A DNA stretch of 63,916 bases, counting the filler, from Collodictyon triciliatum (lineage: Eukaryota): NCBI GenBank assembly GCA_043381765.1. It is 8 parts of 8 records of this genome, joined end to end, with 100 filler letters (N's around TTAATTAATTAA, not from the genome) between each part and the next. Parts side by side here need not be neighbours in the genome. Positions count along the whole stretch, not along the records: positions 44,339 to 53,095 come from JBHJMP010003295.1; 7 more parts are not named here. The stretch is one strand, 5' to 3'. Every line of letters starts with the position of its first letter. Positions within the stretch are counted from its first letter, which is position 1. Shown piece after piece: positions 1 to 63,916 of this stretch. Under the pieces are notes generated by a model that saw only the letters and a program-made list of their open reading frames with translations, was not told the origin of the DNA and ran no database searches. Both the position numbers and the translations under genes were made by a program.

Positions 1-39
<39 letters not shown>

Positions 40-59
40 AAATCAGAATTATTGTAACA

Positions 60-2305
60 GATAGCATTTTGAATTTTCCATCCATAAAAGTAATTGTGGC
101 ATGTTGTAGACTAGTGCACAACTTTTTCGACAGATAAAGTCGTTGGCTAATTTTAATCAAATGAAAGAACCCAAGGTATTAAACTATGATACGAAATTTC
201 GATGTCGCTCGTGAAAGAAAAATAATCTTTTTTAGGCTAAATATCCTGACGTTGAGAAGATATTTGATATTTGGTTCCGAAAATGGATAATTGAACAAGA
301 AAAAATGTTTTTCGAATACACCCACCGCATCATGAAAGTTGAGACGTGGGATACAATCGGGAGAAATGGGTTTGGCGCTATTTTTAATTGATATATGCCG
401 AAAATGTGCATTTGATTCCTTTAATTATGATTCGGATATATGCCTGACGACGCGATATTCGACAGGAAAATTTCTGCGGTGATTGATTTATCGTCTCTTT
501 TTGGCCAACTCATTAAGATATATGAAGGGTTGTGCATCTTTTCGGCCAGTCCTCTTGTAGAATATTCCAGGCTGGTTGCTTACTCGACAAATATCTTTGT
601 TGAGTGCGTAAAATCATGCGTGGTTCCTCGAGTAATTTATTTTGGAAAACAACTAATAATCAAAGACCTGAATTTTTTGGAGGGAAAAATGATGAGTAAA
701 AAACTCAGATTTTTCTTTTCTTTTTTTTTTCTGTTCATAAAGGGTGAATTTGTTCCTGAGATGATGAAGCTACTTCCAGTATTTAATAACCCTACAAGGT
801 ATATTATGAGCATCTCCTCTCGTCGTAAATTTGGAAACACCATACCCATCAGTAAAATACTAATTCACTCATGAGTTAGTAAGGGAGCTTCATTAAAGAG
901 GACAGGATACCCAAAAATCTCTGAACATGCTCAGAAAATATTATCAGAGCAGGACCCAATATCTGTAATTCTTAAGTTATGGAGAAACCCTACATAAGAA
1001 TAATTGCCACTGGAATCTAATCACACATTGTATTTATATAATTGAAGATTCCGTATGTATTTATAAAAGCTCAATATTCATAGGTTTGTGTTCGGTGCAG
1101 AAGTCTCGCATTACTTGCGGAGGAAATGAAAAAAACTTTCAACGAAATCCAAGTTGCATTAGCAACCACTTCATATATCAATCATCAGGATATAGTGTCT
1201 GAGATTCTAGGGTATGTGGCTCTTTTTTTTTTCTTTTTTCTTTTTTGATGTTATTTCACTACATATTTTTTTTGCTTGCTTGGTAGATTAATGTTGTTTA
1301 CATTAAGGCATGCAAAGTCCATAAATGAAAAATTAGCTGGTGTATCCCGAATAATTACAGATTACATAGGTAATGTATTGGGTATCAGAACGTTCATGTT
1401 TTCACGAAATGATTTTGATTTCTTCTTGTAAAAAAAAAAAAATACATACTAATAATCAGGAGCACGGATAGTGTTTTATGACTTAAGAGAGACATTTTTG
1501 CATGGTTTGTACATTCCAAGTGTTGAATCTTCGAGGGTGAAGAGGGTTCTTGAAGATGTTCAAGTCATAATGAACGAAGTGAATAAGCTTGGTATACATT
1601 ATAATAAGTAGAAGAGAAAAAATCATTTTTCAAAAAGCCTATTACTCATAGTTGTTTACCGGAATAGGATTTTCACAGGTCCTCATGAAAATTGTTATGG
1701 CCTCTGTCCAAAAAGAATTCTTTTACTGCTACAAGTTGGTGAGTTATGGTTTGTATGGAGCAAATAAGATAATCATTCATATATGAGATTTCTCTTCTAA
1801 ATCATCTTGACCAGGGTTATGATAGACAAATATTTAATAGCCTGCTATATTTTCTTTATTTAAGGTTTTGTTCGACCTCGATAACCAAAGGAAATATTAC
1901 TCTTTAAACTCCCAAAAAGGAAAAGACAGCCAGGGTCGGTCAAAAATATCTGTCGATGTGATTTTTGACGACGATGTTAAGGTAATTTTTCGTTCTTTTG
2001 TTTTATTTTGTCGTTTTTCGTTTTGTTTTCTTTATCTCACTTTTAAATAATAATCAGGCGTCTGCAATCTACTTTACTGGGAAGGAAGGTACTCGTCATG
2101 CCTCTCACAATGTTCAACCCCACTTATGACGATATGCACGTATCTTGAATCTGAATTTTAAGGCATACCCTTAAGATTGTATAAATATGACCTCCAGACC
2201 CACAGTTCTTAAGCACGTGGTGGTCTTTTACGTCTCTCTTCACCCTTACCCCAGTCGAACTCATTAAAGTATTCCTTTTTAAAACCCCTATATTTATTTA
2301 TTAAT

Positions 2306-2384
<79 letters not shown>

Positions 2385-2759
2385 TTCATCTTTCTTTACA
2401 TTTGACTTAATTGCGAGATACGGGAGACGTGATGCTGTAATTTGTAATTGGTCTGTATCTTAAAAAAAAAAATAACAAAATATCACACCCCACTTATTCA
2501 CCCAAGCACTTTGAAGAGACTGCGAAGGAAGGCTCAGACATGGCAGAACTGACTGCTCATCTGATAGTTATGGCAGAATCGAGTGTGAGTGTCCCTCTTA
2601 TTTTCATCTCATCGAATGAATATAAAAAAAAAAATTCTGGCACCGATTATTGTGCCCTACAGTCAACTGTGTCTTGCAATCTATCCTTTCTCAACCGGCT
2701 CTATGCCACATCCTTAGGAAACCAAAGCGTTTTTAAAAAAGATGAAGCTTAGTTTCTGA
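60..2759 (+). CDS. Munc13-homology (MUN/DUF810, PATROL1-like) protein, multi-exon, 5' end missing
   Basis: Manually spliced exons give WFRKWIIEQEKMFFEYTHRIMKVETWDTI (MHD1-like), GARIVFYDLRETFLHGLYIPSVESSRVKRVLEDV (~1460-1560, resembles the MHD2 segment of plant PATROL1) and C-terminal AHLIVMAESS|ETKAFLKKMKLSF* (TGA 2757-2759). Confidence 0.7.
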
Positions 2760-2941
2760 GTAGACTCCAAGGAGCTCCACAAATCTGAATAAAAAAAAAA
2801 AAATAATAAAAAAAGGGCAATTAAAGTATGTGGAAACCATAAATTTTCTTTCGAACAAGCCACAAAGAGCACACCACGAATCGTTTGGCAAAGAAACAAA
2901 GCGGGTCAAAACAAGACAATACTTTATTTCAAGATAGGACG

Positions 2942-5310
2942 ATGAGTGAAGACGTTGCAGCGAAGGAAGTTGCGGCGCGGGATGACGACGAAGTGGAGCC
3001 CACAGACTTTGGGGGTGATGATGACGTAGAGGAGGAACGTGACCCGGTCTCGTCGACAAGTGCGCCTGTGGATCCAAACGCTGGGCTCTCAAAGAACGCA
3101 ATCAAGAGAAATCTGCGACGCCAACGAATGAAGCAGAAGTGGCGGGAGGAGCGCGAGAGGGAGAAACGTGTCCGTCGTGAGCACAAGGAGAAGATTACGA
3201 AGATCATAGAGGAAGCGAAAGGTTGTTATTACTTTCGTTTTCATTTTCGTCTTTTTTTCTTTTTTCTTTTCCTTTTCTTTTTATTTTCTTTTTATTTTCT
3301 TTTTATTTTCTTTTTATTTTCTTTTTATTTTCTTTTTATTTTCTTTTTATTTTCTTTTTATTTTCTTTTTTTTTTCTTTTTATTTTCTTTTTATTTTCTT
3401 TTTATTTTCTTTTTATTTTCTTTTTATTTTCTTTTTATTTTCTTTTTATTTTCTTTATATTTTCTTTATATTTTCTTTATATTTTCTTTATATTTTCTTT
3501 TTCTTTTTCTTTTTCTTTTTCATTTTCTTTTTCATTTTCATTTTCATTTTCTTTTTCTTTTTCTTTTTCATTTTCTTTTTCATTTTAATTTTCATTTTAA
3601 TTTTCATTTTTAAATCCAGCTTGCTTCCTCCTATCACCTATAATACACTCCACTGGACTAAAATGAATATTATGAACGCTCAAAATGAAGTTGCCGGGGT
3701 AGCACCAGATTTTTCTGAAATACAAACACCGAAGGAGGTTCTGAAGAAACATCGCAAACAAAGATTTCGCGCAGATGACATGATTCTGACAGATCAGAAG
3801 ATTGTGGTAGACATGCAATTCGATGAGCTCATGCTAGAAAAGGTTTTACATTTATTGTTGCTGTTATGTGTGTGGTAGTGCATTCCACAATTCGAAATAA
3901 GGGGGGAGGGGGGATCTGTTATGTGTATACTCATGTTATATCAACATAAATCACAACACACTATCTTATACAAGTTCTATCATCGCAGGAACTTTCGAGC
4001 CTTCGAAAACAAGTGATGTATATTCATGCGTTTAATCGGAGGAATTCGAAACCTGTACATGTACACCTTACATCCGTGAATCCGAAGCAAAAGGATGAAC
4101 TTGTGAACATGTATGCAGACCGCTGGAAAGTAAGTAATCATTGAATGTGTACTTCATTGTTCATTTCAGCAGAAGTAACGTCGTATGTTAGTGTGTTCAT
4201 TGTATGAATTATTCTGCCTTTCATTTTTTTTCTTTTTCTTTTTTCTTTTTCTTTTTCTTTTTCTTTTTCTTTTTCTTTTTCTTTTTCTTTTTTCTTTTTT
4301 CTTTTTCTTTTTTCTTTTTCTTTTTTCTTTTTCTTTTTTCTTTTTTCTTTTTCTTTTTTCTTTTCTTTTTCTTTTTTCTTTTTTTCTCTTGTCTTATATT
4401 TATTTATTAATTTCAGTGTCTTGAGAGGGATTTCTTTTAAAAAAAAAAAACTTCCACACAAATAGTTTTGTGATATGTAAACGATCATGCCCTGCTCTTT
4501 TAAAATGCAGGACTATTTGTAACGACTGTAGGGCATTAACATCGAAGATAAGCCTTATACGGAGCTTTTCTCAAAGGAGAATCTAGTTTATCTCACCGCA
4601 GATTCGGAGGAAATTATCGAAAAATATGAAGATGATAAGATATACATCATCGGAGGACTTGTAGATCATAACCGATACAAGGTAAGTTAGAATGCAAAGT
4701 GCTATCTATGCGACATAATTTACTTTACATTAAACTTATTCATTCTAATTCTTCTCATCACGGCATATGCTGGTGTACCCTTTGATCGGGACCTTCTTTT
4801 TCTTTTTTTTCTCTAAAACTATAAAATTAGGGGAGGTGCCAAGAAATTGCAGTGTCGCAGGGCATAAAGACCGCCAGGCTACCCATCGATGAGTACGTAA
4901 AGCTTGAGACTCGCAGGGTTTTAACGGTCAACCAAGGTATTTTCGTACATGTCGTATGATTACTTGTTTATTCATTGTTTATTCATTGTTTATTCATTGT
5001 TTATTCATTGTTTATTCATTGTTTATTCATTGTTTATTCATTGTTTATTCATTGTTTATTCATAATTTATTCATTTTGTTCATGAAGATGTGTAATTAAG
5101 CAATAATTATATAATTGAGTAGTTTTTGAGATTCTACTTAATGTGCGAACTAATGGCGGAAACTGGAAGGAAGCCTTTCTTCAGTCCATACCAGCCAGAA
5201 AAGGTGTGTCCGAAAAGGTGGATGACCATGAAGACTGTAGTGATGATTATGATGATGAAGATCATGCTACCAAGTTAGATGAACAGAGCCTTAAGCCACC
5301 ACCAGAATAA
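2942..5310 (+). CDS. TRM10: tRNA (guanine-N1/m1G9) methyltransferase, TRM10 family, multi-exon
   Basis: LSKNAIKR basic N-terminus; [71 protein letters not shown]; stop TAA 5308-5310. Confidence 0.93.
3244..3611. repeat. intronic pyrimidine-rich low-complexity repeat (TTTTCTTTTTA-like, TTTTCA)
   Basis: Directly visible within TRM10 intron 1; it generates the spurious F/L-rich ORFs in the ORF track. Confidence 0.9.
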
Positions 5311-5586
5311 AACAAGCTCTATAATTATTTTCATTCTTTATTTTATTTTGCTTTATTTTATTCTATGGTCGATGAACAATGTGGTTAGAATCGGGGCTAT
5401 CTAAGGAGGGCATTCTGGGAGAAGGATTTGCAAACCCCAACAAAGGATATCAAACTCCAGTAATTGGATCATGGTCTGGCTTTTTTTTTTTTTTTTCATT
5501 TATTCGATTCAAAGATGATGGTCTGGTTTTATTCTTTCTTTATCTCATTCATACTATGTAAGACTTGGTTTTGTAAAGGACAAAAG

Positions 5587-8500
5587 TTAGAAATCCACAT
5601 GTTTCAAATTTCCCATCTCTTTCAAATCCATAATCATTTTCTGCCTTTGAAAAAATGGTAAGGCAAAAGAAGCTACAAAAGAAGAGGATAGCCATATCGT
5701 ATTTAGGGTAATCAGTAACACAGTAATCCATGTTTGAGAACCTAAGAGGCTGGATAAGAGGGCGAGAAAAAATGACACGAATATCAAGTATAAACTAGAG
5801 AGTTCCATACGATTGTCAACCTCTGATTTATATGGGAGGTATTTGACCTGCATCCAAATCGACACCTAAATTTAAAATATCAGCAAATTGGGAAATAAAA
5901 TGTTTAGATATACTCTGGAATCAAAAGAAACCTGGATGACAACAACAATCAGCAAAAAGAATATTGACTGGCTTGTGTAAGGAACTACGCTGGTTATAAA
6001 AGAAAATGCTACTCTTCGGGCGATAACAATAAATTCCCAGAATCGAAATCCCTAATTTTATCATATGTTACAATTCAAACGATTACTCTATGCAAACAAA
6101 AAAAAAAAGGATTAATGATTTTTCTGAAAAAAAAAAGCATTATAAAGGAAAAAATGCTACCTCTCTATATGGTTGGTACAAAAACCCATATCGTAACTCT
6201 GATTTATAATCTACTTTGTCTAGCGAGGGTTTAATTTTGCTCCAAATAAACCAAGGAAATCCGATCAAAAATAACACAAATACGGGGATAGATAGCCCCA
6301 ATAAACTTTTGTATTCATTGGAAGCTGGACTGCATTCAATCCACGGCGAGTGATTCAGATACCAAGTTTTGTTGCCTGTGTCATAAATTGTACAACCAAA
6401 AACTCCAAATACCTCTCTCGTGACCGAAAAATAGATGAAAAACAAAAGGTTGGATGTTATAAAGACAACCTATTAATAAAATGGAATGAGGCACTTATAT
6501 AAAGATACACTCAAGCATTGCATCAAGATTTTTCATGGATTATTAATAATTGTATCAAATTACCTTATTCCTCGTATGTTCAGACCCAAAGTTATATAAA
6601 ATGCTCCCCGCAGTTACAAAAATTGGAATCCTCAAGAAACTTAGAGATAAATTATAAAACAAACTGTTAATTCCGAAAGTGCAAGAGACATTTGGAAATT
6701 GAATAGAAGCTGTTGTTGATGATATATCTACAAAGCTATTCGCATCCTCCGACAAGACAAGTCCCGAAGATAATATCGAAAGTGTTTGCAAATGCAACAT
6801 TACAATCCTGAGTTTGGCTGCATATTATGTGATACGTTAGAGAGGATATAGCATCATTTTGCTTTTACATTTTTTTTATAAAAAAAAAAAAGATGTTATA
6901 GAAAAACCTGACTGCGAAGAGTTGGAATTGTAAAGATACATGACGAACATGAGGAAGCCCAAAAGCACTAGAGCGAGAGTTATATATATTGTCGTATTTT
7001 CGCATTTAACGCACGACCTTCCTTGATTTCCGAATCCGCTTTGACACTTCGAACATGCATGGTCTTCATATCCGTCTTCACATAATTTTGACGTGATTGT
7101 TGTCGAATTTGAATTGATTCTTTTCTCTGGAAGAAAAGTTTCACATGATTCAATACGTGGGCAAAGAAGGAGTGACTTCACCTGAACTACATTTGGAGAG
7201 GCATGACAAAATTTCATTGACAACCCATCGACGCACTCACATTCCCTTGGGCACTTTATGCAGTTGTCGCCAAACCCAAAATATCCCGGTAAACATTGAC
7301 AAAATTCATAATCGTAATAGGTAGGGTTCAACTCAACTTTGGTTTCGACTTGACCTGATTTGGAGATGATGGACGGGCAAATGTATAGATTTGACTTATC
7401 TTCTAGATTGAATGGACTTGTGTAGTTCATGAAAGAAGGAAGAAAATTAGCTGTTCCGTGACTTAATAGCGTATTTTTTAGTCGCAAACTTTCAAGTCTA
7501 GTAAATCGTTTGTATGATTCTGGAATGCTCCCAGATATAGGATTTCCAGACAGTTCTAAGTCAGTCCAAACAAGCAGGCTGTCCAATTCACCGAGATTAT
7601 CGATTCGGTTGTTTTTTAGGCTTAGAACTTTCAAGTTTGGGATATATTCAAATAATCTCCAATTTAACTGCCCAGACAAACTGTTGTCATCAAGGAGTAC
7701 ATTCTCGAAAGTTATTTCTCCATAACCAATCATAGGGGATAGGAACAAACCGACGTCACCAGAGAACAGGTTATGTCTCAAATCAATTGTGAGAATATTT
7801 GGTAGATTCCAAAAGAGGGGTGGTAAAGTTCCATAAAATTTGTTATGGGATACAGACAGGTATCTTAAGTGAGTCAAATCTTCAAATATAACCGGTATCA
7901 TTCCCTCTAAATTGTTTCGAGACAAATCGATGTATTGTATGGCTGGGATATTCCAGTCAGACGTGATGGAATCACTTATTTCATTCTCACTAACGTCCAT
8001 TCTTTGCAAATTAGGTAGGGCAAAAGATGGCAAGGAGCCCCCCAAATTGTTTCGGAAAATCAATATCTCTTCGATGAAGGGACAATTTTTGAACAAAGGA
8101 ATATTTCCAGAAAGATAGTTATCATATGATGCAAAAAATTTCAACCTTTTCAGTTTTGAGAACTCTGGGATTGTACCTATGGCATTTTAGATATTCGACT
8201 AAGATGATTTTTTATATTGGGTCTCGATGCGATGAAAAGAAAAAAACTTTACAGAATCTGATCAATTAAAGACACCATTCAGTTTATTTCCTGATACATC
8301 CAATGTTTGCAAAGTGGGCAATAGTGTAAAATCAGGAATACTTCCTAAATGTGTTTTTTTTTTTTTTGGTTATTTGATGCGTTTCTATCAAAAAGTTACA
8401 AGCTTTTATGTATAATTGAACTACCTTTTAAATCATTATTAGAAAGATTGATTAAAATTGATTTTCTAATATTCCTAAAATCAGGTATCGTTCCTATTGA

Positions 8501-8660
8501 ATTTTCAATTTCATTTTCATACTATGTAAGCCGTAGAAATTGATCATTAGAAGTAAATTTAAATATTCGGCATTTAAAACAAAAATCCCACCAGTCAGCT
8601 GGTTACTAGATAAATCTAACGACAGAATATTTTGAATCTTGCCGAAATCAGGGACACTGC
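5587..8660 (-). CDS. LRR + Cys-rich + ~7TM receptor-like protein (paralog A), 5' end cut by contig end
   Basis: Plant-type LxxLxLxxNxLxGxIP repeats (ORF 6876..8144), CxCxPGYFG/CxxC Cys-rich region, then hydrophobic exons (6555-6800, 6140-6445, 5587-5865). Colinear with 55568..60012. Confidence 0.85.
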
Positions 8661-8672
8661 CTGCATCAAATT

Positions 8673-8768
<96 letters not shown>

Positions 8769-8868
8769 NNNNNNNNNNNNNNNNNNNNNNNNNNNNNNNN
8801 NNNNNNNNNNNNTTAATTAATTAANNNNNNNNNNNNNNNNNNNNNNNNNNNNNNNNNNNNNNNNNNNN
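8769..8868. other. artificial contig linker (44N-TTAATTAATTAA-44N)
   Basis: The same 100-nt six-frame-stop spacer recurs at 17636-17735, 26515-26614, 35377-35476, 44239-44338, 53096-53195 and 61972-62071. Confidence 0.98.
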
Positions 8869-9125
8869 CCCATAAGAACCACAGCATATGTCCCCTTGTG
8901 ACTGTCCAGAGTATTCTAGAGTCGTGGGTCATTTGGTATTGTGGGCCAAACAGGATGTCAGACGCGCTGAGTCGATTGGGAGCATAATCAAGCTCAGAGA
9001 GCATCTTGTGGGTAGACTCTGTCACTTTTTGAGCAAGGGAGCACTTCACAAATGTGTGTTCGATAGAGATATCTCAACTATGGCACATGGTGTATTCTGG
9101 AGAGGTCGCTGCTGCGTGGACTATA
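8869..9125 (-). mobile_element. degenerate non-LTR retrotransposon ORF2 C-terminal fragment (zf-RVT-like)
   Basis: Minus frame reads SPEYTMCHS*DISIEHTFVKCSLAQKV...DILFG...ILWTVTRGHMLWFLW, a decayed CxxC..HxFxxC knuckle plus the LW.LW tail typical of L1/Tx1-type ORF2; one in-frame stop. Confidence 0.6.
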
Positions 9126-9158
9126 ATTATTGAATACTAAATTTGACACAAAAACTAG

Positions 9159-9761
9159 CTTTATAGAAATGTTGCCCACCAGATCGAAAAGTATGCAAAG
9201 AAGTGTAAAGCGAACGACAAACTTTCCCTCCTTTACACAATAGATTACGTCGCCTGTTCTTCGGTGGAAAAGGTAACCGTATTCCTTTCTATTACAAAGT
9301 ATCGTCATATTCTATTCATCTAGACCCGTTCATGCGAAGGAATTGTGTGTTAGGTTTTTTTAGCTTTGTTTTCTTCTCTCATGTAACTTTTTCCTTCTTT
9401 TTCTGTTTTATTTGTCTCAGTGCGGAAAAAATGACGTCTACTCTGGGCGATTTTCAAATAACATACTCCAAATGATGGTCCACATACTTCAATGTCCTAA
9501 GAGTGATCTCGTAAGTTTTCCTCTCCCGTCCTTTCGTTCTTTCTACCGGAAATTAAATCTATATTTGTATATATCAATCCTTTCAATTTGTGCGAGATGA
9601 TGAAAATAAAGCCTGGCTATGTAAAAGACAAATATAATTGGTCTTGATACATGTAGGGCAGTGTACGACGAGTTGTAGATTTATGGAGCACTAGGAATGT
9701 TTTCTCTAAAGATGTAGTGACCAAAATTATGCAAGACTTAAATGGCCTGGATGCCAAATAA
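9159..9761 (+). CDS. CTD-interacting domain (CID) protein, SCAF4/SCAF8/Nrd1-type, last three exons
   Basis: Exons 9159-9272, 9421-9510, 9657-9761 splice to LYRNVAHQIEKYAKKCKANDKLSLLYTIDYVACSSVEK|CGKNDVYSGRFSNNILQMMVHILQCPKSDL|GSVRRVVDLWSTRNVFSKDVVTKIMQDLNGLDAK*, matching the recalled SCAF8 CID pattern (EKFIQKCK..LYVIDSI..DVFAPRFSNNI..RVLNLWQKNNVF). Confidence 0.75.
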
Positions 9762-11423
9762 ACAGATAGTCCATCCCCAGCCCAAAGCACATTTGCCTTG
9801 CTGGTAGGAAAGATTGATCAAATTCAAAACATATATTTTTTTAAAAAAACAATAGTAATATTATAGCTTCGCTAAATAATCTTGCATATCTTTTTGTATT
9901 AGAGCCACACTACCGCCCGTGACCTGCTTCAATTGATGAGTTCCTCGCAATCAACTTCCAGTAGCCCTGTATGAATTCAGAATTTTCTCCTTTTTTTTTC
10001 CATCCCTCTGTTTTGTGCGATGTGGTGGAGGTTTTTGATTTGGTTTGCAAGCCATAATTTGCATGGAAATTAATTTGAGATGAGTTAGAGTATTGGTGTT
10101 TGATTAGTCCCATGTTCTATGTACTGAACCACTCTCACGGGGTTTGATTTTGAGTGGTGTAATGGTGAGGAATTTTGAATTAATAGGCTACTTTTGTCAT
10201 GTAGCAGCGTTAAGATTCAAAGAAGTCCGTGATAGGAACTGGAGACTGCTTTTGCTTTAATCGACTCCCCATGACCAGAAACAATATCGTGTAGTTATAC
10301 CACCAACCGATTAAAGAACAGAGGGACAAAAAAAAAAAACCAAACGACGAAATGGCTCTTGTTTTACCAGAACACAACGTAGTTGCTCTGAAATTATTTT
10401 ATTTTTATTTTTATTTTTATTTTTATTCACAACAGACTAGTACTTGCTCTAAGTGAAATAATATGTCGAGGGTTCCTGTCCTCTACTGTAACCTGAGGTC
10501 GAGGCATCCGGCTCGGCATAGCGGAGAAATAAAATTGTCGGCTTAAGGCGATTGGTGCGGGTGCAACCAAGAAATCCCCGCCTGCGGCCGAAAAAAATGA
10601 ATACATAGCATCTGGAAATTATACAAAAAATTATATACACCCGCATAACTGCTAAAAACTTACAGCATGAATAATTATTATTACTGTAATCAATTATGAT
10701 TATGCATCCATGCTTGATTATACTAATACAGAACCAAATAGAGTCAAATATTTGTCTTTCGTCGAATTGTACCCAAAGGGGATTCACAATGAACCTTTCC
10801 GCCAAAGCGACGTCCAAAATTCCACATTTATATAATTTCCAATTCAAATGAAACATCACGAAAGCTGTGGTCTTGTATTTGGCGGGAAAATAGACCACAA
10901 GGACGAAATTTTATCCAAATTAAAATTATTTAATAGTAAAAATTGATGAAGACAAAACATTTACTATTTGTGGAATATATAATTCGTTCATACTGAACAT
11001 TTACCAAAAGTAGCATATTGTTCATTGAATGGGCGGGAATTTTTTTGCTCGTACCGACAAATAATCAGGGGACTACTTAATGATTTTGACAGAAGCCCAG
11101 CCGCTGGTACAGTATATAAACACGGTGGTACATTCCACATAAATCGGAGGTGGACTTGATGACCGCCACACAGCTGCACAGCCACTTTCCATTGGGCGAT
11201 CAGTCACAAGCGAGGCACGAGCGGTGTATTCTGACATGTGGGTAATCCGTGGAGGCCACAGCAAATGTCTGTACAAAATGATGACGCCGTGCGGAGGACT
11301 AGAACCACGAAGGGTCACCTCCCTGCGCACCCAGGAATCGGCTGAGTAGATGAGTTGGGGAATCGCTCCTTGGCCAACAGCAATCATATAGACTTTTGAC
11401 ATCGTACCCATCACAGACCGCTT

Positions 11424-13253
11424 ATGTCCCGTACTGCCTGCATCCTCGGCCTTGCGCTGCTTGCTGCTATCGCCGTCCCTGCTCTCTGCCTGAGCGTCCC
11501 TCTGCAGAACCCCGAAGCCCGCAAGGAGCGCCTCATCTTCGAAGATACCTTTGACAAGCTTGACGTCAAAACCTGGAAGCACGAGCTCACTCTCGGAGGC
11601 GGAGGAAACTGGGAGGTGAGGCCCACCTTTTTTATTTTATTTTATTGTTGTTATAATTCTTGACCCAGAGACTTCAAAGTACCACGAGTGGATGAAAAAG
11701 ACTTTATTGTTTGCAGGATGCTTCCACTCTATGTGAACCAAACAGTGAATTCTATAGTAATCTTTCCTCCCCTACCTACTCTTGACGACACCTAGTTCCA
11801 ACTCTACCACAACAACCGCACAAACAGCTATGTCCGTGACAGCGTCCTGTACCTTCGCCCGACCCTGACCCGCGAGAAGGTTCCCCATATCCCAATAACG
11901 ACACCTTGTCCATGTTTCCCAAACCCTGACCTCCAAGGGTGGTATTCTGAAGCGCCCGATATCACCCGTTTAACTACATCCTACAGATTGGCCGTGAGAA
12001 CATGTTCTCGATGCGCATGGATATGTGGGGATCAAGCCCAGCAAATCTCTGCACTGGAAACGCCTTCTACGGCTGCGAACGCATTGGTACTTTACCCACA
12101 ACCATTCTTTCTCCCACGGACCCGCGATACTTACAGTGCGACATACACTTGACCACCAGGTGGCGCCGGCGGAAACGTCCTGAACCCAATCCAGTCGGCC
12201 CGCATCCGTACGGCTGAGTCCTTCTCCTTCCGCTATGGCCGCGTTGAGGTATGCCGATCCAGTATTCCATAATAAGAGGGCCTGCTACTCGCTCTGCCCG
12301 AGGCCATACTCAGCACCGTTGCCTTCGCAGGTCCGCGCAAAGATGCCGCTTGGAGACTGGCTCTGGCCCGCCATCTGGCTGCTGCCCACCCAGAACGTCT
12401 ACGGCGACTGGCCCGCCTCTGGCGAAATCGATATTATCGAGGCCCGCGGAAACAGCAACGGATATCCTGGCGGTGTCAACCAGGTGAGGCGCCTTGTGCC
12501 ATTGTCGTTTTCTGCTGCCAAGCGCGCACAAGCAAACAAACAGGTCAAGCACATGACTTGCCTCGCACCCACTGACATCCCGGTTTGCGCACCAGGTCTC
12601 GTCTGCCCTTCACTGGGGACCCCACTGGCCCGAGAACGGATACTCCAAGACCTACGGCGAGTACCGCCTTAACTCGGGTGACTTCTCGCAGGAGTTCCAC
12701 GTCTTCGGCCTTGTCTGGACCGAGACTGAGATCAAGACGTACGTCGACAACGAGGCCAACGTCATCATGCGCATCCCCATCACAGAGTCCTTCTGGCAGA
12801 AGGGAGGCTGGAACAACTCCAAGTTCAACAACCCATGGGTCACTGGTGGAATGAACGCCCCCTTCGACCAGGAGTACTACCTCATCCTCAACCTTGCCGT
12901 CGGTGGAACTGGCGGCTTCTTCCCAGGTGAGTGCCTGGGCACTAGTCCCTCAGAATCTGCAGTTTCGCTAACTTGACGCTATCTTCCATCCACAGATGGT
13001 GTTGGAAACAAGCCCTGGTCTAACAACGACCCCAATGCCGTCAACGCCTTCTACAACTCTGAGCCCCAATGGTATGAATCCCCTTTTCTCTCTTGCCCTT
13101 CTCCTCTTGTCCAATTACTATTGCTAAGTCACCCTCCGCCAGATTCCTCTTCACATGACTGACTGGCTCGCATCGGAGTATAGGTACCCCACTTGGCGTG
13201 GAGAGTCCTCGGCCCTTCAGATTGATTACGTCCGCGTCTGGAGCTTCGCCTAA
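11424..13253 (+). CDS. secreted GH16 beta-1,3-glucanase / beta-glucan-recognition-protein family, 8 exons
   Basis: Signal peptide; LIFEDTFD; GGGNWEFQ; NPIQSARIRT; GDWLWPAIWLLP; intact catalytic WPASGEIDIIEARGN; APFDQEYYLILNLAVGG; ALQIDYVRVW; stop TAA 13251-13253. Confidence 0.93.
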
Positions 13254-13630
13254 GCAACTGGAGAGCGCGTCCCCCTGTGTTGCCCAGTCCTGCGCAGAAG
13301 CCAAACCACTTTCTGCTCGAGACAACACCATATGTTCTCTCGCCGTGGGTCAGAATAAAAGTAAAAGAGATAAAAAAAAATATTAAAAAAGCGAAGGGAC
13401 GGAACAGACTACTATGCGACTTGACTAACAATGTGCACGACAAATACACTACCAACCACAAGGCATCGGGTGATGGGGAGTATTAGCTTTATTCTCGCCA
13501 AAAGGCTTTTTCTGGTATGAGATATGGTTAATGAGCTGGAGCAAGATGGCGATTGGAGGGTCAACGACCATCGAGCCACAAATAGGGAGAGCCGCTGATG
13601 ACTACCGAGTGCGGGTGAGGTTGCAGAAGG

Positions 13631-17400
<3,770 letters not shown>

Positions 17401-17948
17401 GTTAACAGATTAACGGACAGTAAGACACATGCATTCCACATTTGTCGTTTTATTTTGGCCGTGTCTGTTTGAGGCATGATAGTCATTTACACTGCGCGAA
17501 GGGGCGAAGCGAAGGAAGCGATTTAGATGAGGGGGTGGCTGCAAAGAAAAAAAGAAAAAAAGAAAAAAAGAAAAAAAGAAAAAAAGAAAAAAAGAAAAAA
17601 AGAAAAAAAGAAAAAAAGAAAAAAAGAAAAAAAGANNNNNNNNNNNNNNNNNNNNNNNNNNNNNNNNNNNNNNNNNNNNTTAATTAATTAANNNNNNNNN
17701 NNNNNNNNNNNNNNNNNNNNNNNNNNNNNNNNNNNAAAAAGAAAAAAGAAAAAAGAAAAAAGAAAAAAGAAAAAAGAAAAAAGAAAAAAGAAAAAAGAAA
17801 AAAAGAAAAAAAGAAAAAAAGAAAAAAAGAAAACAAGAAAACAAGAAAAAAAAGAAAAAAAGAAAAAAAGAAAAAATCGATTCTACTGTCAGTTTATCTC
17901 CTTGGCCTACCCTGCAGCACATTAATTGAACACCCGCGTACACAAAAG

Positions 17949-20900
17949 ATACAGCCCGAGGCTGTTCCTCCGCGAGAGCGAAAAATAGGCATATCAGATT
18001 TATTCAAGCAACCTTTTGCCCTCTCGGTACCGCAGCTTCAACGAGACTCTTCATTTGTGGTTCGCTCGGATATCTCGCTGATTATTTGGCTCCTAGTCGG
18101 ATCACTATTGGCAATTGCAACTGTATCCTTTTTTATGGCTTACAACAAGGTGTCTGATATTAAAGAAAACGGGTTCGCAGGGGTCCTTATTGTGATAGGT
18201 GGCGGGACGCCAATCTTCATTTTGTGTGGAGTTTATGTTGTTTTTCTCATGAAAACTTACTCCAAACGGATGATATGGAAAGGGTCTGTTTTTCTGTTCT
18301 TTTTACCATTGAGCCTTACGTGGATACTCTCATTCCCGTCAGTAGTGCATCTATTCGAGGGCGTTGACGTGCTTTACTTCTCGCTTACTACCTTGGGGCT
18401 GGGCCTTCCTTTCTGTTTTGTATTTTGGGTGTTTATACTGTTCTTACGTATGACATCAGACTCTATGCGCTCAAGCAAAGGAGATACAAAACCCATTTTG
18501 ACGTACTCTATCATAGGGTGCTGTTACATTGTAGCCCTTCCAGTTGGAATCGGCTGCCCCATATTATTCTATTACTACATTATGCAGGATTCCGACATCA
18601 TGCACATACCATTATATGCATCATTCGTTTTTGTCATCACCATGCCAATACTATTCGCTACCGGTGCTAGCTTTATTTTTATATACTTTTACTTTTTCAA
18701 AGAATCCAGCGATAATGTTGCGGAAGATCGCTTAATTAGGCGTTACCTCTTTTTCTTGTACATATGCCAAGTAACCAAGGCTATTGCCCAAACAGCCTTT
18801 ACTATGTCTAGTAGCCTCAACCCAGACGCTAGGAAGTTTTTTGGGATTTGTCTTTTATTGAGTCCATTCATGTATTTATTCAATTTCGTTGTGAACAGAA
18901 TTCGATTCGAGACGCATATCCGTGTGCTTTTAGTGGGGGTTTTTGGGATAGTTGTTCCAGTCAGCTATTTAACATACATAGTGACATATGTGAGGTCATC
19001 TAGTTCTATACCTCTCTTGTTGTTATTTGTGATTTGTGGTCATAGTATTATTGGATTAATAGCAAGCAAATTCGACCACATCACTCTCCCCACGGGAAAG
19101 TACTTTAATGCTTTGATAGCCGTGGACATACTTGCTACTATTCCTGTTTCTATTCTTGTTCCAGTCCTATTCTATGTGGCCTCTGACCACCCACAGCATC
19201 CATTCATGTTGGGAATGGCATTTATGGGTCCTCTGCTTGTATTTGGCTTTGCTGTATTACTGCAGATCAAAGAAATTCTGAAGATGTTGGAAAAGTTCAA
19301 TATTTCTACATTAAGCTTCACCGATAGATCATTCGTCACCTTTAGTCGGACATTGACTACTATTGGACTTATAATATCGATGATTCTATATATTCTGTCG
19401 GGAGTGAGTTTAATTTTTTGAAAAAAAAGAATTAAAAATAATATACATCCCCATGTCATTCATGTATCTTTTTCTTCTTCTTTAACCCACCAAATAATTC
19501 TTTAATCTACAAGTTTAAATAATCAACTCATAAGCCCTGTATCATTTTATTCACTTGAAAAATAAAAATATAGAACTTTTACATGGATGAAAGTACTGCG
19601 CCAACTTTTTACTCTTTAGCATTATCTGTGCCTCTTTTTATGTTCATCGGAACAGCACAAGAGTTTGCTACTAGTAAGCAACGCTTGTACCTTAGTATCC
19701 TGTTCTATCTATTTATTCCAGTTGTTGTGGCTACCCCACTTTATGCTGCTGGGATTGACGGTGACCAAAAATATGCCAGCAACATTTACTTGCTACTTAT
19801 TATTGGCGGCCCATCTTGCTTTAGTTTTTGGGGACTCATGTGGGTCATCAAGCGTAAGTTTCTTGCCCATGAGGCTTTTGACTTATTGGTCACTGGATGC
19901 TGCTGGCTCTTACTAATTCCATTCGGGGTGGTACTCCCGATAATTACACTATCGCCTGACGTTAACCTTCAGACACAACAATACAGCGGTTTACTTATAG
20001 GATTTATTAATGTTGTCCTAGTCAGCTCTGTTTCAACTACAACTATTATAATTAATTTAAGATCTCGACGAATGGAGATGGAAAAGAAAATTCAAAAATA
20101 TGTTTCTGAGCTCGAGATGAAATTTATGGAAATGAACATATATGCCGACGCTTCAATTTACATTTTCATAGTAGAAAGATACTTTGCTGAGGACCGTAAT
20201 TCCATGGAAACATGGCTTTTAAGCAAAAGAGATATTAAAATGACTGGAACAGACTCAAAAAATGTAGTATTTACAGAGAATTTTGTAACTAACTCTAAAA
20301 ATGATACAGAAAAGCAACTGGGTCTCGATATGGATAATGAAGAGCAAGATGGTAACATAAGCTTGCTCGATCGATGTTGCTCTGATGAAAATCAGCATCT
20401 GCCACAATATTCCATAGAAAAGGACCTCCCTAACTGGACTAAACATGCCATGGAATCCTCTTCCATAGCGCAAATGAAGTGGAAAATATTCTTTCACAGA
20501 ATCATGGACGGATATGAAGGCGACTGGATTTTTAAAAGTCAATCACAACTAGCTAAAGAAGAATCAAAAAAGCATGAATACATCTTGAAGGAAATGTTTT
20601 CACGTAAGAGCATACTATGTGTATTTTAAAAGGAAACTCTCATTCAATATAGCATATTTTATAAAACCTCTTTTGATGAAAACAAAAAAGGAGAATAAAT
20701 TATTTTATAGCATCTGACTTGCAATTTTAAACACGATAGACTACAGCACATCTCTGTTTGAAGCACGCTTACTGGGACCATTAGAAAAAAATCACAACTT
20801 TTTTGAAATGGACATCAACGAATTCATGCACTTTATGGGATTATCAAAGATTTCTGAATTGTTCGAAGATGACCAACTGGAAGATATTTACAATATATTC

Positions 20901-21987
20901 GTAAATGAAAGACGAGAGAAGCTAGGTCTCGATTTACTAGCTCGGGATGAAGTCAATGGCCTCGATTACGAAATGTTTATTAAATGTCTTTACCACATTT
21001 TGAATGAAATATTTCCTGATTATAGCAAAGCAGTACAGTTTTCGGCATTGATGACGCAGTACCTTATTCCAAATGTACTACCTATAATGAATAACGATAG
21101 GTTGCAATTAGACATCGAACCCATCGTAGTTTTCCGTATTGGTGATCTGATTCGTCGCATACGAATTCGTCGTAGAAAAATCGTAAAGAAGACGCTATTA
21201 GTTAAGGTTCTGGAGAGATACAATATGAAAAGAATATTAGAATGGACTCAATCGGACAGAAAAGACGATGAGTATGAAAATGAAAATGAAGAGGAAAATG
21301 ATGTTTCTCACATGAGAGATAATGAAATGACGATGGGTAAATCTAAAATTCACTCTCAAAAAAGAAAGGATTGGCAATGGAACGAAGTAGTTTCTGAAAT
21401 TATGAAGAAATTCGAAGAGGCTGACCTATCGACGAAAAAAAATGAACAGGAGATCGGGCATTCCATTACAACGTCTGATGTACTTGCTATCCTGTCCTTA
21501 GTATGGGAACTTGTTTACATATTGAAAATTTCTACTTCCACAAATCAGGGCATTTTTGGTGGATTTCAAAGTAAAGTATCAAGTGTTGTGCGCTTTATCC
21601 TTTTAAAATTAACCGGCTCGTCTTCGAGCACTGACAACGTGAGACAGCCATGTGATGATTTTGGTGAACCCCAGGATAGGGTCTATTTTATTACAGTGGT
21701 CTTTGTTTTCTGCCTGGCCATTATGTATCCTCCTTGTGCATACCCAAGTTACGGTCTTCTTGAAAGTGGAAAAATTGGCAAAAAGGATGGAAGATATGCA
21801 AATTTTAAAGAAAAGGAATTTTATTACCCAATATTCCTTAATGTCTTTGGATCATTGTTTTATATCACTATTCTTCAAGTATTGATATCGACAACTGCGT
21901 GTGCTCTTTGTGATGAGAACGACACAAATAACACGTCCTATCTGATAAGGTTTTCTCCCACTAAAAGTCCCTAATCTACTGGTATTT

Positions 21988-22051
<64 letters not shown>

Positions 22052-23234
22052 AATTTTGGACAAAGTATACATGCAAAATCCACTTCCTTCCTTGCTTTCT
22101 TTTAAGAATATTCAATAACAAAGATTGGCCTAATTCCATAAAACTCCTAGCGACCCGACTGTCGAATGTTGGACAGAGAGTCACCTAAAGTACTGTGTGA
22201 TGGGAATATTGGGAATCCTCTCTTATTACCCATTTGCGACGTATTTCTATCCCATCCTACAAGTTTGTCATTTACCATGATATGTTTTGTTTTGACTTTG
22301 TCGTTTAGCATGATGTGGCATTTGTATTTGTTTTTCCTTAATTACCACCAAAGACTTCAAAATACGTGTACAACGAAAACCAAACAGTTTCATTTATGCA
22401 CTATTTAACTCAAGTCATAATATCTGTTTTATTTAGTTTGCAGATCCTATGTTGCACTACAAAAATAAACAGGCTTTTGTCATCCTCGTATCCCAAGGAA
22501 ATCTGGTTTTGACAGCAGTCACCACTTATTTTGAAGGAGATTCAACAATACTTCTTATGACCAGTTCTTGCATCTATGGCGTGTTGTCTGCCACAAACAG
22601 CTATATGAAGCCGTGCATCAAACTGATTGTTAATCCGTGGAGAGGATTTACTCTTAGACTTGGTTGCTTAACATCGATATCAGCGCTGTCACTAGAAATG
22701 GGGTTAAACGAAATGTTTGCATACATCTTGTTTGGACTATTGTTGGTTTTTAATATCATATATATGATGCATGAGATGAAATTGCTGAAGAGTATCTCCG
22801 CAAACCAAGATATTGAAAAACAGAATGCAGACGCCCAGCAATCGTTATCGCAATCGCAGACCCAACCTCCGACCTCCTTCATAGAACGTTTATTCCGGTC
22901 TCGGCAGATTACCAAAATACCAACAGACTCAACCACGGATACACTCGCACCCATTGTTCCATCACCCGACTCACGTGTCGTGTTTTCCACTCCTGTGAGA
23001 GACCAGATTATAGTGGAAGAGATTGGGGACACCGCACCTGCTCAACATGCCGGCGAAGGGCCAGAAGCAAAAGAGCCACCGCAAGAAGAGGAAAAAGTCA
23101 TCAAGTTCAGGAATCTGCCTTCTTGGAATCGGAAGAGTGTCAGAAGTTTCCCAACTATGCAACAGAGTCGGATGGACCAGTTCTCAAGAAGCCCGAGAGG
23201 ATTTGAGCCGCAACTGATGTCACCCAAAGAATAA
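17949..23234 (+). CDS. large orphan polytopic membrane protein (many N-terminal TMs, EF-hand-like cytosolic region, ~7TM C-terminal module), probably 5'-partial
   Basis: Consecutive long + ORFs 18057-19421, 19583-20629, 20808-21974, 22449-23234 separated by short AT-rich introns; hydrophobic helices; MDINEFMHFM...GLDYEMFIKCL; DPTVECWTESH in the exon near 22150. Confidence 0.75.
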
Positions 23235-23906
23235 ACAGGCGCAATCAGATACCGCCGCCGAGGCTGCTGTCTCTTCCTGTCGGGTTGTAGTTTCCACATT
23301 TAGTAAAGATCTGGTTTACTCATGACTTTTTCGTTGTGTGGGTTTGTTCAAAGACTTTTCGGTTTCCCTTTCCTGCTGGATCGGAGCAGATGAAAAGATC
23401 CCCGTTTTCTCGCAATAACTCTCGCTTCGGTGGTGGGCTCATTCTTTTTGTAATAAAGGTTTATTTCATTTTATTCATCTTTAGATAAGGTTGGATCGAT
23501 TTTTAATTATGATTATAAAGATTATGAATATGAACATGAATATTATTATCATTAATATGAATATTATTATTATTTTGATGAAACAGAAGAGGGTGATTGC
23601 TCTTGGGTCGATCTGGTTAGAGAAATACAAAGAATATTATCAGAACTTCTTTTCTATATCTTCTTATTTATCTTTTCTTTCTTCCCTTTCTTTTGTCTTC
23701 AACTTAGACTTTTTTCTTAAGTCATTTATTTTAATTTTTATAAAAAGAAAAAAAGATAACAAATCGAAAAAAAAAAAAAAAAGAAGGAAAACGGAAAGGT
23801 TTTGTAAGCCAAATAAAGGTTTGTGGGACCAAACCAAGGTTGTTACTGAAAAAGAACTTGGGCGATAACTCCAGCACAGAAATTGTAAAGCAGAAGCAAA
23901 CCGTAA

Positions 23907-24168
23907 ATGAGTCAGCCCCCCAGTTCATCACATCTATCCCCTACGCGCCCTCCTGCGTTTACTTTTGCATCTCTGGATCCGCTTCCTACTTCTGCCTTAT
24001 TCCCAGGAATACCGGTACTTTTTACTTACCACACCTCACTTTGCGCAACTATACATATTGTAATTGTAATTGTTATTGTAATCATTTTTTCCCTTTATTC
24101 GATTCAAAGAATTGTTATTGTAATCATAATCATATCATAAAAAACAGCTTACCAAATGAATCGAATGA

Positions 24169-24236
<68 letters not shown>

Positions 24237-26346
24237 AAGAAAATACCTAATTTATTGATATTTTGGGTAGTATTGGAACTTATTCACCTATACCATACTT
24301 TCATGCCTATTTCATTCTGTTGGACATAAGAAATAAAAATCCATAATATAATATCGATTGGTACGGGAAGTGATAAATGTTTATATATAAAGGAATCCCC
24401 TACATTGATAACGCCAAATCCGGTGCACCGAATTCGCACTGCGGATAGAAGAATCGTGCACAATGTAAACACAAATACCGGAGGCATTTTCAGTCCATCT
24501 CCTCAATCAGTCTCCCCAACATCACCCACGGCCACATCCTCATCACACCACGAAGCCAACGACCCATTCAATGCTCAGGCGAGCTCAGGCTTTTTTGGTC
24601 ATCACGCTATTCCAGGCAGCACATCCATTAATCTTCCTATCTCACTGCCAATTTCTTTGACGCTCCCGATTCAATCTTCCCTTCCTCGAATTCCGGGATC
24701 TATTCTTCCTAGCTCCTCTGTTGTTCCCATCAACAACCACGGAAACACAAATTCTCTTACAGCGACGATGGGTTCAAATACTCAGACCAATCACAACCAA
24801 ACGGGTTCTAATGGGCCTGAGAACACTGCCACTGAACTGCAGCCTTTGTCCAATTGGTTCGGACAGACGTATCCATTTCTTGTGCTTCTGTTCCTTATGT
24901 TCATATATCACCATTTTAGAGGTATTTTCTACATAAATATTTACTTGTTTTCCATCGACCATTATTATTTTTATTATTATTATTATTATTTTTTAAGAAA
25001 CGAAAGAATTGCGCCATCTTTATATGACCATTAAGATAGTTTGTGCTTAAGTGAATTTCTGAATGTACATAGAAGCATTTCCCTTTAAACAAAGAAACAT
25101 GTATTGTGTGTTTAATTATGTATGCTTTGCTGTCAGGATTGACTACTTTTTTGGCCTTCTTCTACGTCTTCTCTAGAGTAGATGATGTGATCAAATATGA
25201 AGTTACACTTAAGGTTTTTGCTTATTTTTCATAATCGTTAATTCAGATTTAAACTTCAGTAACTTTATTTGTTTTGACTAACAATCATATTCTTGGTCCC
25301 TCTTTTTTTTGGTCATATTTTTATTTTTATTTATTTTCGATTGTTGCAGAACGAACGGAGTATCTTCCACTGCTATATCCTCATGATGATTCTGACGTCC
25401 ACATTTATATGGATACAAGTATTTTGCAAAGGCATGACATCATTTGGCATATTCCTGGGATTTCCCGAAACCGTCTCATTTCTCAGCTGTCTTTGGGTAG
25501 TTGTTATGAATGGTAAGTTAGGAACCTTTCTTTGCCCCTTGCCGAACGGTGTGCTGGGCTTTGACATAAATTCGGACGACTCTCTCTCTCTCTCTATATA
25601 TATATATATGCAAAAATATCTGCATGCAAACCATAATTCCTACTTTTGATGTGAAATATCATCTTGTATTAGTGAGAACCTAACTGCATATATTTGGGAT
25701 TACAAATTAATAATATCTCTTAGATATGATCATGAGCAACATATGCCTGGCCACGAAAGTTCTTTATGTGATGGTATTCCTGCCCTACATTCCGTCTAGA
25801 CGCAACGTAATCTACTTCTTCATACCAAATGAATACCTATTTCTATCCCTACAAGGCAACTTTACATTATTTCTACTGGCTGATCACTTTATATGGTTAG
25901 CGATTATGAATAATAATATTAATAAAATTTTAATAAAGGGAAATAATTTTGCGGTCATGGAATCCCTATTCAAACTTATTCGATTCTGCCTACCAGTACC
26001 AATTGTACGTGCTTTTGTTTGGGTCAACTCTTTTGTCACGTTTTCCAAATTTTATTTTAAAAGTTGACTATCACTCCTGCCCAATGGTTTCTGACAATTT
26101 ATTCTTCTTCTTTTTGTCGTATCTTACACCCAAATACCCAATGAATCAAAGCACGTATATATCGTTTTGTGTTGAAAATATCTCGCCAAATTCATTTAGT
26201 GGGGACTATACTTTACTTCCTCCATAAATGGGGATTTCATCCCATCGCTTGTTGCCTTTCTGTACCCTCTGTTCAAGACTGGCGACTTATCAAACAAAAT
26301 TGCAGCCTTCCGGAGTATCATAACAGCATCGCAAAGCAGCGACCCG
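23907..26346 (+). CDS. RING finger and transmembrane domain protein (RNFT1/2-like), RING lost beyond contig end
   Basis: YPFLVLLFLMFIYHHFRG; DDVIKYEVTLK|NER; LWVVVMND; MESLFKLIRFCLPVPI|WGLYF; LYPLFK follow the recalled RNFT transmembrane-region pattern. Confidence 0.7.
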
Positions 26347-26391
26347 GTAATATTTAAGATAATTTCACTATCTACACTTTTCACGGGCTCA

Positions 26392-26514
<123 letters not shown>

Positions 26515-26724
26515 NNNNNNNNNNNNNNNNNNNNNNNNNNNNNNNNNNNNNNNNNNNNTTAATTAATTAANNNNNNNNNNNNNNNNNNNNNNNNNNNNNN
26601 NNNNNNNNNNNNNNTTGTTTTTTGTTTTTTGTTTTTTGTTTTTTGTTTTTTGTTTTTTGTTTTTGTTTTTTGTTTTTTGTTTTTGTTTTTTGTTTTTTGT
26701 TTTTGTTTTTGTTTTTTGTTTTCG

Positions 26725-28722
26725 CTAAGAGTTGGCCGGAATTCTCTGGACAACAACATTTTCTGTAATGAAAAGCATTCGCCTGGGATTCCTTCGGTAA
26801 GTCCACAAAAATCGTGCAAGGAAAACAGCACATGAAAAAGAAGCACTGCTGAACATGCTTCTTGCGGATATGAGAGTGAATCCATACACACGCACATTTC
26901 TTTCGTTCAAGAACATTCGTCCTAGCGAAAACTTACTGGCGATAGAGATGCCGAGCATCCAAACGATGCCGAATTTTGATACGTGCGTCAACTCCCGCCT
27001 AGATAATCTGAACGAATCAATCATCATGCACCAGTAGAAAGCAGCAAGGATGTAGGTAATGTAAACCATTTGAATTCCCCAGTCGCAGATAATACCATAT
27101 GAAATAAATATTTTGATCATGAGATACAATACATACCAGAAATCAAATGAGCGAAACATATGCTTCACAAGAAAGAAGTTACTTGTGAGTATTATTTGTA
27201 CGCTGATAAAAATTGTAGAGATAACTGAGCATGAAACCGTAATCCATGTATAAGAAGCCTTCGTCTGCACTCCAATTATCATCGGAAAAGAAAAGAAATC
27301 GGATATTACCCCCAAGGATATACCACACACTTGGTAGAATTTCGAACGCAAAACCAAAGAAAGGATTGTGAATCTTTGCTTCACTATGATGTGGTATATG
27401 GTATGATTTAGGTTGAATCTCAAAGACTTTTCCACTAGTACTCCCAATACCAGATAATTATCGGTATCGTAATTGTGAATCGAATTGTTTGAGAGGATTT
27501 CATTTTTATCCCCTGCAGGAATTATTGCCTCTGCATTCGCTATAACATCCTTTTTATCTTCTTTTGTTTTCTTGCTTGGCCTGGGCTTCGTATATTCATG
27601 ACTCGAGATATTTACATTCTGATTATCTATTTGAACTTTTGTGGTAGATGCTGATTGAATCTCGTAATAACTAGATATAAACGCTATTTCTCCTTCTTTC
27701 TTCATGATTAAGTGATTATAAATAATTCTTAGAAAGTATATGATGACATTTGCTAAGCTACTTATTGCCCCGTCCCTAAAGTTGATTATTTCAATGTTTA
27801 CCGAATTGTAACTCCATGATTTGATCTCAGGAGTAACAAAGTCCAGTTGAATCGAAAACAATATTATTGAGTAGCACAATATCCCAACTATTGACGATAC
27901 CTTATGTATCGGAATATTTTTGGATGAATGTGCATCGTATAAAAGAAGATTGAACACCAAAGATGCTAGAGAATGGAAAATTGCAAGTGCTGCCTTTAAT
28001 GATGGGCCCATGATAAAGAACAAGCACAGGTGGAATATAAGCATATTAAACATCGTGTACCAGAAGCTGAATGTTTTTGCCAGAGATTTGGCAATATCGA
28101 TTCTTATCATCGTCGAATGACCGATGCAATAGTTGAAAGGCATTACCAGCAAGACAGGCACATAAAAATTGCTAGGAAACAGAACCTCCTTGAACATAAA
28201 AAAGTAAAACATGACGGAGCAAAGGCCCCATATAATTGCCATCGAAAGAGACACCAAGCGATGTCTATAGAATCTGGTTACTATATTACAAGCTCTTCTA
28301 TTTGTTACCATAACAGACAGCAAATTCTTTCTCCTGTGCACGTATGACTTTGTCTCGTAGAGTATGAGCTTAATCCAGGTGATTTTCGGCTCTTGGATTA
28401 TCTCTGTATTCATATCTTGGATGGAGTTGTGTCTTTTTTCTTGGCCCCTTTCTATCGCATCCGCCCTGTCGTTCTCTTGGAGAGGGTTTGTCTCTGTCAT
28501 TGTCCGTGTGGCGTTGGTGCCATCCGCGAGTTGATTATCCCTCACACTTTTTGCATCACTGCCTGCGGGGCTGCAAATATCCGGTGTGGGATGCTGCTTC
28601 ATATTTGGGCGATCTAACCCACCATACGCCGTCTGTGAAGTTTTGTCGGCATCAGCAACAGCAGTCTTTGCAGTGACCTGGATATCATTTGTCCACGCAT
28701 TGTGCAATACCCGACCTTGCAT
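26725..28722 (-). CDS. intronless multi-pass membrane protein with two internal FxFWY repeats
   Basis: Single uninterrupted ORF (first ATG 28722); halves contain KSLAKTFSFWY and KHMFRSFDFWY, each followed by several hydrophobic helices. Confidence 0.8.
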   Translation of the reverse strand: MQGRVLHNAWTNDIQVTAKTAVADADKTSQTAYGGLDRPNMKQHPTPDICSPAGSDAKSVRDNQLADGTNATRTMTETNPLQENDRADAIERGQEKRHNSIQDMNTEIIQEPKITWIKLILYETKSYVHRRKNLLSVMVTNRRACNIVTRFYRHRLVSLSMAIIWGLCSVMFYFFMFKEVLFPSNFYVPVLLVMPFNYCIGHSTMIRIDIAKSLAKTFSFWYTMFNMLIFHLCLFFIMGPSLKAALAIFHSLASLVFNLLLYDAHSSKNIPIHKVSSIVGILCYSIILFSIQLDFVTPEIKSWSYNSVNIEIINFRDGAISSLANVIIYFLRIIYNHLIMKKEGEIAFISSYYEIQSASTTKVQIDNQNVNISSHEYTKPRPSKKTKEDKKDVIANAEAIIPAGDKNEILSNNSIHNYDTDNYLVLGVLVEKSLRFNLNHTIYHIIVKQRFTILSLVLRSKFYQVCGISLGVISDFFSFPMIIGVQTKASYTWITVSCSVISTIFISVQIILTSNFFLVKHMFRSFDFWYVLYLMIKIFISYGIICDWGIQMVYITYILAAFYWCMMIDSFRLSRRELTHVSKFGIVWMLGISIASKFSLGRMFLNERNVRVYGFTLISARSMFSSASFSCAVFLARFLWTYRRNPRRMLFITENVVVQRIPANS

Positions 28723-29309
28723 TTTCTGTGTATGTGTGGTTTGGTTAGGTTGTGTGAGGTGGACATCTATCCTCAACCTATGTCTCTTGCTATATGTTTG
28801 GTTCCAACACAAAACATCTTGGTAATGCGCGTATTTTATCGTCTGCTGCTTGTCAGATTTTGGGAGAAAGAGGTCGCACTTTGCAGATCAAATCTTGCCT
28901 ATCAAAAAAAGCGTCTGATTTGGCAATCTGCCAACCTTCCTCGGTCTATGGTAACTTACACATTCCCTTAAATCACCGAATGGATTTGTCTCGTTCAGTG
29001 TAATTATTCCACATATGTATTTTAACGTTTTCCGTTGAAACGAATCAAACGCGCCCCTTTTTTTCAATCTTTGCCCCCAATCAGCCTGATCACATCAGCA
29101 ACTCAACACAGTCACATACCTCGCATCACTGACACCTCAAGAGAGAGGGAAATAGAGTCTATGCAAAGAAACGCGGTGAATAACCCTGTACCTTACAATG
29201 TCCGTGGATTCTTCCAGGAACAAGAGGAAGTCTAGCGCCACCAAATCAAGAGTGTCTGTAGACGAGACCTTGCGCCTGACCCGAGGAAAGCAGTGGCAAA
29301 GAAACAAAC

Positions 29310-29591
29310 ATGTCCGAGCGCAAGCCAGTCTTTAAGATCGTCGACATGACTGATGACATGCAACAAGACGCTGTGGACTGCGCCAGTCGTGCGATCGAGA
29401 GGCACGAGACCGAGAAGGACAGCGAAGTGAAGATCTCTCGAGACATCAAACAACACTTTGACTCTAAGCACAATCCCACGTGGCACTGCATCGTTGGTCG
29501 CGACTTTAGTTCCCACGTCACCCACGAAAGCAAAAACTTTATCTACTTTTACATCGGACAGACCGCCGTCCTTTTGTTCAAGTCCGGTTGA
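29310..29591 (+). CDS. DYNLL1: dynein light chain LC8
   Basis: [14 protein letters not shown]...[44 protein letters not shown]; 93 aa, intronless. Confidence 0.95.
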
Positions 29592-30010
29592 TCGGTGCCT
29601 TCACCGCAAGACATTCCCGTTTTCTTATTCGAGCTTCTAGAACATCGCCCCTTCATTCTCTTTCTCCCTTTCAGCGGCGCTGCCCGACAAGCTGATTCAT
29701 ATAACCAATAAATGAAACTTGCTCTGCTGTAAGCAAAAAAGCGTATCCCTCAAGTGATTCATGCAAGCGGCGCATTCGTTTCTTCAGCCTCTCTCTTGTG
29801 GCACTCAAATGGACGCGGTGATTGAATTCACTCGATAATCAAATTTGTTTGTTGACTTATTATTTTTGATTTATTGATTTATTGATTTGTTGATTTGTTG
29901 ATTTGTTGATTTGTTGATTTGTTGATTTGTTGATTTGTTGATTTGTTGACTATTATTTTATTTGTCTTTGTGTATTGATGAGGCAATGCGCTCGGCCGTT
30001 TCTTCCTGCC

Positions 30011-33000
30011 TTATAGTTTGGCCTTAGGCAAAGATAAGTATTCCTGCTGAATAAGCGGGCGGATGTTTTGCCCGTAGTACTGGACGACGCTGCCTTTGTT
30101 CAGGGGAACATTCTTTGTGGACTCCATCAGCGCTTTGTGGTACTCTCCGTCATAGCGTCCAAGGGCGGAGTTGAGGTAGTAATCAGAAAAGTTGAATGCA
30201 TCGACCAGCTGAGTTAGAATCGTGCGTTAGAAAAGATGCCGATTTTAGGCCTTTGCTGTCATATTCTCTATTATTTGGCAAAACTCTTGACAACCAACTT
30301 CTTTGGTGATTGAGCGTAATGAGGTTTAAGTCAGACATGTGGCTGTGGTTTAGGACTTACCGCAACAGCATTTGGGCGAATGTCATCGAGTAATTGGCGG
30401 GTAGCTTGACGGACATAGGAAGCCTATCGTCATAATACACAGAATGGATAAATTAATATCTCATGCTTTCTTTCTTTTTGTCCTTCTTGAACAAGGGCAG
30501 CAAAGAACAGCCCAACAACTTTCGAGAACTAATGGCTCAAATACACACAAACCTGCTCTTGAGTGAGGTATCCATCTTCGAGGAAATCGCCTAGACATTA
30601 TGTGTCTTTGTTATCCTTTACATTCTTTTTTTTTTTTTAAAGATTTATCTCAAATATACGATATTATGGTGCTCTTGAAATACATACATGACTGCAACTA
30701 CAAGTGTTATATAAAGTATTTTGTAGATATGTCAACTAGAGACGATGGATAGCTCTTACCAATCTCCTTCTCGAGCCAAGACAGCGCAAACAAATCAGAT
30801 AACTTGCGGAGTACGACTTGGACATTAGCCTGAGAACCGCACTCTGTTGTATAGCGATAAAAAAAAATGGCGCTTTATTTCCTTCGAAAAGTAAATATAT
30901 AATAACGATGTTGGTGTCCTTTTATGAGAGTGATACCTCTAACACCAGTAACAAAGCTCTCCACAATAACGGCAAAGCAATGGGCACGAGAAGCTCTGGC
31001 AATTTCGACCAAGGACTATCAAGCCATTTGATTCAAAAAAAAATTGACAAGCATGTAATTGTATCTTGTTGTCATTCAAGTATGCACATAGACAAGATAT
31101 GATGAATTCATCTTGGGTGAAGAGGAAAGAAGAAGAAAATATACAAATAATACATATGCATACATAATTCCATGCTTCTGCAGGTGTCTTTCCAGCCCCA
31201 ATATATTCTTGGATAGTGTTTCCAACCTCAATAACGAGTCGTGTGGCTCGGTGGCGATATGCTTGATGTTTGATCCAACTTAACCAGGGCTTGAATGATT
31301 CAAATATAAACACTAAGGCATCTCAATACATATTATAGGCTGTACCTTTTAATTGACGAACAGGACATAGAAAATCTTCAGCGCTTGTGGCATCGCATCG
31401 GTCCTCTGAAAGGTTGGGAGCAATCTGGATGCGGTGATTGCCCAGGTGGCAAAAAGGGTTACATAAGTACGACCAACAATAATTTGGAGCATTTAGGGGA
31501 TATGAAACAGAGCAGGGTGATGAAGCTTCTTAATTGAATAATATCTTTTTCGGAAAGAGACAAGATGGCGAATGAAACCTGAAGATATGCAACACTTCCC
31601 GTAGGTGTCTTCCCCTCCAAGGAACCCTGCAGGCTGTGTTGGTAGAAGAAGAAGAAAAAACCATGATGGCATGTTCTGTGTATATTCTCAACGGACTACG
31701 ATTGCAAAGGAAAGTGCATTACTAGGAATTATTAACATACGCTTTCACCAGGAAGCGGGTAGTTTGTTGTGTTAGCAGATAGTTGTCTCCCTCGACCGTG
31801 CAGCTCTACGGGAAATTTTTTTTTATGAGGAATGGCTCGGTATCACATACACCTCTCCTGCATCTAATTATTCTACCCTAGTATTTAACAAACAAACATA
31901 CATACATACATACATACATACATACATACATACATACATACATACAAACAAACAAACAAACAAACAAACAAACAAAACAAAACAAACAAAACAATCATTT
32001 CAAAATAACTTTACCATGACATAATTCCCGAATAAGTCTGGGAGACTGCATAAATAGTACGAAAATTGAAAGCAAGGCATTTAGCTCAGTTGATTCGTCA
32101 CAAGACAATAACACTATTGAAATCATTAAAGGAGGAAGCAAATCCAAAAATGCAAAAGAAATTTTATGTCTTAATGCTTCAACCCGCTAGCTTTCAGATA
32201 GCCGTGACCACCACAAGCCTTTCGGCATTCTTCAATACCGTCAGCCGCAATAGTTGTAGTCAGGCTTTTGAGACCACTGCTAGTTGCGTGCACCTGAGTG
32301 ATCAAAATTTTTAGCATTATGGCGGCCAAAATCTCCGTATGAAGAGCAAATTATCCAAGGTGAGTGCGCTTCAAGACAGAAAAAAAAAGGTCTGATAGAT
32401 AAATCCTGATATTAGGTTGTTTTTTTTTTTTTTGGTTTCTTTTTTATATTTTCTTTCCATTCCTTTAAAATAAAATAAAAACATATTTAACGCCAAAAGA
32501 TAAAAGGGAAATGTGGAATTAATTCGATGTGAGAATACGCGTCCAAAAAAGTTTATGTATATATCTTACTTCAGGTAGGTCAGAGAAGTCATTCTGATTC
32601 ATCTTGCTGCGAAGACTCTCATACATCTTGACCATCGCTCTGATTGGTTTGTACAATTAAACTGAGTGAAATGCATTCAAATAATCGGTAACTTTAGCAA
32701 ATTAAAGAAAAGTTTAATAGAAATAGATAGGGATGCAGGTGTAGATTCATATTTCGAAATGCTAGAGAAAAGGCTGTTGCATATATATATAAATAAAGGA
32801 GAAAAAACCGAGTTTACAGTCATTTGAAAAATAAATTCGTATATGGAAGGAAAATGAATCACATATAACTTACTTTCCGGTAAAGAAGAGAGCGTAAACA
32901 GAAGAAAGAAGCGTGAAGAGGCGGTATTGTTGCATCTTGTACTCAATAATCTAATTGGTTTGCTCATTTTTAGACTGGTATGAAGTTTTCATTTAGGAAT

Positions 33001-34453
33001 TCACAGGTGTGTAGTCCTCACCGAAGGGCCTCCCTGGCGACGGACAGCTGAATAGCGAATCCCGATTGTGACAGCCTTAGCCAAAGAAGTAGATGAATTG
33101 AATACAATCCCAGCTCTGACTCCAACCTAATGTAATCAAAAGCTTACATTTTTATTTGCACACTGTTTAGGTAGATAAAATGAAAATGTACATTAAAAAC
33201 TAGAGCAGTTAGGGTTCCATTATCTACCAATTGAATTTGAGTTACCATAGTTCCGTATGCCATCTTGCTGTGCGGAGGTTTCTCGTATGTCCCATCCCGA
33301 TGAACTTTCGAGTATTTCATGAGCATGTTTCGACGGGGGATGCGAACTTGGTTGAACGAGCAGAAGCCATTGTCGTTGGAGTCTGTTCCAAACTTGGGTC
33401 CAATATCACCCACTATTGCCCAGATTGTGCGAGGGTGATATATTTCATAAGAAAAATTGGGAACTAAGCTATTTTATCGTTTTTGGCCTTTTTTCACATT
33501 GTTTCCCTTAAATAAATTGAAGTGAACGGAAAGCAAGACTCCATGGATAACAGAAAAGAGAGACTCATGAAATGCTTACCGGTCACTCCTGCCATCGGTT
33601 CGTGGTTTTCAAGCGATCTCAGCTGGACCAAGAATGCGTGGACACCGTAGTCTTTTTCACCGATAACAAGGCGAGCATAAACAACAGAGTGCGTGCAAGT
33701 GCGACCCATACATCCCGGCCACCTGTAAATTTAATTATCTAAGTTCAAAGGGGAAAAAACAGTACATATGTATTATCTTAGACAATCCAAAATAGAATGT
33801 CGAACAAATCAAAAAGGGTACTGATTCAGGAATTGTGTAAGAGGGATGGAATACATCATCAGTATTTGTTAGGATATAGAAAGGCGGTATGTAAGAAAAT
33901 ATCGTTACCACTTAGTAGCTTCCAAAGTGGGAGTGTGGATGATGAACTCATCAGTTGCACCATCAAAAGTCGCGGTTGTTTGAAGAGCACTCACTTTGAG
34001 AAAGAAAGAAAAAAGGCCAGGTGGATGCGATTACGAAAATGAGATATGGCAATTGACGTTGAGATGGTTGTTAAAATGAATTTTCAGGCTTGATAGTGTA
34101 TTACTCAAACATTCCAAATAGTGATGGTAAAGGTTTTGTACTTTAACTGAAATCAGTGGTGAAATAGAGTTTTTTAAAGATAGTCATAAATATACCATTT
34201 GAACCAATTGAAAGCTCCGTCTGGCCATATGACCCGATAATTGCGTAAGAACGGGCTAGGGGAAGCCATTTGGCGGCCTGTTCATCATCGCATTGTCCCT
34301 CGAGGTTTGGAACAAATACATTATCGTGGAGGAAAATCTGCCAAAATTGTATATTAGTTTGTGGCAATTATGAAGTATTTTGATCTAATATAATATATGA
34401 GGATGCCCGTTGCAGTCATTTTCGTTGTTTCTTTTTTTTCTTGTTATTTTACT

Positions 34454-34515
<62 letters not shown>

Positions 34516-35072
34516 AACCAAACTATCCATAAATTATGAGGTGATTAATAAACCGGGGTATTTAATAAATCTCTGGAAGGTTAAAGTCTATCATTGATAA
34601 TGTTATCACAGGAAGCGTTTCATCCAGCATGGATTTGAGAATCATCATTTCGTTGTCATTCAAAGAGTAAATATGGCGCAGCTCGTGGAGTCTCTTGATC
34701 ATCTTAAGTCCACGCTCGTATCTGATGAGCAGTTATTTCAACCATTTGACTCAGTAAATAGATGTATTTATGAATGAGATGTTTTAATGGAGAAAAGTAT
34801 ATAGGGTATGTAAGCCATATCTATCGAAGAAAAGAAAAGCTTATAATTAAAAAAAAAGTTGAATAGGTTTAATACTTTTCTTCGCGGCTGAGAAAGTTAA
34901 AGTTTGCACGACAAAAAGCGGGCTCTGAATCAATCAGCTTTGAAAACTTCTCTTTAAGCTCCGTTACATCTTTTCCTCCATCTAGAATGTAAGTTAAAAG
35001 GCGTGGACAGAAGGTTGCGCCAGCACGTTCGCGTTGAAGATCTTCACTCGGCGTAATTTTCTTTTGGGCCAT
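30011..35072 (-). CDS. ACOX1: peroxisomal acyl-CoA oxidase, many exons
   Basis: [64 protein letters not shown]; catalytic [17 protein letters not shown]-terminal PTS1 -AKL* (TAA 30011-30013). Confidence 0.95.
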
Positions 35073-35476
35073 TTTTTCTTTTCAACCTTTCCTCTGTTTA
35101 GAGTCATTTAGCTTTTTGCTTTGGTTTGAGATAATGTCTTTGGAAGGGTTTCCCGTTCAAAATCCAGTGTTTCGGACGCGCAAAACAGAAAATGAAAAGA
35201 AGGAAGGGATGGATTTGTCTGATATTTAATTCTTTGCAATAGAAAAGAAATCTTCACCTCTATCAAGGATAATAAAATTGACCTTACATTGTTTTTTTTT
35301 TGTTTTTTTTTGTTTTGTTTTGTTTTGTTTTGTTTTGTTTTGTTTTGTTTTGTTTTGTTTTGTTTTGTTTTGTTTTNNNNNNNNNNNNNNNNNNNNNNNN
35401 NNNNNNNNNNNNNNNNNNNNTTAATTAATTAANNNNNNNNNNNNNNNNNNNNNNNNNNNNNNNNNNNNNNNNNNNN

Positions 35477-35518
<42 letters not shown>

Positions 35519-35910
35519 TTTTTTTGTTGTTGTTACGTTTCTCTATTGCCACTTTATCAGGGCGTTGTAGCCTCTGAAGCCTGCCCAATCACAACGTGGC
35601 CTTCATCTGAGAAAAAAAAAGAAAAAAGAAAAAGAAAAGGCTAAGGGCTCGGCTGATCAAAACGGGACTCTTCCTCAATCTTACAAGATTTGTCCACTCT
35701 GCATTTGACCTTGCCTTTAACCCACCAAAACTGGTGACTGGGAGTTTTGTCAAACATCCCTTATTCAAAAAGCCAGTAAAATTCATGAGAATAAGATTTG
35801 ATAAATACTCTTGCGCCTACTGACAACAGTTCAACAGGAAGGATCAACCACCTCGCAAGACTTCCAAGGTCCAGCGCAAGACTTAGCAAACAAGAAAAAC
35901 AGGTCATAGA

Positions 35911-38479
<2,569 letters not shown>

Positions 38480-38921
38480 ATCGCAGGGCTCGGACACACG
38501 CATTTGCAAAGGTGGCGAAGTGAAGCGGCTTTGCCTTTTCCACCAACTACTTGCCTTTTTTTTCTTCTTCCTTTCCCTCCAACCCTTTTCTTCTTATTCT
38601 CTCCCTCAAACGCCTTCCTCGCCTCTCACCACCGACCCCAAGTGTCGCGGATTATTAAACCCACACAGGCCCGGTCATTGTCGCTCAGCCGCACCCCTTT
38701 CGAATCCACGGCGCTCAGAACGCTCCCTCGCTCGACCGATTGAACACATCGCAGGGCAGAATAAACTCAGAGAAGAACGGTTGCTCAGTCGAGGCACAAA
38801 CTCGAACAAGTTTAATGGGGGTTGAGCATGACTTTATTATTATTGTTTTTTTTTTTTAAAAAAAAAGTATAAGAATACTTTGATATGAGAACAGACAGAC
38901 ACAACACCAGAGAAACATGTC

Positions 38922-41600
38922 CTACATCTTCGAGACGATTCTTTTCTGGTGCCCCATGGACGATGACTGCGTCGCGTTGGACACGCTCTCCACCAGCCGC
39001 GCAAGAGACGGAGGCGCCTGCAGTAACTGCAACAGAGCGCGCAAGTCGTCTGAATCGTTGTATATGTGGAAGGAGATGCGGAGATACAGCGCCCCGTAGA
39101 GGAGTTTGACAGGAACTTCAATGCGGCCGATGTAGTGGAGATAGTCTTGGATGAGCTTGGCGTGCTCCGAGCGAAACGCGTTTGCAGGATATGGAGATTG
39201 ACAAGCTTCCATGATGGCGCGGGTGCGGTCCTCCGGGATGGCGAGACATGCCATCCACCCACACCGAGCCAGGGGTACAAGCCATGTTGTGTTGAGCCCC
39301 GCTCGCAGAATGCGGTCGGCCTCCAGCTTCAAATCCTCGATGTATCTTCGCACAACGTCAACGCCCAATCCAGTCCAGAAGCGCATGGCTGCGGATAGAG
39401 ACAGGGCACTGCTATAGTCCCTGGTTCCGTCCCAGATGAACTCGCTCAGGAAGCCCTCGTGATACCTGGTGGGTAGTAGGTCGTGAAGTGATGAACTTGT
39501 ATCTTTATGTGTGTGTGTAGTATGTATGTATGTATGTATGTATGTATGTATGTATGTATGTATGTATGTATGTATGTATGTATGTATGTATGTATGTATG
39601 TATGTATGTATGTATGTGTTTAGGCTGTAGCGCTGGCTCCCGCTCTACTTTGTCCTTGATGGTACAGGTTGGGATTGTGAATCATTTACCCGTGTGATGC
39701 CAGAACATGATGCAAGGATGGCTGTAACTCTTTTTTGACGTACAGCAAGCCGACGCCCTATCGATTTTATGCATACAATCTTACAAATTCAGGGCTATGA
39801 GGAATTTTGGTGTACAATTAATACGTTTGTTTGTTCACGTAGAGATTAAATTACAGTCTTATTTATTTATTTTTTGTTTTGTTTTTGGAACAGTGATAAG
39901 CGCAAGTGCTTGTGAGGAACTCGAAAAAGAGTGAAATAAACCTTTGCAGAACAAAACCATTTATGACAGTTTGTAATGTAGTAGTCCGCTCCGAGTTCTT
40001 CGAGATTTAGTGTCGTGCTTAACAACCCATGGGCACCATCGATTAAAACCTCAATCCCATGCTCATGACACAACTCAATCAGTTCTTTGATGGGCAGTAC
40101 CACAGCTAAGAAAATGCCGGTAAATTAATGAGTATTGATTACAGCTAATTGTACCTAGACTTAGTTTAGTGTCTATCGATAGGTAATAGTTTTCATGGTT
40201 TTTTTTCTTCCTTTTTGATAAAGGCACGCTTTATCCAACGTTTTTAAACCTGTGTTGCTTGTGACATGATCAAATACGGCTAGACGGCACTTGTGTGGTA
40301 AATTGTTTCTCACAAACTCTAAGATTGTATCTTCTCGAGCCAAACTGTTAAAGTTGATTTCATTTTCTAAGCGATATATTTCCGTACTTAAATTATTCCA
40401 AGAAAAAAAATATATGAAACGAATGGGATGAAGAAGAAAATAAGAAACACTAACAAACAGAAAAGCTGAGCAGAATAATTGAGGAGAAATATCCAATTTA
40501 GTTTCATCATAGTATTTTATAAACATTACACTATTTATTCGCCAGTGAGTCATGACGAAAGAGTTCATGCTTTGTACAGGAGAAGAAGAGAAAGGAGAAT
40601 AGATAGACATCTCTACCTTTGAAGAGGTATATTGCCTTCGATATATTCTGCATTCTTGGAGCGACAGGTGAGCTTTAAGAGCTTTTTAAGAGATCCGTAG
40701 GACACGTCTAAGGCGAAAACCGAATCTCCTTCTGCCAATTGAACAGAACTGACGTATTTGTACACAAGATTACACAGCAACATGCAGTAGACCAAGCACA
40801 TTGATTCTCAAAGGAATGCATATTGAAAGGATTACGTTTTAAAAAAAAAACATACAAAAATATGAATCAAAGTACGAAAAATAAACAGATAAAAAAAGAT
40901 AGACAGATAGATAATAATTATCAGCGGCTACCTAATGACGGCATTGAAACCACTGGTTGCATTCTGCACAAAAACAATGTTTTGCGGATCTGAGCCAACA
41001 AATGAACTGATTTCTCGCAGACTGCGGACCATGTGTGGGAAAAGCTTCCGGTCAATCATGCGCAGCGGCTGCTCCTCTGTGTAGACGCGCCAGCGCTCGG
41101 CAAGGGCCATGACGGGCTTCAAAGAAGCTCCAAAAGCGCCGTGGTTCAGGAAAGTGTAGGACTGGTCCAGGAGGAAATGCTTTGCCAGCCCTTTTTTCCC
41201 CCACTCGCCAACCACCTGTTTGAAAAGTAACGTCTTGATGTTCAGTTCCCACTCGTGGCGGTCGGGCAGTATCTTCTTTTTTGTTCCTTATTTACTGCAG
41301 TTATCGACTTATTTTGTTCTGCCTATTTCCCAAGATGACAAAAAACAAAGATATGCTTTTTCGTTAACAGATGAAGACGCGAATCATACTGTTTACAAGG
41401 ATATAGAGAAAAAAGAATACATGGCAGGGGTCGTCCTCTATCCACTCAAAGGGCAAACTAGGAGGGACATATAAACTCTTTGGAATTTTTATCAGGTCTT
41501 CGACATTATCTGAGTGGAAGGAGCCAAAACCCTTGTATTGCGACCCGCCCGCAAGGGATTCGACCCAGGCTTTTGCATCAGGGGCTAACGGCTGATCCAT
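38922..41600 (-). CDS. class V PLP-dependent lyase (Egt2/L-cysteine desulfhydrase/isopenicillin N epimerase family), multi-exon
   Basis: FLNHGAFGA; FVQNATSG; FDHVTSNT; LIDGAHG; YYITNCHKWFCSAK (PLP lysine); FIWDGTRDYSA; YLRISFHIYN. Confidence 0.88.
39521..39617. repeat. (TATG)n microsatellite, intronic
   Basis: Directly visible. Confidence 0.95.
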
Positions 41601-43101
41601 TACTTGTTCTGTTGGAGTGCTGAACAGATTTTTTTTTTTTTTTTAAAAAAAAAAAAGGGGGTTGCAAGTAGAATGCTGTTAGCTAATTGAAAAAAAGGTA
41701 GTTCGCTGCTTCTACAAAATGTTTCGGGGGTAGAGGATTGTGCGGAAAGTGGTTTGTTGTCATCCAAGTGTCTATGCCACTGTAGTATTCCAAGAACCAC
41801 AACCAAAGTTCTGGAATGTTTTGATGGCAATTGGTGCATATTTTCACCGCCAGAATCACTGGACAAACACAAAGTAAATGAATAGGTAGTAAATGATTAT
41901 TAAGGAAACCTGAATTCTCTGTGTCCGTGGACGCGAGTAATTGCGGGGCAGTGGATGGTACGGAGAGTCATACAACAAGCATGGGAGAAATGTTGATTGT
42001 TAGGAATCGAAATTGTAAAGTATAGGAGTGTTATAGTTGATGTAATTTCTGTCGGGAGTGGAGTAGGCATGCATGAAAAATCATAATTCCACATGAAACG
42101 GCCAGCTCCCGTCCCTCATGTTTCCCTGCCAATAACGAGTGACATAGAGCAGATATTCGTTGGGACTTCGCCCGCCTCGATGACGGTATGAGGACGAGCA
42201 GCATTTCAATAAGGAAGCATCAAACAGGATAAGGTCATCATTCTATCAATTGTCTCCATTTTGAAAACTATTTCTTCAATATCTTTTTGAACTATAAGAA
42301 AACGTATCATGGTAAACGAAAGTCTTTGTGGTAGTAACTATGCTTTGAGTTATTGATTTCCAGTCCGTAAGAGGGATCACACTTGTATAATACTGTAAAT
42401 TTTGGCATATTTAATCTTATCTTTCTATATTGAAACAGTAAAATTCAAGGAAAAAAAAAGTGGCCGGCATGGCCATGCAATACTAAAATTATCCATTTGA
42501 AGAATGACCAAAACATCCGACTTTGACTTCACTATGTCTCTCTTTCAAAAAAAAAACATGAATCAATGATGGGTCTTGTATTGATCGATTCACAGATATT
42601 CATGTGTATTGATTTTGGCTCCGAGGACACTGACATAGACCTTATACAGGATTGATATTCATATTTCGTATCATCTATTAGTGCACATGTCAAATGATAC
42701 TTTAACTAGTCTTTTTCTGAAATTCTCTTTTTAATTATCAGTCTTGCCCTTAATGTGGTTATTCCTTTTGAAAATTGAAGCGAAAAATGAAAATTTATTT
42801 TTTCGTTCTATTTCTTCTAAACTTGAAGTACAACAAAAAAAAATAACTAGCAGCGATATGATACTATGTAGTCATGGTGTGTTTCGGCGTTGCTTATGAG
42901 GTTTTGAATTATTTGCTTCTTTCTTATACTCTAGTTATGGTATTATGCTTGAAACTGATGATCGGTTGCCTTATTCTGTCTCATTTGTCGTAATGAAGGA
43001 AGAAGGTTGTGACGGGATGAGCAATTGATCGTCAGACAAAACTCCATCGAAATTGCCCTTACCTTGACACACAGAGCAACTACAGGATAGTCACTTAAAG
43101 T

Positions 43102-43473
43102 GTTCAAAATGAAAAGGGAACTTCCAACCTTTCTAGGTTATATGGCACTCTCCTTACTTAACAAGCTTTCACCCCGGTTTAACTCAAACACCAAAGTCGG
43201 GCGAAGGACACGAATATTCTGAGCGAGTCACTGTCAGGGCGGAAACACGGTGGGAATCATTCTACGGAGAGGGTATCGACGCAGCAACAACTTTCTGGTT
43301 GCTGCGACTTCTTATTCTCCGAGAGCCTTTCGGCAAAAGGGACGAGGAATTGGTGGGATCTCGTCCCTCGAGAATGTGGGGGGTTTCAACGACTTCGATT
43401 TTGCTTACCAATGCCTTTGCAGTCCGCCGACTTTGAAGCTGGCCTCGCCTCGCAGCTGGAGTGGGTTCTGAAC
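43102..43473. ncRNA. candidate structured non-coding RNA (RNase P/MRP-like topology if read on the minus strand; identity unproven)
   Basis: Nested complementary pairs: 43192-200/43427-35, 43258-63/43371-76, 43265-70/43316-21, 43280-88/43298-306, 43325-27/43332-34, 43338-46/43360-68, 43102-09/43466-73. GC-rich island in an AT-rich interval with no recognisable gene. Confidence 0.5.
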
Positions 43474-45036
43474 TGTCTTTTCTTTACTTTGATCATGACA
43501 CAGTCGACGGGAGCTGAGCGAACTGATTCATCTATTTAAGCCGCCTTTGGAACGCTTCGATGGAATAATACAAAGAAAATGTCTTTAGTAACACCCTTAT
43601 GAAAGAATGTTCTGTGATGTGGTTATTCTCTGCAGATACAATTAATATTATATTAATTATATAATATATACTAATAACTACAAAAATAAATATTAAGGTA
43701 GATTAAGTAATATTATTATAAATTCCATCTTAGAGCAATCACAAAACCCAGATATTGCATTTGTCCACAGACCTGTTTCGTAATTTCGGGGTATTCAGAC
43801 GGTGAAACACACGAACATACAAGACAATTGAGTTTTTTTTTTTTTTTGTGTGTGAGAGGAGCAGCGACGGATGGAAAAGATTGAAGCGAAAAGATATGGA
43901 AGCAAATGAAAAACAAGATAACGCGGGGCGTAAAACAAAACGACGAACAGTTTCAATTTGCGCAATCCACACCGATCGACAAGGCCGCCTCGTTTTGTTT
44001 CTCCATGCTGCCTTGTCTTGTGCGGGTTGCTGTATTTCCAGTCGGCACATTTGTCCTGGCAATAGATCTTCCGGCTGGAAATAATTTGTTTATAAGGCTG
44101 CGGTTCGACAAAAAACCTAAGATCAAAATAAGAAAATATCAAAACAACAAAACAACAAAACAACAAAACAACAAAACAACAAAACAACAAAACAACAAAA
44201 CAACAAAACAACAAAACAACAAAACAACAAAACAACAANNNNNNNNNNNNNNNNNNNNNNNNNNNNNNNNNNNNNNNNNNNNTTAATTAATTAANNNNNN
44301 NNNNNNNNNNNNNNNNNNNNNNNNNNNNNNNNNNNNNNAGAAAAAAAGAGAAAAAAGAAAAAGAAGAGAAAAAAGAGAAAAAGAGAAAAAGAGAAAAAGA
44401 GAAAAAGAGAAAAAAAGAAAAAGAGAAAAAGAGAAAAAAAGAGAAAAAAAGAGAAAAAAAGAAAAAGAAGAGAAAAAAAGAGAAGCAAGAAAAGAGTAGT
44501 TTAGGAGGAAGTGAAAGAAGGGAAAGGCTTAGCCCTCTTTTGAGTTCCGTCAAAAAACGAACCGATCACTCACCCTCTCGCTCACTAAAGCAAAGCAAAA
44601 GCCGCTCATGTGTTTCCCTTCTTTCTGTTTTAATCCATAAACCGCATACTTCCCTGCGCCAGAAACCTTTTCCATCACAAACCACAAAACCAAGACACAA
44701 AACACTGCCCTCTAATTTAAGAAAAGAAAAGAAAAGAAAAGAAAAGAAAAGAAAAGAAAAGAAAAGAAAAGAAAAGAAAAGAAAAGAAAAGAAAAGAAAA
44801 GAAAAGAAAAGAAAAAGAAAAAGAAAAAGAAAAAGAAAAAGAAAAGAAATGTGGTGGGCGATAGCAGTCTCTGATAACGATTTGGTAAAAGACAAAGAGC
44901 TAAGGCGTAAAATATAGTACATAATATATCAAAGTTTTCTGCCGCTTCTTTTTCCCCCGCGTCACTTATTCCGGCCTGATCAGGTTCGAAGAAAGCAGAA
45001 GGCGTGAGAAAACCACATCAAAACAAAAGCGTGACG

Positions 45037-47118
45037 ATGAACGCAGTGTCGATTTATGTCCAAGCGTTTTACTCGGTCAGTGGAAACTTTGAAGCTTCTC
45101 TGTCTGCTCTTCTGCCAATCCTCTCTGGGTTCGATGCACACGCAAAGGTTTATACATAACTTGTCCGTCGCATAGAAAGATTTTCTTTTTCCTATATTCG
45201 ATCCATTGCATAGATAGATGTTCTTTTTTTTAAAAAAAAAAGAAAATAAAAAAGGGGATGGAATCCTGTTTTACCGCCATTGTATCTTTAAATGTTTTAA
45301 ATAAGCTTTGTTGATGTTTTCAAATGTTTTATTTACATTTTGAAGCATGCAGACATTAGTACAATAGGCTGATTTTGTATGATATGTACAAAGATATTGC
45401 ATCCGTGCTGACTCTTTTCTTTTTTCTTTTNNNNNNNNNNNNNNNNNNNNNNNNNNNNNNNNNNNNNNNNNNNNNNNNNNNNNNNNNNNNNNNNNNNNNN
45501 NNNNNNNNNNNNNNNNNNNNNNNNNCTTTTTCTTTTTCTTTTTCTTTTCTGCTCCTTCTGCCTTCTTCCTATCTGCTTCTGCTTTCAATATCTATCTCAC
45601 ACATCTCATTGTTAATGAATATGCGGGTCAATCACTATTTAGGTATCTGAATTATTTTCTGCCATTGACGAAACTGTAATAGCCCAAATCAAGACGTTGT
45701 TTGCAATCAACTACGCCTTTGAGACTTCCATCATCGGACAAGTACTCAAATCGATCATAGACAGCGATAGACTTTGTTTTGTGTCCAATTAAAAAAACAA
45801 TACATTTGACGTCTTATCCAACTAGATTGGACAAGAATCTATAAGTCCCAATTTTATACTCACTAATACAATTTACATCCACCCAAAAATCATCCAACAG
45901 TTGAAGAGAGTAGAAAGTAGAGCCAAGAAGATTTATGGGAATGAAGAATATCGCATCATGCATTCAAAAATTCTCTTGGAAAAAACGTTTTCTCTACGGA
46001 AACCGTCCAAAATACGCGGTACACCTTTTGGAACCATAACAAAGAATCGCCTCGAGACAATCAAAAATGAAGTAGGACGTATTCCGTACACTTTACCTGC
46101 AAAATACAGGATACCTGGCGAAATAAAGACGTGTTTTTCCTTCAAATTACTGGAAAACCTCAAAATATCTTTCAAAGATGAAGCAAGCTGCATGCTAGCG
46201 ACAAGAAAAACAATTAAGGAGCTCGCCTTTGCTGATATTCCTATAGACTCATATGGCAGGTGGGTTTATTCCGGATTTTGGAGCATTCCTCGGACAATCG
46301 ATTCTCTGGCCGGACCTAAACGTAAGGTTGGAAGTCGAGGCTCAGGAGACGAGCAATTCAGTCGGCCTTTCGGAATAGCGATTTCCCCGGTTAACGGCAA
46401 CATATATATCGCAGATGCAAGAAATGGGCGAATTCAAATCATATCCCCAGACTTGACCTTTCTTTCACGTTTTGGAGAGCAAGGCATAGGCCCAGGTCAA
46501 CTGATGGATCCATCCGGCGTGGGGTTTTCATTAGACGGATCTACATTGGTTGTAGTTGACCAAGGAAACCACCGAATTCATCTCTATACGCACGAAGGAG
46601 TTCTCATCCGCACAATAGGTGCCCAGGGGCATGAAGCGTATCAATTCAATAGACCTTACTTTGCTTCATTTGACCAAGAAAATAATTTCTATGTAAGTGA
46701 TTACCGAAATGAAAGGGTTCAAAAGTTTAGCGTGGATGGAGAGTTCATTCAATCAATAGGCAATGAAGCAAATGCAAGTGCAACCGTTGGTATGGTTTGT
46801 GGAATGATGATAAATGATGCCAACGAGCTGATGACTATTTCAAATCCGGGGAGTATCGTCAAGGTGTGGTCTACAGACGGAACTTTCTTGCGTGAGTATC
46901 ATGTGGAGACCACGATGAACTTGGATAATTACCTTGGGCGCAGTGTCGATGGTGGCTTTATTCTTACAGACTACGGAGGAAACAAGGTGACATTCTACTC
47001 TTCAAATGGGGAAAAGCTCCAGCAATTTCAGTTTCCTGGTCCTGTTGGAGCCGAGTTTGATTCACAGGGGCGTTTGTATCTCCCGTGTTGGAGCGAGTCC
47101 TACTTTACTGTTTGGTAG
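45037..47118 (+). CDS. NHL-repeat beta-propeller protein with unknown N-terminal region, about 3 exons
   Basis: GSRGSGDEQFSRPFGIAIS..IYIADARNGRIQII; GPGQLMDPSGV..VVVDQGNHRIHLY; QFNRPY..YVSDYRNERVQKF. Upstream in-frame exons at 45037-45147 and 45643-45741. Confidence 0.88.
45431..45525. other. internal scaffold gap (95 N, no stop linker)
   Basis: N run flanked by TTTTTC repeats inside the NHL gene's first intron. Confidence 0.9.
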
Positions 47119-47983
47119 CGATTAGCTCGAGCAGCTAAAGATAACAGCATTTTGGGAACTAAATCGCTTCAATAAAAAGAAATATATAAATCCGCCATTT
47201 TTTTTTTCATTCTCTTGGAGCGTGTCAATATGGAAGATATCATATTTTTTATGCATTTGGATACACTGATGGGTTTATGCAAAATTCTTTTGACGGGATG
47301 ACGTTTGATGAATACATTTTGCAAATGGCATGATTATACCCATGTCGCTGCTTATTGCTGTTGCTTTGTTGTGTATAGAACAAGATACGATTATTAGAAA
47401 GTTTCATTGTGTTTTTATATCCGATTTTGCGGCTGACAATTTATGAGAATATCCTTCGTTAGTGTTATATATTGATATAGAATCGCCCATTAGAGCGCAA
47501 TTTTATTTTCAGATGCAAGGCCCTTTAAAGGTTAAAAGGCGAGAATGAAAGAGGGCATCGAGATAGCATATAAATGATACTCCATAAAAACGACGAATAA
47601 CTGGAACTAAATTTGTGAAACGCCCTGCAGAGGAAAGATATTTCCATGGGCCAATCGGCTCAACTCTACTCTTCTTCGTTCATACTCGCGAACCTCGCTG
47701 ATGGGACTAGAAACACACAAATAAGCAGAGTTATATATGGCTCTGTAGGCTCGTGTGTTTGCTATACACAACTCAAAATTCAAAATAGCATGGCCTATGC
47801 ACGATGTAACAAATGATTGAAAGGTGATGATGACGCACCGCATCAGTTTCTCGGAGATAGACACAAGGTTGATATAGAGCGCCTCTAGAGCACCTATAAC
47901 AAAGTGAATGGAAATCAAAATTCACGAGTTTTTCTTGATGAATTTATTGTGTGTTGGATAGAAGAAAACTCGAGAGTAAAAAT

Positions 47984-50900
47984 TCAGCATTTAACCATAC
48001 CATAGTCTTTTGAATCTTGATACATATCAATTCGCTTCTTCAAGCTTCTGTAAATCAACCCGTGGTACTTTGGGTTGATTTCCAATATAACAGGTAAATA
48101 TATGGTGGCATCTTTGTAATCCTGTGTATTTCATAGATAAAAAGTAAAGGGTTTAATTAAACCCCCAAATAAAGCATGCCAGTGGATTATAGTCAAGAAT
48201 GTTTATGGTCTTTTTAATTAAAAAATCCACATATTTGGTTTCAGATTAACTATAATTTTATCACCTTCAACAGCGTTTTCCACAAGTATTTGCCTTTTTT
48301 AAACAGATACTGGTCGTATTCCTTATTCATTTTCCAAACAATATTTGGAGACTTCCCAAGGAGCCTGCATGCTTCTTTCAAGCCAACAGACCTCATGAGT
48401 TTTTTCTGGATTTCTTCGTGTTCGTAACCTGCTATATTCAAGGCTTGTTTGTAACCATTCAGCATCTCTTCCATCAATTGGCGACCATACTCGTCTACTT
48501 CATTTTTCTGGCAATGTTTTCGAAGTTCCCCAGAAAGGGCATCTGCATACCGAACCCAGCCTTTGGTTTTTTCGGACTCATCGTCCAAATATTTCTCGGT
48601 AATAATATCCCCAAGACTCTGAGCGTAAGATTTTTTGAGGTGGTATCTGTGATAAGAATAAGATGAAAGTCGGAAAGTTTAAATAATGTATGTATTGGAT
48701 TTTATTTTTGGAGTAGATATTGAGAATATAATGATGATAACCTGTTGTTATTTATATGAATCATTCCAGAGTTTTCTAATACGGAAAGAAAAGCATCCCT
48801 TAACGAGGTGTGCCATATGTTAGAATGCGTATTAAAATGCTCGTGCATTCAGAATTATACAACACCACAAACAAATCATATAAATTACTGTTGTAGCTTA
48901 TCCGATGACCCCTCCGATATACTCGATATGTAATCCATCAAACAAGTACTGTTAACTCCATTTTGATCGGAAAGGTACACAGGAACGAGGATACCTTCAA
49001 CTGTTTTGGTACCTTATTATATGGCAAATCGAGTAAGGAAATACAATTAATAACTCTATAATAAAAAGAAAAAGGAATCAGTTAGGTAAAGATAATGACT
49101 TAAGTAGCAATAATACCATAGCTTTTAGTCCATTGTTCGATTGTTAATCTAATAATTTTGGTGTGACTTTTTTTCCCCAAATACTGGCGAATCATATTTG
49201 TCACTTCCTCAAACTTGCCAAAGTTTACAATTTCTGACAAGAAAAATCGAAGGGTAACCGGATTCACTATGTTGATATTTTTAGTGCATCTATAATGATG
49301 GTTTTAAATATATAATACCATAGAATGATGTTTTTTTATTTGTGTGCACATCGCGAAAATATACAACAAATAGAAGGAAATAAAACTAGGCTAGACTCAC
49401 AAATGGGTGAGTTTTCCTTAATGCCTTCTTCTAATATGGTCTCCTGTATTCTGGAGAGACATTTTGAATTTTGGATCATCTCATCTCTGACAGTATCAAT
49501 AACTTGCTTCTTGGATAGATTCCCGATGGTTGGCTGTGTATTAATAACAATTTAAAAAATTACAGTAATATGATTCATATGTGGTTTAAAACATCTGATT
49601 TTCTCTTGATGTATCCCTTATGATAGTTCTTATCACATTTCACACCTCCTCAACGTAATTAGGTGGACCAAGCTATATCATATAGGTTAAAATCATGAGA
49701 AATTAATAAATAGATAAGGTTGTGCATCTACTGCCAAATACGGTAATCATTTTATTTGATATTGTCATTTAGTTGATGTTCGTTGATAATTTGTCTTTAA
49801 TTATTTTAAAACCTGAAAATCTGCCTTCAGAGCATTCAATACGTGATTTTTGACCATCTCTATTAAATCAGAAACTCTACTGCTGGGAAATGAAAACACA
49901 GGATAGTGTGCTTTAATGTCATTTTTTAAATTATCTTGAAGTTTTCTGTCCCTTTCATCACCATTTGCTGTGGCGTCCTAAGTATTTTAAAAATTAAACA
50001 TACACAAATACGAAGGTATCTAAATTTTGTCGCCAAATGTTTCATATGACAGAAACTTCCATACGTTGCATGGGATTCACAATTGTGTTATTACTTTTTT
50101 TTAAAAAAAAAAAACGACTTTCACTCGTGGATTACTTACTTCGATTTTTTCGTAAAAGAAAACACGGTATGAGTATGGCCTTTCAATGAAGGCTGCGGCT
50201 CTAATCTAAACGATGAATCAAGAGGCCATATTAAAAGACACAAGTCAAATTTTGGTGAAAATTGAAATATGTTTACTTCAAATTCCGTAGCACTCGTATC
50301 AAGAGGGAAATATTTCGTCCATTCGTATCGAAGAGATGTTTCTTTTGACCACTCTTCTCTGGAATTTCGATTTGGAATCCACCCAAATCTTCAACAAAAA
50401 AAAACCCTTTTGAATTTAAAATAAACGATTGAATGATGCATAACTGTGATCAAAATTTTGTGTTAAAGGCTATATACCTGGAACCGAGGAAACAAACAAA
50501 GTATTCAGAGTTTTCAACCTCATCCAAACACCTTCTCATGGTCTTTAATTCATTTTTTATATAAAAGGTAAGGACTATGTGAGAGGAAAATATATAATAA
50601 TTTTAAAAAAAAATAGTGTTTGGTTGGACGTTTAATATTTTTACATGTCCTTTTTGTGATTCTTCAGGCGTTACACCCCAGCGCAAGTCAGCAAAAGTAA
50701 TTTTGACTCCTAAATATCTTCCCTGCGATATAATCCTATATATATTTATTAAAAAAAAAATGTAACAATAAGAATCACACATAATGGTTTGGTTGAATAA
50801 AGTTAGGGAATGAAAAGAAAAAACATCAAGAGGTGGAATCATTTAGGTGGGAAAAATACCATGGTTGAGCCAATCTTGTGAACTGCTCTCTCACATCTTT

Positions 50901-52942
50901 CATATCGCTAAAAGTAGAAGATAGAAATATTTTGAGTTCTCTTTTCTCTTGGACGATTGGTCTCATGGAATCTTTGACAGTTCTATTCCCCTGAAAATTC
51001 TCAACTAAGGAATTAGTGGGAAGTTTGTAGTCCTTGTATTGATATTGTCGTATAATACACCCGTTTGTACAAAGAAAGGCTTCCATACTGGGGTTCCAGT
51101 CAATTTTTTGTTGTAAACCGCATTTGAATATATAAAGATTCATTCCTCGTTGTTCGTAGGGAAGACGCTTCATGCACTCTGGGCATGCGATACCCTCTGA
51201 AATGGGCTTCTCATTGTAAATTTTAGTAAATATTTCGCTTACCAGAGTTTTGACAGCAGATAATGTGCACAAATTCTTTTTCGTTTTGATTTTGATAACT
51301 ATCTTTTGACATAATGGAAATCGAACAACTGAAGTGGAATCCTGCTTGATTAATTAGATGTGAATAAGAATATTTTTTTTTATGAAATCGGTACTTATCA
51401 TATTACTAGTAGTTCAAGGTTGATTAATGAATAAAAGATTAATAAACTTACCGTTTTGTTACTAAAAAAACGTATAAAGATGTCAAAATCACTCCCAGAA
51501 GATATTTCAGCTCCTTCTTGACTGCCTTTGATTGAAATAGGAAACACCAAGACACTTCTACTCAAGAATATTCCGTCGTAACTATTTCCACCAGTGTTTA
51601 TTCCAAGAAGTGTAATTATTCGTACGAGAATTCTGCTGAATGCAGTTTTTGGAATAGTCGACGTATATTGTATCACATAGCTAATAGACTCTACATCTTC
51701 TGCGCTCTCAAGCCATTTTCCACTAGGTATGTCATCATTATCTGGTATGAGAAGGGGGAACAACTCTATATTTCCGTGACGAAATGAAAGTCCAAATGAT
51801 CGGAATGTGTCAATTACTATTTCAGCAAACTCGTTTTTCTTTGAGTCGAGACTGTCTCTCGGAAGTGATTCTTTCACCTGAGCTATCAAAGTTGTATACT
51901 GAAAAACTCCTGGATTGATATCAGATAACTCCAAGTAGTTGAAGGTAAAAATTGATCGGAAAGCCCTTATAAGGATTTCGGGTTCAACAAAAATGATCTT
52001 CTCTAATCCGTTCCTGTTATGCCAAGCTATGGCTCCGTTATCATTCAGGAAACAAAGTGCTGACCTTGTTTCACTTGCACTCATGGTATAGTTCTCTTGG
52101 CAAAAGGCTTCGATATCTTGCAAAGAAATCCATAGAATATCTTTTAATCTTTGGGTTTCAAAGTATTCCTTCAATTTGTTATATTTACCAGGAATCAGCT
52201 TACCAACATGAGGCATCTTTACGATTATTTTATTTATTGTGGATTTCAGGGTTTCGATTCCTTCACCAGTTTTATTACTCACCGCAAAATGACCAGAAAT
52301 ATGTATAATATTTCCATATTTTGAACAAATTCTTGAGTATTCTCGATTACATTCTTCCTGGACCTTAATGAGGTCTTCTTGGGGCACATCATCAAGGCGA
52401 GTGCCAACAATCAGGACGAATGCATTGGTACAGTTGTAAGAAACCATTTCGAGCCATTCATAAACGTCATTCATGAGAGGAATGCTGAGCATCGAGTAAA
52501 CGATGACAAGCAAGCATCCTTGTGTCAGGAAAAATGGGTGGGTGGCGTGGAAAATATCTTGTCCACCAAAATCCCATATCTTTGCGGAAACAATGGGTCT
52601 TGATAATGATAGTGATATTTTTGATTTCTCTATTTCTATTCCGGCGGTTCTTTCTCTATTTGCAATTAGAGTGCTGTAGAATCCACCTGTGATAGATGTG
52701 TCTTGCAATAGAGATTTTCGCAGCGTAGTTTTCCCTGTTTCTCCAGCACCAAGAAGCATTATCCGTCCTTCAGACCACAAGACATTCTCTTTTTCTAGTA
52801 GTTGTGAGTAAAGAAAGTAGAATAAAGCTTCACTTCCGCGCTTTAGAACTGCTTGTGGAACTGTCTCAATCGAGTTCGACTTATATTTGAGACCTTTGGC
52901 CAACTTTGGTAGGTAACCAAGAACTTCGGGGACATGTCTGAA
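47984..52942 (-). CDS. ROCO protein: (LRR)-Roc GTPase-COR-Cys cluster-DUF4062-like-unknown C-terminal domain, 5' end missing
   Basis: P-loop LLGAGETGKTTL; RTAGIEI; IWDFGGQDIFHATHPFFLT; IVGTRLD; VSNKTGEGI; COR ALCFLNDNGAI, FPLLIP, IPKTAFSRILVR; then KIFLSSTFSDM, ADLRWGV, CLDEV, FLGSRFGWIP, SATEFEI. Confidence 0.88.
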
Positions 52943-52998
52943 CTAAAAATGTAATTATGAAAATATGAGTTGAATAGTAGGTTTTATATTTTTAACAC

Positions 52999-53095
<97 letters not shown>

Positions 53096-53339
53096 NNNNN
53101 NNNNNNNNNNNNNNNNNNNNNNNNNNNNNNNNNNNNNNNTTAATTAATTAANNNNNNNNNNNNNNNNNNNNNNNNNNNNNNNNNNNNNNNNNNNNTTTTG
53201 TTTTTTGTTTTTTGTTTTTTGTTTTTTGTTTTTTGTTTTTTGTTTTTTGTTTTTTGTTTTGTTTTTTGTTTTACTGATCTGGAAATCTAAATATAAAAAT
53301 TGCAATTGACATGTTTGGTATGACAACGCTAAGGCAGAT

Positions 53340-53520
53340 AACCACCCAAGCCGCAGACAAAACGCTCGGAACCACTGTATCTGGAAGAGACAAAAGATTT
53401 CCTCCGATTGTTGCAAACAACCACACAACCTCGATCGGCCAATGCCTGATGGAAAACGGAGAAAGCAGAGTCATGGAGACAAGACTGCCGATGATTTTTC
53501 CCAAAAACTGGGGAAACTGT
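53340..53520 (+). pseudogene. possible decayed Myb/SANT-like fragment
   Basis: KRSEPLYLEETKDFLRLL...NA*WKTEKAESW then, after a frameshift, DKTADDFSQK; loosely resembles MADF/Myb-like domains of PIF/Harbinger elements. Confidence 0.25.
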
Positions 53521-55567
53521 AAACTCTGTTGGAATCATCATGCCTTTTTCCTTGAACCAATGGAAAGGCAGGTAGTTTTTCTTTTTCTTTTTTTCTTTTG
53601 GTGGTTTCATTAGCAAAACTCGATCATAGGCGCAATTATAAAACATAACTATGCTAAACGTGTTCCCTGTGTGTATAAAAAAATATTTTTATGGTTGTCA
53701 TTCCTTTTCGAAAGATCAAAGGCCTTTTGCTGTTAAACTTGACTGACTCCAGACATGGAACCAGAAAAAAACATGTAAGTTCACAGGGTTAAGAATAATA
53801 TGAAGCATGATTGAAAGGAGAACAGAAAACAAAAAATGGTTACTTTTTTTTAAAAAATTCATATTGGTGTATTATTTTATCTTTCATTCAAAAAGGGGAT
53901 CTCTTGTTGGTTTTGTGTTAATGCTATAGCAGGCTTCGCCTTTTCATAATTTGTTTCGAAGTAGACGTACAGGAAGCAATATGTACAAGAATTGCAGCTC
54001 TGTAAAAATATTTAAGCTATTTACGATAATAATACCATTTGATCAATTAATCCGAAACGCGTCCATTCTTAATCGTAACACTACCTCTTAGTGTGGTTTA
54101 TTCTCCAACGGATCCAATAAGAGTGTGTCGATTCCTACATCATAAATGTCATAAATCTGACCACTTTTGACTGGCCGCAGCAAGTCTTTTTTTATTCAAA
54201 AAATCTTAGCTGTTGAGCCCGTCTCAACAATCACAGGCCGTAGCAAGTTCAGTTAAAATGCATCTCAGTTAACTTAAACGCTCGTGCGCATCTGAGTTTT
54301 GGTTTCATGTATTTGTAGGTGGAATTAACTTAAAATCTACATAAATAGTTCCTTGGAGCATCGGGGATAGATTCGATAAGTTAAGTAATTCTTATGGATC
54401 GAAGACCCTCCTAATCTGAAGTTTTGGAACTTTATATTTTCATATGACTGGTAAACCACACAAAACAAAGCATAAAATATGATATTAGCCATTATTATAA
54501 AATATGTTATTTTAATATTTTCATCTCATTTTTAAAAAAAAATTTTTGATTAATTAAATGCCATTTTTCGAAAGTGTGTAATCTTACCATAGATATTAAT
54601 CTTACACAAATGAACAGATTGATCTATGTACGAAAAGGATAGAAATTGTAAATCTTAAAGTATTTTTATTCATATTGAAGTCTATTGACTCACCTGTTTT
54701 ATTTGATGAAATCAATTCCGCGAATAGATGTTTCCCCCGTCTTTTTTCAATGGCTTTTAATAATAAGGGCGGATGCTTCTTTTTCATATCTTAGCCAAAT
54801 TATCAAATTATATCCATATAGTTTGAAGAGTTATATCACAAATAGTAAAAAAAAAAAAAAAAACAAATTAATCTGACTTTGTATAAATCGTTTTGATATG
54901 ATCATATTCCATGGTGTAAGAAATCAATCCAAGAATCCGAGATAACAAGATATATATTCTCTTTAATACGATTTATTACTATCTGATATAACTTCATCCA
55001 CATAAGAAAAATTATCTAATCATAATCGAGGGAATTAATGAATAAATTCAAGCTAAATGCTATATTTAAAGACTTGATAATAATGAGAAGAATTACACAT
55101 ATTCTGTTCTTTAGATACTTGAATTACATGGACTCAAAAATCCACCTTTTACCCATCGCTTCATTTTAAAGCAAAATGAAATCAAAAATATAAAATAGCA
55201 TCTTCTGTTCATAAAAAATAATTATTTATATTCTTTTCAGAGAATGTTTTATTGGTGCATAATTGTAAACCTAGTAGATAAAATGACAATAATTCAAATT
55301 GAACGACTATGTGTTGAACAAAAAATCAGTTATTCGCGTAGTAAAAAGTGAATTTTTTTAAATATATTCGATGTAACTAAAAAAATTAAAATCAGAATGT
55401 TATCAAATGTATCAATTAATAATTCATGGAATATAAAATAAATATTTATATTGTTTATCTGTATTGATTATTGAATTATATTTTTGCGGGATTTGTAAAA
55501 AAAAATTGAAATAAGAGGTTAACTATTGATAATCGTTTGATGGAAAACTTGAAAACATAGGTGCTTC

Positions 55568-58500
55568 ATGATAAAGCGAGCGATATCTTTCCTTTTTCTC
55601 CTCTTGGTTTTATCTGACTCAGTACAGTCAACAAATAGGTTATTTTTAACAATCATGCTCTACCTATTCTACTTTTTCTTAAACTTAATAATTAATAGAT
55701 ATACTTGCCGTTACACCAGAGATGAATTGACCACCATGAAAATCGATGATGCATTCCAAATACTTTTAATGCTATATGAAGATTACTGTCCTTCAACTCA
55801 AGCTGATATCATGAAGAATGTGGATGGGGAATGCTCTTATCTGGATGAGAATGCTATTCACGGAGCAATTTACGAGACAAATTACAAGGAAGAAAATTAT
55901 GAAAACAAAGAATTTTTCATACATCCGAAGAAAATTGCAACAAATATGGACAAGGCGTCAGCAAATAACGTGTTGAATGCATATTTGATTCAAAATCAAT
56001 CTGAGCTTCTCATCGAACTTTACAACCTACTTGACGGAGATAATTGGACTGATAATAGAGACTGGAAAGATAGCACTGTTCCAATTTGTCGGTGGTACGG
56101 GGTAAGGTGTGATATGGATTGCCCTGATGAAGATTTGGAGGTAAGGGATAACAAAAATTATACCTGTTTCATGATAATTACTAACTTTATGAAAATAGAA
56201 CAATAGTTGTCCAGTTGTTGGAATGATTATGCCCATGAATAATCTTCGTGGTGATTTTGGACCCGTCTCTTCTGTATTCGAGCAGCTCCCCTTTCTAACT
56301 CTGCTTGATTTGAGTTTAAATTCAATTTATGGCAGCCTACCAGACCTAAATCTTCCAAATTTCTCTCATTTCAATATGTATGATAATCAAATAAGTGGTG
56401 CAATACCAGACTTTCAAAGAATTCCGAATATTGAGAGTCTTGAAATTGATGAGAACATGTTAGAAGGCACTGTGCCTGATTTTTCAGGAACGCCGTTACT
56501 AAAAATTCTGTGGGTTGGTTCGAGTGAAAAGTTGACAGGTTTGATAAAATATGTATAATTATTTATTCATTAAAAAATTATCAGAGATTCACATTTATCA
56601 TCATATTACACGTAAGGCACTTTACCAAATTTTTCGGGATTACCAAATGCTCAAGTCATTGGTATATATGGAAGTCGCATTCATGGTTTGATATAGATAT
56701 TCATAAACTTCTTAATTCATAAATGTATTCCATAATTAACGTCAAGCTGAATAGCCAAACATATTTCTTTCCGATGAAATCCCAGGGACTGTTCCTGATT
56801 TTTCAAATGTACAAAATTTGTATGTTCTCACCCTAACAAGCAATGAGTTTCATGGTTAGTAAGAAATTGTGAGAAACATACTGCACGATATTGGTTTTAA
56901 CTTTATTGTTTAATTTTACTAGGCCATCTTCCAAATTTTAGTCAAATACCAAGAGTTTTATATCTTTACCTTTACAACAATTTGCTTAATGGTAAGTTTA
57001 TACAGAAAAGATTATTTTTGTATCTCTTAAAAAAAATAATGATGAAAGAACGATTTTCACTCAGGAACGATTCCAAATTTCAGTAATGCTCGCAGTCTGA
57101 TATGGTTGGGATTATCTAATAATCTTCTATTAGGTAGGATTTTAATGTATATTCATAACTGGATATTCAACACTATTAAAATAAAATTAAAACGTAGGAA
57201 CAATTCCTGACTTTAGTGAAACAAACCAATTGGAGATGATTTATCTCGATGGAAATCATCTTTATGGTACATATTTTTACATTTTATCCAAAGGAATTAC
57301 AATAAATACAAATTCTATGTCAGGAACAATACCTGGATTTCAGCAAGTCTTCAATTTGGTTTCCATTTATATTTCTGGCAATGAATTGGAAGGTAAATAA
57401 TCGTTTGGGTAATCTGAAACGAACGTATCACTTTTAAAATTGTACTTTTTCAGGGACCACTCCAGAATTCCAACAATTTTTGAAACTGGAACATTTATCT
57501 GCTTACGACAATCACATCAAAGGAGCAGTTCCGAGTTTTGAAAGCTGCCCTACTTTAAAAGAGATCGTGCTCTATAGAAACCATTTGAGTGGCACCCTTC
57601 CAACATTCAAGCTACCTATGTTATGGAATTTGGATCTTAGTGAAAATGGTATCACCGGCTCTATTCAACATGATTGGCAGATTGATTCGATTGAATACAT
57701 TGACTTATCCAGAAACAGAATGAATGGAACTATCCCAAATGTGTTTGAAAACTTACCCCAGTTGAAATCAATAACTCTGTCACATAACCAATTTTCGGGA
57801 GCTATGCCCATCAAATTTTGGAATCAGGATAGCTTGATATCGATTGACTTGAGAAACAACTCCTTTTCAGGAGATGTTGGTGTTTTCATAGTGACTCCCT
57901 CAGGAAATTATGATTACAATTATGAGAGTCTTGTACTTGACCACAACCGGCTCCATGGTGTTTTTAATTGGAGAATATTTAACAATTTACTGAAGGTAAA
58001 AAAACTAAGTCTTCAAAACAACCAGATCAAGGGACTTGACGAAGTTACAAACTTACTTCAATGGAACTCGCTTGACTTGTCTGGAAATCCGATAGTTGGG
58101 GCAATACCTGAATCATTTAGTAAATTTTCGAAACTTGAATATCTAGGACTGAAAAATACGTCTTTGCACCATGGAAACTTCAACTTCCTTCCCGATTTCA
58201 TGGACTTCACAGACCCCTTTAATTTGGAAGATGAATCGAAGCTCTACATCTGCCCCTCTATTATTTCTAGATCTGGTTTGGTTGAATTGGATATTGCCTT
58301 AAATCCGGAATACTACGACTACGAATTTTGCAAATGTTTGCCTGGGTACATAGGATTTGGATACACATGCGTCCAGTGCCCACAGGACTGCGAATGCCCA
58401 GACGGTAAAACTTTGAAAGGTTGTCACGCTTCGCCTTATGTGACATCTATAAAATCAATTATTCTTTGCCCACAACCGGAATCATGCAAAACTTCGATTC

Positions 58501-60012
58501 CGAGTAAAATTTCAAAGTCGAACAAGACCATCATCATCGATGAATTATGCGAAAAAGGATATGAGAGTCGCGCATGCTCTAAATGCCAAGATGGCTACGG
58601 CAGCCGGGGAAGAACTTGCGTCAAGTGTGAAAACATGGAAACCTATTTTACTTTGACTCTCAGCTTTATTGTATTTTGGTCTTTTGTAATCCATTTATTT
58701 CGCTCAGAAACATCGAAATCAGGTTAGTGATATTATGACGTAGTATTCAAAGCTGACATCTAATATATACTTTTGATTTAGCTAAGCTAAGAATCATCAT
58801 GTTTCACATGCAAACACTTTCGATCGTCTCTTCTGGGCTCGTTAAGTCTGAAAATGCAAGTTACTTTCTCGACATTTCTTCATCGATAGGTTCGATTCAA
58901 TTTCCCAATGTATCATGTGCACTTGGAGAGCTAGGTATGTTTTATTCCCTCCTGATTAGTTATGGACGGATACCCCTTTTTACAATTGCTGGCTCAGCTG
59001 CGTATTATTTGGGGTATGGGCATAAGCAGGATAAGGTAATAAAGTAATTGTTGATTTGGTTATTGTGTCTGTATTAAATAAGCTAATTTGAAACCTTGTA
59101 TACGCTAGGCTGTTTTTATTGCCCTGAATCTTCTATTCTTCATTTACTACTCGGTTGCAAGGGACGTCTTTGGCGTTTTTGGATGCACTGTATATGATGA
59201 CGGAGAAAGTGTTTGGTTTTTGAATTACGCACCATGGATTAGGTGCAGCCCGGCATCTGACGAATATCTGAATTTGGTTGCATTGTCAGTCCCAGTTTTG
59301 GTTTTCTTCCTGGTTGGATTTCCAGTTTTTGTTTGGTGGAAAGTGAAAATAATGTTCAATAGACCTGGATACGAGTCAGAAGCGCGATATGGATTTCTAT
59401 ACTTGCCATATAAAGAGGTATAATGTGTTTCTCGAACTAATGAAAGCATCTTAATTCCTTAAAAACACATGATGCCTTTGGATAAGGCACTGTACTAACA
59501 ATCTCCTTTAGAACTTCAAGTACTGGGAGTTTGTCGTCATCGCTCGTCGAATCGCCTTTTCATTCATCCTTAGTGTCATTCCGTACACAAGTCCATCTGT
59601 TTTTTTCCTTCTCCTTGTGGTCGTTATTCAGGTTTGGAAGCAAAGCATTTTCCTTTATGATTGCTGGGAGAGAATTTTTATATCGGTTCTAAAAATGTAC
59701 GGTTATATGCAGGGTTCAATTTGGATGCAAAAAGAGTACATGCCATACAACTCGAAAATTGAAAATCAAATGGAACTTTCCAGTTTGTATATTATTTTTG
59801 TGTCGTTCTTTCTAGTCCTTATTTCGACCTTACTCGGGTCTCAATCCTGGATTACTGTTTTGTTGATTGGAATGAACTCAGTGTGGCTGCTCTACTATGC
59901 AAGCATGGCATTTATCATTCCCCTCTTCAGGAGCAACACAATCAAGAGGGGTCTATTCAAAATGAAAAGTTTGACTAAAAGAGCACAATTACATGACCCT
60001 CTGCTGGATTGA
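55568..60012 (+). CDS. LRR + Cys-rich + ~7TM receptor-like protein (paralog B), apparently complete
   Basis: Signal peptide; LRR N-cap LYNLLDGDNW..W...ICRWYGVRC; roughly 20 LRRs; CKCLPGYIG Cys-rich region; TM module with FGC..LNYAPWIRC, RYGFLYLPYK, YWEFVVIARR, PY...ENQME; stop TGA 60010-60012. Confidence 0.9.
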
Positions 60013-60169
60013 AGGAGGATTTCAGATCCAAAATAAAGAAAAAAGCGAATTATATAACTAGAACATCTACCTATAATTTCAAAATTTGTAAAAATTCGAT
60101 TGAACAAATGCATCTATGTATATTATTACTTGGTTTACCTTGAGCCACATATGATTTGTTGGTTTCTTT

Positions 60170-61971
60170 TTAACAGTTCATGGAAAGACAACAAAGGTGA
60201 TATACCGTCTTCGCCTCTGAGACAAGAAATGAGCTGTGGACGAGACAGTGGAAAACCCCGGATTGTGTGGTTGGAGTTTTTGTGTTTTGGATGGAAGGAA
60301 AAGGAAAGAAAAAGAAAAAACAAGATAGAAAGGAGAGAAAGTGTTCACACGCAGACTATTCTATCCGAGGTGAATCAGCTCCAACGCGATTTCAGGTTGT
60401 GTTCGAGACTGACAGAAGAGCGGATAAAGTTGTCGAGTCGATGAAAGTACGCACATGGCCGTTACTTCGATAAGCGATTTCGACGAGTCCTTTCAACCGT
60501 CTATCTCAGACAAGGTTTACATCCTATTTCATTCCACAGGATGAGTCTTTTGAGGAGACAACGGGTCACTTTCCTTGCGTTTCTTGCTGGGCGACTCTGA
60601 CAAAAAGCGATACATCGTTGTTTGTCTGGAATTATCAGAAGTGGCGCTTGACCGTCCCCTGGCATCGGGACCATGCGTAGCCGGCAGTGGACTTTGCTTA
60701 ACCGGAGCATGGGTACGCGTTTGTGGTTTTAGAAACATACGCTCCTGCTTGCTCGGACTGTCTTTGGTGTGGAGTTCCAAGCTTGGATTCGACTTGTGGT
60801 GTTTGCTCTTGCTCCTTGGTTCTCGGTGCGACGGTCTGGAGCAGGATAAACGGACTATCTTTGGTGGGCGCTGGTTCTTGTGTTGCCTTCGCTTTGGAGT
60901 ATCCTTTCGGATAAGTAACGAAGACTGCCTTGAGGCCTTCTATGTTAACCATATTCACGTCAGTCTGAATGGGTAGTTTAAGGGGGGATTTCTTTCGGGG
61001 TTTGGAGATGCGCTGCTCTTGGGTCTTGTGATGTGCTGACTTGTCCAGCGTTGGCGGTGGAGGGCTCGAGTGCGAAGATTCTGAAGAGGAACCGAGATTT
61101 CCTTCCATGTCATCGTCGCTGTCGCTGAGTGCGCGTATCTGCTGTGAGTCATGTGGACTCTGTTGTTGCCGGGCCTTGGCTTCCTTGACCCCGTTGCTGC
61201 TTGTCTGCTTGGCGGGTGTATTCTATTGCGGGGTTTTGCTTTTCATTCGCTTTTCGCGGCTGGCGGACGCTCTTTGAGGATGCGCTTTAGACACTTTTTA
61301 CTCATGACCGTAAACTTTGCAGAGAGCTGGTACTTATGGCAATGAAGCTTCACCACGGCCGTGTCTGTGAAGAAGCCTTTGTCCTTTTTGATCTCCACAT
61401 GGGTCGGTCTGAACGGCTCCAGCTCCTCACGAAGGTGTTGCGGCCACACGTCCAGCGGTAGTTGGTAGATCATCACCGAGGTCTCTGTTGGTTTACTTTT
61501 GCTGAAGCTGATCGTAATATCGATCAAACTTACCTGCCTCAGTTCTAGAAGCTTTCCGGTGTTTTCTGCAGTGCGGAAGGCAATCAGGCAAAGGCCTTCG
61601 CTGTTCGGTAAGCGCAATTGGATGGACTCTTCCCAAAGTTTGTTCGCTTTCAAGAAGGAGGCGAGCGCATCTGTTAGCCTGCGGGCCTTGTTCTTGTTAT
61701 AAACGACTTGCTCGACCCCGTGCAAAAATACTGTCCGATCAGACAGACTTGCAGGCGGCTTCCTTGCACGGGTCTTCCTAGACTTACGTGCAACTCGGGG
61801 TTTTTCCGCGCCAGTGTTGGAACCAGAAGAGCTGGCTGCAACTTGCAAAGCCTTCGACGGGTCGCGGCTTGCGCCGATCTCCCCGTCTCGGCTCGTGTTT
61901 TCCATCAGGCGCGGGAAGCTTGATTGAAAATCAGGCGCGGGAAGCTTGATTGAAAATCAGGCGCGTGATTG
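60170..61971 (-). mobile_element. putative degenerate non-LTR retrotransposon 5' portion (ORF1-like, RRM-like) with 5' tandem repeats
   Basis: Intronless GC-richer block; ORF 61243..61905 has TVFLHGV and SVMIYQLPLDVWPQHLREELEPF (ORF1 RRM-like), followed by a stop/frameshift-broken S/P/K-rich continuation. Confidence 0.5.
61905..61971. repeat. 26-bp tandem repeat TCAGGCGCGGGAAGCTTGATTGAAAA
   Basis: Exact copies at 61905-61930 and 61931-61956, then an internally deleted third copy running into the contig end. Confidence 0.92.
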
Positions 61972-62071
61972 NNNNNNNNNNNNNNNNNNNNNNNNNNNNN
62001 NNNNNNNNNNNNNNNTTAATTAATTAANNNNNNNNNNNNNNNNNNNNNNNNNNNNNNNNNNNNNNNNNNNN

Positions 62072-62163
<92 letters not shown>

Positions 62164-62577
62164 GCAAACAATTTTATCAAATTTCATTTCATCTCTGTTT
62201 CTTACACAACAAATAGAGGCAAAAGTCGGTCATGTACCTCATGAAAACTACTCGCAAAGTTAACAAGGAGGTTTGTCTGTGGATAATCCATGAAAAAAAT
62301 TTATGTCCATCGATTAATTTAAAAAAACCTTTTTTTTTCTTTTTTCTTTTTGGTAAAATGAATAGGGTTACCTTTACAAGAAGAGTCGTAATCTGTCCAT
62401 GAAAGATTGGAATCGAAGATATTTTGTCATCCGAAACGGGCAAATGTTTTACTACAAACAACACAAGGTTCATCCCACGAAGCAATTAATCGCCCATTGG
62501 TCATTGAAAAACAAATGTCATCTTCGACTTTAGAACATAAAAAAAAAATTGTAATTTAATCGCTACACGTCAAACAG

Positions 62578-63778
62578 GATAACATACCACAAGGGTCTAT
62601 GAATCTCATGCTAACATCCGTGAAAGAAGTATCCACATCTGATCAAACATTTTGCATGGAACTTATAACCAACCAACGCTCATATCTCCTCCAAGTTTGT
62701 AATATAATTAACAGCCTTTCATTACTGAAGAAAAAAAAAGTAATTTTACGTTTTCCTATCAAGCAAATCATAATTGATCATAATGAAAAAGGCTGAGAGT
62801 CCACAGGAGCTGAGAGAGTGGATTTCCGTGATTCAAAACTGTACCACAACACTCTTGGAGGCTCAAATGATTGCAAACAGCCCAGAAACTAGCGATGTGT
62901 ATGTGCTGATTTCCATGATTTTTGAATAAAACTCATTCGGTGCTTTCTTTCCGTTGTAACTCTATACCCCAAATGCATTGCTATCAACCAGAAATGACCC
63001 ATTAACTGCGCTCTGGTCGTGCAATCCAAAAAATCGAGAATGTGCAGACTGTGGTTCTCCAGGTTTGTTTCATTTAATATTGAGTGGGTTTCTTTTCATA
63101 TAATGCAAGGAATTACCAAAGCATAAAGACTCTAATTGAGCTAGAAATACTCCCCATTTTATTTGCTCCTTTTATATACACAATCTACTCCTCACCATTG
63201 TCCCGTCAATATGACAGACCCTGAATGGGCCTCCATAAACCTTGGTATCCTGCTATGTATCGGATGTTCGGGTATTCACCGCAGTCTTGGTGTACACGTT
63301 TCGAAAGTCAGATCGCTCACGCTTGACAGATGTGACAACAATCTGCTGAATGTGATTGACTCGCTTTCACAATATTGATATTGTGTCCTGTGGAAAAGAT
63401 GATACCAAGTACTTTTTTTTTTTTTTTTATAAACTCTCTTTATTACTTGTTCGAATAGTATATGAAGGCAATCGGGAATCAATTTGCAAATTCCGTCTGG
63501 GAGTCTAGCACTACCGTGAGATTGTCTTTAACCACAGAACAGTACGTATAGCATGAAACGCCAGCACAAAACAAATTATTGCAAATAAAAAAAATAATTG
63601 TACCTAAATAAATTCAAGTATATAATAAGTTATTTAGAGCTTGAAAGTAAAACATATAACCGTATAACCGTATAATTGCTATACTACCAGACCGTCCAAG
63701 CAGACATACATTCAAGAAAAGTATGCATCAAAAAAGTTTGTGTCCAAGTACCATGGCTCCCAGGAAGAACTAGACGAG
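62578..63778 (+). CDS. PH + ArfGAP protein (ACAP/centaurin-like), internal fragment
   Basis: PH end [92 protein letters not shown]. Confidence 0.88.
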
Positions 63779-63916
63779 GTTCGTTTCATACTTACCCATC
63801 TCGGAATCAGGTTATGTGTGAAAAGAGCAAAAAAAAAAAAAAAAAAAACCCTTCTCCTAAAAAATATTTAATTCTTTCCAAAATTTTCTACATCTATATA
63901 AAGAAAACAAAACCAC

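Follow-up and report, generated by a model that had tools for sequence, protein, structure and literature searches.

In eukaryotes, published descriptions of DUF4062 place it almost exclusively N-terminally in NLR-like STAND proteins, and the accessible text of two 2026 preprints presents it as a TIR-like NADase adjoining NACHT in TEP1, NWD1, NWD2 and NPHP3. The same text reports published NAD+ hydrolysis only for TEP1 and bacterial DUF4062 members; this hydrolysis depends on a catalytic Glu, and the activity of the TEP1 domain increases with concentration and is reduced by the substitution R908A. Among prokaryotic counter-invader proteins, according to the part of Kaur et al. (eLife 2021, PMC8195603) on which we draw, those that combine LRRs, an AP-GTPase (Roc) and COR bear their TIR and DRHyd effectors at the site that DUF4062 occupies in the protein described below. 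ROCO proteins with a canonical TIR also occur in animals, as described for Aplysia in the accessible text of PMC9334734. Here we describe a rare eukaryotic version of this layout, which has so far been predicted mainly for bacterial immune sensors. Its parts and logic are already known; the combination and the lineage are new, and nothing is overturned.

The gene lies in a 63,916-nt stretch of DNA (the window) from Collodictyon triciliatum (GCA_043381765.1), a chain of ~8.76 kb contigs joined by seven spacers of the form N44-TTAATTAATTAA-N44. On the minus strand, from 52942 to 47607, it comprises 15 exons in a single open frame of 1193 codons plus a TAG stop codon at 47607-47609. All 14 introns are GT-AG and measure 71-279 nt, with no frame break in the gene model. 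Residue numbers below refer to this spliced model, which starts at 52942 and is 5'-incomplete: 52942 is an intron acceptor rather than the gene start, and the 5' end is cut off by the contig end at 53095. Beyond a (TGTGTA)n microsatellite, an artificial spacer of N44, TTAATTAATTAA and N44 follows at 53096-53195. A sequence-only reading had placed the gene at 49880-52942. Exons do lie there, but the gene runs 2.3 kb past the lower coordinate, with eight more exons, and the upper coordinate is the acceptor. The encoded order is Roc GTPase, COR, Cys/His zinc-ribbon-like cluster, DUF4062 (NIR) and helical tail, and the spliced model contains no kinase; the interpretation that DUF4062 follows Roc-COR in place of a kinase is thus supported.

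Exon 1 (51452-52942, residues 1-497), with AG before 52942 and GT after 51452, encodes the end of an LRR/linker, Roc and most of COR. The Roc domain (52391-52765, residues 60-184) matched PF08477 with 61 bits (E 1.6e-16, cut-off 27). A motif scan found its motifs intact, with G1 GAGETGKT at 65, G3 DFGGQ at 124, G4 TRLD at 181 and G5 SNK at 222, the last just past the profile match. COR-A (51770-52192, residues 251-391) scored 27.9 bits against PF16095, under the cut-off of 35.3, and its colinear relatives scored above it (P0001 50.6, P0017 36.2, P0018 35.6 and P0019 42.4 bits). Pfam COR-B gave no match in the window at E up to 1. Using Foldseek, we matched the predicted structure of the relative P0018 to the COR structures 8e05, 6hlu, 3dpu and 3dpt (E 8e-5 to 8e-4), which include LRRK1, LRRK2 and the C. 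tepidum Roco protein. With intact Roc motifs and COR directly after them, the encoded protein is a ROCO protein.

The LRR sensor proposed earlier is not in the contig, and the LRR N-terminus is probably encoded upstream, off the contig. In X1, one of three small public runs of a single study (X1, X2 and X3; none is recorded as RNA, and we call their spliced contigs RNA-type), a contig match stops at 52942 and continues into 218 nt of sequence absent from the window. In X1 record 4, an in-frame LRR-like motif occupies the initial 30 nt of the upstream overhang. Moreover, all four N-terminally complete relatives from Diphylleia rotans carry LRRs in long regions.

Exon 2 (50860-51341, residues 498-658) holds the COR tail and a zinc-ribbon-like cluster, and DUF4062 begins here with its first strand and helix. 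The cluster (CPxC ... Cx3(C/H), 51057-51185) consists of C550 and C553 (CPEC) with C588 and C592 (CTNGC). Its first three positions are Cys in all six ROCO-type proteins, whereas the fourth is Cys here and His in the five Diphylleia proteins; a further Cys, C571 (KC), was found in the Collodictyon protein only. We rejected a candidate 46-nt mini-intron in this exon (~51200-51245), which would break the frame and across which P0001 aligns without a gap.

DUF4062 is spread over exons 2-7. Exon 3 (50645-50735, residues 658-688), which is GT-AG in frame and colinear with P0001, contributes the DLRWG motif. Exon 4 (50478-50542, residues 689-710) encodes YFVCFLGSR, whose Arg is the equivalent of TEP1 R976. 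Exon 5 (50277-50388, residues 710-747) ends with SATEFE, and its last codon (50277-50279) specifies E747. The R.FFY strand lies in exon 6 (50140-50205, residues 748-769), and exon 7 (49813-49977, residues 770-824) supplies the last helices of the DUF4062 region. All the motif strings quoted in the sequence-only reading are present on the minus strand, in agreement far beyond chance: RELKIFLSSTFSDMKDVRE alongside the Cys cluster in exon 2, ADLRWGVTPEE in exon 3, and two strings formed across exon joints (marked by a slash), RRCLDEVENSEYFVCFLGSR/FGWIP between exons 4 and 5 and SATEFE/I between exons 5 and 6.

Two pieces of PF13271 matched in register, positions 1-21 in exon 2 (19.5 bits) and positions 35-64 in exon 4 (23.8 bits), each under the cut-off of 24.7. 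By BLASTP, the spliced domain matched P0011, P0012 and P0013 with E values of 6e-31, 5e-31 and 1e-15, and at the matched places these relatives score 43.6, 42.9 and 55.3 bits against PF13271, above the cut-off. P0001 in turn matched the solved TEP1 domain, PDB 11gz (E 2.3e-13). Judged by this homology, the domain belongs to DUF4062/NIR (PF13271), as had been proposed; the accompanying statement that DUF4062 adjoins NACHT in TEP1, NWD1 and NPHP3 and is TIR-related agrees with the accessible text of both preprints.

Through the alignment of P0001 with 11gz_A, E747 falls opposite E1008, the catalytic residue of human TEP1 and second Glu in TEMEV. Here we took the chain index of 11gz_A to be the TEP1 number minus 893, inferred from the Arg at 15, 61 and 83 (R908, R954 and R976). 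Neither Glu of the TE.E motif varies among the 10 aligned domains. Of the three TEP1 active-site Arg, the Collodictyon protein keeps only the R976 equivalent: that of R954 is His, and that of R908 is Ser, this position being non-Arg in 6/6 ROCO-type domains versus Arg in 4/4 NLR-type domains. In the P0018 model, residues 350-551 show an alternating strand/helix pattern with good confidence. A whole-chain Foldseek search with this model returned COR and weak STAND/APAF-1 matches, with TIR absent among the 50 matches listed. The 39-residue read-through of exon 5 gave no TEP1 match in the PDB, only a chance match (E 4.4).

The remaining exons encode the helical tail and the C-terminus. Intron 7 (49534-49812), the longest at 279 nt, is followed by exon 8 (49401-49533, residues 825-869), where the helical tail begins, and by exon 9 (49117-49266, residues 869-919), which continues the tail and matched P0001 1858-1910 by tblastn. 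Exons 10 (48889-49000, residues 919-956) and 11 (48742-48798, residues 956-975) come from the gene model. The intron downstream of exon 12 (48265-48646, residues 975-1102), 48122-48264, is spliced out in an X1 contig, as is the intron on the other side of exon 13 (48001-48121, residues 1103-1143), 47894-48000, which is the only one of the two spliced out in X2. After exon 14 (47839-47893, residues 1143-1161), only the X1 and X2 contigs revealed the 132-nt intron 47707-47838; with it removed, the P0001 alignment extends to residue 2179 of 2181. Exon 15 (47607-47706) encodes residues 1161-1193 and the stop. Residues 4-1184 of the spliced model align with residues 982-2179 of P0001, a 2181-residue transcript-derived protein, at E 1e-168 and 31% identity over 1255 columns.

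Counting the intron between exons 1 and 2 (51342-51451), which joins Roc-COR to exon 2 and is spliced out in an X1 contig, four of the 14 introns are exactly removed in X1/X2 contigs. The gene is real, expressed, spliced, intron-rich and eukaryotic. Contigs from X1-X3 cover parts of exons 1-2 and exons 12-15 and none of exons 3-11, across which the predicted continuity of the gene comes from homology alone; a 51-nt X3 record linking 50615 to 50095 has three mismatches and was taken as spurious. This gap in coverage, together with the fragmented assembly (the window strings several contigs together), would be expected if a ROCO gene and a neighboring but separate DUF4062 gene had been misread as one, or if the assembly were chimeric. 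We consider either case highly improbable, as the single open exon 2 encodes both the tail of COR and the opening strand of DUF4062, exons 1 and 2 are joined in a spliced contig, the region 47607-52942 contains no spacer or N run, and the identical order recurs in a different data set, in five transcript clusters that are independent of one another. The earlier expectation of a single transcript is supported at the exon 1/2 joint.

We searched 1.84 billion representatives with the junction exon and found the same Roc-COR/DUF4062 joint only in five transcript clusters of Diphylleia rotans; no bacterial protein matched. These transcripts share the domain order, the CPxC...C(H/C) cluster and the junction, and align colinearly with the Collodictyon protein along its entire length. 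They differ in that identity is only 31-33% and in that three of the five carry a STAND NTPase after DUF4062: P0001 and P0018 are LRR-Roc-COR-DUF4062-helical, and P0017, P0019 and P0010/P0024 have the same layout plus the NTPase. The main text of the literature searched does not describe these transcripts, and a supplementary table may list them. In the tree, the DUF4062 domains of all six proteins group together (support 92/93).

The only P-loop in the Collodictyon model is that of Roc, and a STAND (NACHT/AAA_16) NTPase is not present. Where P0017 has ~224 residues, the Collodictyon protein has 38, and intron 7 lies at the site of the NTPase (~220 residues) in P0017, P0019 and P0024. No remnant of it was found in the gene's contig (best tblastn E ~1). 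The helical region after DUF4062 is homologous to the post-NTPase region of P0011, P0013 and P0017, and by this homology the tail appears to be what is left of the helices found behind the STAND NTPase in NLR-like proteins with DUF4062. Although the tail is homologous to that region, the protein is not an NLR, because it has no STAND NTPase. One could take the missing NTPase as a sign that the gene descends from a receptor with two switches (Roc-COR and STAND) and is now decaying toward a pseudogene. This is very unlikely, given 1193 unbroken codons, canonical splice sites throughout, spliced RNA-type contigs, and the full-length open frames of the P0001 and P0018 transcripts, which are NTPase-less too. 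The DUF4062 tree does not decide whether the loss was common to the Collodictyon gene, P0001 and P0018. As a tentative possibility, one eukaryotic lineage may have exchanged the STAND ATPase that switches a TIR-like NADase receptor for a Roc-COR GTPase. The double-switch forms would then have been kept in Diphylleia, and the Collodictyon gene, P0001 and P0018 would be derivatives that lost the NTPase core exactly at an exon joint and kept the helical stump. If true, this would be the first eukaryotic GTPase-gated NADase receptor, and these proteins would form a natural series of innate-immune receptors exchanging their nucleotide switch.

By features, the nearest proteins were ESM Atlas clusters of bacterial Roc + COR + TIR_2 (scores 0.81-0.90). 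The bacterial proteins described in the part of PMC8195603 cited above are alike in uniting sensor repeats and a Roc-COR switch with a C-terminal nucleotide- or NAD+-processing effector on a single polypeptide, but they are intron-less and carry canonical TIR_2/DRHyd, whereas the Collodictyon gene has at least 14 introns, a eukaryotic NLR-type DUF4062 and a STAND-derived helical tail. It shares the domain logic of these AP-GTPase conflict systems but is not a member, because it is a eukaryotic gene with 14 spliceosomal introns, four of them confirmed. The Diphylleia clusters are the only other examples of Roc + COR + DUF4062 itself among the 1.84 billion representatives, and the analogous bacterial layout with TIR-type effectors was catalogued in 2021. 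TEP1, NWD1, NWD2, NPHP3 and TTC41 have a homologous DUF4062 with the catalytic Glu, but there it is N-terminal to a NACHT/STAND ATPase and accompanied by TPR or WD40 sensors, whereas here it is C-terminal to Roc-COR. LRRK1/LRRK2, DAPK1 and other eukaryotic ROCO proteins share the Roc-COR core and differ in that the Collodictyon protein has neither a kinase nor a death domain. The Aplysia proteins, as far as they are described in the accessible text, have a canonical TIR as effector rather than DUF4062.

We consider it fairly probable that this is a ROCO protein with a DUF4062/NIR output module of the TIR-like NADase type instead of a kinase, with LRRs as the sensor and Roc-COR as the switch. 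The LRR part would sense a ligand, and Roc-COR would act as a nucleotide-dependent dimerization or oligomerization switch. DUF4062 domains brought together in this way may hydrolyze NAD+ through the conserved E747, and the outcome could be a cell-autonomous defense or death signal. Alternatively, DUF4062 could be non-enzymatic here, as may hold for NWD1, NWD2 and NPHP3, and serve as an oligomerization or adaptor surface in ordinary (e.g., cytoskeletal or ciliary) signaling rather than in NAD+ depletion. The loss of the R908 equivalent from all ROCO-type domains and the His at the R954 position fit this alternative, as do the zero matches obtained with PADLOC. So does the accessible text of the preprints, in which purified NWD1, NWD2 and NPHP3 carry the domain yet show no NADase activity and TEP1 is the only one of five screened eukaryotic domains reported as toxic in E. 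coli. Nevertheless, we regard it as rather unlikely. Paralogs that are otherwise only ~30-48% identical retain both Glu of TE.E, the R976 equivalent, DLRWG and R.FFY, which argues for active-site selection, and in the preprint authors' view, as given in that text, the inactive human proteins may need activation.

With DUF4062 behind an LRRK2-type Roc-COR switch, and with relatives that have both switches, the protein could show if Roc-COR is able to gate an oligomerization-dependent enzyme other than a kinase, and it would connect eukaryotic biology with the "ROCO plus TIR" sensors that were predicted for bacteria in 2021. If the domain is an NADase here, NAD+ loss would be a tractable readout of Roc-COR activation, which is of interest for the LRRK2 field.

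The NCBIfam matches were all to generic LRR and small-GTPase models and scored far under the cut-offs, Rfam gave no match in the whole window, and a metagenome scan with exon 1 returned 169 pattern matches, none of which was confirmed. An NHL gene, which matched nothing above 38% identity, is located on the same contig (44339-53095) as the ROCO gene. The LRR genes elsewhere in the window lie on other contigs of the spacer-joined chain and are unrelated to the ROCO gene.

The ROCO gene of the window lies on the minus strand and runs from 52942 to 47607. Using open frames, splice signals and a tblastn guide, we modelled 15 exons, at 52942-51452, 51341-50860, 50735-50645, 50542-50478, 50388-50277, 50205-50140, 49977-49813, 49533-49401, 49266-49117, 49000-48889, 48798-48742, 48646-48265, 48121-48001, 47893-47839 and 47706-47607. 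Together they hold 1193 codons in an open frame closed by a TAG stop, and all 14 introns (71-279 nt) have GT-AG borders. The strings quoted in the sequence-only reading were all found on the minus strand; its range, 49880-52942, covers exons 1-7, but the gene goes on through exons 8-15 to 47607. At its upper limit, 52942, the model meets an intron acceptor, 153 bases short of where the contig runs out in a microsatellite; the window lacks the gene's 5' part.

Transcript data came from contigs of three small public runs from one study, whose RNA type is presumed only. Eight pieces of these contigs matched 47600-53000. Four joints, reading CT..AC on the plus strand and hence GT..AG on the gene strand, agreed to the base with model introns at 51342-51451, which separates the Roc-COR exon from exon 2, 48122-48264, 47894-48000 and 47707-47838. 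The last of these was absent from our initial 14-exon model and was revealed by the contigs; with it removed, the alignment to P0001, a Diphylleia rotans transcript-derived relative of 2181 residues, extended to residue 2179, having previously ended at 2133. Since RNA or cDNA is the sole possible source of intron-less contigs, the gene is transcribed and spliced. A single transcript is supported by the spliced contig over the exon 1/2 joint and by exon 2, which by itself holds both the end of COR and the first strand of DUF4062; exons 3-11 are in no contig. Record 4 of run X1 matches 52863-52942 and then continues for 218 nt that match nothing in the window; the first 30 letters of this overhang occur nowhere in the window and, in the frame of exon 1, give a leucine-rich-repeat-like motif. 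Record 2 of X1, which is spliced and matches 51451-51897, has six mismatches to the window over 447 positions, four of them residue-changing, and may be allelic or come from a very close paralog or second copy of the COR region. The remaining X1 and X2 contigs match the window with few or no differences.

We applied Pfam to individual exon pieces of the gene. Roc scored 61 bits (E 1.6e-16), with GTPase motifs G1, G3, G4 and G5 intact, and COR-A scored 27.9 bits, under its 35.3 cut-off. The exon 2 and exon 4 pieces matched profile positions 1-21 and 35-64 of DUF4062 at 19.5 and 23.8 bits, both under the 24.7 cut-off because the domain is spread over six exons. The spliced region matched three NLR-like proteins (E 6e-31, 5e-31 and 1e-15) at places that are their own DUF4062 domains (43.6, 42.9 and 55.3 bits in Pfam), and the same region of P0001 matched the solved structure 11gz, 'Telomerase protein component 1' (E 2.3e-13). 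These matches confirm the DUF4062 assignment that had been made from motifs. A CPxC...Cx3(C/H) cluster sits between COR and DUF4062 and is kept in 6/6 proteins of the ROCO-DUF4062 type. The window protein has Cys as the final ligand, the five relatives have His; the cluster presumably forms a zinc ribbon. As originally described it also included the Cys of a 'KC' pair, which belongs to an insert specific to the window protein. Pfam found no domain, kinase and death domains included, in the tails of P0001 and P0018, a second D. rotans relative, or in the largest tail exon of the window gene.

We then considered how widespread this architecture is. A word-based search of longer proteins with exon 1 gave nine matches, among which only P0001 (33% identity over 99% of the query) carried DUF4062. 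The COR-to-DUF4062 part of P0001 gave eight, comprising two proteins with Roc, COR and DUF4062 (P0001 and P0010) and six NLR-like proteins. An exhaustive HMMER scan of 1,835,955,588 representatives with junction exon 2 (E <=0.001), which gauges likeness of the junction rather than architecture and would miss a ROCO-DUF4062 protein with an unrelated linker, returned five clusters: P0017, P0001, P0010, P0018 and P0019. All five (13 member sequences) are EukProt entries from a single transcriptome, that of Diphylleia rotans. In Pfam, P0001, P0010 and P0017 are LRR-Roc-COR-DUF4062 proteins, and P0018, cut at its N-terminus, is COR-DUF4062. P0019 shows LRR-Roc-COR and AAA_16; its divergent DUF4062 misses E 0.001 yet aligns. 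In a tree of the DUF4062 region from 10 proteins, which omits P0015 and P0016 and whose root on P0013 and P0014 is arbitrary, the six ROCO-type domains fall on one side of a branch with support 92/93, present in 90% of bootstrap trees. This grouping fits a single origin of the ROCO-DUF4062 fusion. Within the group only P0001 with P0018 is supported (95/98), and the window protein is unplaced.

In P0017, P0019 and the long P0010 isoform, P0024, DUF4062 is followed directly by a STAND NTPase of the AAA_16/NPHP3_N type, and a second P-loop is present. These three chains thus hold two nucleotide switches each, LRR-Roc-COR-DUF4062 followed by a STAND NTPase, as a ROCO/NLR hybrid. Residues 4-824 and 862-1031 of the window protein align with 643-1449 and 1673-1841 of P0017, leaving about 224 P0017 residues, the NTPase, opposite 38 residues of the window protein, and the alignment break coincides with the exon 7/8 joint. 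No NTPase remnant was detected in the contig of the window gene (top E ~1), and intron 7 is just 279 nt long. The window tail matches the post-NTPase region of the NLR-like DUF4062 proteins P0011 (E 1e-7) and P0013 (E 5e-4). We utilized AlphaFold to model P0018 from an alignment of eight sequences (A1; mean pLDDT 76.6, pTM 0.60). The model revealed a domain of alternating strands and helices at residues 350-551 and a tail that is all-helical apart from one β-hairpin. For the whole P0018 chain, the top Foldseek matches were the COR regions of LRRK1, LRRK2 and the C. tepidum Roco protein (E 8e-5 to 8e-4). STAND proteins such as 6mfv, APAF-1 and NRC2 gave only weak matches (E 0.013-0.14), and none of the 50 matches listed was a TIR entry.

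Osinski et al. (bioRxiv 10.64898/2026.05.01.722283) described DUF4062 as a TIR-like NADase. In their work, hydrolysis of NAD+ and NADP+ by human TEP1 depended on E1008, both R908A and R976A reduced activity, and the isolated domain showed higher specific activity at higher concentration. Independently, the TEP1 domain was reported to deplete NAD+, which E1008Q abolishes (Le Mouellic et al., bioRxiv 10.64898/2026.09.04.749371). Aligned with P0001, positions 15, 61 and 83 of 11gz_A, the PDB chain of the TEP1 domain, are all Arg, which would fit R908, R954 and R976 if the chain index equals the TEP1 residue number minus 893. On that numbering, E1008 is the second Glu of TEMEV. Its aligned counterparts are the second motif Glu in P0001 and, in the window protein, E747 (SATEFE), whose codon (50277-50279) is the last of exon 5. 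Across 10 aligned domains, six ROCO-type and four NLR-type, both motif Glu residues are invariant (10/10). The window protein keeps the R976 equivalent and has Ser in place of R908, a position that is Arg in 0/6 ROCO-type versus 4/4 NLR-type domains.

Roc-COR proteins are nucleotide-dependent dimerising switches. Oligomerisation is described as activating TIR-type NADases, the TEP1 domain included (Osinski et al.), and bacterial LRR, AP-GTPase and COR proteins carry at least 24 effector types, TIR and DRHyd among them, in their C-terminal slot (Kaur et al. 2021, PMC8195603). By analogy, the most economical reading is that the LRRs would sense a ligand, Roc-COR would shift its nucleotide and assembly state, and the DUF4062 domains would thereby be brought together for a predicted NAD+ cleavage. 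The main rival is that DUF4062 acts here as a non-catalytic assembly surface, as may also hold for NWD1, NWD2 and NPHP3, which were inactive when purified (Osinski et al.). Conservation of the Glu and the R976 equivalent, and not of the R908 equivalent, means that the active-site Glu is retained and the TEP1 phosphate-binding set partly lost. The data also allow a bolder reading, in which Roc-COR replaced the STAND NTPase as the switch.

The constituent parts of the window protein, and the logic of a ROCO switch with a TIR-type effector, are already known. The same switch-effector logic was predicted in 2021 for bacterial ROCO proteins with a TIR-type effector (Kaur et al., PMC8195603), and Aplysia ROCO proteins with a canonical TIR have been reported (PMC9334734). 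Sizeable bacterial clusters in the ESM Atlas combine Roc with TIR_2 (79 members) or Roc and COR-A with TIR_2 (52 members), a likeness of features rather than alignment. The main text of the literature searched yielded neither a eukaryotic Roc-COR-DUF4062 protein nor the double-switch form, and 'DUF4062' and 'Roc' co-occurred only incidentally. Roc and GTPase go unmentioned in the main text of the three DUF4062 preprints, as does ROCO in that of Osinski et al. and Le Mouellic et al. In EukProt v3 the latter count 1,751 eukaryotic DUF4062 domains, 'the vast majority' lying N-terminally in NLR-like proteins, and the Diphylleia proteins may well appear in their Table S5, which draws on the same resource.

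N44-TTAATTAATTAA-N44 spacers, seven in all (8769-8868, 17636-17735, 26515-26614, 35377-35476, 44239-44338, 53096-53195 and 61972-62071), split the window into pieces of ~8.76 kb; its contigs are nearly equal in length, with simple repeats at most ends. The ROCO gene lies within 44339-53095, which has one inner gap (45431-45525). As the window consists of contigs joined by spacers, any gene neighbourhood reaching past 53095 or below 44339 is artificial. On the same piece, an NHL-repeat six-bladed β-propeller gene (45826-47118, plus strand; Pfam NHL 55.6 bits), whose top database match is just 38% identical, is convergent with the ROCO gene, with ~490 bp between their 3' ends. Two plant-type LRR genes (LRR_8, 71-73 bits), at 55553-58727 (plus) and 6876-8673 (minus), sit on other contigs and are unrelated to the ROCO gene; in the former, a Cys-rich stretch and a hydrophobic segment follow the LRRs, giving a receptor-like look. 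A protein-kinase catalytic-loop fragment at 15129-15320 (minus) matches an unrelated ROCO kinase within its kinase part (E 1e-4) and probably belongs to an ordinary kinase gene. Long open frames of 561, 351, 418 and 720 residues at 17736-21974 (plus) and 26725-28887 (minus) had no Pfam match at E <=0.001. At 37634-38825 open frames overlap on both strands, the one checked against Pfam being without a match, and high-G+C islands at 12001-14000 and 36001-40000 reach 46-53%, versus ~33% elsewhere in the window.

Follow-up and report, generated by a model that had tools for sequence, protein, structure and literature searches.

A tandem array of six 69-nt single-repeat exons in a leucine-rich repeat membrane protein gene of Collodictyon triciliatum

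Six consecutive exons at the centre of a 14-exon gene of Collodictyon triciliatum (55568-60012, plus strand; product of about 1172 residues) are each exactly 69 nt long and encode one 23-residue leucine-rich repeat (LRR). This array of one-LRR exons exceeds chance expectation in the window, the whole 63,916-nt stretch of joined genomic parts that was analysed, and is a further case of the repeat-per-exon LRR arrays already known from brown algae (72-nt exons) and Tetrahymena (90-bp exons). One-repeat-per-exon arrays are the textbook raw material from which repeat proteins grow and diversify, and the original prediction had taken the six exons, hereafter cassettes, for a source of variable ligand-binding surfaces. 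The array instead looks old and stable, not like a working diversity generator, and is probably a relic of tandem exon duplication whose exons are spliced constitutively.

Anatomy of the array and of the focal protein

With a G supplied from the upstream exon, the cassettes translate without stops into six 23-residue LRRs containing the anticipated beta-strand strings QVIGIYG, YVLTLTS, LYLYLYN, IWLGLSN, EMIYLDG and VSIYISG, and all six are directly preceded by AG and directly followed by GT. The positions and unit length read from the sequence beforehand were thereby confirmed, as was the claim that every intron interrupts the same codon: each of the seven cassette-bounding introns splits a GGN glycine codon, and the exon borders lie at the Gly that opens the GxxPxx motif. 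Because five of these seven introns have lengths that are not a multiple of three and read-through of four leads to an in-frame stop, the frame across the array needs splicing; the intron after cassette 5 (57 nt) is open and is the sole cassette-bounding intron that could be retained in frame. The flanking LRRs sit, as expected, in long multi-repeat exons (340 nt on the 5′ side and 1269 nt on the 3′ side), and the single-exon LRRs make up six of about 20 in the gene. Since the cassettes are 1-1 symmetric and 23 codons long, any one of them could be lost, gained or exchanged in frame, with the LRR solenoid becoming one turn shorter or longer, and the formal premise of frame-neutral skipping, duplication or swapping is therefore right.

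Table 1. Coordinates of the focal gene, its cassettes and the paralog in the window
Feature	Position	Strand	Description
Exon 1	55568-55638	+	ATG and signal-peptide-like N-terminus; open frame; exon end inferred
Exon 2	55699-56140	+	N-terminal region and LRRNT_2 cap; donor at 56141 confirmed by X2 RNA joint
Exon 3	56199-56538	+	340 nt; first about 4-5 LRRs; ends in phase 1; joint 56538/56617 in X2
Cassette 1	56617-56685	+	69-nt one-LRR exon, phase 1-1; 41.4 bits in unit profile; acceptor confirmed by RNA joint
Cassette 2	56786-56854	+	69-nt one-LRR exon, phase 1-1; 44.9 bits in unit profile
Cassette 3	56923-56991	+	69-nt one-LRR exon, phase 1-1; 40.5 bits in unit profile
Cassette 4	57065-57133	+	69-nt one-LRR exon, phase 1-1; 41.3 bits in unit profile
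Cassette 5	57198-57266	+	69-nt one-LRR exon, phase 1-1; 42.6 bits in unit profile
Cassette 6	57324-57392	+	69-nt one-LRR exon, phase 1-1; 41.9 bits in unit profile
Seven cassette-bounding introns	56539-56616, 56686-56785, 56855-56922, 56992-57064, 57134-57197, 57267-57323, 57393-57453	+	All phase 1
Large exon	57454-58722	+	1269 nt; about 10 more LRRs, 15-Cys stalk, first membrane helix
Four membrane exons	58782-59035, 59109-59417, 59512-59631, 59713-60012	+	Multi-pass membrane domain and stop codon; four introns are GT..AG RNA joints
Paralog	5605-8660	-	At least three 69-nt phase-1 one-LRR exons, large exon, downstream membrane-domain exons
Paralog one-LRR exons p1, p2, p3	8660-8592, 8493-8425, 8344-8276	-	69 nt, phase 1

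The product reads, in order, as a signal peptide, an LRRNT_2 cap, about 20 plant-type LRRs, a 15-Cys stalk and a multi-pass membrane domain. Near its start, a putative 60-nt phase-2 GT..AG intron at 55639-55698 would remove a hydrophobic, AT-rich insert that the homologs do not have; the only RNA contig across it is antisense. LRRNT_2 (PF08263) scored 25.6 bits against a cut-off of 20.7 at residues 142-182 of the product of 55568-56140. Exon 3 matched LRR_4, LRR_1 and LRR_8 more weakly than the large exon, for which the values were 5.6e-20 for LRR_8, 1.2e-18 for LRR_1 and 4e-18 for LRR_4, with a weak match to DUF7630. No kinase family was matched by the six exon products that cover all exons except the 69-nt ones, no exon of the focal gene matched Roc or COR, and the C-terminal part consists of membrane helices with no single-pass anchor. 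The minus strand carries a separate Roc-COR gene at 51398-52942; no LRR exons were seen by eye in the 1.7 kb upstream of this gene, a stretch that is interrupted by N runs and simple repeats.

Relatives, divergence and splicing of the cassettes

In the history that we consider probable, an exon-plus-intron unit would have been duplicated in tandem, and every copy would have carried along a phase-1 intron at one and the same place, within the first (Gly) codon of the repeat. Such symmetric units could be gained or lost without frameshift during evolution of the family, and the concentration of LRR-number differences between relatives in and around the array would follow from this. The rest of the gene has no repeat-border introns; there they would have been lost or never gained. 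Each cassette encodes one 23-residue LRR, which would lie midway along the ectodomain of a membrane protein at the cell surface, and the LRR surface may bind a ligand.

The closest relatives are Diphylleia rotans transcripts, which match the large exon at 37-42% identity over 98-100% of its length; the focal product aligns with Diphylleia proteins from end to end at 36-41% identity. In global alignments with six Diphylleia homologs, LRR-region indels of at least 5 residues all lay at focal residues 243-494, many of them near multiples of 23 residues (23, 46, 68, 92 and 183), and the later LRRs, the Cys-rich stalk and the membrane domain were collinear. Intron positions are also shared. Truncated Diphylleia isoforms diverge at focal intron positions in nine of ten cases, the position after exon 2 corresponds to a retained intron in Diphylleia P0132, and the intron positions of the membrane exons agree with retained-intron isoforms. 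The tenth divergence point falls on an LRR-border Gly at which the focal gene has no intron, indicating that border introns come and go between relatives. Inspection by eye revealed further Diphylleia isoforms whose first part is retained intron and which join the protein at an LRR Gly. For genomic loci of the relatives, a metagenome scan (alignment A1) returned 129 pattern stretches, none of which was confirmed by tblastn, and in the literature searched for Diphylleia and leucine-rich repeats no description of the focal LRR-membrane family was found.

These transcripts also bear on a working cassette system, in which the 69-nt exons are skipped or mutually exclusive and one gene yields several LRR surfaces, a reading that we regard as unlikely. 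Six homologous, 1-1 symmetric exons of equal length are the precondition for such splicing, and alternative splicing is reported for the one-LRR exons of brown-algal ROCO genes (PMC11378527); for human NLRs, the exonic modularity of the LRRs is presented as a prerequisite of alternative splicing (PMC6642158). Diphylleia P0295 differs from P0152 and P0294 (one Trinity gene) by the replacement of one whole LRR unit, 22 residues for 23, an outcome to be expected from mutually exclusive exons or from an exon swap in the recent past, and P0121 lacks 12 residues starting exactly at an LRR Gly, a loss that an alternative 3′ splice site would give. However, P0295, otherwise near-identical to P0152, carries two further substitutions in the next-but-one repeat, and the variant therefore points to an allele or paralog instead of pure splicing. 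A whole LRR was missing from none of the 51 Diphylleia isoforms (14 clusters); these are Trinity products, in which rare isoforms are easily missed, from an organism other than that of the focal gene. The cassette donors and acceptors, moreover, resemble by eye those of the gene's other introns.

The fossil reading draws on the divergence of the cassettes. A unit profile was built from nine one-LRR exons, six focal and three from the paralog, and scanned against the six-frame translation of the whole window; it was used instead of a loose regular-expression scan, which caught chance matches elsewhere as well. The profile gave 36.9-44.9 bits on its nine source exons, a fit by construction; the next-best matches, at 22.0, 15.8 and 14.0 bits, all fell within multi-LRR exons of the focal gene, and nothing else in the window exceeded 8.7 bits. 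Because the nine exons stand well apart from the rest of the window, the array is more than chance. At the nucleotide level the cassettes are 41-57% identical to one another and at the residue level 30-48%; of the 21 intron pairs, not one was more alike than the maximum of 100 shuffles, and the mean identity within the array (8.6 of 23 residues) is barely above that to the flanking units (6.9 of 23); hence we read the array as old.

The layout is also kept by the paralog, whose large exon begins at 8176 on the minus strand directly after three 69-nt exons, as in the focal gene, and which is truncated at its 5′ side by an (ATT)n run and stretches of N. Identity was 48.6% to focal residues 396-952, in a tblastn HSP that runs through an intron, 62% to residues 951-1053, in a piece that is exactly one downstream exon, and 53% between the two large exons. 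Retention by a paralog of about 49% identity argues that the layout is stable, as judged from these comparisons. Individual units correspond less simply: p2 best matched cassette 4 (13 of 23 residues), p1 best matched cassette 2 (11 of 23), level with a flanking unit of exon 3, and p3 had no match above 9 of 23. These non-collinear matches would fit some turnover of cassettes.

An explanation that we find quite improbable is that LRR exons are still being shuffled at the array, by recombination inside one LRR locus or between several, as has been suggested for the ROCO genes of Ectocarpus (PMC3341825). The exon borders at the GxxPxx Gly resemble those of the Ectocarpus type I LRR exon, two family members occur in one 64-kb window with a cassette order that is not simply collinear, and LRR number varies in the array zone across the family. 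The Ectocarpus hallmarks are nevertheless missing: with the unit profile, no frame of the six-frame window translation yielded a relic or inverted LRR exon, either within the introns or close by, the cassette introns are only 57-100 nt long, and no near-identical exons occur among the six cassettes, which reach at most 57% nucleotide identity. Nor is the lone paralog identical outside a scrambled LRR domain; it is about 49% identical throughout.

For the predicted diversity generator, then, the symmetric exons, the indel steps of about 23 residues against the six homologs and the isoform pair differing by one LRR stand in favor, and the low identity of the cassettes, their unrelated introns, the lack of relic exons, the shared layout of the paralog and the isoforms that keep every LRR stand against. 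The prediction is partly supported: the alignments back variation of LRR number in the array zone on an evolutionary time scale, and none of these observations shows the locus at work as a variable cassette system.

RNA evidence came from contigs of related organisms, which differ by 1-9% at this locus, in runs X1 and X2; these runs are not on record as RNA and appear cDNA-like by their spliced joints and a poly-A tail; the third run, X3, gave no matches. Six GT..AG junctions of the focal model were seen in these contigs, among them the acceptor of cassette 1, and one of the seven cassette-bounding introns (56539-56616) has an RNA joint. Contig depth in the three runs was zero in the bins 56732-57039 and 57194-57347, with about 20 letters (57064-57083) between them. 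The six remaining cassette junctions accordingly rest on the frame, the splice signals and the LRR periodicity, and since they fall outside the contig joints, constitutive splicing is an assumption of the fossil reading. An X1 joint from 56654 to 57064, considered as cassette skipping, has non-canonical GT..CA ends and only 20 letters on one side; with about 40 plus 20 letters aligned, it was taken to come from a paralogous contig that matches in part, and was given zero weight. That the gene model is an artefact or the gene dead, and the 69-nt pieces no genuine exons of a gene that is expressed, as the joints at a single one of seven cassette-bounding introns and a paralog truncated by repeats and gaps might suggest, is highly improbable given a 1172-codon frame that is open only with the modelled splices, the end-to-end alignment with Diphylleia proteins and the six junctions in polyadenylated RNA contigs.

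Comparison with known repeat-per-exon systems

The brown-algal precedent invoked by the original prediction holds for the principle of one repeat per exon with equal phase and fails on unit length, phase and gene family. Like the brown-algal type I exons, those of the focal array each hold a single plant-type LRR, are equal in length and phase and start at the GxxPxx Gly (Zambounis 2012, PMC3341825), and the two systems have in common a proposed role in diversifying a ligand-binding surface. The brown-algal exons, however, are 72 bp long and in phase 2 and belong to ROCO and other LRR genes (Teng 2024, PMC11378527), whereas the focal exons are 69 nt and in phase 1. Unlike the brown-algal arrays, the focal array covers only part of the LRRs of its gene, which has no Roc-COR, near-identical exons or relic or inverted intronic LRR exons. 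Recent brown-algal duplicates are described as nearly the same outside a recombined LRR domain, a comparison for which the window offers one paralog, 5′-truncated and 48.6-62% identical throughout.

Tetrahymena LRR genes contain arrays of exactly 90-bp exons with phase-2 introns (Xiong 2019, PMC6564038). They share with the focal gene tandem LRR exons of equal length and a single intron phase, read there as the trace of clonal exon duplication, and differ in their 30-residue repeat and in comprising thousands of young genes, compared with old, diverged copies in the focal array. LRR units also lie on in-phase exons in vertebrate glycoprotein-hormone receptors (cited in PMC11378527) and human NLRs (PMC6642158), which differ in LRR class, phase and receptor type and show no homology beyond the repeat. 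A further likeness is to the ectodomains of plant LRR receptor-like proteins and kinases, which have the LRRNT_2 cap and 23-24-residue repeats of the LxxLxLxxNxLxGxIP type and are both among the sequence matches; identity to plant proteins was 26-33% over about half of the query. Unlike these, the focal protein has neither a kinase nor a single-pass anchor and carries a Cys-rich stalk and a multi-pass membrane domain instead.

For brown algae, repeat-per-exon arrays have been put forward as a means of diversifying candidate immune receptors. The focal array adds an independent example from an unstudied protist family, with another exon length and phase and with a multi-pass membrane domain joined to the LRR ectodomain. 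What the locus mainly records is the way in which repeat number changes within the family, and a new mechanism is not demonstrated. It is a rather unlikely proposition that LRR/TRP-like surface proteins of the Diphylleia-related lineage (CRuMs) obtain a variable binding surface through the exchange or alternative use of exons that each carry one LRR. If they did, cassette-based receptor diversification would have been invented independently, outside brown algae, ciliates and animals, with the Diphylleia one-LRR isoform pair as its first trace and the six focal exons as its substrate.

The membrane domain

The focal exons gave no direct Pfam match for the membrane domain. A search with the Cys-rich-plus-membrane module (query P0150) returned 1392 relatives at E ≤ 1e-3, and 25 of 28 sampled relatives of this module carry LRRs. 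Shorter relatives of the membrane part amounted to two matches only, both EukProt Trinity products. The AlphaFold2 model of P0150 was confident (pLDDT 89.7, pTM 0.86). Structure searches used the whole 576-residue model, not the membrane domain alone; with it, Foldseek found no match in the PDB at E ≤ 0.001, and VIA-align against 48,161 chains found none at Z ≥ 8, the best (Z 6.8) being a designed helical protein. The TRP-like family PF06011 reached a best E of 0.41 within the focal family, in one of 11 members. It scored above its cut-off of 28.5 bits in four of the 28 sampled distant relatives, over the stretch aligned to the focal family, and was present in 12% of the members among the Protein Atlas neighbours. 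These sequence matches suggest that the membrane domain is distantly related to PF06011, whose members include the yeast Flc and fission-yeast Pkd2 proteins.

Exon anatomy of the array and its gene

All six cassettes (c1–c6) are exactly 69 nt long, with AG before and GT after each, and the G donated from upstream together with the 69 nt encodes one 23-residue leucine-rich repeat (LRR) in every case. The seven bounding introns (57–100 nt, 19–30% GC) all interrupt a GGN glycine codon in phase 1. The flanking LRRs lie in multi-repeat exons, about 4–5 of them in exon 3 (340 nt) and about 10 in a large exon of 1269 nt. The original prediction thus described this anatomy correctly, including the beta-strand strings that it quoted, all of which are present in the translation. 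Five of the seven introns have a length that is not a multiple of three, and four introduce an in-frame stop on read-through. Only the 57-nt intron between c5 and c6, with a length divisible by three and no in-frame stop, could be kept in a mature transcript; the protein would then be 19 residues longer, with its frame unbroken.

A unit profile was built from nine one-LRR exons (six focal and three from a paralog in the window) and scanned over the six frames of the window. The source exons scored 36.9–44.9 bits, a fit by construction, and the next scores (22.0, 15.8, and 14.0 bits) all came from exons of the focal gene that hold several LRRs. No further one-LRR unit exceeded 8.7 bits elsewhere on either strand of the window. 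The exon anatomy and the profile scores establish the array as real rather than a chance pattern. The surrounding DNA is AT-rich and eukaryotic (29–53% GC in 2-kb windows, 34% near the array), with 711 N letters in the window.

Joining open frames through GT..AG sites gave a 14-exon focal gene with a product of 1172 aa, or 1192 aa if the putative first intron is kept. Transcript evidence came from RNA-like contigs of two public runs from related organisms, which differ from the window by about 1–9% where aligned and carry poly-A and cDNA-adapter-like loose ends. Six GT..AG joints in these contigs fit the gene model. Over the array, the depth bins 56732–57039 and 57194–57347 were empty and the bin between them held about 20 letters. 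As most of the array lies outside contig coverage, six of the seven cassette junctions are predicted from reading frame and splice signals. On exons 1–2 (55500–56250), a contig from one of the runs (X1) showed CT..AC joints that skip 55854–56026 and 56123–56184. Such ends are the pattern of a spliced opposite-strand transcript, so the focal gene may have an antisense RNA across its 5′ end.

Coordinates of the focal gene, its paralog and other features of the window
Feature	Position	Strand	Basis or content
Focal LRR gene	55568-60012	+	open frames, GT..AG sites
Putative first intron	55639-55698	+	
Exon 3, multi-LRR	56199-56538	+	
Cassettes c1–c6	56617-56685, 56786-56854, 56923-56991, 57065-57133, 57198-57266, 57324-57392	+	
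c5/c6 intron	57267-57323	+	
Large exon, multi-LRR	57454-58722	+	
RNA-seen intron	56141-56198	+	GT..AG joint in contigs
RNA-seen intron, precedes c1	56539-56616	+	GT..AG joint in contigs
RNA-seen intron	58723-58781	+	GT..AG joint in contigs
RNA-seen intron	59036-59108	+	GT..AG joint in contigs
RNA-seen intron	59418-59511	+	GT..AG joint in contigs
RNA-seen intron, 81 nt, unpredicted	59632-59712	+	GT..AG joint in contigs
Paralog	5605-8660	-	
Paralog one-LRR exons p1–p3	8660-8592, 8493-8425, 8344-8276	-	69 nt each, phase 1
ROCO-type GTPase gene	51398-52942	-	514-aa open frame; Roc (1.6e-16), COR-A
GC-rich island	11000-14000		
GH16-like frame	12557-12976		Pfam, 3.6e-05
GC-rich island	36000-40000		
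Gly/Gln-rich repetitive frame	37634-38479		
GC-rich island	60100-62000		237-aa frame, - strand, without Pfam match
Long open frames	17736-23234	+	351–720 aa each
Long open frames	26725-28887	-	351–720 aa each
NHL-repeat frame	45826-47118	+	single 430-aa frame; 3.6e-15
ArfGAP-like exon pieces	62900-63400	+	by eye

Age and use of the array

The paralog carries at least three one-LRR exons of the same type, directly followed by a large exon that opens with the same repeat as the focal one, and one downstream tblastn piece corresponds exactly to focal residues 951–1053, a single focal exon. Identity to the focal gene is 48.6–62% across the tblastn pieces, and the two large exons are 53% identical; the shared layout has therefore persisted through a long period of divergence. 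In the paralog region (5605–8880, minus strand) the 5′ part of the gene is missing; immediately upstream come an (ATT)n run, two runs of N, and unrelated sequence richer in GC. The paralog may be a truncated copy or reflect an assembly break.

With the large exon as query, 2573 matches were obtained. The best seven, all EukProt Trinity products, covered 98–100% of the query at 37–42% identity in six and 29% in one, and the next ones, plant LRR receptor-like proteins and bacterial LRR proteins, covered only about half. Cluster look-up assigned the best seven and two further matches to Diphylleia rotans. Judged by this single gene family, the source organism of the window is probably related to that CRuMs flagellate; a literature search on Diphylleia leucine-rich repeats returned no paper. 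Global alignment of the focal product with six Diphylleia homologs (36–41% identity) placed all LRR-region indels of at least 5 aa at focal residues 243–494, many of them near multiples of 23 aa (23, 46, 68, 92, and 183) and others not. Beyond this zone, through the remaining LRRs, the stalk, and the membrane domain, the only indel of that size was 8 aa long, at residue 799. Of the truncated Diphylleia isoforms, ten in all, nine diverge exactly where the focal gene has an intron (five at residue 1053, two at 1093, and one each at 191 and 950/951), and the next residue is Val in every case, as expected from reading into a retained GT.... For the tenth, the point of divergence follows an LRR-border Gly that corresponds to residue 511 of the focal product, in a part of the large exon not interrupted by an intron; two more, inspected by eye, start in unrelated sequence and join the protein exactly at an LRR Gly. 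Judged from these sequences, LRR-border introns vary between relatives.

We consider it probable that the array is old and constitutively spliced, arose by tandem exon duplication, and marks a zone of repeat gain and loss. Duplication of this kind would have produced the row of one-LRR exons, and the array zone would be where the family gains and loses repeats. Mean identity within the array (8.6 of 23 residues) barely exceeds that to the flanking units (6.9 of 23), which counts against an active system at this locus.

The original prediction held that the cassettes could be skipped, duplicated, or swapped to vary a ligand-binding surface. This reading is partly supported. The permissive half survives, since symmetric 1-1 exons of 23 codons can be removed, added, or exchanged in frame; active use at this locus is improbable, the evidence against it being stronger than that for it. 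A role of the array in changing repeat number over evolutionary time is favoured by the indels, the border introns, and one Diphylleia protein, P0295. Compared with P0152 and P0294 of the same Trinity gene, P0295 has one LRR unit (residues 709–731) replaced, 22 aa for 23 aa, between near-identical flanks. Mutually exclusive exons could account for this, and to that extent it is compatible with alternative use of cassettes in splicing; so could an allele or paralog in which one exon has been exchanged. The 700 upstream residues are identical to P0152, and the next-but-one repeat carries two substitutions, which favour the allele or paralog. Moreover, none of 51 Diphylleia isoforms in 14 multi-member clusters (leaving out five bacterial members of 54–55 aa and one non-Diphylleia member) lacks a whole LRR. 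The sole other internal LRR-region difference among them is a 12-aa deletion in P0121 starting at an LRR Gly, the change expected from use of an alternative 3′ splice site. Alternative splicing of the cassettes is unlikely.

One-repeat-per-exon arrays are known elsewhere, and plant SERK-type kinases have one LRR per exon. Gonadotropin receptors have in-phase LRR exons (cited in PMC11378527), human NLR LRRs are described as strictly exon-modular (PMC6642158), and brown-algal ROCO and other LRR genes carry one LRR per 72-nt exon (PMC3341825), in phase 2 and differently combined in alternative transcripts (PMC11378527). The brown-algal precedent invoked originally thus applies in principle, and the exon border at the opening Gly is common to the Ectocarpus type I exon; in contrast, the focal exons are 69 nt and phase 1, occupy only part of their gene, and belong to a different gene family. 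Zambounis et al. recognised 'highly dynamic' shuffling in Ectocarpus by relics or inverted copies of LRR exons inside introns and by pairs of nearly identical genes whose LRR domains are scrambled (PMC3341825). Neither hallmark was found in the window, where the cassette introns are too short to contain relic LRR exons. The cassettes share only 41–57% of nucleotides and 30–48% of residues, and no intron pair (0 of 21) was more similar than the best of 100 shuffles. Among the paralog exons, p2 best matches c4 (13 of 23 residues), p1 best matches c2 (11 of 23, the same score as for a flanking unit of exon 3), and p3 matches no focal unit above 9 of 23; this departure from simple order may be read as a weak hint of turnover. 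Given the divergent cassettes, the unrelated introns, and the diverged paralog that keeps the same layout, exon shuffling still ongoing at the array is improbable.

Domains and the membrane module

Pfam placed LRRNT_2 in focal exon 2 and LRR_8, LRR_1, and LRR_4 in exon 3 and the large exon; the last four exons matched no family. On visual inspection, the translation contains about 20 Gly-opening repeats (G-T/S-I/V-P-x-F), six as single exons, and continues with a 15-cysteine stretch and a series of hydrophobic helices. The membrane module is widespread: with the short family member P0150 as query, a full HMMER scan yielded 1392 proteins at E <= 1e-3 and 226 at E <= 1e-10, and 25 of 28 sampled distant matches contained LRR families. 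This wide occurrence together with LRRs places the focal gene in a broad, uncharacterised protist class of surface proteins that combine an LRR ectodomain with a Cys-rich stalk and a multi-pass domain. PF06011 ('TRP') matched 5 of the 28 at E <= 1e-5, four of them above cut-off; one of the five, from Planoprotostelium, is annotated solely as a leucine-rich repeat-containing protein. The focal family itself gave no PF06011 match (best E 0.41, in 1 of 11 members), and a possible tie to TRP-like proteins is only a lead. The AlphaFold2 model of P0150 was confident (pLDDT 89.7); Foldseek found no solved fold like it at E <= 0.001, and VIA-align gave no convincing match (best Z 6.8).

Other features of the window

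The ROCO-type gene lies 2.6 kb upstream of the LRR gene; visual inspection of 1.7 kb of its upstream sequence, interrupted by N runs and simple repeats, revealed no LRR exons. Three islands of 46–53% GC stand out from a background of about 33%; they may be mobile elements, transferred genes, or compositional domains. The two regions of very long open frames are rich in hydrophobic segments and without Pfam families; the frames are predicted to encode large multi-pass membrane proteins. The NHL-repeat gene is a single open frame, and, by eye, the exon pieces near the window's end carry a C-x2-C ... C-x2-C ArfGAP-like zinc-finger motif preceded by PH-like sequence.
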